Source of the DNA: a virus
IMG/VR virus record: IMGVR_UViG_3300014789_000001
Length of the DNA: 51,208 bases
Reading direction: 5' to 3' (one strand)
This document shows positions 1 to 51,208 of this stretch, one piece after another. The notes under the pieces were generated by a model. That model saw only the letters and a program-made list of their open reading frames with translations, did no database searches and had not been told where the DNA came from. The position numbers were made by a program, and so were the translations under genes. How positions within the stretch are numbered: position 1 is the stretch's first letter; each line of letters opens with the position of its first letter.

Positions 1-95
1 AGGCGTCCGACGCTTGGAAGCCTATGCCGTAGGTGAGGTCTCTTGCGTCTGCCAAGTTTTCACCTCCTTAAATGCCGGAATAGCCGCCCCCGAAG
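1..95. repeat. Terminal direct repeat, copy 1 (identical to 51114..51208)
   Basis: A hand comparison of the two window ends gives an exact 95-bp match. The repeat covers the 5' end and RBS of the tape-measure gene. Confidence 0.9.
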
Positions 96-101
96 GGACG
101 G

Positions 102-350
102 CTATTTATTTCTGTTGGGGTTCCATTCGCCTTGCCACAGCAAGCGGGCCTCGACGGCTTCCCGGTACTCTCTCAAGTCCATCTCTTTGAGCTCGGAGTA
201 GGTGATGCCGCTGCCGGCGAACACCATGCACCAGAATTCCTTGTTCCGCCGGGCCCGCCGCTGCGCTGCGGCTATGCTGGCCTCACTCTCGAAGAAAGTT
301 CTCGATGGCCTTGATGAGCCCCTCCGGGGTCTTGAGGTCATCCTTCTCAT
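102..350 (-). CDS. Tail assembly chaperone, frameshift-extension frame (gpT-like part)
   Basis: This ORF overlaps the 3' end of 283..615 in the +1 frame and lies between the tube and tape-measure genes. It has no convincing RBS of its own. Confidence 0.4.
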   Translation of the reverse strand: MRRMTSRPRRGSSRPSRTFFESEASIAAAQRRARRNKEFWCMVFAGSGITYSELKEMDLREYREAVEARLLWQGEWNPNRNK

Positions 351-615
351 CGAAGTAGGCCATGCCTTCGTTTCTCACCTCGGCGGGCGCGATGACGCAG
401 TTTTTGAACATCCTATCCATGTACTCCGCGCTCTTGCGCTTGCCGCTGCCGGTGTTCCCGCACTCATCGTTAGTCTCGTAGTACCACGACGGGGAAACGC
501 TCTGCAGGGTGAATTCGGTTCCATTGACAGTTACCTTTTTCTGACGAGCCATATACTTTCGGTAGCCCCTTTCTGATAATGATTTCGGCCTTTCCGGCCA
601 GTTTTTCTTTGCCAT
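283..615 (-). CDS. Tail assembly chaperone (gpG-like)
   Basis: A 110-aa ORF in the conserved position between the tube and tape-measure genes. The assignment rests mainly on synteny. Confidence 0.5.
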   Translation of the reverse strand: MAKKNWPERPKSLSERGYRKYMARQKKVTVNGTEFTLQSVSPSWYYETNDECGNTGSGKRKSAEYMDRMFKNCVIAPAEVRNEGMAYFDEKDDLKTPEGLIKAIENFLRE

Positions 616-628
616 CCGTATCCCCGCC

Positions 629-1033
629 TTAACGGTAGTTGAGGTCGGGGATGTAGACGTTGACGGTGACGGTGGTGGGGTCTTTGCTTCTGGGGGTGTC
701 CGGCATCTTGAGGATGCGGCAGTTCTCCTCGCTGACCTGAATGGCGTCGGCGTCGTTGACGTCCGAGACGGAGAAGCGAACGGGACGCCGCTTCGCGCAA
801 ATCTCGCGCAGGTACGCGAGGCTCGAGGAAGTGCTCATGAGGGGCAGGGCGGCGTTGCCGCTGTTGTTCGCGTTCTCGCTGTATGCGACGTCGCCCTTGG
901 CCCCCACGCTGGGCGTGACGGCGTCCTCATTGTGGGTGAGGGTTACGACGCCGTCTGCGGCAAAGCCGGTGATTACCCGGCCTCCGATGGACACAGTGAC
1001 CTTCTTGGGGTCGTAGGTGCTGACTTCCGGCAT
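629..1033 (-). CDS. Tail tube protein (DUF3277-like)
   Basis: A 134-aa ORF directly downstream of the sheath-like gene, with an N-terminus (KKVTVSIGGRVITGFA) typical of small tube proteins of contractile tails. Confidence 0.55.
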   Translation of the reverse strand: MPEVSTYDPKKVTVSIGGRVITGFAADGVVTLTHNEDAVTPSVGAKGDVAYSENANNSGNAALPLMSTSSSLAYLREICAKRRPVRFSVSDVNDADAIQVSEENCRILKMPDTPRSKDPTTVTVNVYIPDLNYR

Positions 1034-1052
1034 AGTGTGTTCCTCCTTTCAC

Positions 1053-2147
1053 TTACGCGGTGAGGGTGGCCCGCAGGGTGCCTACCACCTTGACGCGGTG
1101 GACAGCGCCCTCGAGAAGGGCCTCCCAAGTGATGTCCGGCATCTGGCGGGCGCGGGCCTCCTCATCCGTGGCATCGGCCCGCTTGGGGACGACGACGGAG
1201 AAGACGCCTGCATCGCTCTCCGGGTCTCTGGCGATGATGCCGAGGTCGGTGGCCCGGTTGAGGGTTGCGAAGACGGCTCCGGCCACCAGCGCGAAGCCTG
1301 CGTCGGTGTAGGGCACCTTCGCATTCTCGAGCAGGACGGCGTAGAGCTCCTCCCTCATGTAGCTGGCGATGTAGTCTGCGCCGAGCTGGTTGTCGATGAA
1401 TTCGCCGTCGCAGCAGACGCCATTCTTGACGTACTGCTTCTTGTACTCCTCCGTGAGGAAGTTGACGTTTGCCTCCTCGAGGGCCTCCCTCTGGGCGCTG
1501 GTGATTGCCGGCATGGTGATGCCCTGCGGTACCTTGAACTTCCACGTTACGCTCTGGGGGTAGAAGGGGCCGACGTTGCCGAGATAGGCGGCGTCCGCCT
1601 CCTCGTCGAGGTTCTCGGTGTCGGTGTAGATGAGGGCACACCGGCGGTTCGTGACGGCCAGAGAGAGGTTGTCGGTCTGGCCGAAGTAGAATTTGCGATG
1701 GTCTTCCTCGCCCGCGCCGAGCTCTGCCTCCGTCGGCTCCGTGCCCTCCGCCCACGCACAAAGAGCTTTGACGTAGTCGTCTCCGTCTTGGTCGGTGAGC
1801 AGAATATACCAGTCGTCGTCGGTCTGGCGGAGGGTCTCGATGGCGGTGATAAGGGCCTGCGCCTTCTCCGCGTCGCCTGTCCCGGTGGGGGGCTCGATGC
1901 CGGCGATTTTGACCTTGCGGATGAGGGTGTCTGCGAGTGTGGTCTTGCCCTGCTCAAACAAGGCATTGACCTTCCGATAGATTTTCGCGGTGTCGCCGCT
2001 GTTGGGGTAGTCCTCCGCCACTTCCTCAATGCTGCGGTAGATGGCGGGGTCTTTGGCCCCGGCGGTGCTCAAGATGAGGATGTCGAGCGCCTCCGAGGGG
2101 TTCGGCTTCGCGTCGAGGTTCACGACGACGATAACGTCTTTCGGCAT
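1053..2147 (-). CDS. Tail sheath-like protein (DUF3383-like)
   Basis: A 364-aa ORF starting at ATG 2147 with AAAGGAG upstream. It precedes the tube gene, and the baseplate J/V/W genes elsewhere in the window argue for a contractile tail. Confidence 0.55.
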   Translation of the reverse strand: MPKDVIVVVNLDAKPNPSEALDILILSTAGAKDPAIYRSIEEVAEDYPNSGDTAKIYRKVNALFEQGKTTLADTLIRKVKIAGIEPPTGTGDAEKAQALITAIETLRQTDDDWYILLTDQDGDDYVKALCAWAEGTEPTEAELGAGEEDHRKFYFGQTDNLSLAVTNRRCALIYTDTENLDEEADAAYLGNVGPFYPQSVTWKFKVPQGITMPAITSAQREALEEANVNFLTEEYKKQYVKNGVCCDGEFIDNQLGADYIASYMREELYAVLLENAKVPYTDAGFALVAGAVFATLNRATDLGIIARDPESDAGVFSVVVPKRADATDEEARARQMPDITWEALLEGAVHRVKVVGTLRATLTA

Positions 2148-2152
2148 TTGGT

Positions 2153-2689
2153 TCACTCCTTTTCTTGTTTGGTGACGACGTTTTGGAGAATGTCGTCTCT
2201 CCGCTGGTCGTCCTTGGTGTAGCGGACGCGCACGTCAAAGCCATACCGGCGGGCCGCTTCGTCGATGACGAGGGTGGTTCGGTTTCCGACGTTCGTAACC
2301 TCCGCGACGACGATGCCCTTGTTGGAGAGGTCGTTGTAGCCGCCCTGCAACAGGTAGCCGATGGCCTTCTCTGTGATGCTCTGGGCTTCATCGTCTCCGT
2401 AGACGTACTCCTCGCCGTCCCACCTGTTTTCGGAGCAGGCGGTGAAGGAGAAGGTAGCGGAAGGCTGCTCGCGCCTGTTATCGACGAGCGCCTCGGTGCC
2501 GTCTTCGCCCTCGATGACGGTCTGGGTGTGGTCGCCGAGCTCTCCCGTCGATGCGTATGGTGCCGTGACGCTGTAAACGATGAAGGGCACCTCCGCCTCC
2601 GGCTGCACTTGGTCGCTCAAGAGGACAGGGATGCCGAGCGCCGCCGCGAGGCTCGAGACGAGCGTGTTTCTGACTTCGAGGAATGTCAT
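2153..2689 (-). CDS. Neck/tail-terminator-like virion protein
   Basis: A 178-aa ORF whose ATG overlaps the upstream stop (ATGA). It lies between the connector genes and the sheath. The 517-aa ORF on the track is a read-through of non-coding frame. Confidence 0.4.
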   Translation of the reverse strand: MTFLEVRNTLVSSLAAALGIPVLLSDQVQPEAEVPFIVYSVTAPYASTGELGDHTQTVIEGEDGTEALVDNRREQPSATFSFTACSENRWDGEEYVYGDDEAQSITEKAIGYLLQGGYNDLSNKGIVVAEVTNVGNRTTLVIDEAARRYGFDVRVRYTKDDQRRDDILQNVVTKQEKE

Positions 2690-3051
2690 TTCGGCGAGCT
2701 CACTCCCTTCTTCTCGACAACATATCGTTTCAGCGGGTGGATGGGCCCGTGGGTAAGCTCTTGCTTTACGGTATAGACCTGCCCGTCGAAGGTGTCTCGT
2801 ACCTGCTGCCCGACGGTGAGGCTGTGGCCGTTGGTGTAGAGCTTTTGGCTGTTCTGCGTGTAGGTGCCCGCGATGGCGTACTGCAGGTCTTCGTTGTTGA
2901 CCGGCATGACGACGCCTTTGAAGGTCTTGGACGTCGGCTTCGTGGGCTTCCACTGGCCTCCGTTCGCTTGGTCGTAGCTGCCGCCGGGCTCGAGCTCCTC
3001 GATGTCGTGCAGCAGCCCGAGGGGGATGGTGGGCTTTGCGTACTTGAACAT
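2686..3051 (-). CDS. Head-tail joining / tail completion protein (hypothetical)
   Basis: A 121-aa ORF assigned by its position in the connector block. Confidence 0.4.
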   Translation of the reverse strand: MFKYAKPTIPLGLLHDIEELEPGGSYDQANGGQWKPTKPTSKTFKGVVMPVNNEDLQYAIAGTYTQNSQKLYTNGHSLTVGQQVRDTFDGQVYTVKQELTHGPIHPLKRYVVEKKGVSSPK

Positions 3052-3054
3052 GGG

Positions 3055-3672
3055 CTATCCCTCCTCGATTTCGTAGGTGATGGATTGGTAGAGGCGTCCC
3101 GTGCTGTAAAGAGGCTTCCCGCTCTTGGTGGTCTCCATTGTGATGCTGCTCTTGGGCGGGTCGATGCCCTTCATGATGTAGGCCTGCGTCATGGCCGCCG
3201 CCCGTTCGCCGATGAGGGCCGCCGCCTCTCTGGCGGTTCCTCCCTCGAGGACAATTTTGTCGATGGCTGCCTTGCAAGCCTCCGCGAGTTCGTTCTTCCC
3301 GTGGTCGAAACTGCCTCGGATGAAGCTGCGCTCCGGGATGGTGACGGAAGGGAGGAGAAGGAACAGGAAATTGAATTTCCCGTTCCCCTTGTCCGTAACT
3401 CCGAACAGATGCCCTTCCTCCGACGTGATGAAGAAAAGCCCTTGGAAGTCCCTCGGGCTTTTCCCCTCCGCCTCCCGCGAGATGGGAATTGCGAGGTTCT
3501 TTACGTTCTTGGCGCGGATGGTCGCCCCATATTCGTGGACGCCGGCTATCATGAGGAGGTAGCTGTCTGCGTCTCCTTGGATGCCGACGTGGATTTTCAA
3601 GGCTTGAAGGGCCTTGAGTTCTGTCTTGATGCGCTCGAGCTCTGGGCGCAGGGTGTCTCTGATAATCGCCAC
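3055..3672 (-). CDS. HK97 gp10-like tail/neck component
   Basis: A 205-aa ORF starting at GTG 3672 after GAGGAGG. It begins IRDTLRPELERI..IHVGIQG, like HK97 gp10-family proteins. Confidence 0.5.
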   Translation of the reverse strand: MAIIRDTLRPELERIKTELKALQALKIHVGIQGDADSYLLMIAGVHEYGATIRAKNVKNLAIPISREAEGKSPRDFQGLFFITSEEGHLFGVTDKGNGKFNFLFLLLPSVTIPERSFIRGSFDHGKNELAEACKAAIDKIVLEGGTAREAAALIGERAAAMTQAYIMKGIDPPKSSITMETTKSGKPLYSTGRLYQSITYEIEEG

Positions 3673-3683
3673 GGCCCACCTCC

Positions 3684-4325
3684 TCACAAGCGGGTGTAGT
3701 AGCCAATGGTCGTGAGCCAGCTCTCTCGCGGGTTCTTGTCGAACGTCCAAGAAACGTCGGAAATGCTGAACGCGGACAGGCCTTGCGCCCCGTTCTGCAT
3801 GATGGAGAATTCCTGCTGGATAATCCCCCACACCACTCCCTGCAGGTCTGCGGGGAGGGTGCAGGGGTCGTCTTCCGTGGCGTCCTTCGGGAGGACGTAA
3901 CCGGCGGTGTACTTGACCTCCAAATACCTCGCTGCGAGGAGGAAGTCGTAGGACAGGCCGCCGACGTAGCCCCGGAAAGTCCAGCCGTTGTCCTTGTAGA
4001 GGACGCCGATTTCTCCGTCTACGGTGTAGTCGTACTCCTCCGACGGGATGATGCTCCCGTCGGTGGTGTCCTTGACGTACTCGACATTGATGATGGGCCA
4101 TTGGAGCAAGACGAGCTCTTGCGCCCCAGAGGCGACGTAGCGTTGTGTGTACTGCTGACGCCCGAGCTTCCGGCCTGTCATTCGCTCAATCCACGCCGAG
4201 GCGTAGTTGATGAGGTTCACGAGCATGGCGTCTCGCTGCTCATCCACGTCGTCCGGGGCGATGCCGAGCATGATTTTCACGTCCTCGAGGGTAGTGAGGG
4301 CGTTGTCGGCCAGCTTTGCGCTCAT
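3684..4325 (-). CDS. Head-tail connector (gp6-like adaptor)
   Basis: A 213-aa ORF whose N-terminus (LTTLEDVKIMLGI..DDVDEQRDAML..LINYASAWIE) is typical of the Phage_connect_1/gp6 family. Confidence 0.55.
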   Translation of the reverse strand: MSAKLADNALTTLEDVKIMLGIAPDDVDEQRDAMLVNLINYASAWIERMTGRKLGRQQYTQRYVASGAQELVLLQWPIINVEYVKDTTDGSIIPSEEYDYTVDGEIGVLYKDNGWTFRGYVGGLSYDFLLAARYLEVKYTAGYVLPKDATEDDPCTLPADLQGVVWGIIQQEFSIMQNGAQGLSAFSISDVSWTFDKNPRESWLTTIGYYTRL

Positions 4326-4362
4326 AGGTTCGTCACCTCCTGACGGAAGGAAAGGAAGGCGG

Positions 4363-4494
4363 CTACTCGCCGCCCTCCTCGACCTTCTCGGTGTTCTTCT
4401 TGCCCTTGCCCGCGCTGCCGTTGTCCTTGGTCTCCGTCACCGGGGCCGCCTTCTTATTACTCTCGGGGCGGGGCTGCTTATACACTCTGGACAT
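4363..4494 (-). CDS. Small Lys-rich hypothetical protein (43 aa)
   Basis: This ORF is not on the ORF track. It starts at ATG 4494 with TAAGGAGGG upstream and fills the gap between neighbouring genes. Confidence 0.35.
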   Translation of the reverse strand: MSRVYKQPRPESNKKAAPVTETKDNGSAGKGKKNTEKVEEGGE

Positions 4495-4508
4495 AGCTGT
4501 CTCCCTCC

Positions 4509-4922
4509 TTACACCGGCTGCACGTTCTTATCGCCGAGGGCGATGGCGCAGGTGGCGGTGCAGCTCGGGGAGGTTCCGCCGGTGCACTCCACGGCGACAG
4601 TCGCCTTGATGAACTGCTTACAGCCCACGAGGTCGATGTCGATGTTGTGGAGCTCACTGCCTGCGGGGTCTGCCTCGATGGTGACCGCGCCGGTGTCGTC
4701 AGCGGTCTTGCCGGGTACGACGAGCTTGTCAGCGACAGGGGTGTAGCTGCCGCCCTCGGTGTCGCACTCGGTAAACGTCACCTTGACGGTGATGCCGGTG
4801 GGGGTGCCGGTGGCAGCGCCGAGGGAGACGCCCAGCACGGCAGAGAGGTAGCCCTCTCTGTCGATGGCGTCGCCGCTGGTGTAGGGCTGCACCTTCACGT
4901 TCTCAAGAAGTTCTCTTTTCAT
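4509..4922 (-). CDS. Hypothetical virion protein (possible head decoration)
   Basis: A 137-aa ORF immediately downstream of the major capsid gene. Confidence 0.4.
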   Translation of the reverse strand: MKRELLENVKVQPYTSGDAIDREGYLSAVLGVSLGAATGTPTGITVKVTFTECDTEGGSYTPVADKLVVPGKTADDTGAVTIEADPAGSELHNIDIDLVGCKQFIKATVAVECTGGTSPSCTATCAIALGDKNVQPV

Positions 4923-4958
4923 GCTGCTGTTCCTCCTTTGGTGTTATGCGCCTTCGCT

Positions 4959-6488
4959 TTACGCGATGGCGACGTTCTTGACGACGATGAAGCTCTCCGC
5001 GTGACGGGCCGCGATGTCCACATACATGAGGGCACGGGTGGCGGAGAGGTTCTCCTCGAAGGCGTTGTGCTGGACGCCGTTCTCATCCGTCCAAGAGCCG
5101 TCGAGGGTGGTGTAGGTCTCGAGGCCGAGCTGCTCGCCCACGAGGAGGTCTGCCCAGTTGCCGAAGATGATGGTGGTCTTGTTGCTGGCGGTCTCAATCT
5201 GGTTGGAGACCTTGTAGGGGAAGCCCAGAAGTTTGCCGCCGTTCATCTCCTCGCGGTAGATGTACTCGCCCGTGGTGGTCTTCATGTTCTTGAGGAAGCC
5301 CTCGACGAAGCTGTTGAACGTCCAGCCGAGGCCGAGGTCGTCAACGTTCTTCGCCAGCACCTTGGACACCAGCCACACGGGGAAGTCGGCGGTGATTTTG
5401 CCGTCCGCGCTGGCGAGGTCGGTGTTGTTCAGCGCGGTAGCGTCAACGTTCTCGACCTCCTTGTTCTTGGCGACGCCGAGAGGCTGGAATTCACCGCCGC
5501 TACCGAACATACCGCCGTAGTCGAGGCCCAGCTCCATGCGACGGGTGAGGTCGTTGGCGAAAAGGGCGTCGGCGGAGTAGTTGGTGCTCATGAGCAGCTC
5601 GCGGGTCTGGGGTACGATGGCCTCGAGGCGCTTCGCGCTCATCTTGATATTGCCGAAGGTGGGCTGGCTCTTGGCAATCTTACGAGCCTCGCCGCCCCAC
5701 GTCGCACGAGCGCCGGAGGTCATCTTGGGGATGTTGAGGTTGCCGTTCGCCATAGGTACCTTGCGAGCGCCGAGCTCGAAGATGACGGTCTTGGCGTACA
5801 GCATCTCGATAATCTCATCGAGGTAAATCTCCGGGATGAGGTAGCCGCCGGAGCTGGGGGAAGTGGCGGACATGGCCTTGAATTCGCGGGCCATAGCCTC
5901 ATCGCCGTAGTTCTTCTTGGCGTAGTAGGCTGCGGCCTCGGGGTCGTGCCGGCCAAAGACGTCCAGGCACTTCACAGCGCGGGCGAGCTGCACGTCGGCG
6001 GGGATTTTCTTCTTCTCGACGGTGACGACCTTGCGGGGCAGGTAGATGTCCGCGTACTTGCGCTGCGCCGGGGCTGCGGTGCGCTTCTTGGTCTGGCGGG
6101 CGGCGGCGGTCTTGGTGGCCTTGCCCTCCGCGACCTCCTCCTCGGACTTCTCCTCGGTCTCGGCGTCGTCAGCCTTGGCCTCCTCCTCGGCGGTGAGACC
6201 GTCAAGGATAGCGGCGGCCTCGGAGATGATTTCGTCGGGAGTAATCTCCTCGGGCACCTCCTCACCGGCCTCCTTGCGGGCCTTGCGCTTCTCGGTGGCG
6301 GCCTCGACGGCCTCCTCGATGACGCTCATGACGTCCATGCCCTCACCGGCGGTCTCCTCGGCGGGCGGGGTGTCTTCCTTCTCCTCGCCGAGGCACTCGG
6401 CGACGGCGGCCTTCACCATCTCCTTGAGGTCGTCTGCGCTCATCTTGAGGGACTTGCCGCTTGGAGTGTTTTTGTTGTTCATAGCCAT
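4959..6488 (-). CDS. Major capsid protein, HK97 fold, with long acidic N-terminal (delta/scaffold-like) region
   Basis: A 509-aa ORF starting at ATG 6488 after AAAGGAGG. The C-terminal ~330 aa look like an HK97 major capsid protein (GGYLIPE, TWGGE, PQTRELL), and the gene follows the prohead protease. Confidence 0.85.
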   Translation of the reverse strand: MAMNNKNTPSGKSLKMSADDLKEMVKAAVAECLGEEKEDTPPAEETAGEGMDVMSVIEEAVEAATEKRKARKEAGEEVPEEITPDEIISEAAAILDGLTAEEEAKADDAETEEKSEEEVAEGKATKTAAARQTKKRTAAPAQRKYADIYLPRKVVTVEKKKIPADVQLARAVKCLDVFGRHDPEAAAYYAKKNYGDEAMAREFKAMSATSPSSGGYLIPEIYLDEIIEMLYAKTVIFELGARKVPMANGNLNIPKMTSGARATWGGEARKIAKSQPTFGNIKMSAKRLEAIVPQTRELLMSTNYSADALFANDLTRRMELGLDYGGMFGSGGEFQPLGVAKNKEVENVDATALNNTDLASADGKITADFPVWLVSKVLAKNVDDLGLGWTFNSFVEGFLKNMKTTTGEYIYREEMNGGKLLGFPYKVSNQIETASNKTTIIFGNWADLLVGEQLGLETYTTLDGSWTDENGVQHNAFEENLSATRALMYVDIAARHAESFIVVKNVAIA

Positions 6489-6504
6489 TGTTGGTGTTCC
6501 TCCT

Positions 6505-7491
6505 TTAGAGTGTGATTTCAATGGTGGGTTGTGCCGGGGCTTTCTTGAGGCCCCGGATGGGATAACGCTTGCGCGACTTGGATTTCTCGCCTTCGACCTC
6601 GGAAATGAGGGCGTCGAGGGTCTTGGCTGCCTTCTTCATCGTCTCGCTCGCCTCTTTGAGTGTCTTGAGGCGGGCGGAGCTGATTTTCCGGCCTTCCTTG
6701 ACCTCTGCGGCTGCGTCCTCGGTGAGCTTCACGGCCCTGTCGGCGGTCTCTGCGGCCTTGTAGCCGATGACCGTCGCCTCGGGGTTCATGGCCCACGTCA
6801 CGACGCTCACCTCCCAGAGTTTTACCTCCCGGAGATGCCGTATGCCCGTTTCGTCGTAGTCGAATACGATGGGGTCGTACCCGATGGACAGCTCATTGAG
6901 GACGCCGTCTTTCAGCAGCACCTTGACGTCGCGCCCCATCGCGGTGTCGCTGATTTTGGCCTTGATGTAGAGGCCCTTGCTATCCTCTCTGACTTCAAGT
7001 GGGCGTCCGATGGGGAGAAGGCTGTCGTTATGCAGCGCGAGTATCTTCACTCGCTCAAATCCTTCGGCGATGGTCTTCGTGAAGGCTCCGGGCTCTACGA
7101 TGTCGCCGCCGTCATCGACGTTGCCGAAGACGGAGCCGTAGCCGGAGAAGATGCCTTGCTCCTCGTCATAATCGTCCACGTTGAAAAGCAGGGTCTTGTA
7201 CTCGGTCTTCCGGCCCTGCTGCTTCGCCCCTCGGGCGAGGGATTTCTCCCATGCGGTAACTCCCGCCTTGGGAGAGTAATAATTCGGCGAGACGCGAAGG
7301 TTTGCCAGCGCGAGCTTCGCCGCTATTACCGGGTCTTCTGCGACGACGTTGGTCGCCGCGTCCTTGGTGCCGTGTCTGGCGGCCTCAACAGCCATTCCAG
7401 CGGCCAAAGCCTCGGGGCGTATCTTTTCCCCTTCGAGGTCTACGCCGATGTTTCTGGCGGCCTCTGCGGCTTGCTGTGCGGTATATTCCAT
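6505..7491 (-). CDS. Prohead serine protease (HK97/S78 family)
   Basis: Carries the motifs FSGYGSVFGNVDDGGDIVEPGAFTKT, LALHNDSLLPIG and ELSIGY. It starts at ATG 7491 after TAGGAGG. Confidence 0.85.
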   Translation of the reverse strand: MEYTAQQAAEAARNIGVDLEGEKIRPEALAAGMAVEAARHGTKDAATNVVAEDPVIAAKLALANLRVSPNYYSPKAGVTAWEKSLARGAKQQGRKTEYKTLLFNVDDYDEEQGIFSGYGSVFGNVDDGGDIVEPGAFTKTIAEGFERVKILALHNDSLLPIGRPLEVREDSKGLYIKAKISDTAMGRDVKVLLKDGVLNELSIGYDPIVFDYDETGIRHLREVKLWEVSVVTWAMNPEATVIGYKAAETADRAVKLTEDAAAEVKEGRKISSARLKTLKEASETMKKAAKTLDALISEVEGEKSKSRKRYPIRGLKKAPAQPTIEITL

Positions 7492-7502
7492 TGAGCTACC
7501 TC

Positions 7503-9662
7503 CTAAAAGTTCGGGGTGCATACGCACCGGCAGTTTATAACTTCGTCCGCCGGGCCGTCCGGGTCTCTGGGGAACCGTAGGCCGTTGGAGAATTTCGCGT
7601 CGATGGGTACGGTCTCTCCGTCCATGCGCCGGTGGTCGCGGCGGTAGTCCGGCGTGATGCTCATGTGGTGCCACGTCTTGGTCTGGGCTCCGGCGTTCAC
7701 CATCATGTCGTACTGGCCCGTCGAGAGGCTTGTCATGGTCTCTTGCTGGGCGATGAGCCGGGCCCGCTTCTCATTGGTGTTCATTTCCTGCATGATGCTG
7801 TCCGCCATGACCTGTGTGCTGTCGCCGTTTTCGATGCCGTCGGCAACGATGCGGGCGATGGCGTCCTTCGTTGTCTGGGTGACATTGGTGACGCGCCTGC
7901 CGCCGCGCAGCTTCGCGGTGCTGATAAGCTCGGGGCGCTGTACGCCTCGGAGCCCGTAGAGCTCTTGGGTCTGCTTCGCCCCGGCGGTGTATGCTTCTTT
8001 CCACAACGGTTCAAAGACCTTGTTGAGAACGTCCGTCTCATTCGGCCAGTCGATGAGGCTCCCGACAAATTCGTCCATGAGGGCCTTCCGCTGCTCCTCC
8101 GTGAGCGCCTCCCATGCCTCCCGGTCTACCTGCCCGGTCTCGGTGATGTACCTCTTGAGGGCGTCCCACGCCGTCGAGGATGCCTTCTCGGTGGCACCGA
8201 GGGCGCTGCCGATGCGGCGGGCCTGCTCCCGAAAGTATTTCATGGTCGCAATCTCGAAGGCCGTGGTACTCTGCCGGGCCGCTGCGTCCTCGCTGCGGAT
8301 GATGGCCCGGAGGCTGACGCTCTTTTTCTGCTTGCCGCCGAAGGCCGTGATTTCAACGGCGTCCTGGTCGGCTGGCGGCTCCTCAACGTCGATTTCCTCC
8401 GCGCCGCCGGTCTCTGCGGTTGCGGGGTCTCCGTACTGCAGGTTCGCCATACTGCTGCTCACGCTGGCCGGGTCTTCGTTCGCCCTCATGTAGATGTCGG
8501 AGAAGGTCGTCTTGTAGACGTCCCCGCCCACCTCTGCAGGGGGCATATCGAGGAGCTCGCGGGCTTCGTCCTTGGTGAGGAGCCCGGCGTTCCATCCGTC
8601 GATGCCCTTCATCTTGTCGAATTCTTGGTTCCGGGGAACGATGTCGTCATAACGCCACAACAGCCCCTCCCCGAACATCGGGAGGAGCTGTTGATTGATG
8701 GCCTCCTCGCGCCGGCGAAGGCGCGGCATGAGGACGTTTTGCGCGTAGATGTATTGGGCTGCCTCCGAGGTGGCCCGGTTGCTGCTCTCGGTGATGCCCA
8801 TGATTTCACGGGGGACGCCGAAATGCTCGAGGGTCGCGTTGCGGATGAAGGTTCTGCCATTCACCATGTCCATGTCCTTCATGCTCTCTGCGACCTTCTG
8901 GATGCTGATGTCGCCGCCGGTGGTGGCTATGCCGTGGCTCTTAAAGACGCCTTTGAACCGTTCCAGCCATTCAGCGCGGAACCGCTTGCGCTGTTCGTCG
9001 CTGCTGCCGGGCATGGAGACGATGATGTTCGGGGTGGCGTCGTTGTAGAAGAACCGCTTTTGAAACTGCGCGGCGTATTCGTCGATTTCCACTTCGTCGG
9101 CGATGGCTTCCGCCTGCCCGAGGCCCCGAAGGAAAGGGTCGAGCGGGTTGATGTCCTTCATGACGAACATATCGTCCACGCTGACTTCCATGATGCTGCC
9201 GCTGGTTGTCTTGACGGTGTAGTAAGGGTGCCCGAGGTACGGCGTCATCATCACCCAATGGGTCGGCACCGGCCAAAGCTCTGCCGGGCGGCCTGCGGGG
9301 TCTTTCTCGATAACGAAGTAGCCCTCGCCCTTGAGGAGGAGGTAAATCTCCTCGAGCCGCCACAAGGCTGCTGCCGAGAATTCGTGCAAGGGGTTCGGCT
9401 GCGCCCAAAAGTTGAGGAAGCTGTGCCGGGTGATTTCGCTCTCCTCGCCATCGCTGCCTACGACGTAGAGCTTGCCGGTGGCAAAGGAAAGGTCGGACGC
9501 GATGCGCTCCACCACGGCGAGGCGCGGGCTCTTGGAGAACATCTTAATCCAGTCGTAGGTGTTCCGCTCCGGCGGGCGCGTCCACCTCGGTATCATGGCG
9601 TTTCCCTCGGCGCGGCTAAATTGGTCGCTGGGGAGCCGTCTCCGTCTGTTAAACAGGGGCAT
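7503..9662 (-). CDS. Portal protein fused to SPP1 gp7 / Mu F-like minor head protein domain
   Basis: A 719-aa ORF. The N-terminal ~430 aa are portal-like; the C-terminal ~250 aa end in RRDHRRMDGETVP...EVINCRCV, as in Mu F-type head morphogenesis proteins. Confidence 0.8.
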   Translation of the reverse strand: MPLFNRRRRLPSDQFSRAEGNAMIPRWTRPPERNTYDWIKMFSKSPRLAVVERIASDLSFATGKLYVVGSDGEESEITRHSFLNFWAQPNPLHEFSAAALWRLEEIYLLLKGEGYFVIEKDPAGRPAELWPVPTHWVMMTPYLGHPYYTVKTTSGSIMEVSVDDMFVMKDINPLDPFLRGLGQAEAIADEVEIDEYAAQFQKRFFYNDATPNIIVSMPGSSDEQRKRFRAEWLERFKGVFKSHGIATTGGDISIQKVAESMKDMDMVNGRTFIRNATLEHFGVPREIMGITESSNRATSEAAQYIYAQNVLMPRLRRREEAINQQLLPMFGEGLLWRYDDIVPRNQEFDKMKGIDGWNAGLLTKDEARELLDMPPAEVGGDVYKTTFSDIYMRANEDPASVSSSMANLQYGDPATAETGGAEEIDVEEPPADQDAVEITAFGGKQKKSVSLRAIIRSEDAAARQSTTAFEIATMKYFREQARRIGSALGATEKASSTAWDALKRYITETGQVDREAWEALTEEQRKALMDEFVGSLIDWPNETDVLNKVFEPLWKEAYTAGAKQTQELYGLRGVQRPELISTAKLRGGRRVTNVTQTTKDAIARIVADGIENGDSTQVMADSIMQEMNTNEKRARLIAQQETMTSLSTGQYDMMVNAGAQTKTWHHMSITPDYRRDHRRMDGETVPIDAKFSNGLRFPRDPDGPADEVINCRCVCTPNF

Positions 9663-9707
9663 CGCGGTTCACCTCGCTCTCTGTTTGGTCTTTCATTGGT
9701 CTCCTCC

Positions 9708-11177
9708 TTAATCGCTCTCAAGGCTCCACGAGAGCATATTGTCCGCCGCCGTGGTGATGAGCATTGTCACGGCGTCCGGGGCGTCGTCGTGTTCGTTCGG
9801 CCCCCGGATGGTGTAACTGGTGAAATGGTCGTAGAACTTCTCGTAGTCGCTGCCGTGCGCGTAATCCTGTCGGAAATGTACGCGCTGCTTTATCTGGCCG
9901 CTGGCCGTGAGGATGCGGGTCTCCTTGTTCGTGCTGGACGGCACCGCCTCGATGGCCGTGAAGCCCTTGGCCTTCTCGCGGATGCTCTTGGCGTACAGCC
10001 GCCCGCCTGCGTTGCTCTCGATGCGGAACCGCTGTACTTTCCAGTTGTCCAGCGCCCCGAGGGTGAGGGGCTCTGTTATCTCCGCTTGGTCTTGGGTATA
10101 TATCACGTCCACCACATAGATGTCGTTGCCGAAAAGGTAGGCCACAATCATGCAGTAGTAGTCCTCGCCGGTGTCTGCGACGTCTGCAACGGCTATCACG
10201 CCGTCCGGCGTCCTTCCCCGTATGTCTTCCATCTCGAAGTAGTTGAGGGCCTCTGCGGGGAACAGGAGGCCTTCTGCGGGCCTCGGGTCTTGCTGGTAGA
10301 GGCTCATGAAGACGTGGGGGTTGCTCTGCTTTGCAGACAGCAGCCGGGCGAGGCTGTGACGCTCCGGCCAGAGGGCTTCGCCTTCGTGCCGGGGGTCTAT
10401 GTCGGTGGGGTCGCCCTCCTTGATAGCTTGGAATTTGACGACTTCCCATTCGCCCGGCTCGCGCTTGAGGATGACGCCGGCGAGGTCGTCTTGGTGCCAG
10501 CGCGTGAGGGTGATGAGCTGGCGGCTGTCGTTGTGCAGGCGGGTGGTGGCGACGGTGTCGTACCAGTCTTGGATGCTCCGCCGCACCGTGGGGCTCCATG
10601 CGTCCTTCGGGTCTTTGTACGGGTCGTCGATGATGAGCACGTCGAGGGCGCGGCCCGTTAGGCCGCCGCCGATGCCGACGGTGACAAGGCCGCCTTGCCG
10701 TCCCACTATCTCGAATTCGTCCGAATTGCGGAGCCAAGAGCCGACGGCTGCGCGGATGTTCGCGGTGTTGAGGCGGGTCTCCGGGTAAAGCCCTGCGTAT
10801 TCCCGGCTGTCGATGATGCGCTGCACGTCTCTGTTGAACTTCGATGCGAAGTCGTGGTTATAGGAGACAAGGCCCGCCCGGAGGTCTGGGTTGTCCCCGA
10901 GCATCTTGGCAGGGAGCCTGCGGCTGCACAGCTCGCTCTTTCCGTGCTGCGGCGGCATGAACACCATGAGCTTTTTAATCCTTCCGGCGGCAAAGGCGTC
11001 CAGCTTCGCCGCGTAGCTGACGTGGTGCCAGTTTTCGATGTAAAGGGGGTTGGTGTACTTCGTGAAGTCGATGAGGCTACGCCGGGCGAGCTCCATCTTC
11101 GCGGCGCGGGCGATTTCCCGTAGCTGCGCCTTGGTGTATAGCCTCTCGCGGGCGTCATTCTTCCTCATCGTCGTCAC
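9708..11177 (-). CDS. terL: Terminase large subunit
   Basis: A 489-aa ORF with a Walker-A-like FMPPQHGKSE and a nuclease-like C-terminal half. It lies between the small terminase and the portal. Confidence 0.9.
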   Translation of the reverse strand: MTTMRKNDARERLYTKAQLREIARAAKMELARRSLIDFTKYTNPLYIENWHHVSYAAKLDAFAAGRIKKLMVFMPPQHGKSELCSRRLPAKMLGDNPDLRAGLVSYNHDFASKFNRDVQRIIDSREYAGLYPETRLNTANIRAAVGSWLRNSDEFEIVGRQGGLVTVGIGGGLTGRALDVLIIDDPYKDPKDAWSPTVRRSIQDWYDTVATTRLHNDSRQLITLTRWHQDDLAGVILKREPGEWEVVKFQAIKEGDPTDIDPRHEGEALWPERHSLARLLSAKQSNPHVFMSLYQQDPRPAEGLLFPAEALNYFEMEDIRGRTPDGVIAVADVADTGEDYYCMIVAYLFGNDIYVVDVIYTQDQAEITEPLTLGALDNWKVQRFRIESNAGGRLYAKSIREKAKGFTAIEAVPSSTNKETRILTASGQIKQRVHFRQDYAHGSDYEKFYDHFTSYTIRGPNEHDDAPDAVTMLITTAADNMLSWSLESD

Positions 11178-11724
11178 CTCCGTCCATGCTGGCGAGTTTG
11201 CGGAGGTCTGCGTCCGTCAGCTTCGACCAATCTATGCCGCCGTCCGCCGCTCCCTGCTGCCCGCTGCGGGCCGGGGTGCCGGTGGGCTGCAAGAAGCCCG
11301 CCTCCTCGAGGAGGTTGCCGCGCTCGAGTTTCGCGCCCTCCACAATGAGGCGGATGATGGCGTTGGCGTCGAGGTCTTCGACGTTCAGCCTGTCGAGGGC
11401 CTCGGTGGCCTTCTTCTGCATGAAATAGCCGGTCTTGCGCTGGCGCTTCCGGGCCTCCTTGAGGTCTTTGGCTGCCTCTGCTCGCTCTTGACGCTCGAGG
11501 TCGTTGTCATAGGCTCGGGCCCGTTCTACCCATTCCCATCGGCTGCTCCACCTGTCCATGAGGTTCTTGCTCTTGCCTAACTTCCGCCCCACCTTGGCCG
11601 TACTGCGGCTTGAGCCCATATCGCGGTAGATGGAAAACGCCTCGAACGCCTGCGGGGTCTCTCCCTTTTGCCGTTCCCACGGGGGGGCGGCCTCGGGCTC
11701 CGGGCGTCTCTTTGGCATTCCCAT
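11155..11724 (-). CDS. terS: Terminase small subunit
   Basis: A 189-aa ORF with an HTH-like N-terminus (TPQAFEAFSIYRDMG..RS..KVGRKLGKS) and an acidic tail. It overlaps the terL start. Confidence 0.7.
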   Translation of the reverse strand: MGMPKRRPEPEAAPPWERQKGETPQAFEAFSIYRDMGSSRSTAKVGRKLGKSKNLMDRWSSRWEWVERARAYDNDLERQERAEAAKDLKEARKRQRKTGYFMQKKATEALDRLNVEDLDANAIIRLIVEGAKLERGNLLEEAGFLQPTGTPARSGQQGAADGGIDWSKLTDADLRKLASMDGGDDDEEE

Positions 11725-11731
11725 CCCTCCC

Positions 11732-13003
11732 TTATCGCTTTATCGCGTATCTGTAAATGACATCCCCGTTCTCATCCTTCCCGTCCGGCACAAGGACGCC
11801 GCCGTAGGCTCTGGCCGGGCTGGTGCCCTTCTTGGTGTCGTTCCAGTTGGAGCGCAGCCATTGGGCCATCGTGGTGTCGTACAGAAGGGCGCGGGCCTTG
11901 TTGCTGCCGGTGTTGTAGCCGCAGGCCCCCACCCAAGGGAAGTCGAAATACTTATTGATGCTCTCCATCACGTCGGAGAAGGTGACAAAGCCCTTCTCTC
12001 GGGCGATGATGATGGCGTTCCCGATGTTGCCGGTCTGGCTGACGCCCCATTCCGGCGGGACGCCGCAGCAGTTGCAGGCGTCGTTGCATTCCCGGCAAAA
12101 AGCGTCGGAAACGTGGAAGCGCATCCCGAGGCTGTGCGTGAGCTCCCGCATCCTGTGGATAATGGGGGCCTTAATGGCCCGGTTCAGCCTCTTGTAGCCC
12201 TGCTGCTTGCTGTTCTCCATGTAGAACTGATGGATGTCGTACCCGAGCACCTCGCTCATCGCCGCGTATCTGGCCTTGAGCCTGTCGTCGGCCCGGCTCT
12301 CCATGCAGAAGAATTCGGTGGTAACGCTGTCCGCGCCCGCCTCCTTCGCCGCCCGGATGAGTGTGGGGTAATCCTCGCTGCATCCGATGATGAAGGGCCG
12401 GAGCCGGAGCGTGACGTGGATGCCGATGTCGGCGAGCCTCTTGATGGCCGCGAGCCGCTCTTGCGGCGACGGGACGCCGCGCTCAATCTTCCGGGCCTTC
12501 TCCGGGTCTGCGGTGATGATGCTGATTTTGACGTGCCAGTTGTGCGTGTGCCGGGCGAAAAGCTCCATGTAGCGGCTGTCCTCCGTCCACCACGCCGCCT
12601 TCGTCGAAAAGGACAGCGGATAGTCGATTTTGTCAAAGTAGCGGAGGAGCTCGAGGGTAACGCCGTTCCGGCGCTCATATTCGTCGAATTCGTCCGCGAG
12701 GCCGCCCCACTGCATGATGCGCCGGTCTTGGATGTACTTGAAGAATTGCACGTCCGTCTTGTTCGCCGCTGCGGTGTTGTTGACCGCCGCGTTTTCAAAC
12801 AGGGCGATGACCTTCTCCGGGTTCACGCTGCGCGGCTGTCCGGTGAGGTAGCCTTTGGTGGTGTGGCTTTTCTGGAAGAACGAGAAGCAGTAGAGGCAGT
12901 TATAGGAACACCGGCTGTATGTGTCCATGCTCATAGGCATGGAGCAGTCCGGGATTTCCATGCTCCACCGGGGGCTCGTATAGTTCTGCTTGAGCTTTTC
13001 CAT
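11732..13003 (-). CDS. Radical SAM enzyme (SplB/COG1533-like)
   Basis: A 423-aa ORF starting at ATG 13003, with the CxxxCxxC motif CSYNCLYC near the N-terminus and a Cys-rich C-terminal part (CRECNDACNCCG). Confidence 0.75.
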   Translation of the reverse strand: MEKLKQNYTSPRWSMEIPDCSMPMSMDTYSRCSYNCLYCFSFFQKSHTTKGYLTGQPRSVNPEKVIALFENAAVNNTAAANKTDVQFFKYIQDRRIMQWGGLADEFDEYERRNGVTLELLRYFDKIDYPLSFSTKAAWWTEDSRYMELFARHTHNWHVKISIITADPEKARKIERGVPSPQERLAAIKRLADIGIHVTLRLRPFIIGCSEDYPTLIRAAKEAGADSVTTEFFCMESRADDRLKARYAAMSEVLGYDIHQFYMENSKQQGYKRLNRAIKAPIIHRMRELTHSLGMRFHVSDAFCRECNDACNCCGVPPEWGVSQTGNIGNAIIIAREKGFVTFSDVMESINKYFDFPWVGACGYNTGSNKARALLYDTTMAQWLRSNWNDTKKGTSPARAYGGVLVPDGKDENGDVIYRYAIKR

Positions 13004-13008
13004 CTGCC

Positions 13009-13752
13009 TCACCTCTTTCCGCGCTTTACCATGAGCGCCTCGCCGGGGCGCTTGGGGTTCAGCTTGAGGATGTCCGGGTACTTGGCGACGAGCAGCTCCG
13101 CCACGCGGATGACGCCGCTCTTGTCCTTCCATGCGTCTTCGCATCCTCCCTTGGAGTAGTGCAGCGCGTCGCAGGCGAAACGGTCTAACCTAATGCAGGC
13201 CCCGTATTTTCGGATGATGCGACAGCACAGCTCATAGTCCTCTTTCGTCTGGAGCTCCTCGCAGAAGGCGATGCCCGGCGTCGCCACCATGCCGATAAGG
13301 GTTCCGACGCAGATGGCCGCCTTCTTGTAGCCGCCCCGCATGAAATAAGCGTTGGCGACAGGGTAGAGGCCGAAACAGATGGTGCGGTTCTTCTGGGCCG
13401 TCGCAAATCCGAGCTTGCACATCCGCTCAAACTTCTCGAGGGTGTCCAGTGGCACGAGCCCGAGGTCTTCCATGACGACCTGCTTGATGTCGTCGTCCAT
13501 GAAGACGACGTTGGTGCCCTCCGGCACGTTCAAGAGGATGGTGTTTCGGTTCCCGGCTGCGGTGCTGGCCTCCCGGTATAAGAAGGTGCCGACGCGCTCA
13601 CTCAAGCCGCTGCGCGTGTATGCGTCCCGGTCTTCCTCCGTCTGGACGCTCAAGATGCGCCGCTCCTTGGGGAAGCCGAGGCTATCGAGGTAATCGAGCG
13701 TCCGGGAGGCTTCCGGCCTCTTGTAGCTCGCAATTCCCACATAAAAGTCCAT
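13009..13752 (-). CDS. GT-A-like glycosyltransferase-fold protein (putative)
   Basis: A 247-aa ORF with the N-terminal strand FYVGIASYKRPE and a DxD-like motif VVFMDDDI. Confidence 0.45.
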   Translation of the reverse strand: MDFYVGIASYKRPEASRTLDYLDSLGFPKERRILSVQTEEDRDAYTRSGLSERVGTFLYREASTAAGNRNTILLNVPEGTNVVFMDDDIKQVVMEDLGLVPLDTLEKFERMCKLGFATAQKNRTICFGLYPVANAYFMRGGYKKAAICVGTLIGMVATPGIAFCEELQTKEDYELCCRIIRKYGACIRLDRFACDALHYSKGGCEDAWKDKSGVIRVAELLVAKYPDILKLNPKRPGEALMVKRGKR

Positions 13753-13755
13753 GCC

Positions 13756-14352
13756 TCACTCCTCCATTCTTATGACGGTGGTTTTCTTCCCGGTCTTGGC
13801 GGTGGCGTCGTAGCCCATGCGGTCTATCCACCTCTGGGCGTCCCTGCTGCTGCGGAAAGTGAGCGTCACTACCCACGAGGCCCCGAGGAAGTCCGGGTCT
13901 TCGTCTTCTTCGTCCTCCTCATCGTCCTGCCATGCTGCCGGGTCTTCGACGTCGTCGTTCTTGGCGAGGATGAGGGCGATTTCCTGCCCGGTGAAGCCCG
14001 TGACCTTCGCCTCCTCGAGCTCGTACTCTTGGAAGATTTCTTCCAGCCGGGAATAGTCCCACTGGCCCTTGATTTTGTTGAGGGCCACGTTGAGGAGCTT
14101 TTCTTCCTTCTCATCAAGGTCTACCACGCTGACCTCTGCGCTGGTGTAGCCGAGGTGCTGCAGCACGGCGAGGCGCTGGTGGCCGCCTACGATGTGGCCG
14201 GTGCGCTCATTCCAGACGATGGGCTCGACGTTCCCGAACGTCTCTATGCTGTTCTTGAGCCTCTCGAATTCCGGCATATCCGGGGTAAGGGCGACGCGGG
14301 GGTTATAGTCGGCGGGTATCAGCCGCGAGAATTCAATTTCTTGTATCTTCAT
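13756..14352 (-). CDS. ParB N-terminal (ParB/Srx) domain protein, paralog B
   Basis: Carries the motifs YNPR and IVGGHQRL. It is a clear paralog of 14333..14959 along its whole length. Confidence 0.8.
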   Translation of the reverse strand: MKIQEIEFSRLIPADYNPRVALTPDMPEFERLKNSIETFGNVEPIVWNERTGHIVGGHQRLAVLQHLGYTSAEVSVVDLDEKEEKLLNVALNKIKGQWDYSRLEEIFQEYELEEAKVTGFTGQEIALILAKNDDVEDPAAWQDDEEDEEDEDPDFLGASWVVTLTFRSSRDAQRWIDRMGYDATAKTGKKTTVIRMEE

Positions 14353-14959
14353 AGCTGTCGCCCTCCATGTGTATCACGAGGTTCCGGCCTCCCCTCGGGA
14401 AGCCCCTCTCGATGCCCTCGCCCTCGAGCCACTCCTCTGCGGCCTGCCGGGTCGGGAAGGAGAGGTAGATACTGAATTCCCCGTCGTCCTCCTCGGTGTC
14501 GTCGCCGCCGTCGTCTTCCTCCGGCTCCGGCTCATCTTGGTAGAGGTCTGTGGGGTCTTCGTCCTCGCCTCCGAAAAGGGTCTTGAGCTCCCCGTCGGAG
14601 TAGCCAGTTGCGAAGATGTCCTCTGCGCTGAATTCCTCGAACAGGTCTTGCAGCTTTTCGTAGTCCCACTGACCTTCGATGCGGTTCAGTGCGACGTTGA
14701 GCAGCTTTTCCTGCTTTTCGTCGAGGTCTACGACTGCCGCCTCTGCCTCCGTGTGGCCGAGGTCGAGCAGGACGTTGTACCTCTGGTGCCCGCCGACGAG
14801 GTTGCCCGTCCGAAGGTTCACGACGAGCGGCTCCACGAGGCTCCACCGGCTGATAGATGCCTTGAGCGCCTCGTATTCCTTTTCGCCGGGCTTGAGCTGC
14901 CGCCTTGGGTTGTAGGCCGCCGGTTTCACGTCCGCGAGCTTGATGCGCTTGATGTTCAC
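14333..14959 (-). CDS. ParB N-terminal (ParB/Srx) domain protein, paralog A
   Basis: Starts at GTG 14959 after GAAAGGAGG and carries the motifs YNPR and LVGGHQRY. It is the first gene after the late promoter candidate. Confidence 0.8.
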   Translation of the reverse strand: MNIKRIKLADVKPAAYNPRRQLKPGEKEYEALKASISRWSLVEPLVVNLRTGNLVGGHQRYNVLLDLGHTEAEAAVVDLDEKQEKLLNVALNRIEGQWDYEKLQDLFEEFSAEDIFATGYSDGELKTLFGGEDEDPTDLYQDEPEPEEDDGGDDTEEDDGEFSIYLSFPTRQAAEEWLEGEGIERGFPRGGRNLVIHMEGDSYEDTRN

Positions 14960-14983
14960 GCCGCTTTCCTCCTTTCTGGCATG

Positions 14984-15017
14984 AAAAAAGGCCGCCCCGG
15001 TTTCCCGAGACGGCCTT
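14984..15017 (-). terminator. Candidate intrinsic terminator after the early operon
   Basis: On the minus strand an imperfect GC-rich stem (AAGGCCG...CGGCCTT with an inner CGG/CCG pairing) is followed by T6. Confidence 0.45.
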
Positions 15018-15062
15018 GGTGCCCTTTTCTGCTGCGGCTATCCGCAATTTCGCATTGTAGGT

Positions 15063-15091
15063 ATTATAGCACAGGCAAAATTCACACGCAA
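15063..15091 (-). promoter_or_regulatory. Sigma-70-like promoter for the late block
   Basis: The minus strand reads TTGCGT, 17 nt, then TGcTATAAT (an extended -10). It sits in the only sizeable intergenic gap of the region. Confidence 0.5.
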
Positions 15092-15115
15092 GGTTCGCAA
15101 ATTCGCGGCTGAAAT

Positions 15116-15628
15116 TCACATTGACGCCTGCGAGCCGTAGAGGAGAACCGCGACGGCCCGCACCAGCCTTCCGCGCTGCTTCCAGAGCTGCGTGTTGCCG
15201 CATTTGAGGTCTGCGGCGATGTCGTCGTCCTCGAGCCCGTCGATGTACTTGGCCTCGACGGCGGGGTAGAAGGGGTCGTCCTCGATATGGGCGAGCGCCT
15301 TCTCGAGCGTCTCTATCTCGTACTCATCCGCCGCTATGGTGGCCTCGAGGTCTTTGATGATGGCCTCGAGCATCTCCTCCGGGGTGAGCCGGTAGCCGGT
15401 GCGGCTGAACCGCACGATGCTCTTGCTCCGCTCCGGGGCCCCGTGGGTCTTGATTTGCTCGAGCTTCTCTTTGTCGTCCTCGACCTTCTGGCGCAGGACG
15501 GGCAGGGCATAGAGCCTCCGCTCGGTAGCCTTGTAGGCGTCCTTTGCGATGCTAATGCCCTGCGCCCGGCCCGCGTTCACGGCCTTCTGGATGATGGCGT
15601 CAAAGTCCGGCCAGTTGTTCTTCCCCAT
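15116..15628 (-). CDS. ArpU / sigma-70 region-4-like phage transcriptional regulator
   Basis: A 170-aa ORF whose C-terminal HTH-like segment (DDDIAADLKCGNTQLWKQRGRLVRAVAVLLYG) resembles sigma region 4. It is the last gene before the late operon. Confidence 0.5.
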   Translation of the reverse strand: MGKNNWPDFDAIIQKAVNAGRAQGISIAKDAYKATERRLYALPVLRQKVEDDKEKLEQIKTHGAPERSKSIVRFSRTGYRLTPEEMLEAIIKDLEATIAADEYEIETLEKALAHIEDDPFYPAVEAKYIDGLEDDDIAADLKCGNTQLWKQRGRLVRAVAVLLYGSQASM

Positions 15629-15682
15629 GTTGACCGCCTCCTTTTCGTATGGGGTGGCCCCTCTAAAAGAGGCGGCCTGCTG

Positions 15683-16057
15683 TTATTCTTCGTCCGGGAA
15701 GGGGTAGTCGTCGTCATACCCTCCGGGGGTGTTATCCCGGCGCGGGCCCCCGAGGAATTGCACGTCGTCCGCGATGCACTCGGAGACCGTGCGCTTGTTT
15801 CCATCCTTGTCCTCGTAGCTGCGGTTGTGCCAGCTCCCGATGACCGCCGCCTGCCGCCCCTTGGTGAGGTAGCGGCAGCACAGGTCTGCGGTGTTCCTCC
15901 AAGCGACAACCGGAATGAAGTCTGTGGGCCGGTTGCCGTCCTTGTCCTTGTGGTCGCGCTCGACAGCGAGTGTGAAGCTGCAAGTCGTCACGCCGCTGCG
16001 GGTGGTGCGCCGCTCGGGGTCTCGGGTGAGGTTCCCGATGAGGATTACTCTATTCAT
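15683..16057 (-). CDS. ssb: Single-stranded DNA-binding protein
   Basis: The N-terminal sequence MNRVILIGNLTRDPE...F.....W fits an OB fold, and the protein has the acidic tail DDDYPFPDEE. Confidence 0.9.
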   Translation of the reverse strand: MNRVILIGNLTRDPERRTTRSGVTTCSFTLAVERDHKDKDGNRPTDFIPVVAWRNTADLCCRYLTKGRQAAVIGSWHNRSYEDKDGNKRTVSECIADDVQFLGGPRRDNTPGGYDDDYPFPDEE

Positions 16058-16340
16058 GCTGGTACTCCTTCTCGATGAGCTCGGCGAGGCGCTTTCTGAC
16101 CTGCTGCAGGGTGAGGAGTTTCTTCCGGGCCTGCTTCGTGGCCGTCGGCATCATGGCCGCGAGGCCAGGGGACAGGGCATTGATGACCGCTGTGGAGCCC
16201 TCCGGGGGATTGGCGGCCCGCTCTGCCGCTGCGATTTCGACGTCGAGGTCGGCCAGCAGCTTCGCGTCGCTGATTTGGGTGGGCGGGATGGCGGGCGGCG
16301 TTTTCTGCCGCCCATCAAAAAATCCGCGCATCTTCTTCAT
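16050..16340 (-). CDS. Hypothetical protein
   Basis: A 96-aa ORF in an operon context. It overlaps the ssb start by 8 nt. Confidence 0.4.
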   Translation of the reverse strand: MKKMRGFFDGRQKTPPAIPPTQISDAKLLADLDVEIAAAERAANPPEGSTAVINALSPGLAAMMPTATKQARKKLLTLQQVRKRLAELIEKEYQHE

Positions 16341-16355
16341 GGTCTTGGTCTCCTT

Positions 16356-16703
16356 TCATCCGACGTATTCTTTCGGCGGGGTCTCGTACTCCTCGCCGAT
16401 TTTCTTCCAAAGGTGGAGGCAGTACGGGTGCCTGTTGACGTACTCGCTGCGGGGCGGGTGGAACTGGACGACGCACTCCTCCTCTCCCCAGAAGATGTCC
16501 TTCACCATGCACATCTCCTCCCATGTGGGGCACCGGCGGGCGAGGCTGACGCTGACGTGCTCCCAGCCGCCTCCCCACGAGGCGATGACGGCGATGGCCG
16601 TGGGCTTGTAGCATGGGTGGTTGATATAGGCCGCGAAGCCGTCCTCTCCACTGCTGACGATGCGGAGCCGGTAGTTGGCCTTGATTTCGGAAATTGGTCT
16701 CAT
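16356..16703 (-). CDS. Conserved hypothetical phage protein
   Basis: A 115-aa ORF starting at ATG 16703 (ATGA overlap). It carries the motif WEHVSVS..R.PTWEEM...QFHP. Confidence 0.45.
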   Translation of the reverse strand: MRPISEIKANYRLRIVSSGEDGFAAYINHPCYKPTAIAVIASWGGGWEHVSVSLARRCPTWEEMCMVKDIFWGEEECVVQFHPPRSEYVNRHPYCLHLWKKIGEEYETPPKEYVG

Positions 16704-17185
16704 TTGACGCCGTTCACCGCCGTTTGAAGAAGGAAGCCGAGGAGCAACCAAACTTTGTCCTTGATTTTCTTGATGCAGATTTCCCGGCCAATAGTTTCGT
16801 CGTAGTTCTCCGGGCTTACGCAGGAAGACGCCTCAACAATCTCAAATCCGTTTCGGAGCAGCGCCCGAACGATGGTCGTTTTGTCCCCTGCGGTCTGTGT
16901 CCACGTCTCGAGAATGAAATTGTCCACCATCTCTGCGCTGATGCTCGGGTGGTCTGTTTTGAGGTCTCCGTTGGTGTAGAGGGGGAGGTACGCCTTCTCA
17001 AATGTCTCCTTCGGGCTCCAGCTCTCGTATCCGTCGGGGTAGCGGACGCGGTAGCCGTCCTCCACGTCTGGGTAATTCGGGAACACCTTCGCCGGGTCAT
17101 CAGTGATGGTGAAGTTTCCGTTTCTACTCTGCGCCCGGTAGGCGGGCTCCGCCTCAATGAGTTTCGTTCCGATGTACTGCTTCAT
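16700..17185 (-). CDS. N4 Gp49 / Sf6 gp66-like family protein
   Basis: A 161-aa ORF whose C-terminal half (TIVRALLRNGFEIVEASSCVSPENYDETIGREI..KI..KVW) fits that family. Confidence 0.5.
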   Translation of the reverse strand: MKQYIGTKLIEAEPAYRAQSRNGNFTITDDPAKVFPNYPDVEDGYRVRYPDGYESWSPKETFEKAYLPLYTNGDLKTDHPSISAEMVDNFILETWTQTAGDKTTIVRALLRNGFEIVEASSCVSPENYDETIGREICIKKIKDKVWLLLGFLLQTAVNGVK

Positions 17186-17676
17186 GCTTTTCTCCTTTCT
17201 GTGTTGAGAGCTCTGCTCCACCTCTGCTTGTATTCTGCAGGTGGTGTTTTGCAGGGAAACAATGTGAGTTGAACGGGTTTGGAAGCATAACGCTCCTTGT
17301 TCCACCTTGGCTTTCCTGCCTTTTTCGCCTCAAGCGTCCATCCTGCGGCCTTGAGGCTGGTTCCGGGCTCGCTTTGGAGGATGAAGGTGATGATTTTCTC
17401 ATATCCTTCGCGCTTGGCTCTGCGGGCGCAGGCGGAGTATAGGGCCGAGCAGGCGTTCCGAGTTCCGTCTGTGCATAAGCGCGTCACCTCGAGTGTGTGG
17501 CCGTCGTCTAAATAGCGTCCAGTCGGCCTTCCGACGATTGCTACTCCGCAAAGGCGTCCATCTTTGTAAGCTGCGAGGCTCCATTTGTGGCCGACTACCC
17601 TGCCGTGATGCCTGTGGTGTTTTTCGACGTAAGTGTTGGCCTCCTTGAGCGAGATTTCTGAGATGTCCATACGCAT
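17182..17676 (-). CDS. XF1762-like / GNAT-fold-like phage protein
   Basis: A 164-aa ORF with the motifs HHRHH, GVAIVGRP, LEVTRLCTDG..NACSALY and GTSLKAAGW. Confidence 0.4.
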   Translation of the reverse strand: MRMDISEISLKEANTYVEKHHRHHGRVVGHKWSLAAYKDGRLCGVAIVGRPTGRYLDDGHTLEVTRLCTDGTRNACSALYSACARRAKREGYEKIITFILQSEPGTSLKAAGWTLEAKKAGKPRWNKERYASKPVQLTLFPCKTPPAEYKQRWSRALNTERRKA

Positions 17677-18168
17677 TTAGTCGAGCAGCAGCAGAACGCC
17701 GTTCCGGCCCAGAGGTACCTTGTAGGCCTCGAGTTCCTCCGGGGTGGCGTACTTGTGCCCGAAGTGCGTCTTCATGTCGCGCCAGACCTCCCAAGGGATG
17801 CGGAAGACGTCTCCGTTGCCGAAGCCGGCGACGACGAAGCACATGGCCCCGGCGGCAAGGTGGTCATCAAGCCGGGCGGCCTGCTCTCGGGTGACGCGGC
17901 TCTGCTCCATCTGGGCCGAGTGCGTGTACTTGGCCTCGAAGACGACAGCCCTGCCCCCCTTGAGGGTGCCCTTATAATCCGGCTGCGCGGCCTTCTCGTA
18001 GTACGCGATGAATTTCCCGTTTCCGAGGTCTTTGGTGGGCCGCATGGGCTCCGGCGTCTTCTCGACTACGGCCTCGCCTCGCTGCTCGTAGTAGCGGAGG
18101 GAGAGGTCGATGTACTCCTCGAAGTGCTTGCCCTGCGCCCGGCTCACTGCCCCTTGGTACTGCTTCAT
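17677..18168 (-). CDS. recU: RecU-like Holliday junction resolvase
   Basis: A 163-aa ORF with G..FE..I......Y, DYKGTL.GGR.VVFEAK and the overall RecU pattern. It starts at ATG 18168 (ATGA overlap). Confidence 0.75.
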   Translation of the reverse strand: MKQYQGAVSRAQGKHFEEYIDLSLRYYEQRGEAVVEKTPEPMRPTKDLGNGKFIAYYEKAAQPDYKGTLKGGRAVVFEAKYTHSAQMEQSRVTREQAARLDDHLAAGAMCFVVAGFGNGDVFRIPWEVWRDMKTHFGHKYATPEELEAYKVPLGRNGVLLLLD

Positions 18169-18395
18169 CGGGTCTTTCTTGTGGGATGTCGGTCTGTGCG
18201 TTCTCTGCATGGTCTCTCTCCTTCGTTTGGCTTCTCCGTAGTGTAGCCGCCCCGCATGGCGAGCTGGTGCTCCCGCACGAGCTTGTCGATGACGCGCCCG
18301 ATGCTGTTGTAGCCGGCCATATCCGCGAGGTGGCGCAGGTGGTAGTAGCTCTGGGCCGTCACGACGACGGTGATGCGCTTGGTTCCTTTCCTCAC
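18165..18395 (-). CDS. Ribbon-helix-helix (CopG/Arc-like) small protein
   Basis: A 76-aa ORF whose N-terminus (KRITVVVTAQSYYHLRHLADMAG) shows a beta-strand plus helix pattern. Confidence 0.45.
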   Translation of the reverse strand: MRKGTKRITVVVTAQSYYHLRHLADMAGYNSIGRVIDKLVREHQLAMRGGYTTEKPNEGERPCRERTDRHPTRKTR

Positions 18396-18562
18396 AGCGG
18401 CTTTCCTCCTTCCTTCCAGTATTCGACGAAGTAGGTGTAGCTTTTGGAGGTTCCGCGCTTCTCCTTGGCCTGCCGGACGGCGTATCCGTTCCGGGCAAGT
18501 ATCATGACGAGGGTATCGCGGTCTGCGGCTGAAACACAGTCGATTTTCCTTCGCTCATCCAC
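18392..18562 (-). CDS. Small hypothetical protein (56 aa)
   Basis: This ORF is not on the ORF track. It starts at GTG 18562 after TAGGAGG, and its stop overlaps the next start (GTGA). Confidence 0.4.
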   Translation of the reverse strand: MDERRKIDCVSAADRDTLVMILARNGYAVRQAKEKRGTSKSYTYFVEYWKEGGKPL

Positions 18563-19388
18563 TGTTGTCGCCTCCTATCATGCCGGGCGGGTGCTCCCGG
18601 AGGATGTCGTCGCCCCAGATAGGCTTGAGGCTGTCCTTCATGAAGACCGCCGTGCCCGCCTCGCGAGCCTTCTTAACGATGGCCTCTACCCATTCCCGCT
18701 TCGGCTGCTGCTTCCCGCTTCCGGGGCCCGTAATGGCCCCGATGATTACCCATCCGACGCGCTCAAAGGGGTTTTCGCCGCCGGTGGCCTCGGTGTCGAA
18801 GGGCTCCAAAAGGGGCTCGACGCTCACGAAGGTGTTTGCCTTGTCCCAGAAGAAGAAGGGCATATCCGGGCGGGTGATGGTGGTTCCGTACCAGAAGTTC
18901 GGCTCCGTGGGGAGCTTCCCGGCGCTGGCGAGGTCGCAATACCGCTGCGGGTTCTTGGTGAGGAACAGGTAGGTGTGCCTCGGGGCCCGGCGGCAAGCGT
19001 CAAAGACCTGCTCTATCCAGTCGCCCGGCACCCAGCGCCCGAACAGGTCTGCCATGCTGCCGACGAAGATGGTGGCGGGGGTAAGGCGCTTCTCCGGGTA
19101 TGTGAGCGTGTACTTGTGGAGCGTGGGAGCGAAGTTCTTGGGGTAAGGCGTCGAGCGCCGGTAGTTGCCCTGCCAGTCCTTGAGCTCCGTGGGCTTCTCG
19201 ACGACGTAGCAGTCCACGCCTTCGTTGACAAACGCCGTGATGCCGCTCTCATCTGGGAATTCGTCAATCTTGGGGCCGAACCGCGTTGCGATGCGCCGGG
19301 CGTAGCAGTAGGGGCAATCGTGCCGGCAGCCGGTGACGGGGTTCCATGTGTGGCTGCACCACTCAATTTTCGTCTTGTGGATGTTCAT
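18555..19388 (-). CDS. Phage Gp37/Gp68 family protein (DUF5131)
   Basis: A 277-aa ORF with the family N-terminal signature IEWCSHTWNPVTGCRHDCPYCYA. Confidence 0.75.
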   Translation of the reverse strand: MNIHKTKIEWCSHTWNPVTGCRHDCPYCYARRIATRFGPKIDEFPDESGITAFVNEGVDCYVVEKPTELKDWQGNYRRSTPYPKNFAPTLHKYTLTYPEKRLTPATIFVGSMADLFGRWVPGDWIEQVFDACRRAPRHTYLFLTKNPQRYCDLASAGKLPTEPNFWYGTTITRPDMPFFFWDKANTFVSVEPLLEPFDTEATGGENPFERVGWVIIGAITGPGSGKQQPKREWVEAIVKKAREAGTAVFMKDSLKPIWGDDILREHPPGMIGGDNSG

Positions 19389-19563
19389 GCTGGGCCTCCT
19401 GCGCTGTTTCCGGGAAGTGCGCCGCCTGCCCGACGTACTGCCGGGCAAAGGCGCTGACGTACTGGCGGCGCTCCTCCTCGGAGGTAAAGGCTGCGGGTAT
19501 CTTCTCGCGGGTGAAACTGTCCATGAACTGCTTTGCCCGCTTCTTCAAAATCCGCCTGTTCAT
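19363..19563 (-). CDS. Hypothetical protein
   Basis: A 66-aa ORF whose start overlaps the stop of the upstream gene (ATGA). Confidence 0.4.
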   Translation of the reverse strand: MNRRILKKRAKQFMDSFTREKIPAAFTSEEERRQYVSAFARQYVGQAAHFPETAQEAQHEHPQDEN

Positions 19564-20423
19564 AAAGCGTCCTTGACGATGTCCGCAAGGTGTTCGAGCT
19601 TCTCCGTCTCCGCGTCTTCGTTTTTGCCGAAGATGACGGCGAGCTGGTTGAGCATGATGGACACGTCGGCCCGCTCCTCCGCGATGCTCTCGACAATGTC
19701 GTCGTAGTCCCCTTGGTTGAAGTCTTCGTGACGGATGTACTTGAGGAGGGCTTTGGTGAGCTCGCTCATCTCCTCGATGGCGACGAGGATTTGGGCCCGC
19801 TCGCCGAACTTCTGCACCGCCGCCTTATAGAGCTCCTCCTCGCTCACCTCAATGGTGCTTTCGTCATTCCCGTCCAGAGATACCGAGATGTCGGATTTCA
19901 GATACAAAGCCGGGCGGACGCCGCGGCTGCCGTAGTACGCGCAGCCGTCGTTGAGCGTCCCGCCCGAGTTCACGTTGCGGACGAGAGAGGGGTAGCCTGC
20001 CCGCTCGGTGGAGTACGGCGTCGCCAGCCACCACCAGCCTTCGCCGCCGAGGGGCGGGAGGATGTCGCGGTGCTGCCGGTATTCCTCCTCGGTGAGCAGG
20101 CCCACCTTCGTCTTGACGTTCCCGTAGTCCTTGAGGCCGTCGTTGCTGGTGAGGTCGATGAACTGTTCCGCGACGGCCCCTTCTCCGAAGGCGTCCTCGA
20201 GCCTCTCGAGGAATTCCCCGTTGAGGTAGGCGAGCAGGGTGCTGACGCCGAGGTCGTTGCGGTTCTTCTCATCGAAGGCCCGACGCTCGACAATGCCGGT
20301 GGAAACGATGTGCGTGACGATGGGTAGCCCTTGGCTGCTGTTGGTGTGGCCCAGCACGAGCCACTGGATGCCCGCGCCGTAGAAGGTCTGCCCGCGTTTG
20401 AGGGTTTTGAGCTTCGCTTTCAT
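19560..20423 (-). CDS. Remote DGR target protein: variable ligand-binding domain (WW...GVRPA type) fused to C-terminal MazG-like NTP pyrophosphohydrolase-like domain
   Basis: A 287-aa ORF. Residues ~1-190 are homologous to the N-terminal domain of 39519..41225 and contain VR2. Residues ~195-287 carry EExxE/ExxD-type motifs (AIEEMSELTKAL, EERADVSIMLNQL) typical of small MazG-like domains. There is no internal stop or start at the junction. Confidence 0.8.
   Translation of the reverse strand: MKAKLKTLKRGQTFYGAGIQWLVLGHTNSSQGLPIVTHIVSTGIVERRAFDEKNRNDLGVSTLLAYLNGEFLERLEDAFGEGAVAEQFIDLTSNDGLKDYGNVKTKVGLLTEEEYRQHRDILPPLGGEGWWWLATPYSTERAGYPSLVRNVNSGGTLNDGCAYYGSRGVRPALYLKSDISVSLDGNDESTIEVSEEELYKAAVQKFGERAQILVAIEEMSELTKALLKYIRHEDFNQGDYDDIVESIAEERADVSIMLNQLAVIFGKNEDAETEKLEHLADIVKDAL
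19907..19985 (-). repeat. DGR variable repeat 2 (VR2)
   Basis: Hand alignment to TR 42461..42539 gives 77-79 bp with 10-12 mismatches, every one at a TR coding-strand adenine. Homology is lost beyond 19985. Confidence 0.8.
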
Positions 20424-20611
20424 TTCGTGTTACCTCCCGTTTTTGCTTTCTTGGTTTCCGGCTCGGCGACGCAGTTGCACCGCTCCGGCCCGTTGAGGCA
20501 GGGGTTCTTGCAGTTACCGTTCCGCTTGTAGCCGCAGTCGGCGCAGCAGAAATTCCCATGCCGCCTGTCGCAGTTGAAGATTTTACACATTCTCGGGGTG
20601 GTCTTGCTCAT
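20420..20611 (-). CDS. Small Cys-rich (probable metal-binding) protein
   Basis: A 63-aa ORF with 11 Cys (CKIFNCDRRHGNFCCADCGYKRNGNCKNPCLNGPERCNC). It has ATGA overlaps at both ends. Confidence 0.5.
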   Translation of the reverse strand: MSKTTPRMCKIFNCDRRHGNFCCADCGYKRNGNCKNPCLNGPERCNCVAEPETKKAKTGGNTK

Positions 20612-21222
20612 ACAGCCGCCTCCCCGTAGGGGTCTGGTAGGCTCCAATCCCACGTCGCCCCGGTTTTCTCGTAGGTCTTGCGGAAATGGTTCCGAAGACC
20701 GTCCCCCTCGAAGAAGAAGTAGTCCTCCGGGAGGGTTCTCCCGACGCCTTCCGCGCCGCGCTGCTCTGCCTGCCACCTCTCGAGGACGTCTCTGGCGAGC
20801 GCCTCAAGCTCCGGCGTGACCGGCGAGCTCTCGTAGTAGGCAAACTGCCACGGCGTAGTGAGCACCTCCTCGAGGGTCTCCCCATATGTACCTGCGTCCA
20901 GCCGGTTGAGGGCGCACCATGCGACAGCCGCCTTCTCTGCGTCGCTGGGGACACCTCTGGCCTCTGCCCAGATGGTCTTCGCCAGCATTTCGACGTCCCT
21001 CTCGGTGTAGAGGGGCTCCGGCGTGACCGCAGGGGACGCCACAGAGGACATAGGGGGGCTTGTGGTGATGGGGTGGTATGTTTCCCCTTCTGGGACGGCA
21101 GAGGGCAGCGCGGAGACGTCAAGGCCCGCAGAGGAGTACTCTGGCAGGGTGAGCAATCCTGCCGAAAACACAATCGCCACCAGCAGCATCGCCAGTGTGA
21201 CCGCGTCTTTCACCTTGCTCAT
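20608..21222 (-). CDS. SleB-like cell wall hydrolase (Hydrolase_2) with N-terminal membrane anchor
   Basis: A 204-aa ORF with an N-terminal hydrophobic helix, followed by LAKTIWAEARG....K.AVAWCALNR, as in SleB/CwlJ-type hydrolases. Confidence 0.65.
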   Translation of the reverse strand: MSKVKDAVTLAMLLVAIVFSAGLLTLPEYSSAGLDVSALPSAVPEGETYHPITTSPPMSSVASPAVTPEPLYTERDVEMLAKTIWAEARGVPSDAEKAAVAWCALNRLDAGTYGETLEEVLTTPWQFAYYESSPVTPELEALARDVLERWQAEQRGAEGVGRTLPEDYFFFEGDGLRNHFRKTYEKTGATWDWSLPDPYGEAAV

Positions 21223-21947
21223 TCGTAATCATCCCTTTCGTAGCGGGCCTCAAGCGCCCTTCTTTCTCGCTCCTCGAGGAGCTTTGTTTCCGCGTCCTCG
21301 CTACCGGCCAAAGAGAAGGGGTATCTTGGAGCTGCAAGCTGCCGGTAATACGCCTGCCGCTCCTCGTACCGCCGGTTTACTCCCTCGATGAGGCTGCGGG
21401 TTCCGTCGTCGAGCCCGGCGCTGACCGCCTCGATTTTCTGGCGGAGGCTTCCGGGTAGCATCGCCTTCCGGCGCTGCCGCTCGACCTTGTCTTCGTATGC
21501 CTGCATGAACGCCACCCTGTCGAGGCCCGCCTTCGCGGCGTGGCCCCGTGCGTATGCGACGTGCATGGCGTAAAGCTGTCCATATCCGATGCTGTCCACC
21601 GCCTCGGCGATAGTCCTCGGAAGGGCCCGGTAGATGTCCCCGTGGTTGTACTCTCCCTCGGTGTCGAGGTACTTGGAGACGACCTCCCATGCTTCGTCCG
21701 GCGGTATGATGTCCGGGTGGGAGATGCGTGTCATAATCTCGCGTATCTCCGCGATGGACGGCGGCCACTTCGATGTGCTGATGTGCTCCTTGACCGCAAG
21801 GGCAACGAGCCCGGCGTCGTCCTCGGAAAACATATCGGCCCAGATGGCTACCATCGAGCGGATGTGCTTTTCGTCCCGGAACTTGTCGAAGTTCGGGTAG
21901 GCCGTCGTGATAATTCCGATGACCTTGATGGTCTCCTCCCGCGTCAA
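21219..21947 (-). CDS. G39P-like replicative helicase loader/inhibitor
   Basis: A 242-aa ORF whose N-terminus (IITTAYPNFDKF.....IRSMVAIWADMF.ED) resembles the SPP1 G39P family. Confidence 0.5.
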   Translation of the reverse strand: MTREETIKVIGIITTAYPNFDKFRDEKHIRSMVAIWADMFSEDDAGLVALAVKEHISTSKWPPSIAEIREIMTRISHPDIIPPDEAWEVVSKYLDTEGEYNHGDIYRALPRTIAEAVDSIGYGQLYAMHVAYARGHAAKAGLDRVAFMQAYEDKVERQRRKAMLPGSLRQKIEAVSAGLDDGTRSLIEGVNRRYEERQAYYRQLAAPRYPFSLAGSEDAETKLLEERERRALEARYERDDYE

Positions 21948-22765
21948 TATCCGTCGCCTCCTTCTTCGCCGAGCATGGCCTCAAGGACGCCGAGGGTGTC
22001 CGGCCTGCCGCCGGGCCCCCGTGGGGGCGGCGGGGGAGGATAGTCCTCCGGCCCGTCGTACTGGTTCTCCCACGACTTGCTATTCAGCCATGACGCAGGG
22101 TGCGGGGTGTATCTGGTTTCCCGGAAGCGGGTGTCGCACCGCTTGGCCGTCTCGACGGCGGCGACGATAGTGTCTGTGAGCTCCTCACTCGGTTCTATCT
22201 TCGCCCATGCCTTTTCGGCGTCGCCGATGCTGACCTTCCGGGGGTATATAGCCCAGAAGCGATTGAAGCGGGCCTCTTGGGTCTTGGACAGGGTGGACGG
22301 TTTACGCCTGCGGGGTCTGGGCGGCTCCTCCTCGCTGAAATCCGGGTCTGCGCCGGGCGATTCGGGTGGCTGGCCCACATCATCCCCCGAAGGGGGGTAA
22401 GGGGGGTTATCCTCCTCATCCTCTTGCTTGTCCTTTCCTAATCCTTTATCCCTTCCTTTATCCTTTATGGCTTCGGGTTTGCTTCCGGGTTGCTTCGAGT
22501 TGCTTCCGTTTTGCTTGCTGTTTGCTTCGCGCTTGCTTTTGCCTCCCTTGCGGCCTGCTTCCGCTCTCGCCTTGCTCCTGTCAAGCACAGGCTTAACAAA
22601 GGCGAAGCAGCTCTTTGGGACGCCGGAGATGGTAGGCTCCGTGTCGTTGAGCGCGTACTCTATGAGCGCGTCGTAGAAGGCGAGGCGCTGTTCGTCGTCC
22701 AGCTCTTTCGCCCCTTCGTAGTAGCTGCGGAAGAACATGAAGCCTTCGCGTGCTTCATCCGGCAC
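21944..22765 (-). CDS. Replication initiation / replisome organizer-like protein
   Basis: A 273-aa ORF starting at GTG 22765 after AAAGGAGGTGA. The N-terminal segment FMFFRSYYEGAKEL and the C-terminal FWAIYPRKV..GDAEKAW are typical of phage replication organizers. Confidence 0.5.
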   Translation of the reverse strand: MPDEAREGFMFFRSYYEGAKELDDEQRLAFYDALIEYALNDTEPTISGVPKSCFAFVKPVLDRSKARAEAGRKGGKSKREANSKQNGSNSKQPGSKPEAIKDKGRDKGLGKDKQEDEEDNPPYPPSGDDVGQPPESPGADPDFSEEEPPRPRRRKPSTLSKTQEARFNRFWAIYPRKVSIGDAEKAWAKIEPSEELTDTIVAAVETAKRCDTRFRETRYTPHPASWLNSKSWENQYDGPEDYPPPPPPRGPGGRPDTLGVLEAMLGEEGGDGY

Positions 22766-22808
22766 TTGGGTTCACCTCCTTTGGAGGAAGGGGGAGGCGG
22801 GCCTCCCC

Positions 22809-25800
22809 TCATTCCATAGACACGCTGCTGCCGTTCTCTCCGCCCTGCACGATGATGTTCTGCGGGAACCGCGCCTTCATGGTGGGGTCGTGGCTGATTG
22901 CGAGAATTCTCATTCCGGGGTTCCGGGCTGCCATATTGGCGAGGGCGTCCGCGTATGCCTCGGTGCCGTCGGCGTCGAGGAAGGGTGGCTCGTCAATGAA
23001 CAGCATTCCGAGCTGTACGCCTGCCCGGCGGGCCTTGACGTCTGCAAGGCCGAGCGTGACGGCCAGCGCGATTTTGACCTTCTCGCCGCCGCTGTGGCTC
23101 TGGTAGGGTCTACTGCCGCCGGTGATGCTGTTTATCCACACCTCGAGGCTGTTCACGATTTTCTGGGTGCTCTTTTGCTCCTTTTCGGTGCGGATGTCAA
23201 CCGCCATGCGCCCGCCCGTCATGGCCGCGAGGATGTCGTTTGCCCGGTGCATAATCTCGGGGACGACGCCTCGGATTATCATGTACTGGATGCCGTCGAG
23301 CCCGAACGCCTGCACGAGCGTCTGATAGTCGTTGAGGGCTCTGGCGATGGCCGTGATGTCCTTGCGGTACTCCCCGGCCTGCTCCTCTGCCTCGGCGATG
23401 GCGTCGAGCTTTGTTCTGGTTCCGCCCTTGCTGGCCGAGAGGGCGTTGACGGTTTCCGTGAGCTCCCTGCGGCGGGCCGTGAGGGCCACCAGTGTGCTGC
23501 CGCCCGTTTCTGCCGGTATTTTGCTGCGGATGGCCGCCGCCTCGACGGTGGCCGTAGCCTGTTTCTGCTTGAGCTGCTCGATGTCTGCCTCGAGAGAGGA
23601 CACCTGCGGACGCAGGGCGTCCGCTGTGGCCGATGCCGCCCTACACTGGGGTAAAGTGTCGGCCAGCGCCTTCTTCGCGTTTAAGGACGCTCTGGCGGCC
23701 TCTGCGCGAGTGTGGGCTTCGCGGTACTGCGGGAGGGCTGCGTTTGCCTCCTCGATGGCCTTCGTGGTCTCGCGGATGCGGGCCTCCTCGGTCTCGATGG
23801 TCTTGGTGAGCTCCTCGACGAGCGTTTCCGCTGCTGCCAGCTTGGGAGCGAGGCCGGCGAGCTGCCGGTGCCCAGCTTCCTCCGCCGCAATCTCCTCGAG
23901 CTCCGCTGCCGGGTCTCCAATGGCCGTATATGCGGCCTTCGCCTGCTGGAAGGCGGCGGTGAGCCGCTCGTACTCGGCCTTTGCTGCGGCGCGGTATTCT
24001 GCGAGGCCCTCCCGGAGCGTTTCGAGGCTGCCCTTTGCCGCTACGGCATCCTTGAGGAAATTGCAGGTCGCGTTCTCCGGGGCCGGGCATCCGCTGTCTT
24101 CGAGCAGGGCCGCCCGTTTGGCGTAGTAGGCGATGCGCTCCTCCCGGCGGGAGATTTCCGCCTTGACCTCTGCGAGCTGGGCGTCTCTGGCCGCCTTTGC
24201 CTCGAGCACGGCTTTGTGGGCCTGCTGGAAGCTGCGGAGCCGGGCCTCTGCGTCCGCCCTCCGGGTGCCGAGGGCCTCGATGGCTCCCTGTGCCTGCCGG
24301 ATGTCCTCGCCCTTGGAGATGATGGCTTTCGCCTCCGCGATGGTCTGCCGGGCGCTTTGGATGGCGCGGTCTGCGGTGATGAGGGTTTTCTCCTTGTCGG
24401 CGATGCTCTGGATGCAGGCCCTCATCCTCTCCTCATGCGGTGCCGCCGCCTCGATGACGGCGCGGGCATCCTCGACGGCTGCTGCCGCCTCCTCTGCCGC
24501 CGGGGCGGCTGCGGCGAGCGTCTCTGCGTTGGAGAGCTGCGCCTTCACTGCGGAGAGCCGGTTGCCCTTGTCGGTAATGTCGGCCCCTGTGGCCGCCGCT
24601 TCCCGCTCCTTGGCCTCTGCCTGTTTGGTGAGCTCCTCTCGCATGGCCTCGCTGCGCTGCGCGGCGGCGATGGCCGTCTCGAGGGTCTCCGCCTCTTTCT
24701 GCGCGGCGGTGATTTTGTCGTCGTACTGCCCGAGCTCGGCTTCGAGCTCTGCCTTCGCGTCGATTTGCTCCTCGAGGACGGAGAGGCGCTCGCGGGTGGC
24801 GGCAATCTTCCGGCGCTGTTCGCTGGCCCCGTCCTTGGCAAGGTCTTCGAGCCGGCCATAAATGTCCAGCCCGAGGAGGGCCGAGAGGACTTCCATACGC
24901 CTGTCGCTGCTGGCCTCGAGGAACAGGCCGTAAGCGTCCTGCCGGATGAGCGCCACGGAGCAGAAGGTGTTGCAGTCCATTCCGAGGACACGCTCGATGC
25001 GGGCCTGCGTCAGCTTCATGGTGGTGTCGCTTTCGTCCAGCCATTCGCCGGTCTCGGGGTTGCGCCGGTGGATGGCGAGTGTGCCGCGCCCGCTCTTGGT
25101 TCTTGTGCGGATGACGCGATAGGTCTCTGCTCCCATGCCGAAGGTGAAGGTGATGGCCCCGCTCTTGGTGCCGTCCCGCACCCAGCCTCCGATGTCTTCC
25201 TTCCGGGTCTGCTCATAGAGGCAGTCAGCGATGGCGTCCATAAAGAGGCTGCTCTTGCCGACGCCGTTCTGCCCGTTCACCATAGCCATGTGGACGTCCG
25301 AAAAGTCGAATTCCGCCTCGGTGTAGCTGCGGTAGTTCTTGACCTCGATGGAGATGGGGGCAAAGTTGCCGGTGCGCTTGTCGGCGTCCCTGCCGTCGTC
25401 CGCCTTCTTGATGAGCGGGGCGGCGAGCTCCATGAGCCGGGCCGCCTCCTCCGGCGCGACCTCGAGCTTCTTGAGGTATCGTCCGAGGGCCTCTGTGGGG
25501 CCTTCGTGCTCTGTGACCTCGCTTTCTCCGGCGACGTCTTCGACGTCCTCCGGGAGCACCTCTGCGACGTAGAACGCGCCCGCCGCCAGTAGCTTCTTTT
25601 GCAGGTCGGCCTTGTTGAGAGCCTTTTCCTGCTCTGCGGTGCAGTTGTAGCGGACGCGGACGATTGCGTCCTTGAGCGGCTCCGGCGCTTCCGGGAGCTC
25701 TCCGCTGGCCGTGAAGGCGGTGACGTCCTCCGGCCCCACGCGGTAGGTGTAGTGCTGGCGTTCCGGCGTCCGGACGAACTTTGTCTCAACTGCGGTGCCG

Positions 25801-26618
25801 GGTTCTCCGACGGGGGAGGTGAAAATCTGGTGGAGCCAGAAGCCGTGTTCGACGCCTTCGTCGTTGAAGTTGAGCTGATTTGGGCTGCCGCAGTAATAGG
25901 CCGGGGTATTGCACGGGAGTTTCTGCGGGCGATGGATATGCCCGAAACAGGCGAGGTCTACGCCGGTGCTGTCGATGGTCGAAGGTAGGATGACAACATC
26001 CTGCCCCGCGAGGAAGGTGCTGCCGTTGTCGGCTTCGCTGCCGGCGACGGTGTAATGGGCCACAAGGATGCTCGGGATGCTCTTGTCGAGCTCTGTGGAC
26101 AGTCCGAGGAGGACGTCGTTGATGAGCGCGGTAGCGTTGCGGTTCTCGGTCTCCTTATCCGCTCCGGGGCAGAACAGCCGCAGGCGGCCTTTGTCGAAGC
26201 CAGGGAGGGCCAAAATCTGAACCGGCCCGGCGCTGGTGGTGAGCTTCTCGATGCCCGGAGCGGTGTAGATGTGGAGGTTCTTTTCGTCCTTGGTGATTTC
26301 CCGCACAGTCTCGAAGGCGCGGGGGTTGTCGTGGTTCTCGGTGCCGAACAAAAGGACGACGTGCTCGCTGCTGCGGCACAAAGGCCGGATGAATTCGGTG
26401 ATGGCGTCGTTCACGTCGTCGAGGGCGGTGTCGGCCCAGACGCGTGAGCGGTTGAACAGGTCTCCGGCGATGATGGTGACGTTCGGCGTCTCCGTCGCGG
26501 CCCGCTGCGCGATGTACTTCATGCAGGCGATGGTATCCTGCCTGCGGGCGTTTTTACCGTCCCGAACCGGCCCCGTAAGGTCTCCGAGGTGGATGTCGGC
26601 GGTGTGCAAAATCTTCAT
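22809..26618 (-). CDS. Fused SbcD-SbcC (Mre11-Rad50-like) nuclease-ATPase
   Basis: A 1269-aa ORF. The N-terminus carries phosphoesterase motifs (ADIHLGD, GDLFN, GTENHD, GHIHRP). These are followed by a Walker A (GQNGVGKSS), a ~600-aa coiled coil, the signature SGGEKV and a Walker B (LFIDEP). Confidence 0.9.
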   Translation of the reverse strand: MKILHTADIHLGDLTGPVRDGKNARRQDTIACMKYIAQRAATETPNVTIIAGDLFNRSRVWADTALDDVNDAITEFIRPLCRSSEHVVLLFGTENHDNPRAFETVREITKDEKNLHIYTAPGIEKLTTSAGPVQILALPGFDKGRLRLFCPGADKETENRNATALINDVLLGLSTELDKSIPSILVAHYTVAGSEADNGSTFLAGQDVVILPSTIDSTGVDLACFGHIHRPQKLPCNTPAYYCGSPNQLNFNDEGVEHGFWLHQIFTSPVGEPGTAVETKFVRTPERQHYTYRVGPEDVTAFTASGELPEAPEPLKDAIVRVRYNCTAEQEKALNKADLQKKLLAAGAFYVAEVLPEDVEDVAGESEVTEHEGPTEALGRYLKKLEVAPEEAARLMELAAPLIKKADDGRDADKRTGNFAPISIEVKNYRSYTEAEFDFSDVHMAMVNGQNGVGKSSLFMDAIADCLYEQTRKEDIGGWVRDGTKSGAITFTFGMGAETYRVIRTRTKSGRGTLAIHRRNPETGEWLDESDTTMKLTQARIERVLGMDCNTFCSVALIRQDAYGLFLEASSDRRMEVLSALLGLDIYGRLEDLAKDGASEQRRKIAATRERLSVLEEQIDAKAELEAELGQYDDKITAAQKEAETLETAIAAAQRSEAMREELTKQAEAKEREAAATGADITDKGNRLSAVKAQLSNAETLAAAAPAAEEAAAAVEDARAVIEAAAPHEERMRACIQSIADKEKTLITADRAIQSARQTIAEAKAIISKGEDIRQAQGAIEALGTRRADAEARLRSFQQAHKAVLEAKAARDAQLAEVKAEISRREERIAYYAKRAALLEDSGCPAPENATCNFLKDAVAAKGSLETLREGLAEYRAAAKAEYERLTAAFQQAKAAYTAIGDPAAELEEIAAEEAGHRQLAGLAPKLAAAETLVEELTKTIETEEARIRETTKAIEEANAALPQYREAHTRAEAARASLNAKKALADTLPQCRAASATADALRPQVSSLEADIEQLKQKQATATVEAAAIRSKIPAETGGSTLVALTARRRELTETVNALSASKGGTRTKLDAIAEAEEQAGEYRKDITAIARALNDYQTLVQAFGLDGIQYMIIRGVVPEIMHRANDILAAMTGGRMAVDIRTEKEQKSTQKIVNSLEVWINSITGGSRPYQSHSGGEKVKIALAVTLGLADVKARRAGVQLGMLFIDEPPFLDADGTEAYADALANMAARNPGMRILAISHDPTMKARFPQNIIVQGGENGSSVSME

Positions 26619-26630
26619 GTAAATCCCCCT

Positions 26631-26792
26631 TTAGCGAATGGTCATAGAGAGGTTGTAGATATACTGGCCGCATCTGACGCAGCGGTCTTTCTTCCTCCAA
26701 AATCCAAGGTTTTTCATTCCCCGGACGCTGCCGGTGTGGTGGATAGACGGATGGCGGTCTTTCTGTGCTTGGGTGAGGCGTTCGTACTTCAT
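26631..26792 (-). CDS. Small hypothetical protein (53 aa, CxxC)
   Basis: This ORF is not on the ORF track. Its ATG 26792 overlaps the upstream stop (ATGA), and AAGGGAG lies upstream. Confidence 0.4.
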   Translation of the reverse strand: MKYERLTQAQKDRHPSIHHTGSVRGMKNLGFWRKKDRCVRCGQYIYNLSMTIR

Positions 26793-27124
26793 GACAGGGC
26801 TCCCTTCTTTTCGGAGGCGACGGTGAGGGCTACGGCGAGCTCATTGAGCATATCTCTGATGGCCTCGGCGTCCTCGACGAGCTCGCGGGCCGTGGCCGGG
26901 ACGCCGCGCTTTCCGCGCCCCTCAATCCAGAGTTCAACGTGCTCATCTACGTCGAAGTCGTCGGCGTACTCACGGACGTTTTTGACGAAATTCTCCTTCT
27001 GAACGCCGAAGATGAAGTCTTCCCCGGCAGGGGAGTATTTTTCGAGCTCAACATAGTCTTCCTCCGGGTCATCGTGGACGCACCAGTCGAGCGCCTCGCA
27101 TACGGCGATGTGCTGCTCCGTCAT
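26789..27124 (-). CDS. Hypothetical acidic protein
   Basis: A 111-aa ORF in an operon context. Confidence 0.45.
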   Translation of the reverse strand: MTEQHIAVCEALDWCVHDDPEEDYVELEKYSPAGEDFIFGVQKENFVKNVREYADDFDVDEHVELWIEGRGKRGVPATARELVEDAEAIRDMLNELAVALTVASEKKGALS

Positions 27125-27126
27125 GC

Positions 27127-28113
27127 TTATCGGCCTCCTCTCGCGGCCTTCTCCGCCTTCTGGCAGCGGGTGCAGAGGCAGCGTCCGAACTTGCGCTCGC
27201 TGTACCCTTTGATGTTCTCGGGCGTCCAGATGCGCCCGTCCTTTGCTCTGGTCTCGACGATTTGCTCTCCGCAGTCATCGCAGAAGATGGCGTCCGGGTC
27301 GTCGAAGTCCGGGGCGTCGTCCGGCTCCTCCGGCATACCTCCGGCCTCGTAACCGCCGTCGGCTCCGTCGTCCGGGATGACCTCTGCCGTCGTCTGGGCC
27401 GCCGGGAGGGCTGCTCTCGGTGCTCCCGCGCCCTCAAACAGCATCCCCATCGACTGCAAGTAGTTGGAGGCGACGGCCTCCTTGATTTCCGGGGCGTCGA
27501 GGTTGGGGACGACGTGCGCGATGATGAAGGGCTTGCGAAGCTCCGAGAGGGAGTAGGTCGCCGCGAGGCCGAGGGCTGCGCGGAGCGCCCGCATGAATGC
27601 CTTGCTTTCTGCCATCGCCGTCCGATGAGGGAGGAACCGCTTGTATTGGGCCTCTGTCATACTCTCCTTTTCGGCTGCACAGTCGATTTCCTTCGTCGCC
27701 TTCATGAGGCGGAAGCCGCCGGAAGGCTCCGGGACGCGGATGGTGACGGTGACGGCCACGTCGTAGCGAGCCGGGCAGGTGCCGCAGGCTTTGGGCTTCC
27801 CGACGGCGCGGGCCATGTCAACGCACCTCTTACAGCCGTCCGTCATACCGCTCTCTGTGTCAACGATGCTGATGTTCGCTGCTGCGGCCAGCTTCATGCC
27901 GCCGACCTTGGTGATGGCGTACTTTCCGCTGCTCTTTTCGCGGTAGATGTCCTTGCTGTTATCCGGGTCTGCAACGTCGAGCTGCACCTTGTTCACGATG
28001 ATGCGCTGCAGGTTGCTCATGACCTGCATGGTGGTGACGGGGATGAGGACGTTGAACTTGTCCGGGGGGTATTCATTGAGCTGGACGATGGTGCCAGTGA
28101 TGTTGTTGTTCAT
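27127..28113 (-). CDS. Hypothetical protein with C-terminal zinc ribbon (possible recombination/annealing role)
   Basis: A 328-aa ORF starting at ATG 28113 after AAGGAGA. It has an acidic linker followed by CDDCG...CTRC. The suggested function rests only on its position beside SbcCD. Confidence 0.45.
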   Translation of the reverse strand: MNNNITGTIVQLNEYPPDKFNVLIPVTTMQVMSNLQRIIVNKVQLDVADPDNSKDIYREKSSGKYAITKVGGMKLAAAANISIVDTESGMTDGCKRCVDMARAVGKPKACGTCPARYDVAVTVTIRVPEPSGGFRLMKATKEIDCAAEKESMTEAQYKRFLPHRTAMAESKAFMRALRAALGLAATYSLSELRKPFIIAHVVPNLDAPEIKEAVASNYLQSMGMLFEGAGAPRAALPAAQTTAEVIPDDGADGGYEAGGMPEEPDDAPDFDDPDAIFCDDCGEQIVETRAKDGRIWTPENIKGYSERKFGRCLCTRCQKAEKAARGGR

Positions 28114-28166
28114 GGTGGTCTCCTTCCTTGACACACGGCCTTCGCCGTGCTATACTGACCGTAGTT

Positions 28167-28670
28167 TCATTTGACAAGGGCCGTTTCCGTTGCAGCGGGG
28201 CGGCTCTTTTCCGTCTCTCGGCTCATCGCCCAGAGAAGCATATCGGTAATAGTCTCCTCGAGGGAGCGCAGAAACGCGAGTGCGGTGTCGAAGTCTGCGC
28301 GTTCCATGTGGTCTACAATTCCGTCGTCGGCAATGCTTTCGAGCTTGTCGGCGATTTCTTTTGCCTTCTGGAGCCTCTGGCTGACGCGAAGGGCGGCCCA
28401 CGGAAGGTCGCGGTCTACTGCCCGTTTGCCGGTCTTCTTTCCGACGGGGCAGCTCGCGCAGTAGCGGAGCATGATGTCGGGCCTCTGGTAGCCCTCCGCA
28501 TATCGGATGATGTCGTCCGGGGAGACAGGTACGTCGCCTCGCTCATGCCGCCCTATGGTCTCGGGCGAGTAGTTGAGCTTGATGGCCGCCGTGTCTCGTG
28601 ACGCATATCCGGCCTGCAAACGTGCACCGCGGAGGTAACTTTGGGTAGCGGATGCTGCGGTTGTTGCCAC
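28167..28670 (-). CDS. XRE-family helix-turn-helix protein
   Basis: A 167-aa ORF starting at GTG 28670 after AAAGGAGGG, with the HTH pattern LRGARLQAGYASRDTAAIKLNYSPETIGRHERG. Confidence 0.55.
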   Translation of the reverse strand: MATTAASATQSYLRGARLQAGYASRDTAAIKLNYSPETIGRHERGDVPVSPDDIIRYAEGYQRPDIMLRYCASCPVGKKTGKRAVDRDLPWAALRVSQRLQKAKEIADKLESIADDGIVDHMERADFDTALAFLRSLEETITDMLLWAMSRETEKSRPAATETALVK

Positions 28671-28722
28671 GCTGTTTCCCTCCTTTCTGGGGTATAATTG
28701 GGTTGAGCTTGAGGGAGGGCCC

Positions 28723-29466
28723 TCAACAGCCATAGCGCCCGAGGGGCGTCACGGTGGCGGTTGCCATCCAGTCCTCGACGGTGCTGCCGGTGTCCGTTCG
28801 GATTGTCCAGTGCGTGTTGTGCGCCGTCTTGAACGTGCCGGAGAAATGCCGGAGGAGGTGAAGCATTCCGGGGTCGTCTTGGTCTACCCAGAGGGAGAAG
28901 TTCGGGTATCTCGAGCCCTCTGCTTTCTCAAGCTCATAGACGTGCCTGTAAACCGCTTCCCGGCGAGCTGTCATATCCGGGTCGTACTGGAATTCATCGC
29001 CGTAGTTGAGGCGCTCTGTGCCTTTGGGGGAGTACTCCTCACGGAATACGCGGTAGCCGCCCAAGTCCGGGCAAACCGCAACGGCGTCGAAGCTGGCCCC
29101 GAGGTCGTTCACAAACTTCAAAATGCTCTCGAGGGTGTAGTCGATGCGGGCCCTCCGCTCGAATGGGAGGATGTGCCGGTTGCAGTCGTCGTTTCTGTCG
29201 TCGTCGGTGACGTAGTGCAGGTAGTCAATCCAGCCATAGTAGGTAGGCTCGAGGCCGAGCTTCCTGTTTTCCTTGCCGATGGTGCCGCAGATGATTTCGA
29301 GGTAGACCGCTGCGGCTCCGTCGTGAGGCCCAAAACAGGAGCATCGCGGGTGTTTCTTCTCGGGGTCGAGGTGGAATGCGGTGCGGATGCGACAGTTGCC
29401 GATGGTTGCCTTGCTGCTGTCGGCTCCGCTCCATCCGGCTCCCTCGAAATAGAGGGTCTTGCTCAT
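28723..29466 (-). CDS. Hypothetical protein
   Basis: A 247-aa ORF starting at ATG 29466 (ATGA overlap). I recognise no motif. Confidence 0.45.
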   Translation of the reverse strand: MSKTLYFEGAGWSGADSSKATIGNCRIRTAFHLDPEKKHPRCSCFGPHDGAAAVYLEIICGTIGKENRKLGLEPTYYGWIDYLHYVTDDDRNDDCNRHILPFERRARIDYTLESILKFVNDLGASFDAVAVCPDLGGYRVFREEYSPKGTERLNYGDEFQYDPDMTARREAVYRHVYELEKAEGSRYPNFSLWVDQDDPGMLHLLRHFSGTFKTAHNTHWTIRTDTGSTVEDWMATATVTPLGRYGC

Positions 29467-29735
29467 GCGTTCTCCCTCCTCGCGGGCTTCTTGAGCCGGA
29501 CGATGTAGATGCACTTCTCCCGGCGGTAGATGTCGAAGACGGGCTGCAGCTTCCGGGAGCCTCGGAAATTCCGAAGGCTGTCGTACCTGCGCTTGGCGTC
29601 CTTCTCATTGTCGTACTCGATGCACATATTCCGCTGCTGGCCGGCGAGAAACGCCTTGAGGGCGAGGAGCTCCTCGCTGTCGCGGCTGGTGGCCCGCCTC
29701 TCGGGAAGGTGCTCGAGGTCGTATGTGATTTTCAT
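29463..29735 (-). CDS. Hypothetical protein
   Basis: A 90-aa ORF starting at ATG 29735 (ATGA overlap) after ACGGAGG. Confidence 0.4.
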   Translation of the reverse strand: MKITYDLEHLPERRATSRDSEELLALKAFLAGQQRNMCIEYDNEKDAKRRYDSLRNFRGSRKLQPVFDIYRREKCIYIVRLKKPARRENA

Positions 29736-30103
29736 TGGTAAACCTCCGTTAAGTAGGGTGTGAAATTCATGTTCGCTTCGGTGACGATGTCTCCCCATGT
29801 GAGGTCTTCGCTTCCGGGAATGATGTCGTCGAGGCTGACGGTCTTTATCCTGCGCCGCTCCTTCTCGCGTTCATGGTGGAGGGCCGAGCTCATCGCTCGC
29901 CACGCGATGGTGCTGAATTCGTAGTGGTAGAGCTCTGGCCGCCGGAACCAGTTTTCGACGGTGAGGAGGTAGCGGAAGATGACGACGTCGTAGTACTCAT
30001 CCGGCGGAAGCCGATGCGCCCGAAGGAAGCTGAACACGAGCTGATGATTTTGCACGGCCACGGCCTGCTCTTGAGGTGAGAGGGGTCTCAATGTCTGTCT
30101 CAC
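29732..30103 (-). CDS. Hypothetical protein (weak sigma-70 region-2-like N-terminus) preceded by G10 tract
   Basis: A 123-aa ORF starting at GTG 30103. The start overlaps the stop of an 11-codon leader ORF (GTGA). Confidence 0.45.
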   Translation of the reverse strand: MRQTLRPLSPQEQAVAVQNHQLVFSFLRAHRLPPDEYYDVVIFRYLLTVENWFRRPELYHYEFSTIAWRAMSSALHHEREKERRRIKTVSLDDIIPGSEDLTWGDIVTEANMNFTPYLTEVYQ

Positions 30104-30135
30104 AGTGCCCCCCCCCCGCGTGGTGTACTGCTCAT
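30100..30135 (-). CDS. Leader mini-ORF (MSSTPRGGGAL) containing the G10 tract
   Basis: ATG 30135 lies 6 nt after AAAGGAGGG, and the stop TGA overlaps the downstream GTG. Confidence 0.35.
   Translation of the reverse strand: MSSTPRGGGAL
30108..30117 (-). repeat. Homopolymer tract (G10 on coding strand, C10 on + strand)
   Basis: Counted directly in the sequence. Confidence 0.9.
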
Positions 30136-30149
30136 CTCGCTGCCCTCCT

Positions 30150-30793
30150 TTATCGACGGATGGGTGCCGGGGGCGGGGTGGTCTTACCGATGAAGCAGTT
30201 GCCGCAGTACTTCCAGTTCTGGCCCTCCTTTACGAAGGTTGGGAAGGTGCCGCGCCAGTGGCCGGTCTCCGGGTCGAATTCGTGGCTGTACGGCTCGCCG
30301 ACCTGCAGGAAGCCGCGCTCCATCTTGGCGGGCGGGAGGACGTCGCGCATATCATCGACGATGCGCTCCTCGACGTAATCTCCGGGCTGCGCCGCCTTGC
30401 TAAAGTCTCCGGCGGCCTCCCAATCAGCATAAGTTACGATGCGCCGCTCGCTCTCCTCCGGCTGCTGCTTGCAGTCGCAAATCTCTCCGGGGTCGAGAGC
30501 CGCTCCGCAGTGGTCGCAGAAATAGTTGTGCGTGGTCTGGTCTCCTTTCGTCTCTGATGGCCTCCGGTGGCCGTCCAGCCTCGAAGCTGCCAGCCAAATA
30601 CGGGGGCGATGATGATGTAAAGTGGAATGAAAAGTTCTCCGCCGGGGAGGCCTGTGCGGGCCCCGAGGACGTCGATGCCGAGGATGATGAGCCGGGCCGC
30701 GACGGCCCCCATGAGGATGATGAAGGTCATGCGGTAGAAGGGTGCGAGGCGCTTACTGGCCTGCCGCCTTGCGCGTCGCCTTGGTCTTGCCAT
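30150..30793 (-). pseudogene. Frame-discontinuous early gene: 2-TM N-terminal part (frame of ATG 30793) and zinc-ribbon C-terminal part (frame ending 30150)
   Basis: ATG 30793 follows GGAAAGGAG and opens a frame that encodes two hydrophobic helices and then turns into Arg/Ser/Thr-rich text. The adjacent frame encodes HNYFCDHCG...CDC...YCGNC but has no ATG/GTG/TTG before 30350. Confidence 0.4.
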
Positions 30794-31025
30794 TGTGCTC
30801 TCTCCTTTCCTTGGTCTGCCGTGGAGGTTGGTCGAGGAGCTCATCGCCGCAGTAAAATTTCTCGCAGAACCGGCGGCGGGGTACTCTCCCGGCGATGGTC
30901 TCATAGCCTTCCGCCTCGAGCTCGCGGTTTATCTTCCGCATAATCTGGTAGGCCTTTGACTGCGAGATGCCGAGGATTTGCATGACGTCCTCCACGAAAA
31001 GAAATTTCGCTGTGGTGCTTCTCAT
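30753..31025 (-). CDS. Excisionase/AlpA-type (HTH_17-like) DNA-binding protein
   Basis: A 90-aa ORF carrying FLFVEDVMQILGISQSKAYQIMRKINRELEAEG, typical of MerR-superfamily phage Xis/regulators. Confidence 0.55.
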   Translation of the reverse strand: MRSTTAKFLFVEDVMQILGISQSKAYQIMRKINRELEAEGYETIAGRVPRRRFCEKFYCGDELLDQPPRQTKERREHNGKTKATRKAAGQ

Positions 31026-31044
31026 CGTGGGTGCGCTCCTCTCT

Positions 31045-31260
31045 TTAGCTGCTGGCCTTCTGGGCCTCATAGTCCGCCATGAACTGGCGAACTTTGGGGA
31101 TGAGCTCATGCCCGGCGCAGCGGCCAGTCGTACACTCAATGAGAGTGCTGCGCTTGACGTCTGCGCCGGTGGCAACGTCCCGATAGGTGAGACCGTGTGC
31201 CGCGCAAAATGCCATAAGCTCGACGCCGAAGTCGTTCTTGGGCTTCTTTCGTACTGCCAT
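31045..31260 (-). CDS. Small putative DNA-binding protein (Cro-like candidate)
   Basis: A 71-aa ORF with an HTH-like segment (AAHGLTYRDVATGADVKRSTLIE) and AAAGGAGG upstream. Confidence 0.4.
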   Translation of the reverse strand: MAVRKKPKNDFGVELMAFCAAHGLTYRDVATGADVKRSTLIECTTGRCAGHELIPKVRQFMADYEAQKASS

Positions 31261-31325
31261 TGTGGTGCGTCCTCCTTTCCGTCTTTGTGCGCCTTGCGCG
31301 TTTGGTGTTTCTGTGGTACAATGAT

Positions 31326-31565
31326 TTAATGGGTGGGTGTGTCCGGCTGCTCGTAGTAAGCCGGGTCGTACTTGGCCGTCTGCTGGATGATGAGCTTGAA
31401 TTCGGAGCCGTCCTCCATCTGAATGAGAACACCCTTCTCGGTGTCGCTGATGCCTGCATCCTTGAGGGTCTTGCAGATGGCTACTTTGTTGAGGACGGTG
31501 TCTTCAAATCCGTAGAACCGGGCCAGCAGATACCAGAGGCCGTCTTGGATGATTTCCTCGCTCAC
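31326..31565 (-). CDS. Hypothetical protein
   Basis: A 79-aa ORF starting at GTG 31565 after TAAGGAGGTGA. Confidence 0.4.
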   Translation of the reverse strand: MSEEIIQDGLWYLLARFYGFEDTVLNKVAICKTLKDAGISDTEKGVLIQMEDGSEFKLIIQQTAKYDPAYYEQPDTPTH

Positions 31566-31578
31566 GATGTTCACCTCC

Positions 31579-31788
31579 TTACAAGATGGGCTTGCCCTCG
31601 CGCCGGCAGGTGCGGTAGTAGTTGATGAGCATGACGAAGTCTCCGGGGCTGATGAATGCTTCTTCGTCTGGGATGCTTTCATGGTCGCCGTGCTGGTCTT
31701 CGATGACGAGGAGCGTCGCCCCGTCGTGCTGACGCTGCACGAGCTTCATCTTCCGCTGATTGTTGACCTCGAAAGATATGGTGTTCAT
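31579..31788 (-). CDS. Hypothetical protein
   Basis: A 69-aa ORF with an ATGA overlap to the upstream gene. Confidence 0.4.
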   Translation of the reverse strand: MNTISFEVNNQRKMKLVQRQHDGATLLVIEDQHGDHESIPDEEAFISPGDFVMLINYYRTCRREGKPIL

Positions 31789-31997
31789 TCGTCGTCGCCC
31801 TCCTCAAGGTCTTCCGACGGGATGATGGTGCGCTCGGTAATGTTCCCGTAGGTGTAGCCGTTGTCGTTGCGGAGATAGACGGGGAGGTCTTCGTCGAAGT
31901 CCGAGAGGATTTCGATGAGCTCGCCGACGGTGAGGGTCTTGCCGCAGTCGTCCGGGGCGTAGCCGCTCCGGCGGCCTTCGATATAGAGTGCGTTCAT
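31785..31997 (-). CDS. Hypothetical protein
   Basis: A 70-aa ORF starting at ATG 31997 after AAAGGAGA. Confidence 0.4.
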   Translation of the reverse strand: MNALYIEGRRSGYAPDDCGKTLTVGELIEILSDFDEDLPVYLRNDNGYTYGNITERTIIPSEDLEEGDDE

Positions 31998-32026
31998 GGT
32001 GTTCTCCTTTCTGCGGGCCGGGGCCG

Positions 32027-32605
32027 TTAGGCCCCGGCGACGATGTAGTCGTACAGCTTGGCTTTGAGGCGGATGACCTCGGCCTCGGCTTCCTCGGCCC
32101 TGCGCTGGTACTCTCCGATGTCGTTGCGGGCTTCGTCGCACTGCTTGGCGTTGTGGATTGCGATTTCTCTGGCGCTCTCAAGCTCGCTCTTGAGGGATGC
32201 GTGTTCGCTCCGAAGTTTATCGAGTTCGGCGCTGAAACTGTCGGCTGCCGCCTTGAAATGGGCTGCATCTTCTCTTGACTGTTCATACCGCTCTTTCATG
32301 CTGTCGGCGAAGTCGTTTTCGATGTTCTCCGCCGCAATCTCGAAGCAGCCCGCGAAGGCGGTGGCGATGTAGCTGTCCGGGCCGAGCTCTGCAACGATTT
32401 TGCGGATTTTCTCGAGGGCGTCCCGTTCCTGCTGCTTGGTGGCGGGAGCGTCGCTGCTCACGAGCTCTACGCTGGTGATAGTGCCGTTCCCGTGGCGGTA
32501 GACCTCCTTGAAGTCACGCCGGGCCTGCGCCTCGCTCGGAGCGGTGAAGTTGTCCGAGCCGACGGTGCCGTTCTCGCGGGTGAAGGTGATTTTGTAGGTA
32601 TTCAT
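32027..32605 (-). CDS. First early gene: hypothetical protein with C-terminal coiled coil
   Basis: A 192-aa ORF starting at ATG 32605 after GAAAGGAG. It is transcribed divergently from the repressor gene. Confidence 0.5.
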   Translation of the reverse strand: MNTYKITFTRENGTVGSDNFTAPSEAQARRDFKEVYRHGNGTITSVELVSSDAPATKQQERDALEKIRKIVAELGPDSYIATAFAGCFEIAAENIENDFADSMKERYEQSREDAAHFKAAADSFSAELDKLRSEHASLKSELESAREIAIHNAKQCDEARNDIGEYQRRAEEAEAEVIRLKAKLYDYIVAGA

Positions 32606-32688
32606 GTGGGCTCCTTTCTCATGCGGCGGGCTTGGCGGCCCGTGTATGGTGGGCTGTGATTGTTGCCTTCTTCGTTTGGTGTGATTTA

Positions 32689-32717
32689 ATTATAGTCCGC
32701 ATTTGAGGATTTGTAAA
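32689..32717 (-). promoter_or_regulatory. Sigma-70-like early promoter
   Basis: The minus strand reads TTTACA, 17 nt, then TATAAT. It lies in the AT-richer divergent intergenic region. Confidence 0.5.
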
Positions 32718-32785
32718 GCCCTTTTTCGGATTTTTTCAAAAAAATTTTCAGCAGGCATCTGCGCTTGCGGATTGGAGGAGCTAAA

Positions 32786-33169
32786 ATGACGATTTGTGAG
32801 AGGGTTTTTTCTCTCTTGGCTTCCGATGGCCGAGACCAAAAAGACCTCGCCGCGCACATTGGCGTCTCGACGCGCACGTTAAGTACATGGAAAACGCGGG
32901 GTACAAATCCGGGGGCTGAGTATATTGCCGGTATCGCGGAATTCTTTAGCGTCTCTACGGACTACATCTTGACCGGGGAGGAGAAGCAATACTCTATCTC
33001 CCCGGCTGACGAGGAGGTCTTGAGCGCCTATCACGCTCTCTCGAGGCCGGAGCAGGTCTATATTCTGGGCGAGATGTACCGCCGGGCCGGGCTGGTGCCT
33101 TCGCAGTCCGTCGGCGATGAGGGCAAAAAAGCTGCCGAGCCCGAGGCTTCCATCGGGTCGGCAGGGTGA
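32786..33169 (+). CDS. cI-like repressor (XRE-family HTH)
   Basis: ATG 32786 follows GGAGGAG. The HTH is DQKDLAAHIGVSTRTLSTWKTRGTNP, and the gene is oriented divergently from the early genes. Confidence 0.7.
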   Translation: MTICERVFSLLASDGRDQKDLAAHIGVSTRTLSTWKTRGTNPGAEYIAGIAEFFSVSTDYILTGEEKQYSISPADEEVLSAYHALSRPEQVYILGEMYRRAGLVPSQSVGDEGKKAAEPEASIGSAG

Positions 33170-33203
33170 TTTATTTGGATTTCCCTCTTGGAGGTGGTGA
33201 CGA

Positions 33204-33497
33204 GTGAAGGTTGGGTATCTTCGCTGTGCGGCCTGTGGGGCCGAAACAAATTGTGTTGAGTTGACCGCCGGGCTCTGCCCGGCCTGCAAGGATGAGCGTG
33301 TCCGGGAGCTCTCGCTCCTTCACCGCCGATATGACCGTGCCATTCTGGCCGGAGACCTCTCCGCTGCTTCGCTGGCAGCCGATGAGGTGGAGAGCTATGA
33401 GCGCGTCTGGGGGCTCCGGCTGCTCGCTGCGCCCTCTGTGGCTCAAATGCGCCGCGCAATAGCTGGCGCTTCGGAGGGCGATGCCTATGGGGCTTGA
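33204..33497 (+). CDS. Small zinc-ribbon protein (hypothetical)
   Basis: A 97-aa ORF with a GTG start after GGAGGTGG and the pattern CAACG...CPAC. Confidence 0.4.
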   Translation: MKVGYLRCAACGAETNCVELTAGLCPACKDERVRELSLLHRRYDRAILAGDLSAASLAADEVESYERVWGLRLLAAPSVAQMRRAIAGASEGDAYGA

Positions 33498-34614
33498 ACA
33501 ACAGGTATGGTCGCTTTCCGACGGGAAAAGGCTGCGGGAGGTGAAGGCTCCGAGCGAGAAGCAGATTGAAGACTTGCTCGCCGCGAACATCGAAATTCTC
33601 GACGCCGGGTGGCTGGTGATAGGCCGGCAGGTGAAGACGGAGGGTGGCGGCTTCATTGACATCCTCTGCATCGACCAGCAGGGGGCTTTGGTGGTCGTCG
33701 AGCTAAAGCGCGAGCTGACGCCGAGAGAGGTAACGGCCCAGGCGCTTGACTACGCTTCCTGCGTCTCCGTCTTCACGGCGGCCCAGATAGCCGAGACCTA
33801 CATGGCATACAGCCGGAAGCTGGGGCGGCCCGAGACGCTCGACAAGGCGTATGAGCGGAAATTCGGGATGAAGCTGGATGCCGACGCCTTTCGGGGCGAC
33901 GCTGGCCGGAATGAGGTAAAAATCGTCGTCGTAGCGACGAGAATGGACGGCAGCACCGAGCGCATCATCGAGTATCTGTCCGAGGCCTTCAAAGTAAATA
34001 TCAACATCCTGTTCTTCTGTGTCCTCGAGTACAACGGCTCCTTGCTGCTGTCTCGGGCGTGGTTGCGTGACCGTGAGGAGCTTGCTGCTGCTCCTGCTGT
34101 TGGCCGCCGTGAATGGAATGGGGAATACTTCTTCAATTTCGGAGACAGCGAGAGCCGCAGTTGGGAGGAGGCCCGGAAGTACGGCTTTATCTGCGGTGGC
34201 GGCGGGAAATGGTATCACCAAGTCATTTCCTCTATCGAGCCGGGCTCGCGGGTCTGGGTTCGCATTCCGGGCTCTGGCTATGTCGGCGTCTGCACCGTCC
34301 GCGAGAAGGCTGTCCCGGCCCCGGAGGCGGTTCTCTCCGTCGATGGGAAGGACGTTCCCTTCCTCGAGCTCCCGCTCAAGGGTCACTACCATCGGGACAG
34401 AACCGACTATGACGAGCAGGAATTTATCGTGAAGGTGGATTGGGAAGTCTCCGTCCCGAAGGACGAGGCCGTACACGAGTTCGGCTTCTTTGGCAATCAG
34501 AACATCGCCTGCCGCCCGACGGCTCCGAGCTGGGAGTTTACCCTTGACCGCCTAAAATCTGTCTGGGGGCTCCGGCGGGATGGAGGTGGTGCCGATGCCG
34601 GTTTACAAGGATGA
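33487..34614 (+). CDS. NucS/DUF91-like PD-(D/E)xK nuclease-domain protein with uncharacterised C-terminal domain
   Basis: The N-terminal core GGFIDILCIDQQGALVVVELKRE fits a D...ExK restriction-endonuclease fold. The C-terminal ~170 aa (WNGEYFFNFGD..RSWEEARKYGF..GGG) has a beta-rich PUA/EVE-like look. The start could instead be 33481. Confidence 0.55.
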   Translation: MGLEQQVWSLSDGKRLREVKAPSEKQIEDLLAANIEILDAGWLVIGRQVKTEGGGFIDILCIDQQGALVVVELKRELTPREVTAQALDYASCVSVFTAAQIAETYMAYSRKLGRPETLDKAYERKFGMKLDADAFRGDAGRNEVKIVVVATRMDGSTERIIEYLSEAFKVNINILFFCVLEYNGSLLLSRAWLRDREELAAAPAVGRREWNGEYFFNFGDSESRSWEEARKYGFICGGGGKWYHQVISSIEPGSRVWVRIPGSGYVGVCTVREKAVPAPEAVLSVDGKDVPFLELPLKGHYHRDRTDYDEQEFIVKVDWEVSVPKDEAVHEFGFFGNQNIACRPTAPSWEFTLDRLKSVWGLRRDGGGADAGLQG

Positions 34615-35647
34615 CGAGCGAGGAACATGGTACGCCTCTTTCTACTACACCGACTGGCAGGGCCGCCGGAAGCTCAAGAAGAAGCGCGGGTTTGAGCGTA
34701 AGAAGGACGCGCAGGAATTCGAGCGCGAATTCCTTGCAAAGCAAGAGCGTTCCTGCGATATGACCTTCGCCTCCCTCTGGGAGCTCTATTGTGATGATAT
34801 GGCCTCCCGGCTGCGGGAAAATACCCTACAAAGCAAAAAATACCTCGTAGAGCGGCATATACTACCGTTCTACGAGGCTCTAAAGGTAAATGAGATAACT
34901 CCCGCCCATGTGCGGAAATGGCAATCCGAGCTGCTGTCAAAGGGGTACGCGCAGACCTATGTGAAGTCAATAAATAATCAGCTTGTCGCGGTGCTGAATT
35001 ATGCTGTCTGCTACTACGGCCTCCCTTCAAATCCCTGCCACGTCGCCGGGAGTGTGGGCCGGAAGAACGCCGACGCGATGAAGTTCTGGACGAAGGAACA
35101 GTTTGAGGCGTTCCTCGCTTGCGTGGAGCGCCCTTCTGCCCGCGCCGGGTTCTCCTTGCTGTTCTGGACGGGCATCCGCATCGGGGAGCTGCTCGCGCTT
35201 ACGCTCAATGACTTCGACTTCGAGAAGAAGACGCTCTCGGTCTCAAAGTCCTTCCAGTCTATAAAGGGCCGGGAGGTTATCACCGAACCGAAAACGCAAA
35301 AGAGCAAGCGCGTTATTCCTCTGCCGGACAAGCTCTGCGCCGTAGTGCAGGAATACACAACGCGCCTCTATGACTACTCCCCGGACGAAAGGCTTTTCCC
35401 GTTCACAAAGTCCTTCTTTCACAAGGAGATGGAAAAAGCCTGCGCGGCCTCCGGTGTCGAGAAAATCCGTCTGCACGACCTCCGGCATTCTCACGCCTCG
35501 CTGCTTATAGAGATGGGAGCCCCGATACTCCTTGTCTCCGAACGCCTCGGGCATGAGGACGTTGAGACTACCCTTCGTACCTACGGGCACCTCTATCCGA
35601 ACAAGCATGAGGACACTGTAAAGAAGCTGGATGACCTCATGAAATAG
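34595..35647 (+). CDS. int: Tyrosine integrase
   Basis: The C-terminal catalytic motifs HDLRHSHAS and LGHEDVETTLRTYGHLY are present, with a SAM-like N-terminal domain. ATG 34595 follows GGAGGTGG. Confidence 0.9.
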   Translation: MPVYKDDERGTWYASFYYTDWQGRRKLKKKRGFERKKDAQEFEREFLAKQERSCDMTFASLWELYCDDMASRLRENTLQSKKYLVERHILPFYEALKVNEITPAHVRKWQSELLSKGYAQTYVKSINNQLVAVLNYAVCYYGLPSNPCHVAGSVGRKNADAMKFWTKEQFEAFLACVERPSARAGFSLLFWTGIRIGELLALTLNDFDFEKKTLSVSKSFQSIKGREVITEPKTQKSKRVIPLPDKLCAVVQEYTTRLYDYSPDERLFPFTKSFFHKEMEKACAASGVEKIRLHDLRHSHASLLIEMGAPILLVSERLGHEDVETTLRTYGHLYPNKHEDTVKKLDDLMK

Positions 35648-35965
35648 CCCCTTCGGCCCGTGGTATTACCGTGGCATTTGGGCCTTTCGACGGCCTGCCG
35701 CTGGCATTACTTTGGTATGAAAAAATCCTCGGGAGTCGTGTAAAAAATCCGCGTTTGAAGTAATGCGTGTAATAAAACGAAGATTATAGAGCGTCAAACG
35801 AGGGGTGACAAACTTCGTCCGTAGAGTGGGAGTAATGGCCGGAATGGCCGGAGGCCGCATGATACCTGTATTTTTTCGGTGTCGCATTTGCCCGTGGCAT
35901 TATTTTGGCATTAAATCTCTCTGGGCGACCATTTTCGTGACCTCACGAAAATGATGCCCGGAAAC
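35648..35965. other. Candidate attP region
   Basis: This is the lowest-GC stretch of the window. It lies between the convergent int and endolysin genes and contains direct repeats of TGGCATTAYTTTGGYAT / CCGTGGCATT and a 10-bp perfect inverted repeat (35931..35952). Confidence 0.4.
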
Positions 35966-36003
35966 GAAAAAAGAGCCCCCCGGCTTGCTGGCCGGGGGGC
36001 TCT
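35966..36003 (-). terminator. Intrinsic terminator of the lysis/late operon
   Basis: The minus strand reads AGAGCCCCCCGG-loop-CCGGGGGGCTCT (an 11-bp GC stem) followed by TTTTTT, 15 nt after the endolysin stop. Confidence 0.65.
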
Positions 36004-36017
36004 CTCTGTGCTGCGGG

Positions 36018-37031
36018 TTAGACCGCGTTGAGGTACTTGAGGGCGACCCAAGAAACGATTTCCTGTAAGAGGGCCTCCTCCTCGCCTTTGTGGGTGGCGA
36101 GCTGCTTGACGGTGTACTTGCGGTTCGGGCCGGACACGCCAGAGGGAACCGCCTTCCCTCTGGTGGTTGCGAGGCCGCCGTAGACGGCTCCGTCGTCGAT
36201 GGTGACCTTGCTGCCGACCTTGATGGCCGGGGCCGCCGTGGCCCCGGTGCCGGTCTTGGTGACGTAATCGAGGGAAATCCAGCCGACGCCGGATTTGAGC
36301 TTGCCCCATTTGGTCGCGCCGGTGCCGTCCGCCTCCGCGACGATGGTATAGATGCCGGGGGCGATGAAGCCCTTGCGTTCGTAGTTGGTGCCGGGGCCGC
36401 TGCGGATGTTGAGGTCTGTGACCGTCACCTTGACGGTGTAGTTGGTAGCGGTCTGCTCGCTGTCGGTGGTGGGTGTGCTCGGGGTGGAGCTCCCACCGCC
36501 GAGGCGTCTGGTGACCTCCTCTGCGATGGCCCCGTGCCGCTCGTAGAGGTAATCTCCGGGGCACGACTTGTTTGCAAACCAGCGGTGAACCGTCATCACC
36601 ATCTCCCCGGATTTCGGGGTGTAAGCGAGGGTCTTTGCCTTGTCTCCGAACCACAGGAGCTTCTTGGCTCCGTTACGGCGGCAGATGTCGGTAACGAGGT
36701 CGAGAAGGGCTGCGTATGCTTTGTCCGTGACGGCGTAGGGTGCCTTGTTGTCGCTGGCCGTCTCAATGGTGACCGCACGGTGGTCGTTGGAACCGCTGGA
36801 GGTGCACCAAGAGCGGTCTCCCTCATCGACGCACAGGCCGATGCTGCCGTCGTAGCCGACGACATAATTGCAAGACGCCTCCTTGCTGGTGGGCTGAAAG
36901 ACCTCGCATCCGCGCTTTGCCGTTACCTGCCCGACGAAACAATGGATGCTGATGGTGTCGATTTTGTGATTGCGGGGGCTGTTCTTGTTCGGGCTGATTA
37001 GGGTGTAGTTTACGAGAGGGCTGTTGCTCAT
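36018..37031 (-). CDS. Endolysin: N-acetylmuramoyl-L-alanine amidase (Amidase_2/PGRP-like) with SH3b-type wall-binding repeats
   Basis: A 337-aa ORF starting at ATG 37031 after AAAGGAGA. The N-terminal part (IDTISIHC...NYVVGYDG...DHRAVTIE...H..F..K.CPG) is followed by SH3-like repeats (LNIRSGPGTNY...). Confidence 0.85.
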   Translation of the reverse strand: MSNSPLVNYTLISPNKNSPRNHKIDTISIHCFVGQVTAKRGCEVFQPTSKEASCNYVVGYDGSIGLCVDEGDRSWCTSSGSNDHRAVTIETASDNKAPYAVTDKAYAALLDLVTDICRRNGAKKLLWFGDKAKTLAYTPKSGEMVMTVHRWFANKSCPGDYLYERHGAIAEEVTRRLGGGSSTPSTPTTDSEQTATNYTVKVTVTDLNIRSGPGTNYERKGFIAPGIYTIVAEADGTGATKWGKLKSGVGWISLDYVTKTGTGATAAPAIKVGSKVTIDDGAVYGGLATTRGKAVPSGVSGPNRKYTVKQLATHKGEEEALLQEIVSWVALKYLNAV

Positions 37032-37050
37032 GGTAGGGTCTCCTTTCGGG

Positions 37051-37416
37051 TCAGTCGCTTTTCTCTGCGGTCTCGATGGTGGTCGTGACAACGGCGTCCG
37101 GGATGCCGATAACAGGGACGATGCCGTTGGTGTTGAGCTCGTAGACGGCGGCCTCAATGAGGGCGTCGAGCTTGGCTTCGTCAACGGTGATGCCGTGCTC
37201 GCGGAGCCAGTTGATGACGTACTCCTTCTTCTCCTCGCCGCGCCCGCTGCCGGTGTAAATCTGCTCGGCGGCGGCGACGGCGATTTTCACCCACGCATTG
37301 ATTTCCTTCTGCTGCTCTGCGGTGGTCTTGCTCTTGATGTAGGGCACGAGGAAGGCGGTGATGAGGGCCGCGATAAGGGCGGCAACGGCTTCGATGATGG
37401 GCGTGATGTCGTACAT
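37051..37416 (-). CDS. Holin, LL-H family-like
   Basis: A 121-aa ORF with one N-terminal TM helix followed by INAWVKIAVAAAEQ..G..K...V..WL. Confidence 0.65.
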   Translation of the reverse strand: MYDITPIIEAVAALIAALITAFLVPYIKSKTTAEQQKEINAWVKIAVAAAEQIYTGSGRGEEKKEYVINWLREHGITVDEAKLDALIEAAVYELNTNGIVPVIGIPDAVVTTTIETAEKSD

Positions 37417-37437
37417 GGTGATGTCCTCCTTTTGGTC

Positions 37438-37794
37438 TTATCCTTTTCCGATGTTGGTGCTGTCGCTGCTGGTGGTCGTGTCCTCCGGCAGCGGGTTCCC
37501 GTCGGCGTCGAGCCGGTGCTTGTTCCGGCTAAGTTTCTCGCCGAGGCTCTTGCCTGCGTAGGTAATTAGATACCCGATGCAGGCCGTGAAGATGGTCGTG
37601 GTGACGTCCGAGACGGCCTCCCGGTAAAAGGCCGCGAGCACATAAGAGGCGACGGCTGCTGCCGTGGCTATGAATACGGCCCAGATGGCGAGCACCTTCG
37701 AGAATTCGAGGGGCTTCCTCTGGGCCTTCTTCTTTGCCTTCTCGCGCTTCCTCTTGCGCCACCAGCTTTTCAGCTTCTTGAGCAGCTTTTTCAC
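37438..37794 (-). CDS. Membrane protein (2 TM), lysis cassette
   Basis: GTG 37794 follows GGAGGGAG. The protein has a basic N-terminus and two hydrophobic helices. Confidence 0.45.
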   Translation of the reverse strand: MKKLLKKLKSWWRKRKREKAKKKAQRKPLEFSKVLAIWAVFIATAAAVASYVLAAFYREAVSDVTTTIFTACIGYLITYAGKSLGEKLSRNKHRLDADGNPLPEDTTTSSDSTNIGKG

Positions 37795-37811
37795 ATGGTC
37801 ACTCCCTCCCT

Positions 37812-38150
37812 TCACTCATCGAGCAGGGCGTGGATGCCTTGCTGCGCGAGAAAATCCTTCTGCTTGTGCTTGATGTCTGTGGCGTAGGCGAGCGCCGTCT
37901 CCATGTCGCCGTTCGTGTGGCCGCGCTGCATGGCGTGGGCCGTGGCCTCGCCGAGGGCGATGCTGGCCCGCGTACTCTGCACGATGAGCAGAAATAAATC
38001 CTGCTGCGCCTTCGCCTTTTCAGCTTGGGCTTCCTCCCGTGCCTCGATATGGCCCTTGAGTTTCCACACAATGAGCCCCATGATGGCGCTCGGAATTCCC
38101 ATAGCCGCCACGAAGGCGAGCAGCAGTTCTCCGATGCTGACTTCGACCAT
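37812..38150 (-). CDS. Membrane protein (1 TM + coiled coil), holin/antiholin candidate
   Basis: A 112-aa ORF starting at ATG 38150 after GGGGAGGTGA. Confidence 0.45.
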   Translation of the reverse strand: MVEVSIGELLLAFVAAMGIPSAIMGLIVWKLKGHIEAREEAQAEKAKAQQDLFLLIVQSTRASIALGEATAHAMQRGHTNGDMETALAYATDIKHKQKDFLAQQGIHALLDE

Positions 38151-38155
38151 TGGTA

Positions 38156-38665
38156 TCACCTCCCCTTGATGGCTGCCGCCGGAACGAAACCGGTGACAAA
38201 TCTCCCGCCGGGGAAGGCGGCTACCGGGCACCATCCGGCCCGGCGGGGCATCGCAATAACGGGTGCGCCCTCATCGAGCGTCCCGTCGCTGCCGTAGGTG
38301 TGTCCGGGCCCGGCCTTGACCTCCGTGCCCGTCGCCCGGCAGGCCGCTGGGTAGGCGCGTGTCCTGCTGGCCGGTTTTCCGTGCTTCGAGTAGCTGCCTT
38401 CCGGGACGTAGCCCCGGATGAACGTGCCACCGGCGACGGCTGCCACCTCGCTCCATCCGTCCTTTGCCGGGAGCGCGAGCAGCCAGTCCCCCGCTGCGGC
38501 CTCTCCGGCGGCCTCAAAGCCGCGTCCGGGGCCGGTGCGGATGGTGGTCGGCCCGGCGGTGAAGACCGCGCACAGGGGCGCTCCGGCGTCGCTGCGGGCC
38601 TTTGGCGCGGTCTTGGGCTTCGCCCTTGACCTGCGCTGTGCCGGTTTCTTGGTCGTCTCGCTCAT
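38156..38665 (-). CDS. Tandem SH3b-like domain protein
   Basis: A 169-aa ORF with two repeats of the pattern T.(I/V)(R/K).GPG...........G.........W..V......G(Y/F)VP. Confidence 0.45.
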   Translation of the reverse strand: MSETTKKPAQRRSRAKPKTAPKARSDAGAPLCAVFTAGPTTIRTGPGRGFEAAGEAAAGDWLLALPAKDGWSEVAAVAGGTFIRGYVPEGSYSKHGKPASRTRAYPAACRATGTEVKAGPGHTYGSDGTLDEGAPVIAMPRRAGWCPVAAFPGGRFVTGFVPAAAIKGR

Positions 38666-38702
38666 TCTGCATCCCTCCTTTACGCAGATAGGAGGCCCCC
38701 GC

Positions 38703-39500
38703 TTACGCGGAGACCTCCTTGTAGTAGTCGTTGATGAGCGCCGGGGGTGCCCAATTCTCCTGTTTGTTGAAGGCGCGTAGCACCTCGTACTCGGTGCCGT
38801 CGTGAGTGAAGTGGTCGCCTACGGCGAAGGTGTGGCCCTCCTTGAGGTTGTCCCAATCTGGGACGTCACTGGGCTCCGGCTCCGGTTCGGGTTCCGGGCC
38901 GGGCTCTGGTTCCTCGCCGCCGTCCTCGTAGAGTTTGTACTCCGAGGGGACAAGGTGCGGGTAATGGGGCTCGTAGAGCGTGACGCCTGCCTCCTTGATG
39001 GGGGTATAGAGCTTCCCGTCAATGGGGTCGCGGCGGACGGCTCCGTAGGGGACGTGCTCGCCCCATGCGAAGTCGAGGTAGGTGCCGGGCTCCTCCGGCT
39101 CCTCCCGGATGAGACGGAACAGGGTGCGCCCGCCCTCGGTGCCGGGGGCGTAGAGGGCCTGCGCTTGGTGCGTGACGGTGCAGATGTAGGTCTCGCCGCT
39201 GGTGCCGTCGATGATGGTCTCGCCGACGAACACCTGTCCCATGTTCGCCGCCCAGATGCGGGCGGTTCCGACGGTGGCGATTTCTTTGATGACGTCGTCC
39301 GTGAGGTCGCCGGTGGCGAGTTTCCCGGCTCGCAGAAGGGCGTCTTGCGCCTTGCGGATGTGTTCGTCCGGGTAGCTGCCGCCGAGGGCCTTGATGGCCT
39401 CCCCGGCGTCCAGAATGGCCGCCCAGATGTCAACAAGCTCTACGGCCTTTTCCTGTTTCTGCAAAGTCCTCTGGTATTCAAGGCTGTTGACGTTCGGCAT
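38703..39500 (-). CDS. Protein with two CBM5/12-like carbohydrate-binding repeats and a Pro/Glu linker
   Basis: A 265-aa ORF with the motifs W....G..F.VG........YIC...H and FAVGDHFTHDGTEYEVLRAFNKQENWAPP. Confidence 0.45.
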   Translation of the reverse strand: MPNVNSLEYQRTLQKQEKAVELVDIWAAILDAGEAIKALGGSYPDEHIRKAQDALLRAGKLATGDLTDDVIKEIATVGTARIWAANMGQVFVGETIIDGTSGETYICTVTHQAQALYAPGTEGGRTLFRLIREEPEEPGTYLDFAWGEHVPYGAVRRDPIDGKLYTPIKEAGVTLYEPHYPHLVPSEYKLYEDGGEEPEPGPEPEPEPEPSDVPDWDNLKEGHTFAVGDHFTHDGTEYEVLRAFNKQENWAPPALINDYYKEVSA

Positions 39501-39518
39501 GATGGTCTTCCTCCTCTC

Positions 39519-41225
39519 TTACACATAAGAGCCGCTTACCGGCCTGCTGCTGATGGTGTCGTAGCCGGGGCTCTTGGCGATTTGCACTTTGACGCCGACG
39601 CCCCATTTCTCTGCGGTCTTGGTGGCGTTCGAGAAGATGTGTTTGAGGCCGATGGTGGCGAGCTCCCATGTGGGGCTGTCGTCGAAGGCGTTGTTGCACA
39701 CAGAGACGGTGACGTCTTCTGCCGCTGCGTAGTACTGCAGGGACACAAGAATTTTCTCGGCTGCGGCGTCGGTCTCGATGGGGCCGACGATGTACTCGAT
39801 GCCGGTGACGCTGCGGGTGAAAGTGGTCGTCCGGGTGGCACTGTTGCCGAGGGTGTCCGTGACCTTGACCTGCATGGTGTGCTGTCCATTCGACAGGGCC
39901 GCGAACTGCGCCTCTGTGAGGGCGAAAGTGTAGGTCTGGTTTCTTACGGCATCCTCGATGGTGCGGATTTCGTTCCCGTCGAGGCTCTCAACGACGGTGA
40001 GCGCGTCCTCGGTGTCTTGGTCGTTCACGGTGTAGGCCATCGAGGGCGGGCTCGTGACGGTGCCGAGGTCGGTGTCGCTGCCGCTGATGGTGGGGTCTAC
40101 GTTGTGGACGACGGTTTTGACCGTGCTGCTGGTGTAGCCGCTGTACGCTCCGTTGACGTCCTTCGCCCGGACGCGCCACTGAACCGTGTTCGCGCTGGTG
40201 CCGACGCCGGTGTCGTCGTATCTGGTGGCGCTGCCGGTGTAGATGTTCGTCCACGCGCCGCTGTTGATGCTCCGCTCGAGCTCATAGGTGATTGCGCCGC
40301 CCTCTGGGTCTACGCTGGCCGCCCACGAAATTTCTGCGGCCTTGCCGCTGCGTACTTCGTCCGGGACGGTGATGCTGGGCGGGGTCGTCGGGGCTTGGTT
40401 CCATACAATCGTGTACGCTCCATCGCTGTCCGGGCTGTCAGATACCAAGATGGAAGATGACAGATTCAAAGCCGGGCGGACGCCGCGGCGGCCGATGTAC
40501 GCGCTGTAGCTGGCGAGCGTCCCGTCCGAGTTCACGTAGCGGACGAGGTACGAGTTCGACGCGAGCGGGGAGCGCAAGTAGTAGTACCAGTACTGGGATG
40601 CGCTCAACGAGCCAGACGTGTACTCGCTGTTCGATACTGCCTGCGCGGTGGGCCGGCATTGGCGGCTGGCGTTGTCGCTGAACATGGCAAGGGTGGAGCC
40701 CTCCGAGACGCCGTTCTCTGCGCCGAGGCCGACTTCCGCCTTGGACAGCAGGAAGACCTTGTCTGTGACGGTCTCGGAGCCGCCGCCGTCTACGCTGGCC
40801 TTCGCTACGGTGAGGGTGGTGTTGAGGATGGCGGCGAGCATCTGCGCCGAGAAGCCGGTGAGGAAGCCCGCCTCATCGTCGTACTCATTGTAGTTGCTCC
40901 ATACATTGGCGTTGGTGGGCGCTGCGTCTGCGCCGTGCTGGGCTTGATACCACGGCGAGCCCGCCTTGTTTAGCCATTGGCGGAGGTTGGAGAGGGAATA
41001 CCTGTTGTTGCCATATCTCCGGCGGTTGCTGTCGCTGTTCCCGCTCTCAATCGCATCGAAGCAGGCGAGCTTGAGGATGTTCGCAGCGACGAGGGTGACG
41101 GAGTTCGCCGGGTACCCGGCGTGGTTCTTGTCGCCTATCTCCCAGATGATAGGGACGCCGTAGTAGGTCGTGCCGGTGTCTTTGACCTTTGCCTTTACGG
41201 GCAGGGCACTAATTGATTGGGACAT
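39519..41225 (-). CDS. DGR target protein 1: tail-fibre-like receptor-binding protein with internal variable domain followed by FN3/Ig-like domains
   Basis: A 568-aa ORF starting at ATG 41225 after GAAAGGAG. It contains VR1 at about residues 217-253 (LRSPLASNSYLVRYVNSDGTLASYSAYIGRRGVRPAL). An FN3-like segment follows (ISWAASVDPEGGAITYELERSINSGAWTNIY). Confidence 0.85.
   Translation of the reverse strand: MSQSISALPVKAKVKDTGTTYYGVPIIWEIGDKNHAGYPANSVTLVAANILKLACFDAIESGNSDSNRRRYGNNRYSLSNLRQWLNKAGSPWYQAQHGADAAPTNANVWSNYNEYDDEAGFLTGFSAQMLAAILNTTLTVAKASVDGGGSETVTDKVFLLSKAEVGLGAENGVSEGSTLAMFSDNASRQCRPTAQAVSNSEYTSGSLSASQYWYYYLRSPLASNSYLVRYVNSDGTLASYSAYIGRRGVRPALNLSSSILVSDSPDSDGAYTIVWNQAPTTPPSITVPDEVRSGKAAEISWAASVDPEGGAITYELERSINSGAWTNIYTGSATRYDDTGVGTSANTVQWRVRAKDVNGAYSGYTSSTVKTVVHNVDPTISGSDTDLGTVTSPPSMAYTVNDQDTEDALTVVESLDGNEIRTIEDAVRNQTYTFALTEAQFAALSNGQHTMQVKVTDTLGNSATRTTTFTRSVTGIEYIVGPIETDAAAEKILVSLQYYAAAEDVTVSVCNNAFDDSPTWELATIGLKHIFSNATKTAEKWGVGVKVQIAKSPGYDTISSRPVSGSYV
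40469..40576 (-). repeat. DGR variable repeat 1 (VR1)
   Basis: Base-by-base hand alignment to TR 42461..42568 gives 108 bp with 16 mismatches, all at TR coding-strand adenines. Confidence 0.9.
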
Positions 41226-42279
41226 CTGCTGTTTCGCTCCTTTCAAAAATCTCATTGTAGAGTTGGTCGTATTTCTGTATGAGCGCGTGGCAATCGCCGT
41301 GGGAGGCGTGTGACCGCCAGCTCTGGTAGCTCTCGGTGACTTTCTCCTTGGTGATGGCTCCGCTCTCGTACATGACCTTGTACTTCCGCAGTTTCCGCTT
41401 CATCCGCTCGCGGCTGGCCCGGCGCAGCTTGCGGACGACTTTGCCGGTGTCCGTGAGGTAGCTGTGGAAGCCGAGAAAATCCAGTCCATTTCGGAGGGGA
41501 AATATCTGCGTCTTGTCGTTGAGCTCGAGCCCTCGCTCCGCGAGGTGCTCCGATATGGCCTTCCATGCGGCCCGGAGGGTGTCTTTGCTTTCGTGGATGA
41601 TGTAGAAGTCGTCCATGTATCTCCCGTAGTAGCGGAAGCGGAAGCCCTCTTTCATGAGGTGGTCGAGCTTGTTGAGGTATAAGAGCGCGAATACTTGGCT
41701 GCTCTGGTTGCCTATGGGTATGCCGACGTTGCCCGGTGTGCTGTCGATGATGAGGTCGGTGAGCGCGAGGCTCCTTTCGTCGTCGAGCAGCTCCCGGACG
41801 TCCCGCTTGAGGATGTCGTGCCGGATACTGGCGAAGTAGTGGTGGACGTCCGCTTTCAGTACCCATCCGTCTGCGCTGCCGTGCCTGCGGTAATATTCCC
41901 GCATGAAGTCGCGCAGCCGGTTGAGGCCGAAGTGGGTTCCCTTGCCTATCTGCGAGCCGTAGTTGTCGAGAATGAAAGGCCGGGTGAGGACGTCGTAGAG
42001 AATGGTGTCGCAAAAGGCGTGTTGGACGATTTTGTCCTTGAAGGAGTTGGTCTGAATGAGCCTTTTCTTCGGCTCGAAGACATAAAACTCCCGGTAACCG
42101 CCGGGGCGGTATGTGCCGGTGCTCAACTCCTCTTGCAGGACGGCGATGGCCTCGAGGGCGTTCATCTCTACCTTGGCGACAGTGTTCTTCCACCTCTTGC
42201 CGCGCCGGGATGCCCGGTAGGCGTTGTAGAGCGTTTCAAATTCGTAGACGGTATCAAAATTGACCTTCGTTTTCTGCAT
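41209..42279 (-). CDS. DGR-type reverse transcriptase
   Basis: A 356-aa ORF starting at ATG 42279 after GAGGAG. It has the RT motifs through YMDDF plus the DGR-typical IGNQSSQ. The gene is adjacent to the TR and overlaps the target gene start by 17 nt. Confidence 0.9.
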   Translation of the reverse strand: MQKTKVNFDTVYEFETLYNAYRASRRGKRWKNTVAKVEMNALEAIAVLQEELSTGTYRPGGYREFYVFEPKKRLIQTNSFKDKIVQHAFCDTILYDVLTRPFILDNYGSQIGKGTHFGLNRLRDFMREYYRRHGSADGWVLKADVHHYFASIRHDILKRDVRELLDDERSLALTDLIIDSTPGNVGIPIGNQSSQVFALLYLNKLDHLMKEGFRFRYYGRYMDDFYIIHESKDTLRAAWKAISEHLAERGLELNDKTQIFPLRNGLDFLGFHSYLTDTGKVVRKLRRASRERMKRKLRKYKVMYESGAITKEKVTESYQSWRSHASHGDCHALIQKYDQLYNEIFERSETADVPIN

Positions 42280-42308
42280 CTGCTTGGGCTCCTCTAAACA
42301 CCGCAAAA

Positions 42309-42336
42309 GCCCCGAGGCCCTTACGGGCTCCGGGGC
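42309..42336 (-). other. GC-rich hairpin with GTAA loop followed by U-rich tract, between TR and RT
   Basis: The minus strand reads GCCCCGGAGCCC-GTAA-GGGCCTCGGGGC (12 positions: 10 Watson-Crick pairs, one wobble pair, one mismatch) followed by TTTTGCGGTGTTT. Confidence 0.55.
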
Positions 42337-42460
42337 GTCGGTGCTATGTGTTTATCCTCGGCGGTATGCCTTTGGACGGGATATTCCTTCCTTTGATGGG
42401 TGGGCCTCTGCTTTCGGCCCCGCCGCAGCGGGGTCTACTTGGTCGCGGTAAATTCCACCG

Positions 42461-42568
42461 AAGCCGGGCGGACGCCGTTGTTGCCGTTGTACGCGTTGTT
42501 GTTGTTGAGCGTCCCGTCCGAGTTCACGTTGCGGACGTTGTTCGAGTTCGACGCGTTCGGGGAGCGCA
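42461..42568 (-). repeat. DGR template repeat (TR)
   Basis: The coding-sense strand holds 13 AAC codons and 29 adenines by hand count. It is non-coding in context and is the donor for VR1 and VR2. Confidence 0.9.
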
Positions 42569-42620
42569 CTACGCACAACAAAAGTCGATGCCGTACAAGG
42601 AATACCCCAATGAAACGCCG

Positions 42621-43022
42621 TCAGCCTTTCGGGCTGAACCGCGCTGCATCCTTCTTCCGCCACGAAGCTGTGAGGTTCTTGACGTCGAGTATCTTCTTCG
42701 TCCAGTCCTCGCAGCGGCGGATGTCGATGTAGCCCCTTTCGAGGGCTATGTCGAGTAGGTTGAGGAGGAGCTTACATTTCGTAAGAGCTCTCTTTTGAAG
42801 GTCGAGGCGTTCTGCTGTCTCTGCGGCGCTGCGAGGGAATATCTCGTTCGCCTCTATGAGGCATTCCAGAACGTCGAGGGCCGCTGTCTCCATCCGCTGC
42901 GAAAGTGTGAAGCGGACGCTTTTCGGAAACACCTTGTTGCTGGCCCACATGGTATGGTTCACAAGGTCTTTGGCCTTGCTTATGGCGGTGAGTTCGCCGG
43001 GCTTGCCGTTCGTAGCAGACAC
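42621..43022 (-). CDS. avd: Accessory variability determinant (Avd-like four-helix-bundle protein)
   Basis: A 133-aa ORF with the motif FPKSVRFTLSQRMETAALDVLECLIEANE and a basic C-terminus, immediately upstream of the TR. The start is uncertain because GTG 43022 abuts the GGAG. Confidence 0.7.
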   Translation of the reverse strand: MSATNGKPGELTAISKAKDLVNHTMWASNKVFPKSVRFTLSQRMETAALDVLECLIEANEIFPRSAAETAERLDLQKRALTKCKLLLNLLDIALERGYIDIRRCEDWTKKILDVKNLTASWRKKDAARFSPKG

Positions 43023-43240
43023 CTCCTTTCAGCGAGGGCGTCGAGCTCTTCTTGGCTGATGCCCTCCACTTCGAGTACGCCTTTCTTCACTGTGATGCTC
43101 ACCTGTCTGCCGTCTATGCTGGTGCCGGTGAGGTACAGCCCGTCATGCCGCCTGCACGGGCAGGGCGTCTCCAATTCGGAAATGAGGTGCGGTATGAGAC
43201 AGGCGGCGGTCTCCTCCGTGCAGAGAACCGCCGCCGTCAT
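42980..43240 (-). CDS. Hypothetical small protein (tail-fibre accessory candidate)
   Basis: An 86-aa ORF with an ATGA overlap to the tail-fibre gene. Its 3' end overlaps avd. Confidence 0.35.
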   Translation of the reverse strand: MTAAVLCTEETAACLIPHLISELETPCPCRRHDGLYLTGTSIDGRQVSITVKKGVLEVEGISQEELDALAERRCLLRTASPANSPP

Positions 43241-43935
43241 GCCTCAATGAGCCTCGCTGTCTGGTTCCACACGCCGTCGATGATGGTGACGTTGGAAAGG
43301 GTTGCGAAGTCCGCGCTGAACGTGATGCCGCCGGGCATATCCCCGCTGATGAGGTCGGAAAGAAGGTCGATTTCGTCCCCGTAGTCGTCGAGGATTTCTT
43401 GCAGGCCGGCGATGTCGGAAATTTCGTGCCCGTGGCCGATGAGCGCGTAGTTGGCGAGGTCTGCCATCGTGGCGAAGGCGTCCGGGTTAATGATGGCGGT
43501 GACGATGCTGACGCTCGAGACAATGGTAACGAGCGTGAAGGTCGCCAGCTTGTTCACGGCGTCGCCGTCCGGGCGTATCCATTCCGGGTGTTCCTGCAGG
43601 GAGAGGTAGGTGTAGAGGATTTCTCCTTCGTCCGGGTCTGTGGCCCAGAGGCCGAGCTCCGTGGCGTTGAAGCCGGTCTCGACGCCGACGCTGCTGACCT
43701 GCGCGACGATGGAGACTTCTCCGTTGTTGCTGTTCGCGATGGAGGCAATCATGCCGTCCATAACTTCGTGCCCGAGCTCTGTCATGCTGTCCGGGCTGCT
43801 GCCCGAGGGGATGCTCCCGTCGCCGACGCTGACGCGGGTGAATTGCAGTCCCTCTCCCGAGGCCATGAGCTTGGCGATGAGGTTGTTCCCTTTTTGGGTG
43901 AGGTAGCTGCCGTCGTTGTAGCCGATTTCTGGCAT
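43237..43935 (-). CDS. Tail fibre protein (P2 gpH N-terminal / DUF3751-like)
   Basis: A 232-aa ORF. YLTQKGNNLIAKLMASGEGLQFTRVSVGDG...ELGLW matches the tail-collar fibre N-terminal pattern. Confidence 0.55.
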   Translation of the reverse strand: MPEIGYNDGSYLTQKGNNLIAKLMASGEGLQFTRVSVGDGSIPSGSSPDSMTELGHEVMDGMIASIANSNNGEVSIVAQVSSVGVETGFNATELGLWATDPDEGEILYTYLSLQEHPEWIRPDGDAVNKLATFTLVTIVSSVSIVTAIINPDAFATMADLANYALIGHGHEISDIAGLQEILDDYGDEIDLLSDLISGDMPGGITFSADFATLSNVTIIDGVWNQTARLIEA

Positions 43936-43956
43936 TGTGCTGTTCCTCCTGTCTGT

Positions 43957-44640
43957 TTAATATGCTGGCCGGATTGTGATGTGTGCCAGCTCGTAGGCGT
44001 AGCTGTTGAGGTAGATGGTGCTGCTGGCCCTGCGGTTGATGACCGGGGGCCTTATCGTCATCCTCGACGAAATGGCCGCCCCGGTGTTGAGGTAGAGCGT
44101 CGCTTCGTTCCGCCGGTAGGTGCGGAGGAAAAGCCTCATCCCGACGCCTGCCGCGACGATGCGCTTCATGACGCCGGCGATGAGCTCCGCCGTGTCAATC
44201 TTCTCGGCCTCGAGGTCTGCTTCGTCCACATATATCCACACCTTCGCGGGGAAAACTTCGTCGAGGTCTACTTGTTCCGGCTCGATGTCGAAAAGGGTCG
44301 CCGCCGCATTGATGACGGTCTCAATGTCGCCGCCGGAGAGGAGGCTTATCATCTTGACCTTAATCAGCAGGCGGTAGAAGGCGTCAGGGGCTCCGTCTCG
44401 GGCTACGCCGAAGTTTTCCCCGTAGCGGTCTAATACCGCGCCCTGCGCGTTGTCAAGGTCGTCCCAGAGGAGTATCTTGTCGCTCTGGTCGTGGACAAGC
44501 TCAAGGCCCCACGCAAGGGTGTTGAACAGCCGCCCGATGTTGGTCTCGAGGGGGAGGCTGCTGTATGCGTTCCTCACGTCGTCCCGGTTGTACGCGCCGG
44601 TGAGCATATCGAGCATCGTGTGTAGGTAGCCGTGGCTCAT
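43957..44640 (-). CDS. Baseplate/tail protein, P2 gpI / XkdU-like (DUF2313)
   Basis: A 227-aa ORF following the baseplate J gene, with the pattern LDRYGENFGV.R.G..D..YR..I. Confidence 0.55.
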   Translation of the reverse strand: MSHGYLHTMLDMLTGAYNRDDVRNAYSSLPLETNIGRLFNTLAWGLELVHDQSDKILLWDDLDNAQGAVLDRYGENFGVARDGAPDAFYRLLIKVKMISLLSGGDIETVINAAATLFDIEPEQVDLDEVFPAKVWIYVDEADLEAEKIDTAELIAGVMKRIVAAGVGMRLFLRTYRRNEATLYLNTGAAISSRMTIRPPVINRRASSTIYLNSYAYELAHITIRPAY

Positions 44641-45827
44641 GTGACGCTCACCTTCGCTTTCTCTGTGTATGCCTTCTCTCTGGTGTCTACCTCGATGTTG
44701 TAGGTGCCGTAGTCGCTGCCGTCCGGGCTGGTCTGGAGGGTGAAGTCGAGGACGCCGGGGATGGTGTAGATGACCTCCGGGAGCCGGTTGTAATACACGG
44801 TCTCGCCGATGGTCGTCCCGCCCTTCACGTCGCTGCCGATGTAGTCGATGAGGGCCTGCGCGATTTGGTCTTTCCCGTCCACGGGGAAACGGTTGGCGTC
44901 CGTCTCGAGGTCTGTGACCTTAATCCACACCGGCACAAGGGTCGGCCTCGAGAATTTGATGTTGTAGGTAACGCCGCTGGAAGACAGGACGGCGACGGTG
45001 GTGCTGCCGTAGGTTTGGATGCCCGCCGCCTTGCGCCGGAAAATCTGCTGCGCGACGTCGCTGTCGAGCCCGCCGTAGACGACGGCCTCGATGCTGTGCG
45101 GGGGGAGGCCCTCGCTGTCTGTTTCGTCGGTGTCGTTCTCGTACACGATGGCCGAGTAGACACCTTCGACGTTCTGCAAAATCTCGCCCCGGATGGCATC
45201 TGCGTTGACACCGCCGGCATAGTCCACAGATTGGTAATACCTGTCCCGGTATTCCTCATCCGTCTCGCGGGCCCGGCCTCCGTCGAAGGCTGCCGGGTTC
45301 GTGACCGCCGTTATTCCCTCCGGGATGCCGGGGTTGATAACGACGGTGACGGTTCCCGCTGCTACGTTGCCCTCTGGGCCCGCTGTGGTGGCCTGTGCGG
45401 GCAGAAGGACGGTGCCCCCTGTTCCTATCTCCCCCTGCGCCATGACGACGAATTGGAGGCCTGCTACGGTTCCTGCGAGCCACCCTACGGGGACGATGGT
45501 TCCCGGCGTACCCGTAATTTGGAGGTAGCCGCTTGACTTCTGCTCCGATAGGAGCTTGAGGCCGATGGCCTTGCCGAGGTTGTAGAGAGAAGTTCCTACC
45601 GCCGTGTCAACGAAGCGCGAGTTGTAGACGTCCTCGATGGTGGAAAAGAGCATATTCAAAATCCAAGCGAAAATCCGCAGGAACAGGCCGATGGGCGAAC
45701 GGACGGTGAGGTTCGCCTTGCTGCCGAACAGCTCCCTTGCCTTGTACTCGAGGGCGTCGAGAAGCTCCGTGTATGTGGGCCTTCGGAAGCCTCGCTCCGT
45801 GAGGCCCCATTCGTTTTGTGTGCTCAC
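44637..45827 (-). CDS. Baseplate J-like protein (gp47/XkdT family)
   Basis: A 396-aa ORF assigned by size, its position after the gpW-like gene, and the motif TELLDALEYKARELFG...VRSP. Confidence 0.75.
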   Translation of the reverse strand: MSTQNEWGLTERGFRRPTYTELLDALEYKARELFGSKANLTVRSPIGLFLRIFAWILNMLFSTIEDVYNSRFVDTAVGTSLYNLGKAIGLKLLSEQKSSGYLQITGTPGTIVPVGWLAGTVAGLQFVVMAQGEIGTGGTVLLPAQATTAGPEGNVAAGTVTVVINPGIPEGITAVTNPAAFDGGRARETDEEYRDRYYQSVDYAGGVNADAIRGEILQNVEGVYSAIVYENDTDETDSEGLPPHSIEAVVYGGLDSDVAQQIFRRKAAGIQTYGSTTVAVLSSSGVTYNIKFSRPTLVPVWIKVTDLETDANRFPVDGKDQIAQALIDYIGSDVKGGTTIGETVYYNRLPEVIYTIPGVLDFTLQTSPDGSDYGTYNIEVDTREKAYTEKAKVSVT

Positions 45828-46198
45828 TGCTGCGTCACCTCCATGCTGATGGTCTGTCCGCTGTAAAGGGTGCCGGAGAAGGCGACGTTGAGCTCGCGCC
45901 CGTCTGTCTCTGCGTCAAGCTGGTCTATCTGCTCGACGTCCGTCTCTTGGAAGATGGCCTCCCGTAGTACCTCCTCGACTTCATCGTCCTCGAGGTCGGA
46001 GCGCCGCCGTCCGAAGATGCGCTCGTAGTCGGTGCCGTGGCTCTCGTCGAGAGGGAAGCCGCCCTTCCATGTGAGAAGGGTAAGCCGGACGCACTGCGCC
46101 GTGGTTTCGTCGCCGTAGATGAGCACCATGTTCCCGTCTTCGTCGAGGGGGATGTCCATCGTCTCGGGGTCGATTTTCAACGTCATGTTTCTGTCCAC
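45824..46198 (-). CDS. Baseplate wedge protein, gpW/gp25-like (DUF2634/XkdS-like)
   Basis: A ~124-aa ORF starting at GTG 46198 after AAGGAGGG, lying between the spike and baseplate J genes. Confidence 0.5.
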   Translation of the reverse strand: MDRNMTLKIDPETMDIPLDEDGNMVLIYGDETTAQCVRLTLLTWKGGFPLDESHGTDYERIFGRRRSDLEDDEVEEVLREAIFQETDVEQIDQLDAETDGRELNVAFSGTLYSGQTISMEVTQQ

Positions 46199-46211
46199 TT
46201 GCTTCCCTCCT

Positions 46212-46847
46212 TTACTGCGGTGGTGATGTCTGCCCGTCCGGGCAGGTGTGTGTATGGCTCTTAAGGCTGACGCCTCCGGCGATGACGTCGCCCGTGGCCG
46301 TGATGCTGCCGGTGACGGTAACGTCCCCGGTGACAGTAACATCGCCAATGATGGTGATGTCTCCCGTGACCTTCGTGTCTCCAAGAACTTCGATGCCGTT
46401 CTCCTTGACGACGAGGTAGATGGAGCCGCCCTCCGTCCCGATGGCGTAGCCGTCCGGGAGGCTGTTGCTGGCGCTTCCGGGCAGGATGCCGCCGATGAAT
46501 ATGGCGTCAGTGGCCGAGTGATTGCGCTCTGTGTTTGGCTCTCCCTCGGTGCCGCTGCTCACGGCGTTGTCGATGTCGTGGTCGCAGAAGACCACGAGGC
46601 CGATGTCTCCGGCCTTGTAGGCGACCTTCTTGGAGAAGCCTCCGCCCCTGTCGCACACGATGGGGACGCCGAGGATTGGGGGTTGGCTCTGGTAGGTGCC
46701 TTGCTCGAGCCTCTTGGAGATTGGCTGCACATCGACGGTCTGCTTTGCGCCGTCGTAGGCCGTGACCTTTACGATTTGGGCGACGTTGATGGCCTCTGCG
46801 GCCTTCTTCTGCTGTTGCTGCTCGTATCTGTACTGCGGCGTGTTCAT
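46212..46847 (-). CDS. Baseplate central spike / assembly protein V-like
   Basis: A 211-aa ORF with an OB-like N-terminus, a beta-helix repeat (TGDITIIGDVTVTGDVTVTGSITATGDV) and the terminal LKSHTHTCPDGQTSPP. Confidence 0.7.
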   Translation of the reverse strand: MNTPQYRYEQQQQKKAAEAINVAQIVKVTAYDGAKQTVDVQPISKRLEQGTYQSQPPILGVPIVCDRGGGFSKKVAYKAGDIGLVVFCDHDIDNAVSSGTEGEPNTERNHSATDAIFIGGILPGSASNSLPDGYAIGTEGGSIYLVVKENGIEVLGDTKVTGDITIIGDVTVTGDVTVTGSITATGDVIAGGVSLKSHTHTCPDGQTSPPQ

Positions 46848-47689
46848 GCGGGCCTCACCTCGATTTCTGTCTTCCAGTCGCCGCTTTGGCTGCCCTTGTG
46901 GGTGCCCCGGACGATAATAAACTGCCCGTTGAGGTCGCTCGACTGGATGCGGATGATGTCGGCGGGGCCGAGGTGGTAGTTGAGAAGGCTGTTCCGCTTC
47001 TTGGTCTGGGCTTCTTCGTCCTTCTCCTCGGTGGTCTTCTTGGTGTCGAGGTCTGTCTCGACCTCGATGACGACCTTTTCCTCATCCGTGCGGAGGAGGC
47101 CGGTCTCTGGCGATAGCAGGTAGCCCTTGTTCACGCCGTCCGCCGGGTTGTTGATGATGATTTTCCCGCAGCGGATGAGGAACCGGCTCTTGCAGTCGCT
47201 CACGACGATTTCCTTCAAAACGTCCTTGAGCTTTCCTTTGCATACCCTCCCGCGAGGGTATTCCTTGTCGATGGCGAGCTCAAAGGTTCCGACTTCGATG
47301 CCGAAGATGTTGAGAAGGTCTTGCACCATCGCCTTCGCCTTTATGCTCTTGGTGTAGGTCTTGTTGACCTGTGCCGTGAGCCATTGGTCGAGGGCCTCCG
47401 TGGCCGTGATTTTGGTCGTCCATTCTGTGCTGCTGTGCTTGTGGGAAAGGCCGGACACCTGCCCGACGAAGATGACGCCGAGGTCTCCTTCGTAGCCGGC
47501 ATTGATGATGACCGGGTCTCCCTTCTTGATGCTGTTCCGGGTGTTCGCCGACAGGTTGTAGGCGTTGACGGTGGCCGTTGTGAGCTCATCACTGTCCTCG
47601 AACGGCACCTCGAAGTCAAAGGCGAGGTCGTCCATCGAGTATCTGTTCCCCCCGATTTGGAGGGTCGCGCTGCGGAGCCAGAAATCCAT
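46844..47689 (-). CDS. Baseplate hub protein, gpD / XkdQ-like
   Basis: A 281-aa ORF starting at ATG 47689, in the conserved position upstream of the spike. Confidence 0.55.
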   Translation of the reverse strand: MDFWLRSATLQIGGNRYSMDDLAFDFEVPFEDSDELTTATVNAYNLSANTRNSIKKGDPVIINAGYEGDLGVIFVGQVSGLSHKHSSTEWTTKITATEALDQWLTAQVNKTYTKSIKAKAMVQDLLNIFGIEVGTFELAIDKEYPRGRVCKGKLKDVLKEIVVSDCKSRFLIRCGKIIINNPADGVNKGYLLSPETGLLRTDEEKVVIEVETDLDTKKTTEEKDEEAQTKKRNSLLNYHLGPADIIRIQSSDLNGQFIIVRGTHKGSQSGDWKTEIEVRPA

Positions 47690-48045
47690 CACTCGACCCT
47701 CCTCTCGTGGAGGTACAGCTTGACTTGCTTCCCGAAATTGTCGAACGTCACTGTGTCGATGTCTTCCCCGGTGAGGCATTGGGGGATGATGACTGGGAGA
47801 GGGAAGCGTTCGTCTTCCACGCTCCCGAAAAGGGGCCGCCCGTAGCGGACAATGTCGCCGTAGACGAGCGGCTCCCCGTCGCTGGTGGCGAGGTCTACTG
47901 TGAAGAAGCTCCCCGCCTCGTTGTACTTGACCGTGAAAGTGTAGGTCTTGTCCGTGAGCTTGACGGAGAAGGTGTAGGGCACCTTGCTCGTATCAATCTC
48001 GACGACCTCGACCTCGTTTCCAAGGTCGATAAGCTGTAATGCCAT
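47689..48045 (-). CDS. Hypothetical baseplate-associated protein
   Basis: A 118-aa ORF assigned by its position in the operon. Confidence 0.4.
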   Translation of the reverse strand: MALQLIDLGNEVEVVEIDTSKVPYTFSVKLTDKTYTFTVKYNEAGSFFTVDLATSDGEPLVYGDIVRYGRPLFGSVEDERFPLPVIIPQCLTGEDIDTVTFDNFGKQVKLYLHERRVE

Positions 48046-48061
48046 AGCCGCCCTCCTTCCG

Positions 48062-48667
48062 TCAGCTCACGCCGTTGTAGCTGGCCGTCGCTCTGGTGGC
48101 GGGGCCGCTGCTGCTGGCCGGTTTGCTGTTGTAGCTGTTCACATAGGCGGCGTAGGCGCTGCTGGAAATGGTCTCCGACACTGTGGTCTTGAGCCCGTCG
48201 CTGCTGGTTTTCTTGGTCTGGGCTGTCGAGTAGCTTGTGGGCTTCCCGGTGTCCTGCTGCGTCATCATCGGCATCGCCCCGACTTCGACCACCTCCGAGG
48301 AGGAGATGTTGACCTGCTGGAAGGAGACCTTGAAGGTGCAGCCCTTCGCGTTCTTGGCCCCGTAGTCGAAAGAGAGGCTTGTGATGACGAGGTTTGCGAT
48401 GCGGACGCGCCCCGTGTAGGTTACGATGTCCCGGCGGTCTCGCATGGTTTGTAGCGTCTGCTGGCCCTGCTGGCCGCCGATGATGGTGCCGCTTATGGAG
48501 AATTTGACCGGGTCTTTTACGACGTGGTCGTTGATGTCTGCGCCGTTCTCGATGGGGTTCGAGGTGACTTTGCTGGACATAGAGACGGCCTCGCTCTGGA
48601 TGTTGCCGATGGTGTCCGGCTCGAACCGCACCGAGCCGCTTTTCCGGCCCGTGATGGTGTATGCCAT
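48062..48667 (-). CDS. Tail/baseplate protein following tape measure (XkdP-position)
   Basis: A 201-aa ORF immediately downstream of the tape-measure gene. Confidence 0.4.
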   Translation of the reverse strand: MAYTITGRKSGSVRFEPDTIGNIQSEAVSMSSKVTSNPIENGADINDHVVKDPVKFSISGTIIGGQQGQQTLQTMRDRRDIVTYTGRVRIANLVITSLSFDYGAKNAKGCTFKVSFQQVNISSSEVVEVGAMPMMTQQDTGKPTSYSTAQTKKTSSDGLKTTVSETISSSAYAAYVNSYNSKPASSSGPATRATASYNGVS

Positions 48668-48681
48668 GCGCTGTCACCTCC

Positions 48682-51168
48682 TTATGCGTAGGCGTTCTTG
48701 ATGTTCATGGTGTCGTATTCCTCCTCGCGCATCTCCTTGTAGAGCCGCCGGAACATGGCCTCCGCCTGCGCCATGAGGCTGTCGGCGGTGCCTTGGTCTA
48801 CGTTCCCCTGAACTTGCAGGGTAAGGCTCGGGGAGAAGCTGCTCGAGGAGTTGATGTTGCTCGATGCGCCGGCGATGAGCTGCTCGCTCTTGTCCGCCGG
48901 GATGATGGCCGTGCCCTGCGGGAGGAAGGCGACCTCTCCGCCCTCCTCATTGATGCGCGTCCAGCCGCCTTCAAAGTTGTCGGTGCCCTCCGCGTTTCCG
49001 GGGATGGATGTCACGCCGACGCTGACGGACGCGCTGCTCGCGCTGGCCGCTGCCGAGGCGATGCGATTGAAGGCGGCGACAATGGCGTTCGCGCCGTTCT
49101 CTGCCGCCGTCGTCATCCGGCTCCATGCTGTTTCGGCGTCTATTGCCATCGTGGCGTAGGTGCTGCTGGCCTCTGCGCCCATCGTCTTGAGGTTTAGGTC
49201 TGTGATGTCCTTGGTCTCGATGATGCTTTCCTGCGCGGTGGCATTGGCCTCTGTTGCGGCCCCGGTGACGTCCGAGGTGTACTGCGACGTGTCAACAGCG
49301 AGGCTGACTTCCGTGTTCGCGCTCTCTTGCAGGCCGTTGACGGCTCCGTTGAGCCCTTCGACCTCCTCCTTGCTCTCCTTCGCGCCGCCGAAAAGGCCGG
49401 AGAAGAAGTTGACGACGGCTCCGACGCCGTCTGCCAGCCAGCCGATGATTGTGCCGAGCACGTCCCCTATGACGCCCAGAACATTCCCGATGACCTCAAG
49501 GACAGGGGAAAGGGCTTCGAGGATGGGGGCGATGAGCCCGAGTAGCTCTGCAATCGGCGGGAGAATGGCCTCTGCGATGCTCTGAATGACCGGCATAAGG
49601 GGCTCGATGAGCGAGATGATGACGTTCAAAATCTCCGTCAGCGGCGGCATAAGGGTCTCGACCAGCAGGCCGAGGATGCTCGCCAGCGGCGGCAAAACGG
49701 TCTGCGCGAGGTTGCCGAATACCTCAATGAGCGGCGTCGCGGCTTGGAATACCGTGCCGAGGACGTCCGTTAGGACGGGCAAAAGGGCTTGCCCGAGCTC
49801 CATAATGACCGGCATGGCCTGTGAGAGGCCTTCCGAGAGCATTTCCACAAGGCCGAGGAGCATGGGCTCGATGGTCGGCCACGCCTCGATGATGGTGTTG
49901 AGAAACTGCTCGATGACTGGGGTAAACTTCCCTCCGGCGTCCTCCATGAAATTCGTCCAGATGCCGTTGAGGCTCTTGGTGCTGTTGGTGAGGCCGTCAG
50001 TCTGGTTGATGGCCGCCTGCTGCACCTTGGAGCTCTGCTCGATGATGGATGCAAGCCGGACTTGTGCGAGGGTGGCTTCGTCCATTTCGTCGATGTTCTC
50101 CCCAAGGCCCATCTTCATGGCCTGCGCCTTGACCGTCGCTTCGTCCAGCTTGACGCCGTACTCCGCGAGTGCCTCTCCGTTACCCTGTATGCCCTCTTGG
50201 ATGAGGGTGAGGGCCTCGGTGTCGTCCATCGAGAAGGCGTTGCCGAAGTCGTAGGCGAGGGAAGTGGTGGTCTTGGACAGCTCTGCTGCCGCGTCGTCCG
50301 TGATGCCGAGGTTAGTGTAGAGGGCTTGGTTGCTGACGAGGAAGCCTTGCACCTCCGTGTTGCTACGGTGAACGGCGTCCGCGTAGTTGTCGGCCCATTC
50401 CCCGACGTCTGTGCCGGCGAACAGGTTATCGAACTTCGCGGAGGTGTTCTCTCCGAGCTTTGCTGCCTCTATCGCTGCGCCGGCGAATTCCTTAATGGCG
50501 TCCGTGGCCGCTTGGATGGCTTCGATACTCAAGAAGGCTGCGAGCGCCCCCTTGATGGCGTCCTTCACTTGGCCCCCCGCGTCGCTGCCTTCCGCGCCCA
50601 TGTCGTCGAGCGCCCGCTCTGCGTCCTTGGCTTCGTCCTCTACGTCGTCAGCCGCGTCAGCGGCCCCGTTAAGGGCCTGCACGAGCCTTCCTCGTATGGT
50701 TTGTATAGGATGGGTAAAGGCCGTTCCAATGGCCTTTGCGCCCTTTGTGACGTCGTTCTTGAAGCCGGTGAATTGCTTTTGCGTATAGGCGATGGCCCCG
50801 GAGACGCCGGTGCGGAAGCTCTTGGCAAGCGACTGTCCGCTCTGGATGCCCGCTGCCATCGTCTTCTTGAAGGCCGCGCCGAAGCTGTCGGCCTCCGCTC
50901 CCATTTTTCGGAAGCTGTCACTCGCATCGTCACCGGCGTCGTCGAAGTCCGCGCCCATCCTCTGGGCGGCGGCTCCGGCGTCCCGTGCTGCGTCCGCGCC
51001 TGCCGCGCCCATGTCGCTGATTGCGCGGCTGCAAGACTGTGCCCCAGCCTCTGCCCGGTCTACGGCCTCATCGACGTCGCCAAGGCCGCTTTCCATCTGC
51101 TCGATGGCGTTCAAGGCGTCCGACGCTTGGAAGCCTATGCCGTAGGTGAGGTCTCTTGCGTCTGCCAA
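48682..51168 (-). CDS. Tail tape measure protein
   Basis: An 828-aa Ala/Gly/Leu-rich helical protein starting at TTG 51168, 5 nt after AAGGAGGTGA. It lies between the chaperones (across the circular junction) and the baseplate genes. Confidence 0.8.
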   Translation of the reverse strand: MADARDLTYGIGFQASDALNAIEQMESGLGDVDEAVDRAEAGAQSCSRAISDMGAAGADAARDAGAAAQRMGADFDDAGDDASDSFRKMGAEADSFGAAFKKTMAAGIQSGQSLAKSFRTGVSGAIAYTQKQFTGFKNDVTKGAKAIGTAFTHPIQTIRGRLVQALNGAADAADDVEDEAKDAERALDDMGAEGSDAGGQVKDAIKGALAAFLSIEAIQAATDAIKEFAGAAIEAAKLGENTSAKFDNLFAGTDVGEWADNYADAVHRSNTEVQGFLVSNQALYTNLGITDDAAAELSKTTTSLAYDFGNAFSMDDTEALTLIQEGIQGNGEALAEYGVKLDEATVKAQAMKMGLGENIDEMDEATLAQVRLASIIEQSSKVQQAAINQTDGLTNSTKSLNGIWTNFMEDAGGKFTPVIEQFLNTIIEAWPTIEPMLLGLVEMLSEGLSQAMPVIMELGQALLPVLTDVLGTVFQAATPLIEVFGNLAQTVLPPLASILGLLVETLMPPLTEILNVIISLIEPLMPVIQSIAEAILPPIAELLGLIAPILEALSPVLEVIGNVLGVIGDVLGTIIGWLADGVGAVVNFFSGLFGGAKESKEEVEGLNGAVNGLQESANTEVSLAVDTSQYTSDVTGAATEANATAQESIIETKDITDLNLKTMGAEASSTYATMAIDAETAWSRMTTAAENGANAIVAAFNRIASAAASASSASVSVGVTSIPGNAEGTDNFEGGWTRINEEGGEVAFLPQGTAIIPADKSEQLIAGASSNINSSSSFSPSLTLQVQGNVDQGTADSLMAQAEAMFRRLYKEMREEEYDTMNIKNAYA

Positions 51169-51208
51169 GTTTTCACCTCCTTAAATGCCGGAATAGCCGC
51201 CCCCGAAG
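51114..51208. repeat. Terminal direct repeat, copy 2 (identical to 1..95)
   Basis: Exact 95-bp match to the window start. This is most simply a circular-assembly overlap. Confidence 0.9.

Follow-up and report, generated by a model that had tools for sequence, protein, structure and literature searches.

A remote second target of a gut prophage DGR in which a lectin-like variable domain is joined to a MazG-like domain

Phage DGRs are understood almost wholly as tropism-switching devices for the tips of tail fibres. A remote small DUF6273 second target was already published beside a large tentaclin target in nd4, nd12, Toutatis and Lelie (PMC10743442; 10.1101/2024.10.15.618418; PMC11792537), and the tgt2 proteins of nd4, nd12 and Toutatis were proposed to be receptor-binding proteins with a single globular domain (PMC10743442; 10.1101/2024.10.15.618418). 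The intracellular DGR targets of bacteria were described by Dore et al. 2024 (PMC10907252) as C-lec-bearing, STAND/NLR-like putative antigen sensors, and the DGR targets of cyanobacteria were found to be linked to a kinase or protease (PMC7517822). A sequence-only reading of the present locus had presented its architecture as an unusual use of a DGR, a framing not supported in that form, both the remote small target and, in bacteria, intracellular C-lec targets linked to enzymes or NTPases being already known. The phage MazG protein Atd1 was reported to deplete (p)ppGpp (10.1101/2022.06.09.495361). The large DGR surveys were explicitly unable to see remote targets (PMC8144416).

The prophage and its two variable repeats

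The window, the whole stretch of 51,208 nucleotides that was analysed, comprises the complete ~51 kb genome of a temperate myovirus-like prophage whose host belongs to the human-gut Oscillospiraceae. No matching phage record was found when 25 kb was compared by megablast with 50,697 phage records. The window contained a single DGR, whose Avd, TR and RT lie between 41.2 and 43.0 kb, and the gene order was Avd-TR-RT-target 1.

42621..43022, minus strand: Avd accessory protein (NCBIfam NF033474 DivGenRetAVD, 1.4e-11, under the curated cutoff)
42461..42568, minus strand: template repeat TR, 108 nt (repeat search; its 3′ 79 nt are the template of VR2)
41209..42306, minus strand: DGR reverse transcriptase (Pfam RVT_1, 4e-17; the translation contains IGNQSSQ)
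39519..41255, minus strand: target 1, tentaclin-type, with DUF6273 and Ig-like domains (Pfam DUF6273, 3e-35, and Big_13)
40469..40576, minus strand: VR1 (matches the whole 108-nt TR, with mismatches at adenines only)

The IGNQSSQ motif of the RT is an established motif of DGR-type RTs. Target 1 was found to match PHROG 10993 over its full length (1e-211), and a TR copy identical to that of the window was found in two unrelated contigs (L015 and L016). The remote target 2 and its parts were located as follows.

19560..20423, minus strand: target-2 gene (tgt2-MazG fusion), 287 aa plus stop (ORF listing)
19866..20423, minus strand: DUF6273 / C-type-lectin-like variable domain, aa 1-186 (Pfam and PHROG matches, AF2 pLDDT 92, Foldseek)
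19907..19985, minus strand: VR2, variable repeat, codons 147-172 (all 12 mismatches to the TR at adenines)
19848..19865, minus strand: inter-domain linker, aa 187-192, short and disordered (the sole AF2 segment with pLDDT <50)
19563..19847, minus strand: predicted MazG-like all-alpha NTP pyrophosphohydrolase domain, aa 193-287 (PHROG 2245, profile, Foldseek)

The TR, VR1 and VR2 were picked up independently as one repeat family by the repeat search. In the minus-strand coding sense VR2 was aligned without gaps to positions 42461..42539 of the TR with 12 mismatches in 79 nt, 10 of them in the 3′ 77 nt, and all 12 were found on the 23 TR adenines (hypergeometric P = 2.6e-8), so that the adenine-only pattern claimed in the sequence-only reading was reproduced by a computed alignment. 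The distance between VR2 and the RT ORF was measured as 21.2-22.4 kb, in agreement with the ~22 kb given there. Upstream, beyond 19985, the TR homology ends and many non-adenine mismatches were found; of the TR, only the 3′ 79 nt are copied into target 2. VR2 was found to recode 12-13 codons at the C-terminal end of the DUF6273 / C-lec-like domain, in a region modelled by AF2 as a beta-hairpin (strands aa 147-151 and 157-161). The GC-rich 3′ end GGCGTCCGCCCGGCTT was common to VR1, VR2 and the TR, followed by flanks that depart from the TR. In the BPP-1 model, a GC-rich IMH at the 3′ end of the VR is followed by a hairpin or cruciform; no inverted repeat of at least 7 nt was found 3′ of VR2, and only a weak one was found 3′ of VR1. 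VR2 is a genuine second DGR target. The DGR of the window writes adenine-mutagenised copies of the TR into two genes, target 1 and target 2.

Domains, neighbours and relatives of target 2

In the variable domain, Pfam DUF6273 was matched at aa 46-177 (1.4e-10) and PHROG 9958, the published 'tgt2' family, at aa 1-208 (2e-52). Foldseek returned the DUF6273 N-terminal domain of the T. ramosa IgA peptidase 9qa6 (E 2e-6) and viral DUF6273 proteins for this domain and MazG enzymes for the other. The first ~190 aa had been taken for a paralog of the N-terminal domain of target 1. The shared DUF6273 family was retained from that claim, whereas close paralogy was rejected by BLASTP, which aligned only the VR stretch (67% over 36 aa) and, weakly, the N-terminal part.

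The MazG-like domain was found to contain the metal-binding acidic motifs E217-E218-x-x-E221 and E249-E250-x-x-D253, in keeping with the superfamily pattern EExxE(12-28)ExxD, and the quoted helix sequences AIEEMSELTKAL and EERADVSIMLNQL were found in the translation as the sequence-only reading had stated. Direct Pfam and NCBIfam scans gave no MazG match for the window protein and a single-sequence PDB search with target 2 was non-significant; these being insufficient, the assignment came from PHROGs, a domain profile and structure. A match to PHROG 2245, 'nucleoside triphosphate pyrophosphohydrolase', was obtained at aa 192-279 (3.5e-19), the domain profile matched iMazG 2q73 with the motifs aligned (E 0.0076), and Foldseek returned DR2231, iMazG, 1vmg and DCTPP1 (probability 0.9-0.99) as well as phage NTP-PPases. 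The AF2 model contained helices at aa 195-206, 208-235, 240-265 and 269-282, which form a four-helix bundle, and the exact protein carries the IMG product name 'NTP pyrophosphatase (non-canonical NTP hydrolase)'. Pfam MazG was matched by 3 of 14 family members (best 3.6e-5), and the acidic residues were unchanged across 14 divergent domains and in 37 variants of 287 aa. Target 2 is, as predicted from its sequence, a single conserved ORF containing a lectin-like variable domain followed by a MazG-like domain with intact motifs.

No TM or signal-like segment was found in target 2 (maximum Kyte-Doolittle 19-residue mean 0.91), as had been claimed before. The Pfam scan found no Ig-like domain, so that the protein does not qualify as a tentaclin, whereas target 1 has such a domain. 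Tail-attachment domains of the beta-prism or beta-sandwich type were absent from the AF2 model, which contained the DUF6273 and helical domains only. The gene is flanked by two small ORFs.

20420..20611, minus strand: Cys-rich 63-aa ORF (its TGA stop overlaps the tgt2 ATG, ATGA)
19363..19563, minus strand: 66-aa ORF (its ATG and the tgt2 stop overlap, ATGA; the DUF5131 and RecU genes come next)

With ATGA overlaps on both sides, target 2 is translationally coupled to its neighbours in an early replication/recombination operon. The neighbours were a SbcCD-like protein, a G39P loader, DUF5131 and RecU, in line with the genomic setting first reported. The gene order was repeated in two other contigs (L036 and L032), and the synteny was retained in a relative of just 47% identity. 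The gene of nd4_tgt2 was found to adjoin an exonuclease gene with an SSB gene ~5 kb downstream, and that of Toutatis gp24 was located between a methyltransferase and a replication initiator. MazG-like neighbours of Toutatis gp24 were considered and rejected, the neighbours being PHROGs of unknown function.

Homologs of target 2 numbered 1679, the best 120 of which were full length with 94-97% identity, and the 90%-identity cluster of the window protein contained 1533 members. The search for homologs of the fusion returned orthologs at 36-97% identity. The fusion was also found in IMG/VR contigs and in the genome of the cultured isolate Pseudoflavonifractor sp. Marseille-P3106 (the L036 ortholog), and the gene was called as a single 288-aa ORF in the independent NCBI MAG GCA_963610915.1. 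Among the best 150 50%-identity cluster representatives, most were stand-alone DUF6273 proteins of ~200 aa and only ~11 contained both domains. The MazG motifs were degenerate or truncated in P0134, P0248 and nd4_tgt2. With MazG absent from most tgt2 homologs and decayed in a few fusions, the binding function appears to be independent of the enzyme, and catalysis may be dispensable in the fusions with degenerate motifs. P0147 was found to be a reverse-order fusion, MazG-DUF6273, and the fusion has arisen at least twice, in opposite domain orders. An N-terminal DUF3310 was found in nd12_tgt2, whose start is overlapped by a MazG-like gene. Other relatives contained MazG alone, a Cys-rich module joined straight to MazG (P0243, the same module as in the neighbouring ORF) or DUF6273 alone; the longer DUF6273 relatives contained Ig-like partner domains or nothing, plus one more DUF3310 fusion. 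VR-joined chimeras of both targets were present in metagenome assemblies (P0123 and P0125).

Such chimeras lend some weight to the supposition that a frameshift or misassembly had merged two genes, or that the VR2 match is due to chance. The identical architecture was found in >1600 public sequences, the IMG/VR contigs, the NCBI MAG and the isolate genome, and the mismatches to the TR fall on adenines only. An artefact is therefore rejected as next to impossible, and nothing that the sequence-only reading had named as speaking against its claims, merged genes included, was found.

The overall reading, held to be probable though far from certain, is that a DGR-diversified binder and a MazG-type enzyme are made early and act together in the cytoplasm. 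Target 2 would be expressed early as a cytoplasmic, oligomeric nucleotide pyrophosphohydrolase (a MazG-type dimer or tetramer), of which the lectin-like module may bind a variable ligand and so localise, regulate or merely accompany the enzyme, and the DGR would let the phage population track variation in that ligand. The motif-intact MazG fusion in a widespread clade, the opposite-order fusion, the MazG-like gene beside nd12_tgt2 and the early-operon position point to a cytoplasmic role and suggest that target 2 is intracellular; they also supply a testable reason for such a role. As a counterpoint, phage proteins can join the virion or be released at lysis without a signal peptide.

In a second explanation, regarded as rather unlikely, target 2 is an extracellular Mtd-like binder, virion-associated or lysis-released, with the MazG-like bundle serving mainly as an oligomerisation or attachment module for avidity. 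MazG-type domains, of the all-alpha NTP-PPase superfamily, are obligate oligomers, which counts for it, as does the use of one TR for target 2 and the clearly structural-type target 1. The C-lec-like fold with a hairpin rich in Tyr/Ser/Asp/Asn/Gly resembles receptor-binding DGR targets (PMC10743442), and MazG is absent from most family members, with decayed catalytic motifs in some fusions. However, the gene was found in a coupled early replication operon and not in a tail module in the window, L032, L036, nd4 and Toutatis, and target 2 contained neither a tail-attachment or Ig-like domain nor a secretion signal. The catalytic acidic residues were invariant in most lineages, which a mere scaffold would not require, and independent links to nucleotide-metabolism modules were found in P0147 and in nd12_tgt2 with its DUF3310 and MazG-like gene.

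Diversification in natural populations

Among near-identical public variants of the 287-aa protein, the VR2 haplotypes were distinct in 121 of 121, with a mean of 10.6 differences per 23 aa within VR2 and 3.8 per 264 aa outside. High column entropy was found only at aa 147, 150, 152, 154, 156, 158-161, 163, 164, 166 and 167, and the VR2 variation was located at TR codons that contain adenine. For the 37 variants with a length of exactly 287 aa, all residues at the AAC-templated positions were among the 15 amino acids that adenine substitution can reach. Residue usage was unequal among positions with the same AAC template codon (chi-square p ~5e-4, of modest significance only, with low expected counts). 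The VR2 DNA of six close IMG/VR contigs contained 13-14 sites differing from the window TR, 0-2 of them at non-adenines.

The nucleotide differences were again concentrated in VR2 in three other lineages; in a clade with 66% identity 28 of the 30 nucleotide columns that vary, and in a 47%-identical Pseudoflavonifractor / Flavonifractor pair 10 of 19 differences, were found within VR2. The pairing of TR and VR2 was demonstrated for the window only, the IMG/VR contigs being too fragmented to hold both (two pattern scans), and in L036-L039 no TR copy was found at a distance of 10 kb or less from the fusion gene; for the other lineages the case is built on the clustering of variable sites in VR2. 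On these sequences, diversification of target 2 is evidently ongoing in nature, also in the orthologs of other lineages.

Variation of this kind might also be a tolerated by-product without an adaptive role, the VR/IMH-like sequence being shared with target 1 by descent and the MazG fusion being due to a lost stop codon between neighbours. This explanation, considered improbable, is favoured by the restriction of the similarity between target 1 and target 2 essentially to the VR, by the relatives with MazG alone, Cys-rich plus MazG or DUF6273 alone, and by the persistence of target genes in phages without a DGR (Egorov et al., 10.1101/2024.10.15.618418). Against it, the arrangement and the VR hypervariability are maintained in lineages from 47% to 97% identity, and tgt2 belongs to the core genes of Toutatisvirus. 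The ORF was intact in every variant looked at with <2% of residues differing outside the VR, residue usage varies among positions with one template codon, and the fusion arose on at least two occasions, with the domains in opposite order.

An extension of the cytoplasmic reading, just as improbable as the by-product, is an antibody-like repertoire inside the infected cell, in which the DGR would keep re-specifying a cytoplasmic lectin-like binder tied to the pyrophosphohydrolase and the enzyme would be recruited or switched on by rapidly varying host factors (defence proteins or their nucleotide products). If so, it would be the first viral counter-defence module to be driven by hypermutation, and the whole published 'tgt2' family would be mis-assigned as receptor-binding proteins.

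Small remote DUF6273 targets of this type are common among the abundant prophages of the human gut, and the target was hitherto assumed to be another receptor-binding protein; an intracellular role would extend viral targeted hypermutation beyond adsorption to the intracellular conflict of virus and host. The cultured Pseudoflavonifractor sp. Marseille-P3106 with its ortholog makes the intracellular reading testable.

Comparison with described systems

The tgt2 proteins of nd4 and nd12 (Baykov et al. 2023, PMC10743442), gp24 of Toutatisvirus (Egorov et al., 10.1101/2024.10.15.618418) and the small targets of Lelie and CP11 (PMC11792537) resemble target 2 in belonging to PHROG 9958 / DUF6273 and in having the VR at this domain's C-terminal end. 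Against the PHROG 9958 profile, nd4_tgt2 scored 7e-81, nd12_tgt2 4e-46 and Toutatis gp24 2e-86, and nd4_tgt2 was 40% identical to target 2 over window aa 2-233. These phages have the layout of the window, with the tentaclin adjoining the RT and the small target many kb off (17.5 kb in Toutatis) among early genes. However, these published proteins were described as single globular domains and a MazG domain was reported in none of them, whereas target 2 is fused to a motif-intact MazG-like domain. In contrast to target 2, nd4_tgt2 contained a motif-less remnant of the first MazG helices only, and nd12_tgt2 contained its N-terminal DUF3310 with the MazG-like gene separate and adjacent.

The Bordetella phage BPP-1 protein Mtd has a C-type-lectin-type fold, as predicted for target 2, and is, like target 2, a VR carrier subject to Avd/RT adenine-directed mutagenic retrohoming. 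It forms a trimer at the tip of the tail fibre, has beta-prism and beta-sandwich domains for attachment and is encoded beside its DGR, whereas target 2 has neither attachment domain and is remote, enzyme-fused and located in an early operon. The bacterial intracellular targets (PMC10907252, PMC7517822) share with target 2 a diversified C-lec or C-lec-like domain fused to an NTP-dependent or enzymatic domain, and would share with it the logic of a hypervariable intracellular sensor. They are, however, encoded by multicellular bacteria as cellular genes and have large signalling architectures, whereas target 2 is a small phage protein, predicted to be made early, that has a MazG-type hydrolase domain.

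The enzymes iMazG (2q73, 2q5z), DR2231, DCTPP1 and phage MazG have, like target 2, a four-helix domain of ~95 aa with EExxE...ExxD, and an early-region location is typical of the phage MazG proteins as well. The sequence similarity of target 2 to the solved small MazG structures was weak (profile E 0.008), and, unlike target 2, none of the named small enzymes is fused to a hypervariable binding domain. Set beside these systems, the new elements are the MazG fusion, the reverse-order fusion, the adjacent MazG gene of nd12 and the conserved early-operon position.

One DGR cassette and two target genes

The window was found to contain an exact direct repeat of 95 bp at both ends (1-95 = 51114-51208, by repeat finder) which shows it to be the complete genome of a temperate phage, circularly assembled and ~51.1 kb in size. 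Near-identical copies were found in human-gut Clostridia and Oscillospiraceae MAGs, and one copy is embedded in a 140-kb contig and is therefore a prophage. The DGR cassette lies between two groups of genes, those for tail fibre and baseplate and those for endolysin and integrase.

34580-35647, plus strand: integrase, the only gene discussed here that lies off the minus strand
36018-37184, minus strand: endolysin
39519..41255, minus strand: target 1, after the RT, with DUF6273, Ig-like Big_13 and full-length PHROG 10993
40469..40576, minus strand: VR1, in target 1, matching the full 108-nt TR
41209..42306, minus strand: RT (RVT_1), downstream of the TR, with the IGNQSSQ motif
42461..42568, minus strand: TR, 108 nt
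42621..43022, minus strand: Avd-like gene, 133 aa (NF033474, 1.4e-11), upstream of the TR
19907..19985, minus strand: VR2, in target 2

Because of its two domains and its full-length PHROG match, target 1 is a 'tentaclin' as that term is used in PMC10743442. VR1 differed from the TR at adenines only. VR2 was aligned without gaps, in coding sense, to TR 42461..42539 and contained 12 mismatches in 79 nt, all 12 at TR adenines (the span has 23), with a chance probability of 2.6e-8 for such placement. The computed alignment thus agrees with the sequence-only reading, whose 10 mismatches in 77 bp are the count after dropping the two mismatches of codon 147 (CTC versus AAC), the first in VR2. The homology ends upstream of 19985, and the repeat finder independently placed 19907-20014, 40469-40576 and 42461-42568 in one family. 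A single DGR serves two targets, of which target 2 receives 79 nt from the 3′ end of the TR.

In another contig (L014, ~1854-1932), a repeat taken as the TR by its TR-specific 3′ flank was found to contain AAC TAC GGC AAC versus AAC AAC AAC AAC in the window TR, so TRs too differ between strains at adenine positions.

Diversification of VR2 in nature

A search of 5.8 billion proteins gave 1679 homologs of target 2, of which the best 120 were 94-97% identical to it and ranged in length from 286 to 332 aa, with nearly all of them at 286-291 aa. An alignment of these 120 to the window protein contained high-entropy columns only at aa 147, 150, 152, 154, 156, 158-161, 163, 164, 166 and 167, which are exactly the TR codons with an adenine. 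The VR2 peptides were distinct in 121 of 121 variants, with a mean of 10.6 differences in 23 aa within VR2 versus 3.8 in 264 aa elsewhere. At the AAC-templated positions of the 37 variants with a length of exactly 287 aa, every residue was one of the 15 amino acids to which substitution of adenines can lead, and Tyr, Ser, Asn, Asp and Gly predominated.

Compared with the TR of the window, the VR2 DNA of six IMG/VR contigs contained 13-14 differing sites, 0-2 of them at non-adenines, and an identical TR was found in two unrelated contigs. In diverged lineages, the sign of like behaviour was a clustering of variable sites in VR2: four contigs with a 66-67%-identical protein contained 28 of 30 variable nucleotide columns there, and when the prophage of a Pseudoflavonifractor isolate was compared with a Flavonifractor MAG (47% identity to the window), VR2 accounted for 10 of the 19 differences. 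Diversification of target 2 is ongoing, and the distinct peptides and the coincidence of variable columns with TR adenine codons uphold its earlier assignment as a DGR target. Shared VR ancestry could have left the diversification of VR2 as a tolerated by-product, which is improbable; residue usage among the AAC-templated positions of the 287-aa variants was found to be unequal (chi-square p ~5e-4, approximate).

The length of VR2 was also variable: 54 of the 121 variants were of 288 aa and 37 of 287 aa, the others falling within 286-291 aa. The added or missing codons in P0001-P0120 (the best 120 homologs) were located in the AAC run at 19925-19955 (codons 158-161), which implies that TRs differ in length or that retrohoming introduces indels. 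Two proteins of public assemblies, P0123 and P0125, were found to be reciprocal chimeras of the two targets with the junction exactly inside the VR (target-2 N-terminus with tentaclin C-terminus, and tentaclin N-terminus with MazG); they are either repeat misassemblies or real recombinants. Direct-repeat recombination of VR1 with VR2 would delete or duplicate ~20.5 kb.

The DUF6273-MazG fusion

Target 2 was found to contain DUF6273 (Pfam), with PHROG 9958 over aa 1-208 and PHROG 2245 (NTP-pyrophosphohydrolase) over aa 192-279. The AlphaFold2 model (pLDDT 92, 50-sequence alignment) contained a mixed alpha/beta region at aa 1-186, a disordered linker at aa 187-192 and four helices at aa 195-282. 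The top PDB match by Foldseek was the N-terminal DUF6273 domain of an IgA peptidase from T. ramosa (E 2e-6), followed by a long series of MazG-like proteins (DR2231, iMazG, S. solfataricus MazG and DCTPP1) at probability 0.9-0.99; the BFVD matches were DUF6273 proteins of viruses and NTP-PPases of phages. A profile built from 14 divergent C-terminal domains matched iMazG (2q73; E 0.0076) in an alignment that pairs the EExxE and ExxD motifs, and 3 of the 14 matched Pfam MazG directly. In IMG the target-2 sequence itself is labelled 'NTP pyrophosphatase (non-canonical NTP hydrolase)'. The proposed MazG-like nature of the C-terminal part is borne out by PHROG 2245, the Foldseek matches and the iMazG profile.

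The residues E217, E218, E221, E249, E250 and D253 were invariant in the 37 variants of 287 aa; the 14 divergent domains likewise contained no variation at these residues except at E249, which was conserved in at least 90%. Target 2 ties its variable domain to a MazG-like domain in which the motifs are intact.

Full-length fusions were found at 79%, 66-67%, 46-49% and 36-41% identity to the window protein, one of them from a cultured isolate, so that, as judged from these sequences, the fusion is real and conserved as a single gene and not two merged genes. An artefact as the source of the fusion or of the VR2 match was refuted.

The MazG module was also found alone (~110 aa), after DUF1599, and, in P0243, joined directly to the same Cys-rich module as lies before target 2 in the window, with no DUF6273 between. 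P0147 contained the opposite order, a MazG-like domain followed by DUF6273, and its VR-like end was degenerate (GVVPRL). Three tandem MazG-like domains were present in P0224. In P0226, a MazG-like domain of this subfamily follows a signal-peptide-like N-terminus (MKKALSFILVLTLVFGSTSVIFA); such a leader is odd in an enzyme that depends on NTP, and the protein may be a chimera. A 140-aa ORF in another contig (L008, 13096-13518) contained a DUF6273-like start (KEIEIGKTFWAAGIEWMVLD ... GVRPT), like a collapsed mini-version, followed by an unrelated, Cys-containing C-terminus.

Early operon and published relatives

20420-20611, minus strand: Cys-rich ORF, 63 aa, with CxxC-type motifs; its stop overlaps the target-2 ATG (translationally coupled)
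20608-21222, minus strand: second gene upstream of target 2, for a SleB-type cell-wall hydrolase (Hydrolase_2) whose N-terminus is hydrophobic
22809-26618, minus strand: SbcCD-like fusion ORF, 1269 aa, Mre11/SbcD-like metallophosphoesterase with SbcC/Rad50-like SMC ATPase

The target-2 gene belongs to an early operon. Its stop overlaps the ATG of the next ORF, its neighbours are the SbcCD-like fusion, DUF6291, a G39P-type loader, the Hydrolase_2 protein, DUF5131, RecU and SSB, and the gene order is preserved in the 47%-identical prophage. The 1269-aa ORF is conserved in contigs L032 and L036 (the latter with the Pseudoflavonifractor sp. Marseille-P3106 ortholog of target 2). The SleB-type hydrolase lies within this replication operon, with an equivalent position in L036, and Toutatis contains a 3D-domain peptidase-like gene ~3 kb upstream of tgt2.

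No hydrophobic segment was found in the target-2 protein. It would act in the cytoplasm as a predicted oligomeric nucleotide pyrophosphohydrolase, whose lectin-like module would bind a variable ligand, a reading that we somewhat favour. Most tgt2 homologs are without MazG and the catalytic motifs are decayed in some fusions, both of which count against a cytoplasmic enzyme. An extracellular or virion binding protein with the helical bundle as scaffold is rather unlikely. The observations of the sequence-only reading were confirmed and strengthened, and its interpretation of an intracellular, enzyme-linked target is partly supported.

The remote second VR is a known arrangement, as the published tgt2 phages and the shared PHROG indicate. 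Baykov et al. 2023 (PMC10743442) reported that a single TR serves both a tentaclin and a small DUF6273 'tgt2' in nd4 and nd12, two phages of the gut; their model of tgt2 is C-lec-like and contains a beta-hairpin that is hypervariable, and the role they suggested was receptor binding in the manner of Mtd. In Toutatisvirus, which has the same arrangement, VR2 belongs to a core gene and is 17.5 kb away from the TR (Egorov et al., bioRxiv 10.1101/2024.10.15.618418), and Lelie and CP11 contain large and small DUF6273 targets (PMC11792537). The N-terminal domain of target 2 shares its PHROG with the small targets of all these phages and is 40% identical to nd4_tgt2.

A DUF6273-MazG link was absent from the papers found to mention DUF6273 or both DGR and MazG. 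The nd4_tgt2 gene adjoins one for an exonuclease, SSB is encoded ~5 kb downstream, and the C-terminus of nd4_tgt2 is a remnant of the MazG helices without the motifs. In nd12 (contig L114), a MazG-like pyrophosphatase gene (4333-4752, phrog_3301, 5.6e-40) overlaps the start of tgt2 (4746-5639), which contains an N-terminal DUF3310, tied by PHROGs to nucleotide kinases; both links to nucleotide metabolism are unmentioned in Baykov et al. 2023 (PMC10743442). Bacteria are known to encode intracellular C-lec proteins that are diversified by DGRs and joined to NTPases or kinases (PMC10907252, PMC7517822), and the literature search found no phage counterparts. MazG-like enzymes of phages, Atd1 for one (bioRxiv 10.1101/2022.06.09.495361), have been linked to counter-defence.

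Follow-up and report, generated by a model that had tools for sequence, protein, structure and literature searches.

A complete tentaclin-type diversity-generating retroelement with two targets, from an Oscillospiraceae gut phage

The window analysed here is a 51,208-nucleotide stretch of viral DNA (IMG/VR record IMGVR_UViG_3300014789_000001), for which the INPHARED phage collection holds no close genome. It contains a diversity-generating retroelement (DGR) whose core is read from the minus strand in the order avd, template repeat (TR), reverse transcriptase (RT) and target gene (Table 1). Genes for a baseplate J protein and a protein with a tail-fibre N-terminal domain lie upstream, and holin and amidase endolysin genes lie downstream. 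This fits the placement between tail fibre and lysis genes given in the initial annotation, which was also correct in its gene order and in reporting that the start of the target gene overlaps the end of the RT gene by 17 nt. Its identification of the element as a DGR was right but incomplete, in that it covered only the compact cassette, although the name 'VR1' that it used suggests a further one; a second target gene is situated 22.5 kb away.

Table 1. Features of the DGR and its surroundings (window coordinates).
Feature	Coordinates	Strand	Description
Target 2	19563..20423	-	287 aa; DUF6273 lectin-like domain (aa 1–184) and MazG-like NTP-pyrophosphohydrolase-like helical domain (aa 185–287)
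VR2	19907..19983	-	77 nt; matches 3′ 77 nt of TR; ~22.5 kb from TR
Amidase endolysin	36018–37184		Downstream neighbour
Holin	37051–37416		Downstream neighbour
Target 1	39519..41225	-	568 aa, tentaclin-type; N-terminal DUF6273 lectin-like domain, then predicted Fn3/Ig-like domains
VR1	40469..40576	-	In target 1, C-terminal edge of DUF6273 domain
DGR reverse transcriptase	41209..42279	-	356 aa from ATG 42279; ORF extends to TTG 42306
TR-to-RT spacer	42280..42460	-	Conserved structured RNA (alignment of relatives and RNAalifold)
Template repeat (TR)	42461..42568	-	108 nt; 29 A; 13 AAC codons
A-free 3′ tail	19907–19923 (VR2); 40469..40485 (VR1); 42461–42477 (TR)	-	17 nt, 82% G+C, CGGCGTCCGCCCGGCTT; exact match in all three
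avd-like accessory gene	42621..43022	-	133 aa, divergent Avd; upstream of TR
Tail-fibre N-terminal domain protein	43237–43935		Upstream neighbour
Baseplate J	44637–45827		Upstream neighbour

Genes and RNA of the cassette

The ATG at 42279 is the best start for the RT gene, being preceded by a GAGGAG ribosome-binding site, and it yields a product of the length initially annotated; the motifs noted there (YMDD and IGNQSSQ) are both found, within RYMDDFYII and IPIGNQSSQ. The top solved-structure match, over residues 17–350, is 8ub7_A (E = 1.5e-40), a 328-aa reverse transcriptase that we take to be the bRT of Bordetella phage BPP-1, and the alignment sets IPIGNQSSQ on IPIGSLTSQ of bRT and YMDD on YMDD. 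Group II intron RTs, which the initial annotation had raised as a competing affiliation, are more distant (E = 1e-11 or weaker), and Pfam gives a match to RVT_1 (E = 4e-17). The ranking of structure matches and the [ILV]GxxxSQ motif-4 signature place the RT in the DGR clade.

The protein annotated as Avd-like is probably a divergent Avd, with the position and size of its gene fitting that assignment. It matches the NCBIfam model DivGenRetAVD with E = 1.4e-11 (44.6 bits, under the curated cutoff of 80) and Pfam bAvd with E = 7.6e-6 (26.8 bits, under the cutoff of 40); neither sequence nor profile comparison gave a match to solved bAvd chains. DivGenRetAVD is also matched by ten of the 12 positional orthologues that precede the TR in related loci. 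Conserved motifs and hairpins are present in the spacer between TR and RT in an alignment of 17 diverse relatives, and RNAalifold predicts 30 pairs, 23 of them with compensatory double changes; no Rfam family matches the spacer. It is probably the 'Sp' region of the DGR RNA and, by analogy with BPP-1, may play a role in priming.

Target 1 likely starts at ATG 41225, behind the sequence AAGGAG. In the 578-aa ORF the DUF6273 domain spans aa 51–266 (E = 3.4e-35) with VR1 at aa 227–262, and there is a below-cutoff match to Big_13 (E = 2.6e-5). The protein is 47% identical to the nd12_tgt1 tentaclin over its full length including the last 100 aa (E = 1e-170), and 37–40% identical to the 'Hoc-like' protein of FP_Brigit. 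In the tentaclin family the lectin domain is followed by between one and four Ig-like/Fn3 domains, with a conserved C-terminal anchoring Ig-like domain that bears a 7-residue consensus (PMC10743442). Target 1 is presumably displayed on the virion, and published models of homologues suggest a lectin fold for both targets.

The initial annotation implied that this gene order is unusual, which was overstated. The DGR architectures catalogued so far include one in which the target lies downstream of an avd-TR-RT core (Wu et al. 2018, PMC5758913). Of 80 related IMG/VR loci (RT identity 45–99%), 58 have a TR-RT-VR arrangement in which VR1 is close to the 5′ part of a gene with DUF6273 and Ig-like domains. 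Together with the published parallels, this makes the order ordinary for this RT lineage, in which it is the rule.

Template and variable repeats

A repeat search of the window identifies TR and VR1 as a 108-nt direct repeat that aligns without gaps at 85% identity. On the minus strand all 16 mismatches fall at TR adenines (six A to T, five A to C and five A to G) and none at the 79 non-A positions, an outcome with P = 1.3e-11 (hypergeometric, 29 A in 108 nt). The computed alignment agrees with the initial annotation in the coordinates of both repeats and in the adenine specificity of their 16 differences, and the count of 13 AAC codons was reproduced in the target frame. All 29 TR adenines are at codon position 1 or 2 of the target reading frame, a confinement that would allow randomisation of a ligand-binding surface without introducing stop codons. 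The VR2 alignment is of the same kind, with ten of ten mismatches at TR adenines (P = 3e-7). On these alignments one TR serves two targets, with one variable repeat adjacent and the other distant.

The homology of TR to both VR1 and VR2 stops directly after the A-free 17-nt block, a candidate IMH-like homing boundary by comparison with BPP-1. Downstream of VR1 and VR2 there is no statistically supported hairpin or cruciform, with folding z-scores of ~0 that are no better than those of shuffled sequences.

Eight near-identical genomes carry eight different versions of VR1, and 112 of the 114 differences are at TR adenines; the VR1 copy of one genome (L039) has two non-A differences. The TR is identical in four of five near-identical genomes, and the relative L004 has three TR changes, all at A positions. 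Hypervariation is similarly evident in target 2, for which 120 natural homologues at 89–97% identity were compared. High-entropy residues lie within the VR at aa 150, 152, 156, 158–161, 163, 164, 166 and 167, all 11 codons being templated by TR adenines, and only three low-level polymorphic sites are found outside it. Judged from this between-genome variation the DGR has evidently been naturally active in the lineage; the differences speak to past activity there and not to that of this particular copy.

That the cassette is a decayed relic, with mutagenic homing no longer occurring in this genome, appears very improbable. Every ORF is intact, as are the catalytic motifs of the RT, the structure of the spacer RNA has been conserved, the TR is unchanged in four of five close genomes but VR1 is different in each of the eight, and the VR2 codons are near saturation in the 120 relatives, even though a single assembled sequence cannot reveal current activity and the similar two-target DGRs of phages Lelie and CP11 were without read-level variation in culture (PMC11792537).

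There is scarcely any likelihood that the RT derives from some other retroelement (a group II intron, a retron or an Abi/DRT defence RT) with the 108-nt repeat as an unrelated duplication. Its best NCBIfam match is group_II_RT_mat (E = 7.5e-33), but its score of 114 bits falls short of the cutoff, 300, in a collection that contains no DGR RT model; bRT is the nearest structural relative by ~29 orders of magnitude in E-value, Rfam detects neither group II intron RNA nor retron RNA anywhere in the window, and the adenine-exclusive mismatches occur at two separate sites. The combination of a non-DGR RT and a chance duplication is refuted by the adenine-only mismatches, the bRT match and the variation of VR1 alongside a constant TR.

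We consider it very probable that the locus is a functional phage DGR with one template and two targets. In such an element the avd-TR-spacer-RT unit would be transcribed from the minus strand, and the RT and Avd-like protein, acting as a complex as in BPP-1, would copy the TR RNA to cDNA with self-priming from the spacer and misincorporation opposite template adenines. The cDNA would replace the homologous VR by IMH-like homing, with the common GC-rich 17-nt block as the 3′ limit. One rewritten site would be VR1 in the tentaclin gene directly downstream of the RT gene, and the other VR2 in the small DUF6273 protein of the replication module, 22.5 kb off and with a MazG-like domain attached. 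By the same analogy, both targets would have a ligand-binding role.

The second target in the replication module

Target 2 matches DUF6273 (E = 1.4e-10) and, over aa 1–208, phrog_9958 (E = 2e-52). Its C-terminus matches phrog_2245, 'nucleoside triphosphate pyrophosphohydrolase' (aa 192–279, E = 3.5e-19), and is 43% identical to a Clostridium phage protein with the RefSeq name NTP pyrophosphohydrolase. In an alignment with PDB 5ie9 (E = 0.009) the segments EEMSEL and EERADV are paired with EEMGEL and EELGDV. Residues E33, E34, E37, E66 and D69 of the MazG-like domain show little or no variation among 18 homologues and correspond to the EExxE...ExxD metal-binding motif expected in the four-helix domain of the MazG-like all-alpha NTP pyrophosphohydrolase superfamily. 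The lectin/MazG-like fusion is full length in the 120 close homologues and in diverged ones, recurring in clusters below 50% identity and once with the reverse domain order (P0147). On one side target 2 is flanked by genes for a DUF5131 protein and a Holliday-junction resolvase. Its other side has genes for a cell-wall-hydrolase-like protein, a helicase loader and a replication initiator, and SbcCD-like genes. A fusion of a hypervariable lectin-fold domain to a MazG-like domain among replication genes looks undescribed.

The MazG-like helical domain is also found alone and as a triple tandem.

The attachment of a hypervariable lectin domain to a MazG-like domain within the replication module raises the possibility that the second target acts intracellularly and not on the virion. 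It would then be a non-structural early protein whose lectin-like domain directs or regulates a MazG-like pyrophosphohydrolase, e.g. to counter variable host factors or components of defence, a proposal that we regard as tentative and somewhat doubtful. The gene is far from the tail module, and the same kind of non-structural neighbourhood recurs in Toutatis, in Lelie and in nd4, where it adjoins a gene annotated as 'DNA polymerase III alpha subunit'; the phrog_2245 match, the retained EExxE...ExxD motif, and the recurrence of the fusion and of the separate helical domain point the same way. However, the MazG-like domain has no Pfam match, its profile matches to MazG-like proteins in PDB are marginal (E = 0.009 to 0.2), the AlphaFold model of target 2 has a pLDDT of 34 and no usable fold, and the genome position is compatible with a virion protein. 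The domain is also missing from the homologues in nd4 (nd4_tgt2), nd12 (nd12_tgt2, which has an N-terminal DUF3310-like helical motif in its place) and Toutatis, so it is dispensable for target 2 function.

If target 2 does act inside the cell, this large DGR lineage of gut phages would diversify both a virion adhesin and an intracellular recognition module carried on an enzyme, possibly for tracking variable host factors or defence components, and this would contradict the literature, which assumes target-2 proteins to be receptor-binding proteins of the Mtd-like kind. Public metagenomes contain 1,679 target 2 homologues, at least 120 of them at 89–97% identity, which constitute a natural variant set for the residues favoured by selection.

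Relationship to known retroelements

The element is a clean, complete two-target 'tentaclin' DGR of a type already described in related gut phages. Phages of Oscillospiraceae and Faecalibacterium in the human gut carry such systems in abundance, and a new phage lineage is added to this group here.

Phages nd4 and nd12 are gut myoviruses with two-target DGRs (Baykov et al. 2023, PMC10743442), and the likeness lies in the TR-RT-target part. They share the TR-RT core with the target-1 gene directly downstream of the RT gene, a VR1 near the 5′ part of that gene, placed at the C-terminal edge of a DUF6273 lectin-like domain that precedes Ig-like domains, a VR2 shorter than VR1, and a small DUF6273 second target among non-structural genes. 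That target is ~10–13 kb from the RT gene in their genomes, whereas the TR–VR2 distance is ~22.5 kb in this phage. The nd12 TR is 88% identical to the TR reported here, which is the only stretch of window positions 18500–43400 that matches nd12 by megablast; the rest of the phage genomes are unrelated at the DNA level.

The published DGRs of the Faecalibacterium phages Toutatisvirus/FP_Toutatis, Lelie, CP11 and FP_Brigit (PMC5883640; PMC11792537; bioRxiv 10.1101/2024.10.15.618418) likewise have the TR between avd and RT, a first VR gene ('Hoc-like') downstream of the RT gene and upstream of the lysis genes, and a distant second VR gene (17.5 kb off), with both targets being DUF6273 proteins that have the VR at the C-terminus of the domain. 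However, their RTs are only ~45–50% identical to this RT, and their second target is ~215 aa long and without a MazG-like domain. They infect Faecalibacterium; for the present element, by contrast, the closest prophage-like copies are in Oscillospiraceae and Clostridia MAGs.

The prototype DGR, found in Bordetella phage BPP-1, has the order mtd-avd-TR-brt, with its target upstream of avd and not downstream of the RT gene as here. The present element further differs in having a VR that is internal in the protein instead of C-terminal, a second and distant target, a DUF6273 plus Ig-like target in place of the Mtd trimer, and an Avd too divergent for a sequence match to bAvd. The two share adenine-specific TR-to-VR transfer from an AAC-rich TR, closely matching RTs with IGxxxSQ and YMDD motifs, an Avd-family (here Avd-like) gene directly upstream of the TR, a target with a predicted lectin fold where the cluster of tail genes ends, and a GC-rich A-free 3′ boundary.

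Adenine-specific repeats and their natural variation

The initial annotation of a diversity-generating retroelement (DGR) between the tail-fibre and lysis genes is upheld by its reverse transcriptase (RT), adenine-specific repeats, putative divergent Avd and natural variation. A repeat search recovers the proposed template repeat (TR) and first variable repeat (VR1) as a 108-nt ungapped direct repeat with 85% identity, and the likeness breaks off sharply at both ends. All 16 mismatches are adenines in the TR copy (- strand), as had been claimed, with six A>T, five A>C and five A>G changes from TR to VR1 (P = 1.3e-11, given 29 A per 108 nt of TR). Read in frame with the downstream gene, the TR contains the 13 AAC codons previously counted, and none of its 29 adenines occupies a third codon position.

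Coordinates of the DGR components and of other features discussed
Feature	Coordinates	Strand	Remarks
Terminal repeat	1–95; 51114–51208		95 nt, exact
DUF5131 / radical-SAM-like proteins	11732–13144	-	one of the two proteins
Mom-like protein	17182–17676	-	
DUF5131 / radical-SAM-like protein	18555–19448	-	
Target 2	19563–20423		287-aa ORF; holds VR2
VR2	19907–19983	same as TR	~22.5 kb from TR; adenine-tolerant scan
SbcCD-like protein	22809–26618	-	one 1269-aa ORF; SbcD-like aa 1–406, SbcC-like aa 258–1267
265-aa protein	38703–39500	-	between target 1 and lysis genes
Target 1	39519–41255	-	578-aa ORF; best start ATG 41225 after AAGGAG, giving 568 aa
VR1	40469–40576	-	in target 1
RT	41209–42306	-	best start ATG 42279 after GAGGAG ribosome-binding site, giving 356 aa
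TR–RT spacer	42280–42460	-	180 nt
TR	42461–42568	-	
Avd-like protein	42621–43022	-	133 aa

The TR/VR1 pair is joined by a second variable repeat (VR2), which the initial annotation left undescribed and which was found by scanning the entire window for TR matches with changes tolerated at adenines only. VR2 is the counterpart of the 3′-terminal 77 nt of the TR, and 10 of 10 mismatches are at adenines (P = 3e-7). TR, VR1 and VR2 end in an identical 17-nt tail (CGGCGTCCGCCCGGCTT) that is A-free and 82% G+C, and their homology stops immediately past it. This tail resembles the IMH boundary of the element in BPP-1, the Bordetella phage with the prototype DGR, and may be its functional equivalent. 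A search for hairpins or cruciforms downstream of VR1 and VR2 found small stems that are no better than those in shuffled sequence and are unconserved between the two sites.

Comparison of the window with seven near-identical copies from IMG/VR and genome contigs yields eight distinct VR1 sequences in eight copies; these show 114 departures from the TR in all, of which 112 fall on its adenines. Five copies include a TR, and in four of these it is identical. At a 99%-identical relative (locus L004, IMGVR_UViG_3300029782_000059, coordinates 3739–3846) the TR departs from that of the window at three adenines (A>T and AA>GG), and VR1 of the same locus has the same three bases; back-conversion from VR to TR, mutagenic homing that struck the TR itself, and a chimeric assembly are all candidate explanations.

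The protein containing VR2 (target 2) has 1,679 database matches, the best 120 of which are full length and 89–97% identical. Among these 120, entropy is high at aa 150, 152, 156, 158–161, 163, 164, 166 and 167, every one of them a codon templated by TR adenines, and polymorphism outside VR2 is confined to low-level variation at aa 65, 105 and 186. Variation of this kind between genomes, at VR1 as at VR2, is evidence of a functional element in the lineage.

RT, Avd-like protein and spacer RNA

The lengths of the RT and Avd-like proteins and the 17-nt overlap of target 1 with the RT stop codon are as first described. The best RT match among solved structures is 8ub7_A (E 1.5e-40, almost full length), which we take to be the BPP-1 reverse transcriptase (328 aa), and in this alignment the previously noted IPIGNQSSQ and YMDD motifs pair with IPIGSLTSQ and YMDD. 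Group II intron RTs rank below it (E 1e-11 or weaker), and NCBIfam, which has no DGR RT model, returns only sub-threshold group II and DRT matches. A search of the whole window against Rfam matched no families, whether group II intron or retron RNAs or a curated DGR RNA family. By these searches the RT therefore sides with the DGR enzyme rather than with RTs of group II introns or retrons, the alternative raised with the initial annotation.

The Avd-like protein matches the NCBIfam Avd model (E 1.4e-11) and Pfam bAvd (E 7.6e-6), both under curated cutoffs, and 10 of 12 proteins at the same position in related loci also match the NCBIfam model. Solved Avd chains are matched neither by the single sequence nor by a 12-member profile. 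On its sequence matches the protein is called a putative divergent Avd.

The spacer between TR and RT is kept across 17 diverse relatives, and 23 of the 30 base pairs in its predicted fold have compensatory double changes among them. Its motifs include GAGTAG-hairpin-GAAAGCAG, ATCAAAGGA...TATCC, GATAAACACAT, and a long GC-rich hairpin directly ahead of the RT ribosome-binding site; Rfam has no family for this RNA. In BPP-1 a structured DGR RNA recruits the RT–Avd complex and primes cDNA synthesis, and by analogy the spacer fits such a role. A promoter and terminator scan of coordinates 39000–43600 found nothing above shuffled expectation.

Gene order and genome context

The order avd-TR-RT-target, which the initial annotation implied to be odd, proves ordinary in this RT lineage. 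In a simple A-specific repeat scan of 80 IMG/VR loci with RT relatives (45–99% identity), 58 have a TR ~170–450 nt upstream of the RT start and a VR ~600–750 nt past the RT end; most of the other 22 loci are truncated. Faecalibacterium phage FP_Brigit is annotated with the same order (tail genes, RT, a 'Hoc-like' protein and lysis genes), and the arrangement in gut phage nd12 also matches. The avd-TR-RT order is listed as core architecture B1, in which the target can take different positions, and non-adjacent targets occur within the same prophage (Wu et al. 2018, PMC5758913). Two-target DGRs are described in nd4 and nd12 (Baykov et al. 2023, PMC10743442), Toutatisvirus has the same layout, with 17,480 nt separating its second VR gene from the TR (2024 preprint, bioRxiv 10.1101/2024.10.15.618418), and the Lelie and CP11 phages have a large and a small DUF6273 target (2024, PMC11792537). 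The element therefore belongs to an already described type, whose layout is common in gut phages.

The window ends in an exact copy of its first 95 nt and is therefore a complete circularly assembled genome of ~51.1 kb (61% G+C), not a fragment. Its gene content is that of a temperate myovirus, with virion genes (tail sheath, tape measure, baseplate J, tail fibre, portal, terminase and major head protein) and integrase, holin and amidase genes. Nothing in the phage collection is closely related to this phage: when 25 kb of the window was compared with known phages by megablast, the TR alone matched (88% to the nd12 TR). MAGs from the human gut, labelled as Oscillospiraceae and Clostridia, contain the closest copies of the RT (99% identity).

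The two DUF6273 targets

Target 1 contains DUF6273 at aa 51–266 of the ORF (E 3.4e-35) and, beyond it, Ig-like sequence, the organization of 'tentaclins', in which an N-terminal DUF6273 lectin domain precedes Ig-like domains (Baykov et al. 2023, PMC10743442), and it is 47% identical to the first nd12 target over its full length. VR1 lies at the C-terminal edge of the DUF6273 domain and thus falls within the protein's first half, not at its end. The adjacent 265-aa protein has a PEPEPEPEP linker and a weak C-terminal match to the carbohydrate-binding CBM_5_12 (E 3.4e-5, under cutoff), and may be an additional host-binding or cell-wall-binding protein.

A DUF6273 domain is present in target 2 too, and VR2 lies at its C-terminal edge. 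Its C-terminal 100 aa match a PHROG nucleoside triphosphate pyrophosphohydrolase family (E 3.5e-19) and share 43% identity with a Clostridium phage protein that bears this name in RefSeq. Residues E33, E34, E37, E66 and D69 are kept in an 18-homologue alignment, corresponding to the EExxE...ExxD pattern of MazG-like enzymes, and in the profile EEMSEL and EERADV pair with EEMGEL and EELGDV of PDB 5ie9. Membership in the MazG superfamily is probable, not proven, because the 5ie9 match is only E 0.009, the single sequence finds nothing significant in Pfam (nor in PDB), and an AlphaFold2 model of target 2 from 21 near-identical sequences is unusable (mean pLDDT 33.7). The 18-homologue profile gives marginal MazG-family matches only; its top matches, tandem ribonuclease constructs, are spurious.

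The fusion of lectin and MazG-like domains is not an assembly accident, since 120 close homologues contain it at full length and it is seen again in representatives of <50% identity, and since the helical MazG-like domain also occurs alone, three times in tandem (P0224, 308 aa), and once N-terminal to the lectin domain in the reverse order (P0147, 288 aa). In nd4, nd12 and Toutatis the published second target is likewise encoded among non-structural genes, but lacks this domain; the helical regions of the nd4 and nd12 proteins were considered as the same domain and rejected (hhalign probability <1%; an HMM search matched the window protein only). The literature searched contained no paper linking DGR targets with MazG, and such a second target may be new; together with its large set of natural variants it holds most of the remaining interest. 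Publications take the second target as an Mtd-like receptor-binding protein, an assumption weakened by the MazG-like fusion and by the non-structural gene setting; the protein may act inside the cell.

Target 2 is located in the replication module, near genes for a DUF5131 protein, a Holliday-junction resolvase, a cell-wall-hydrolase-like protein, a helicase loader, a replication initiator and the fused SbcCD-like protein, which looks like a palindrome-specific nuclease. A Mom-like DNA modification protein (phrog_1384, E 5e-37) adjoins a resolvase, and its closeness to the two DUF5131 / radical-SAM-like proteins (Pfam DUF5131 E 5e-39; phrog_13321) suggests a putative DNA hypermodification module beside target 2.
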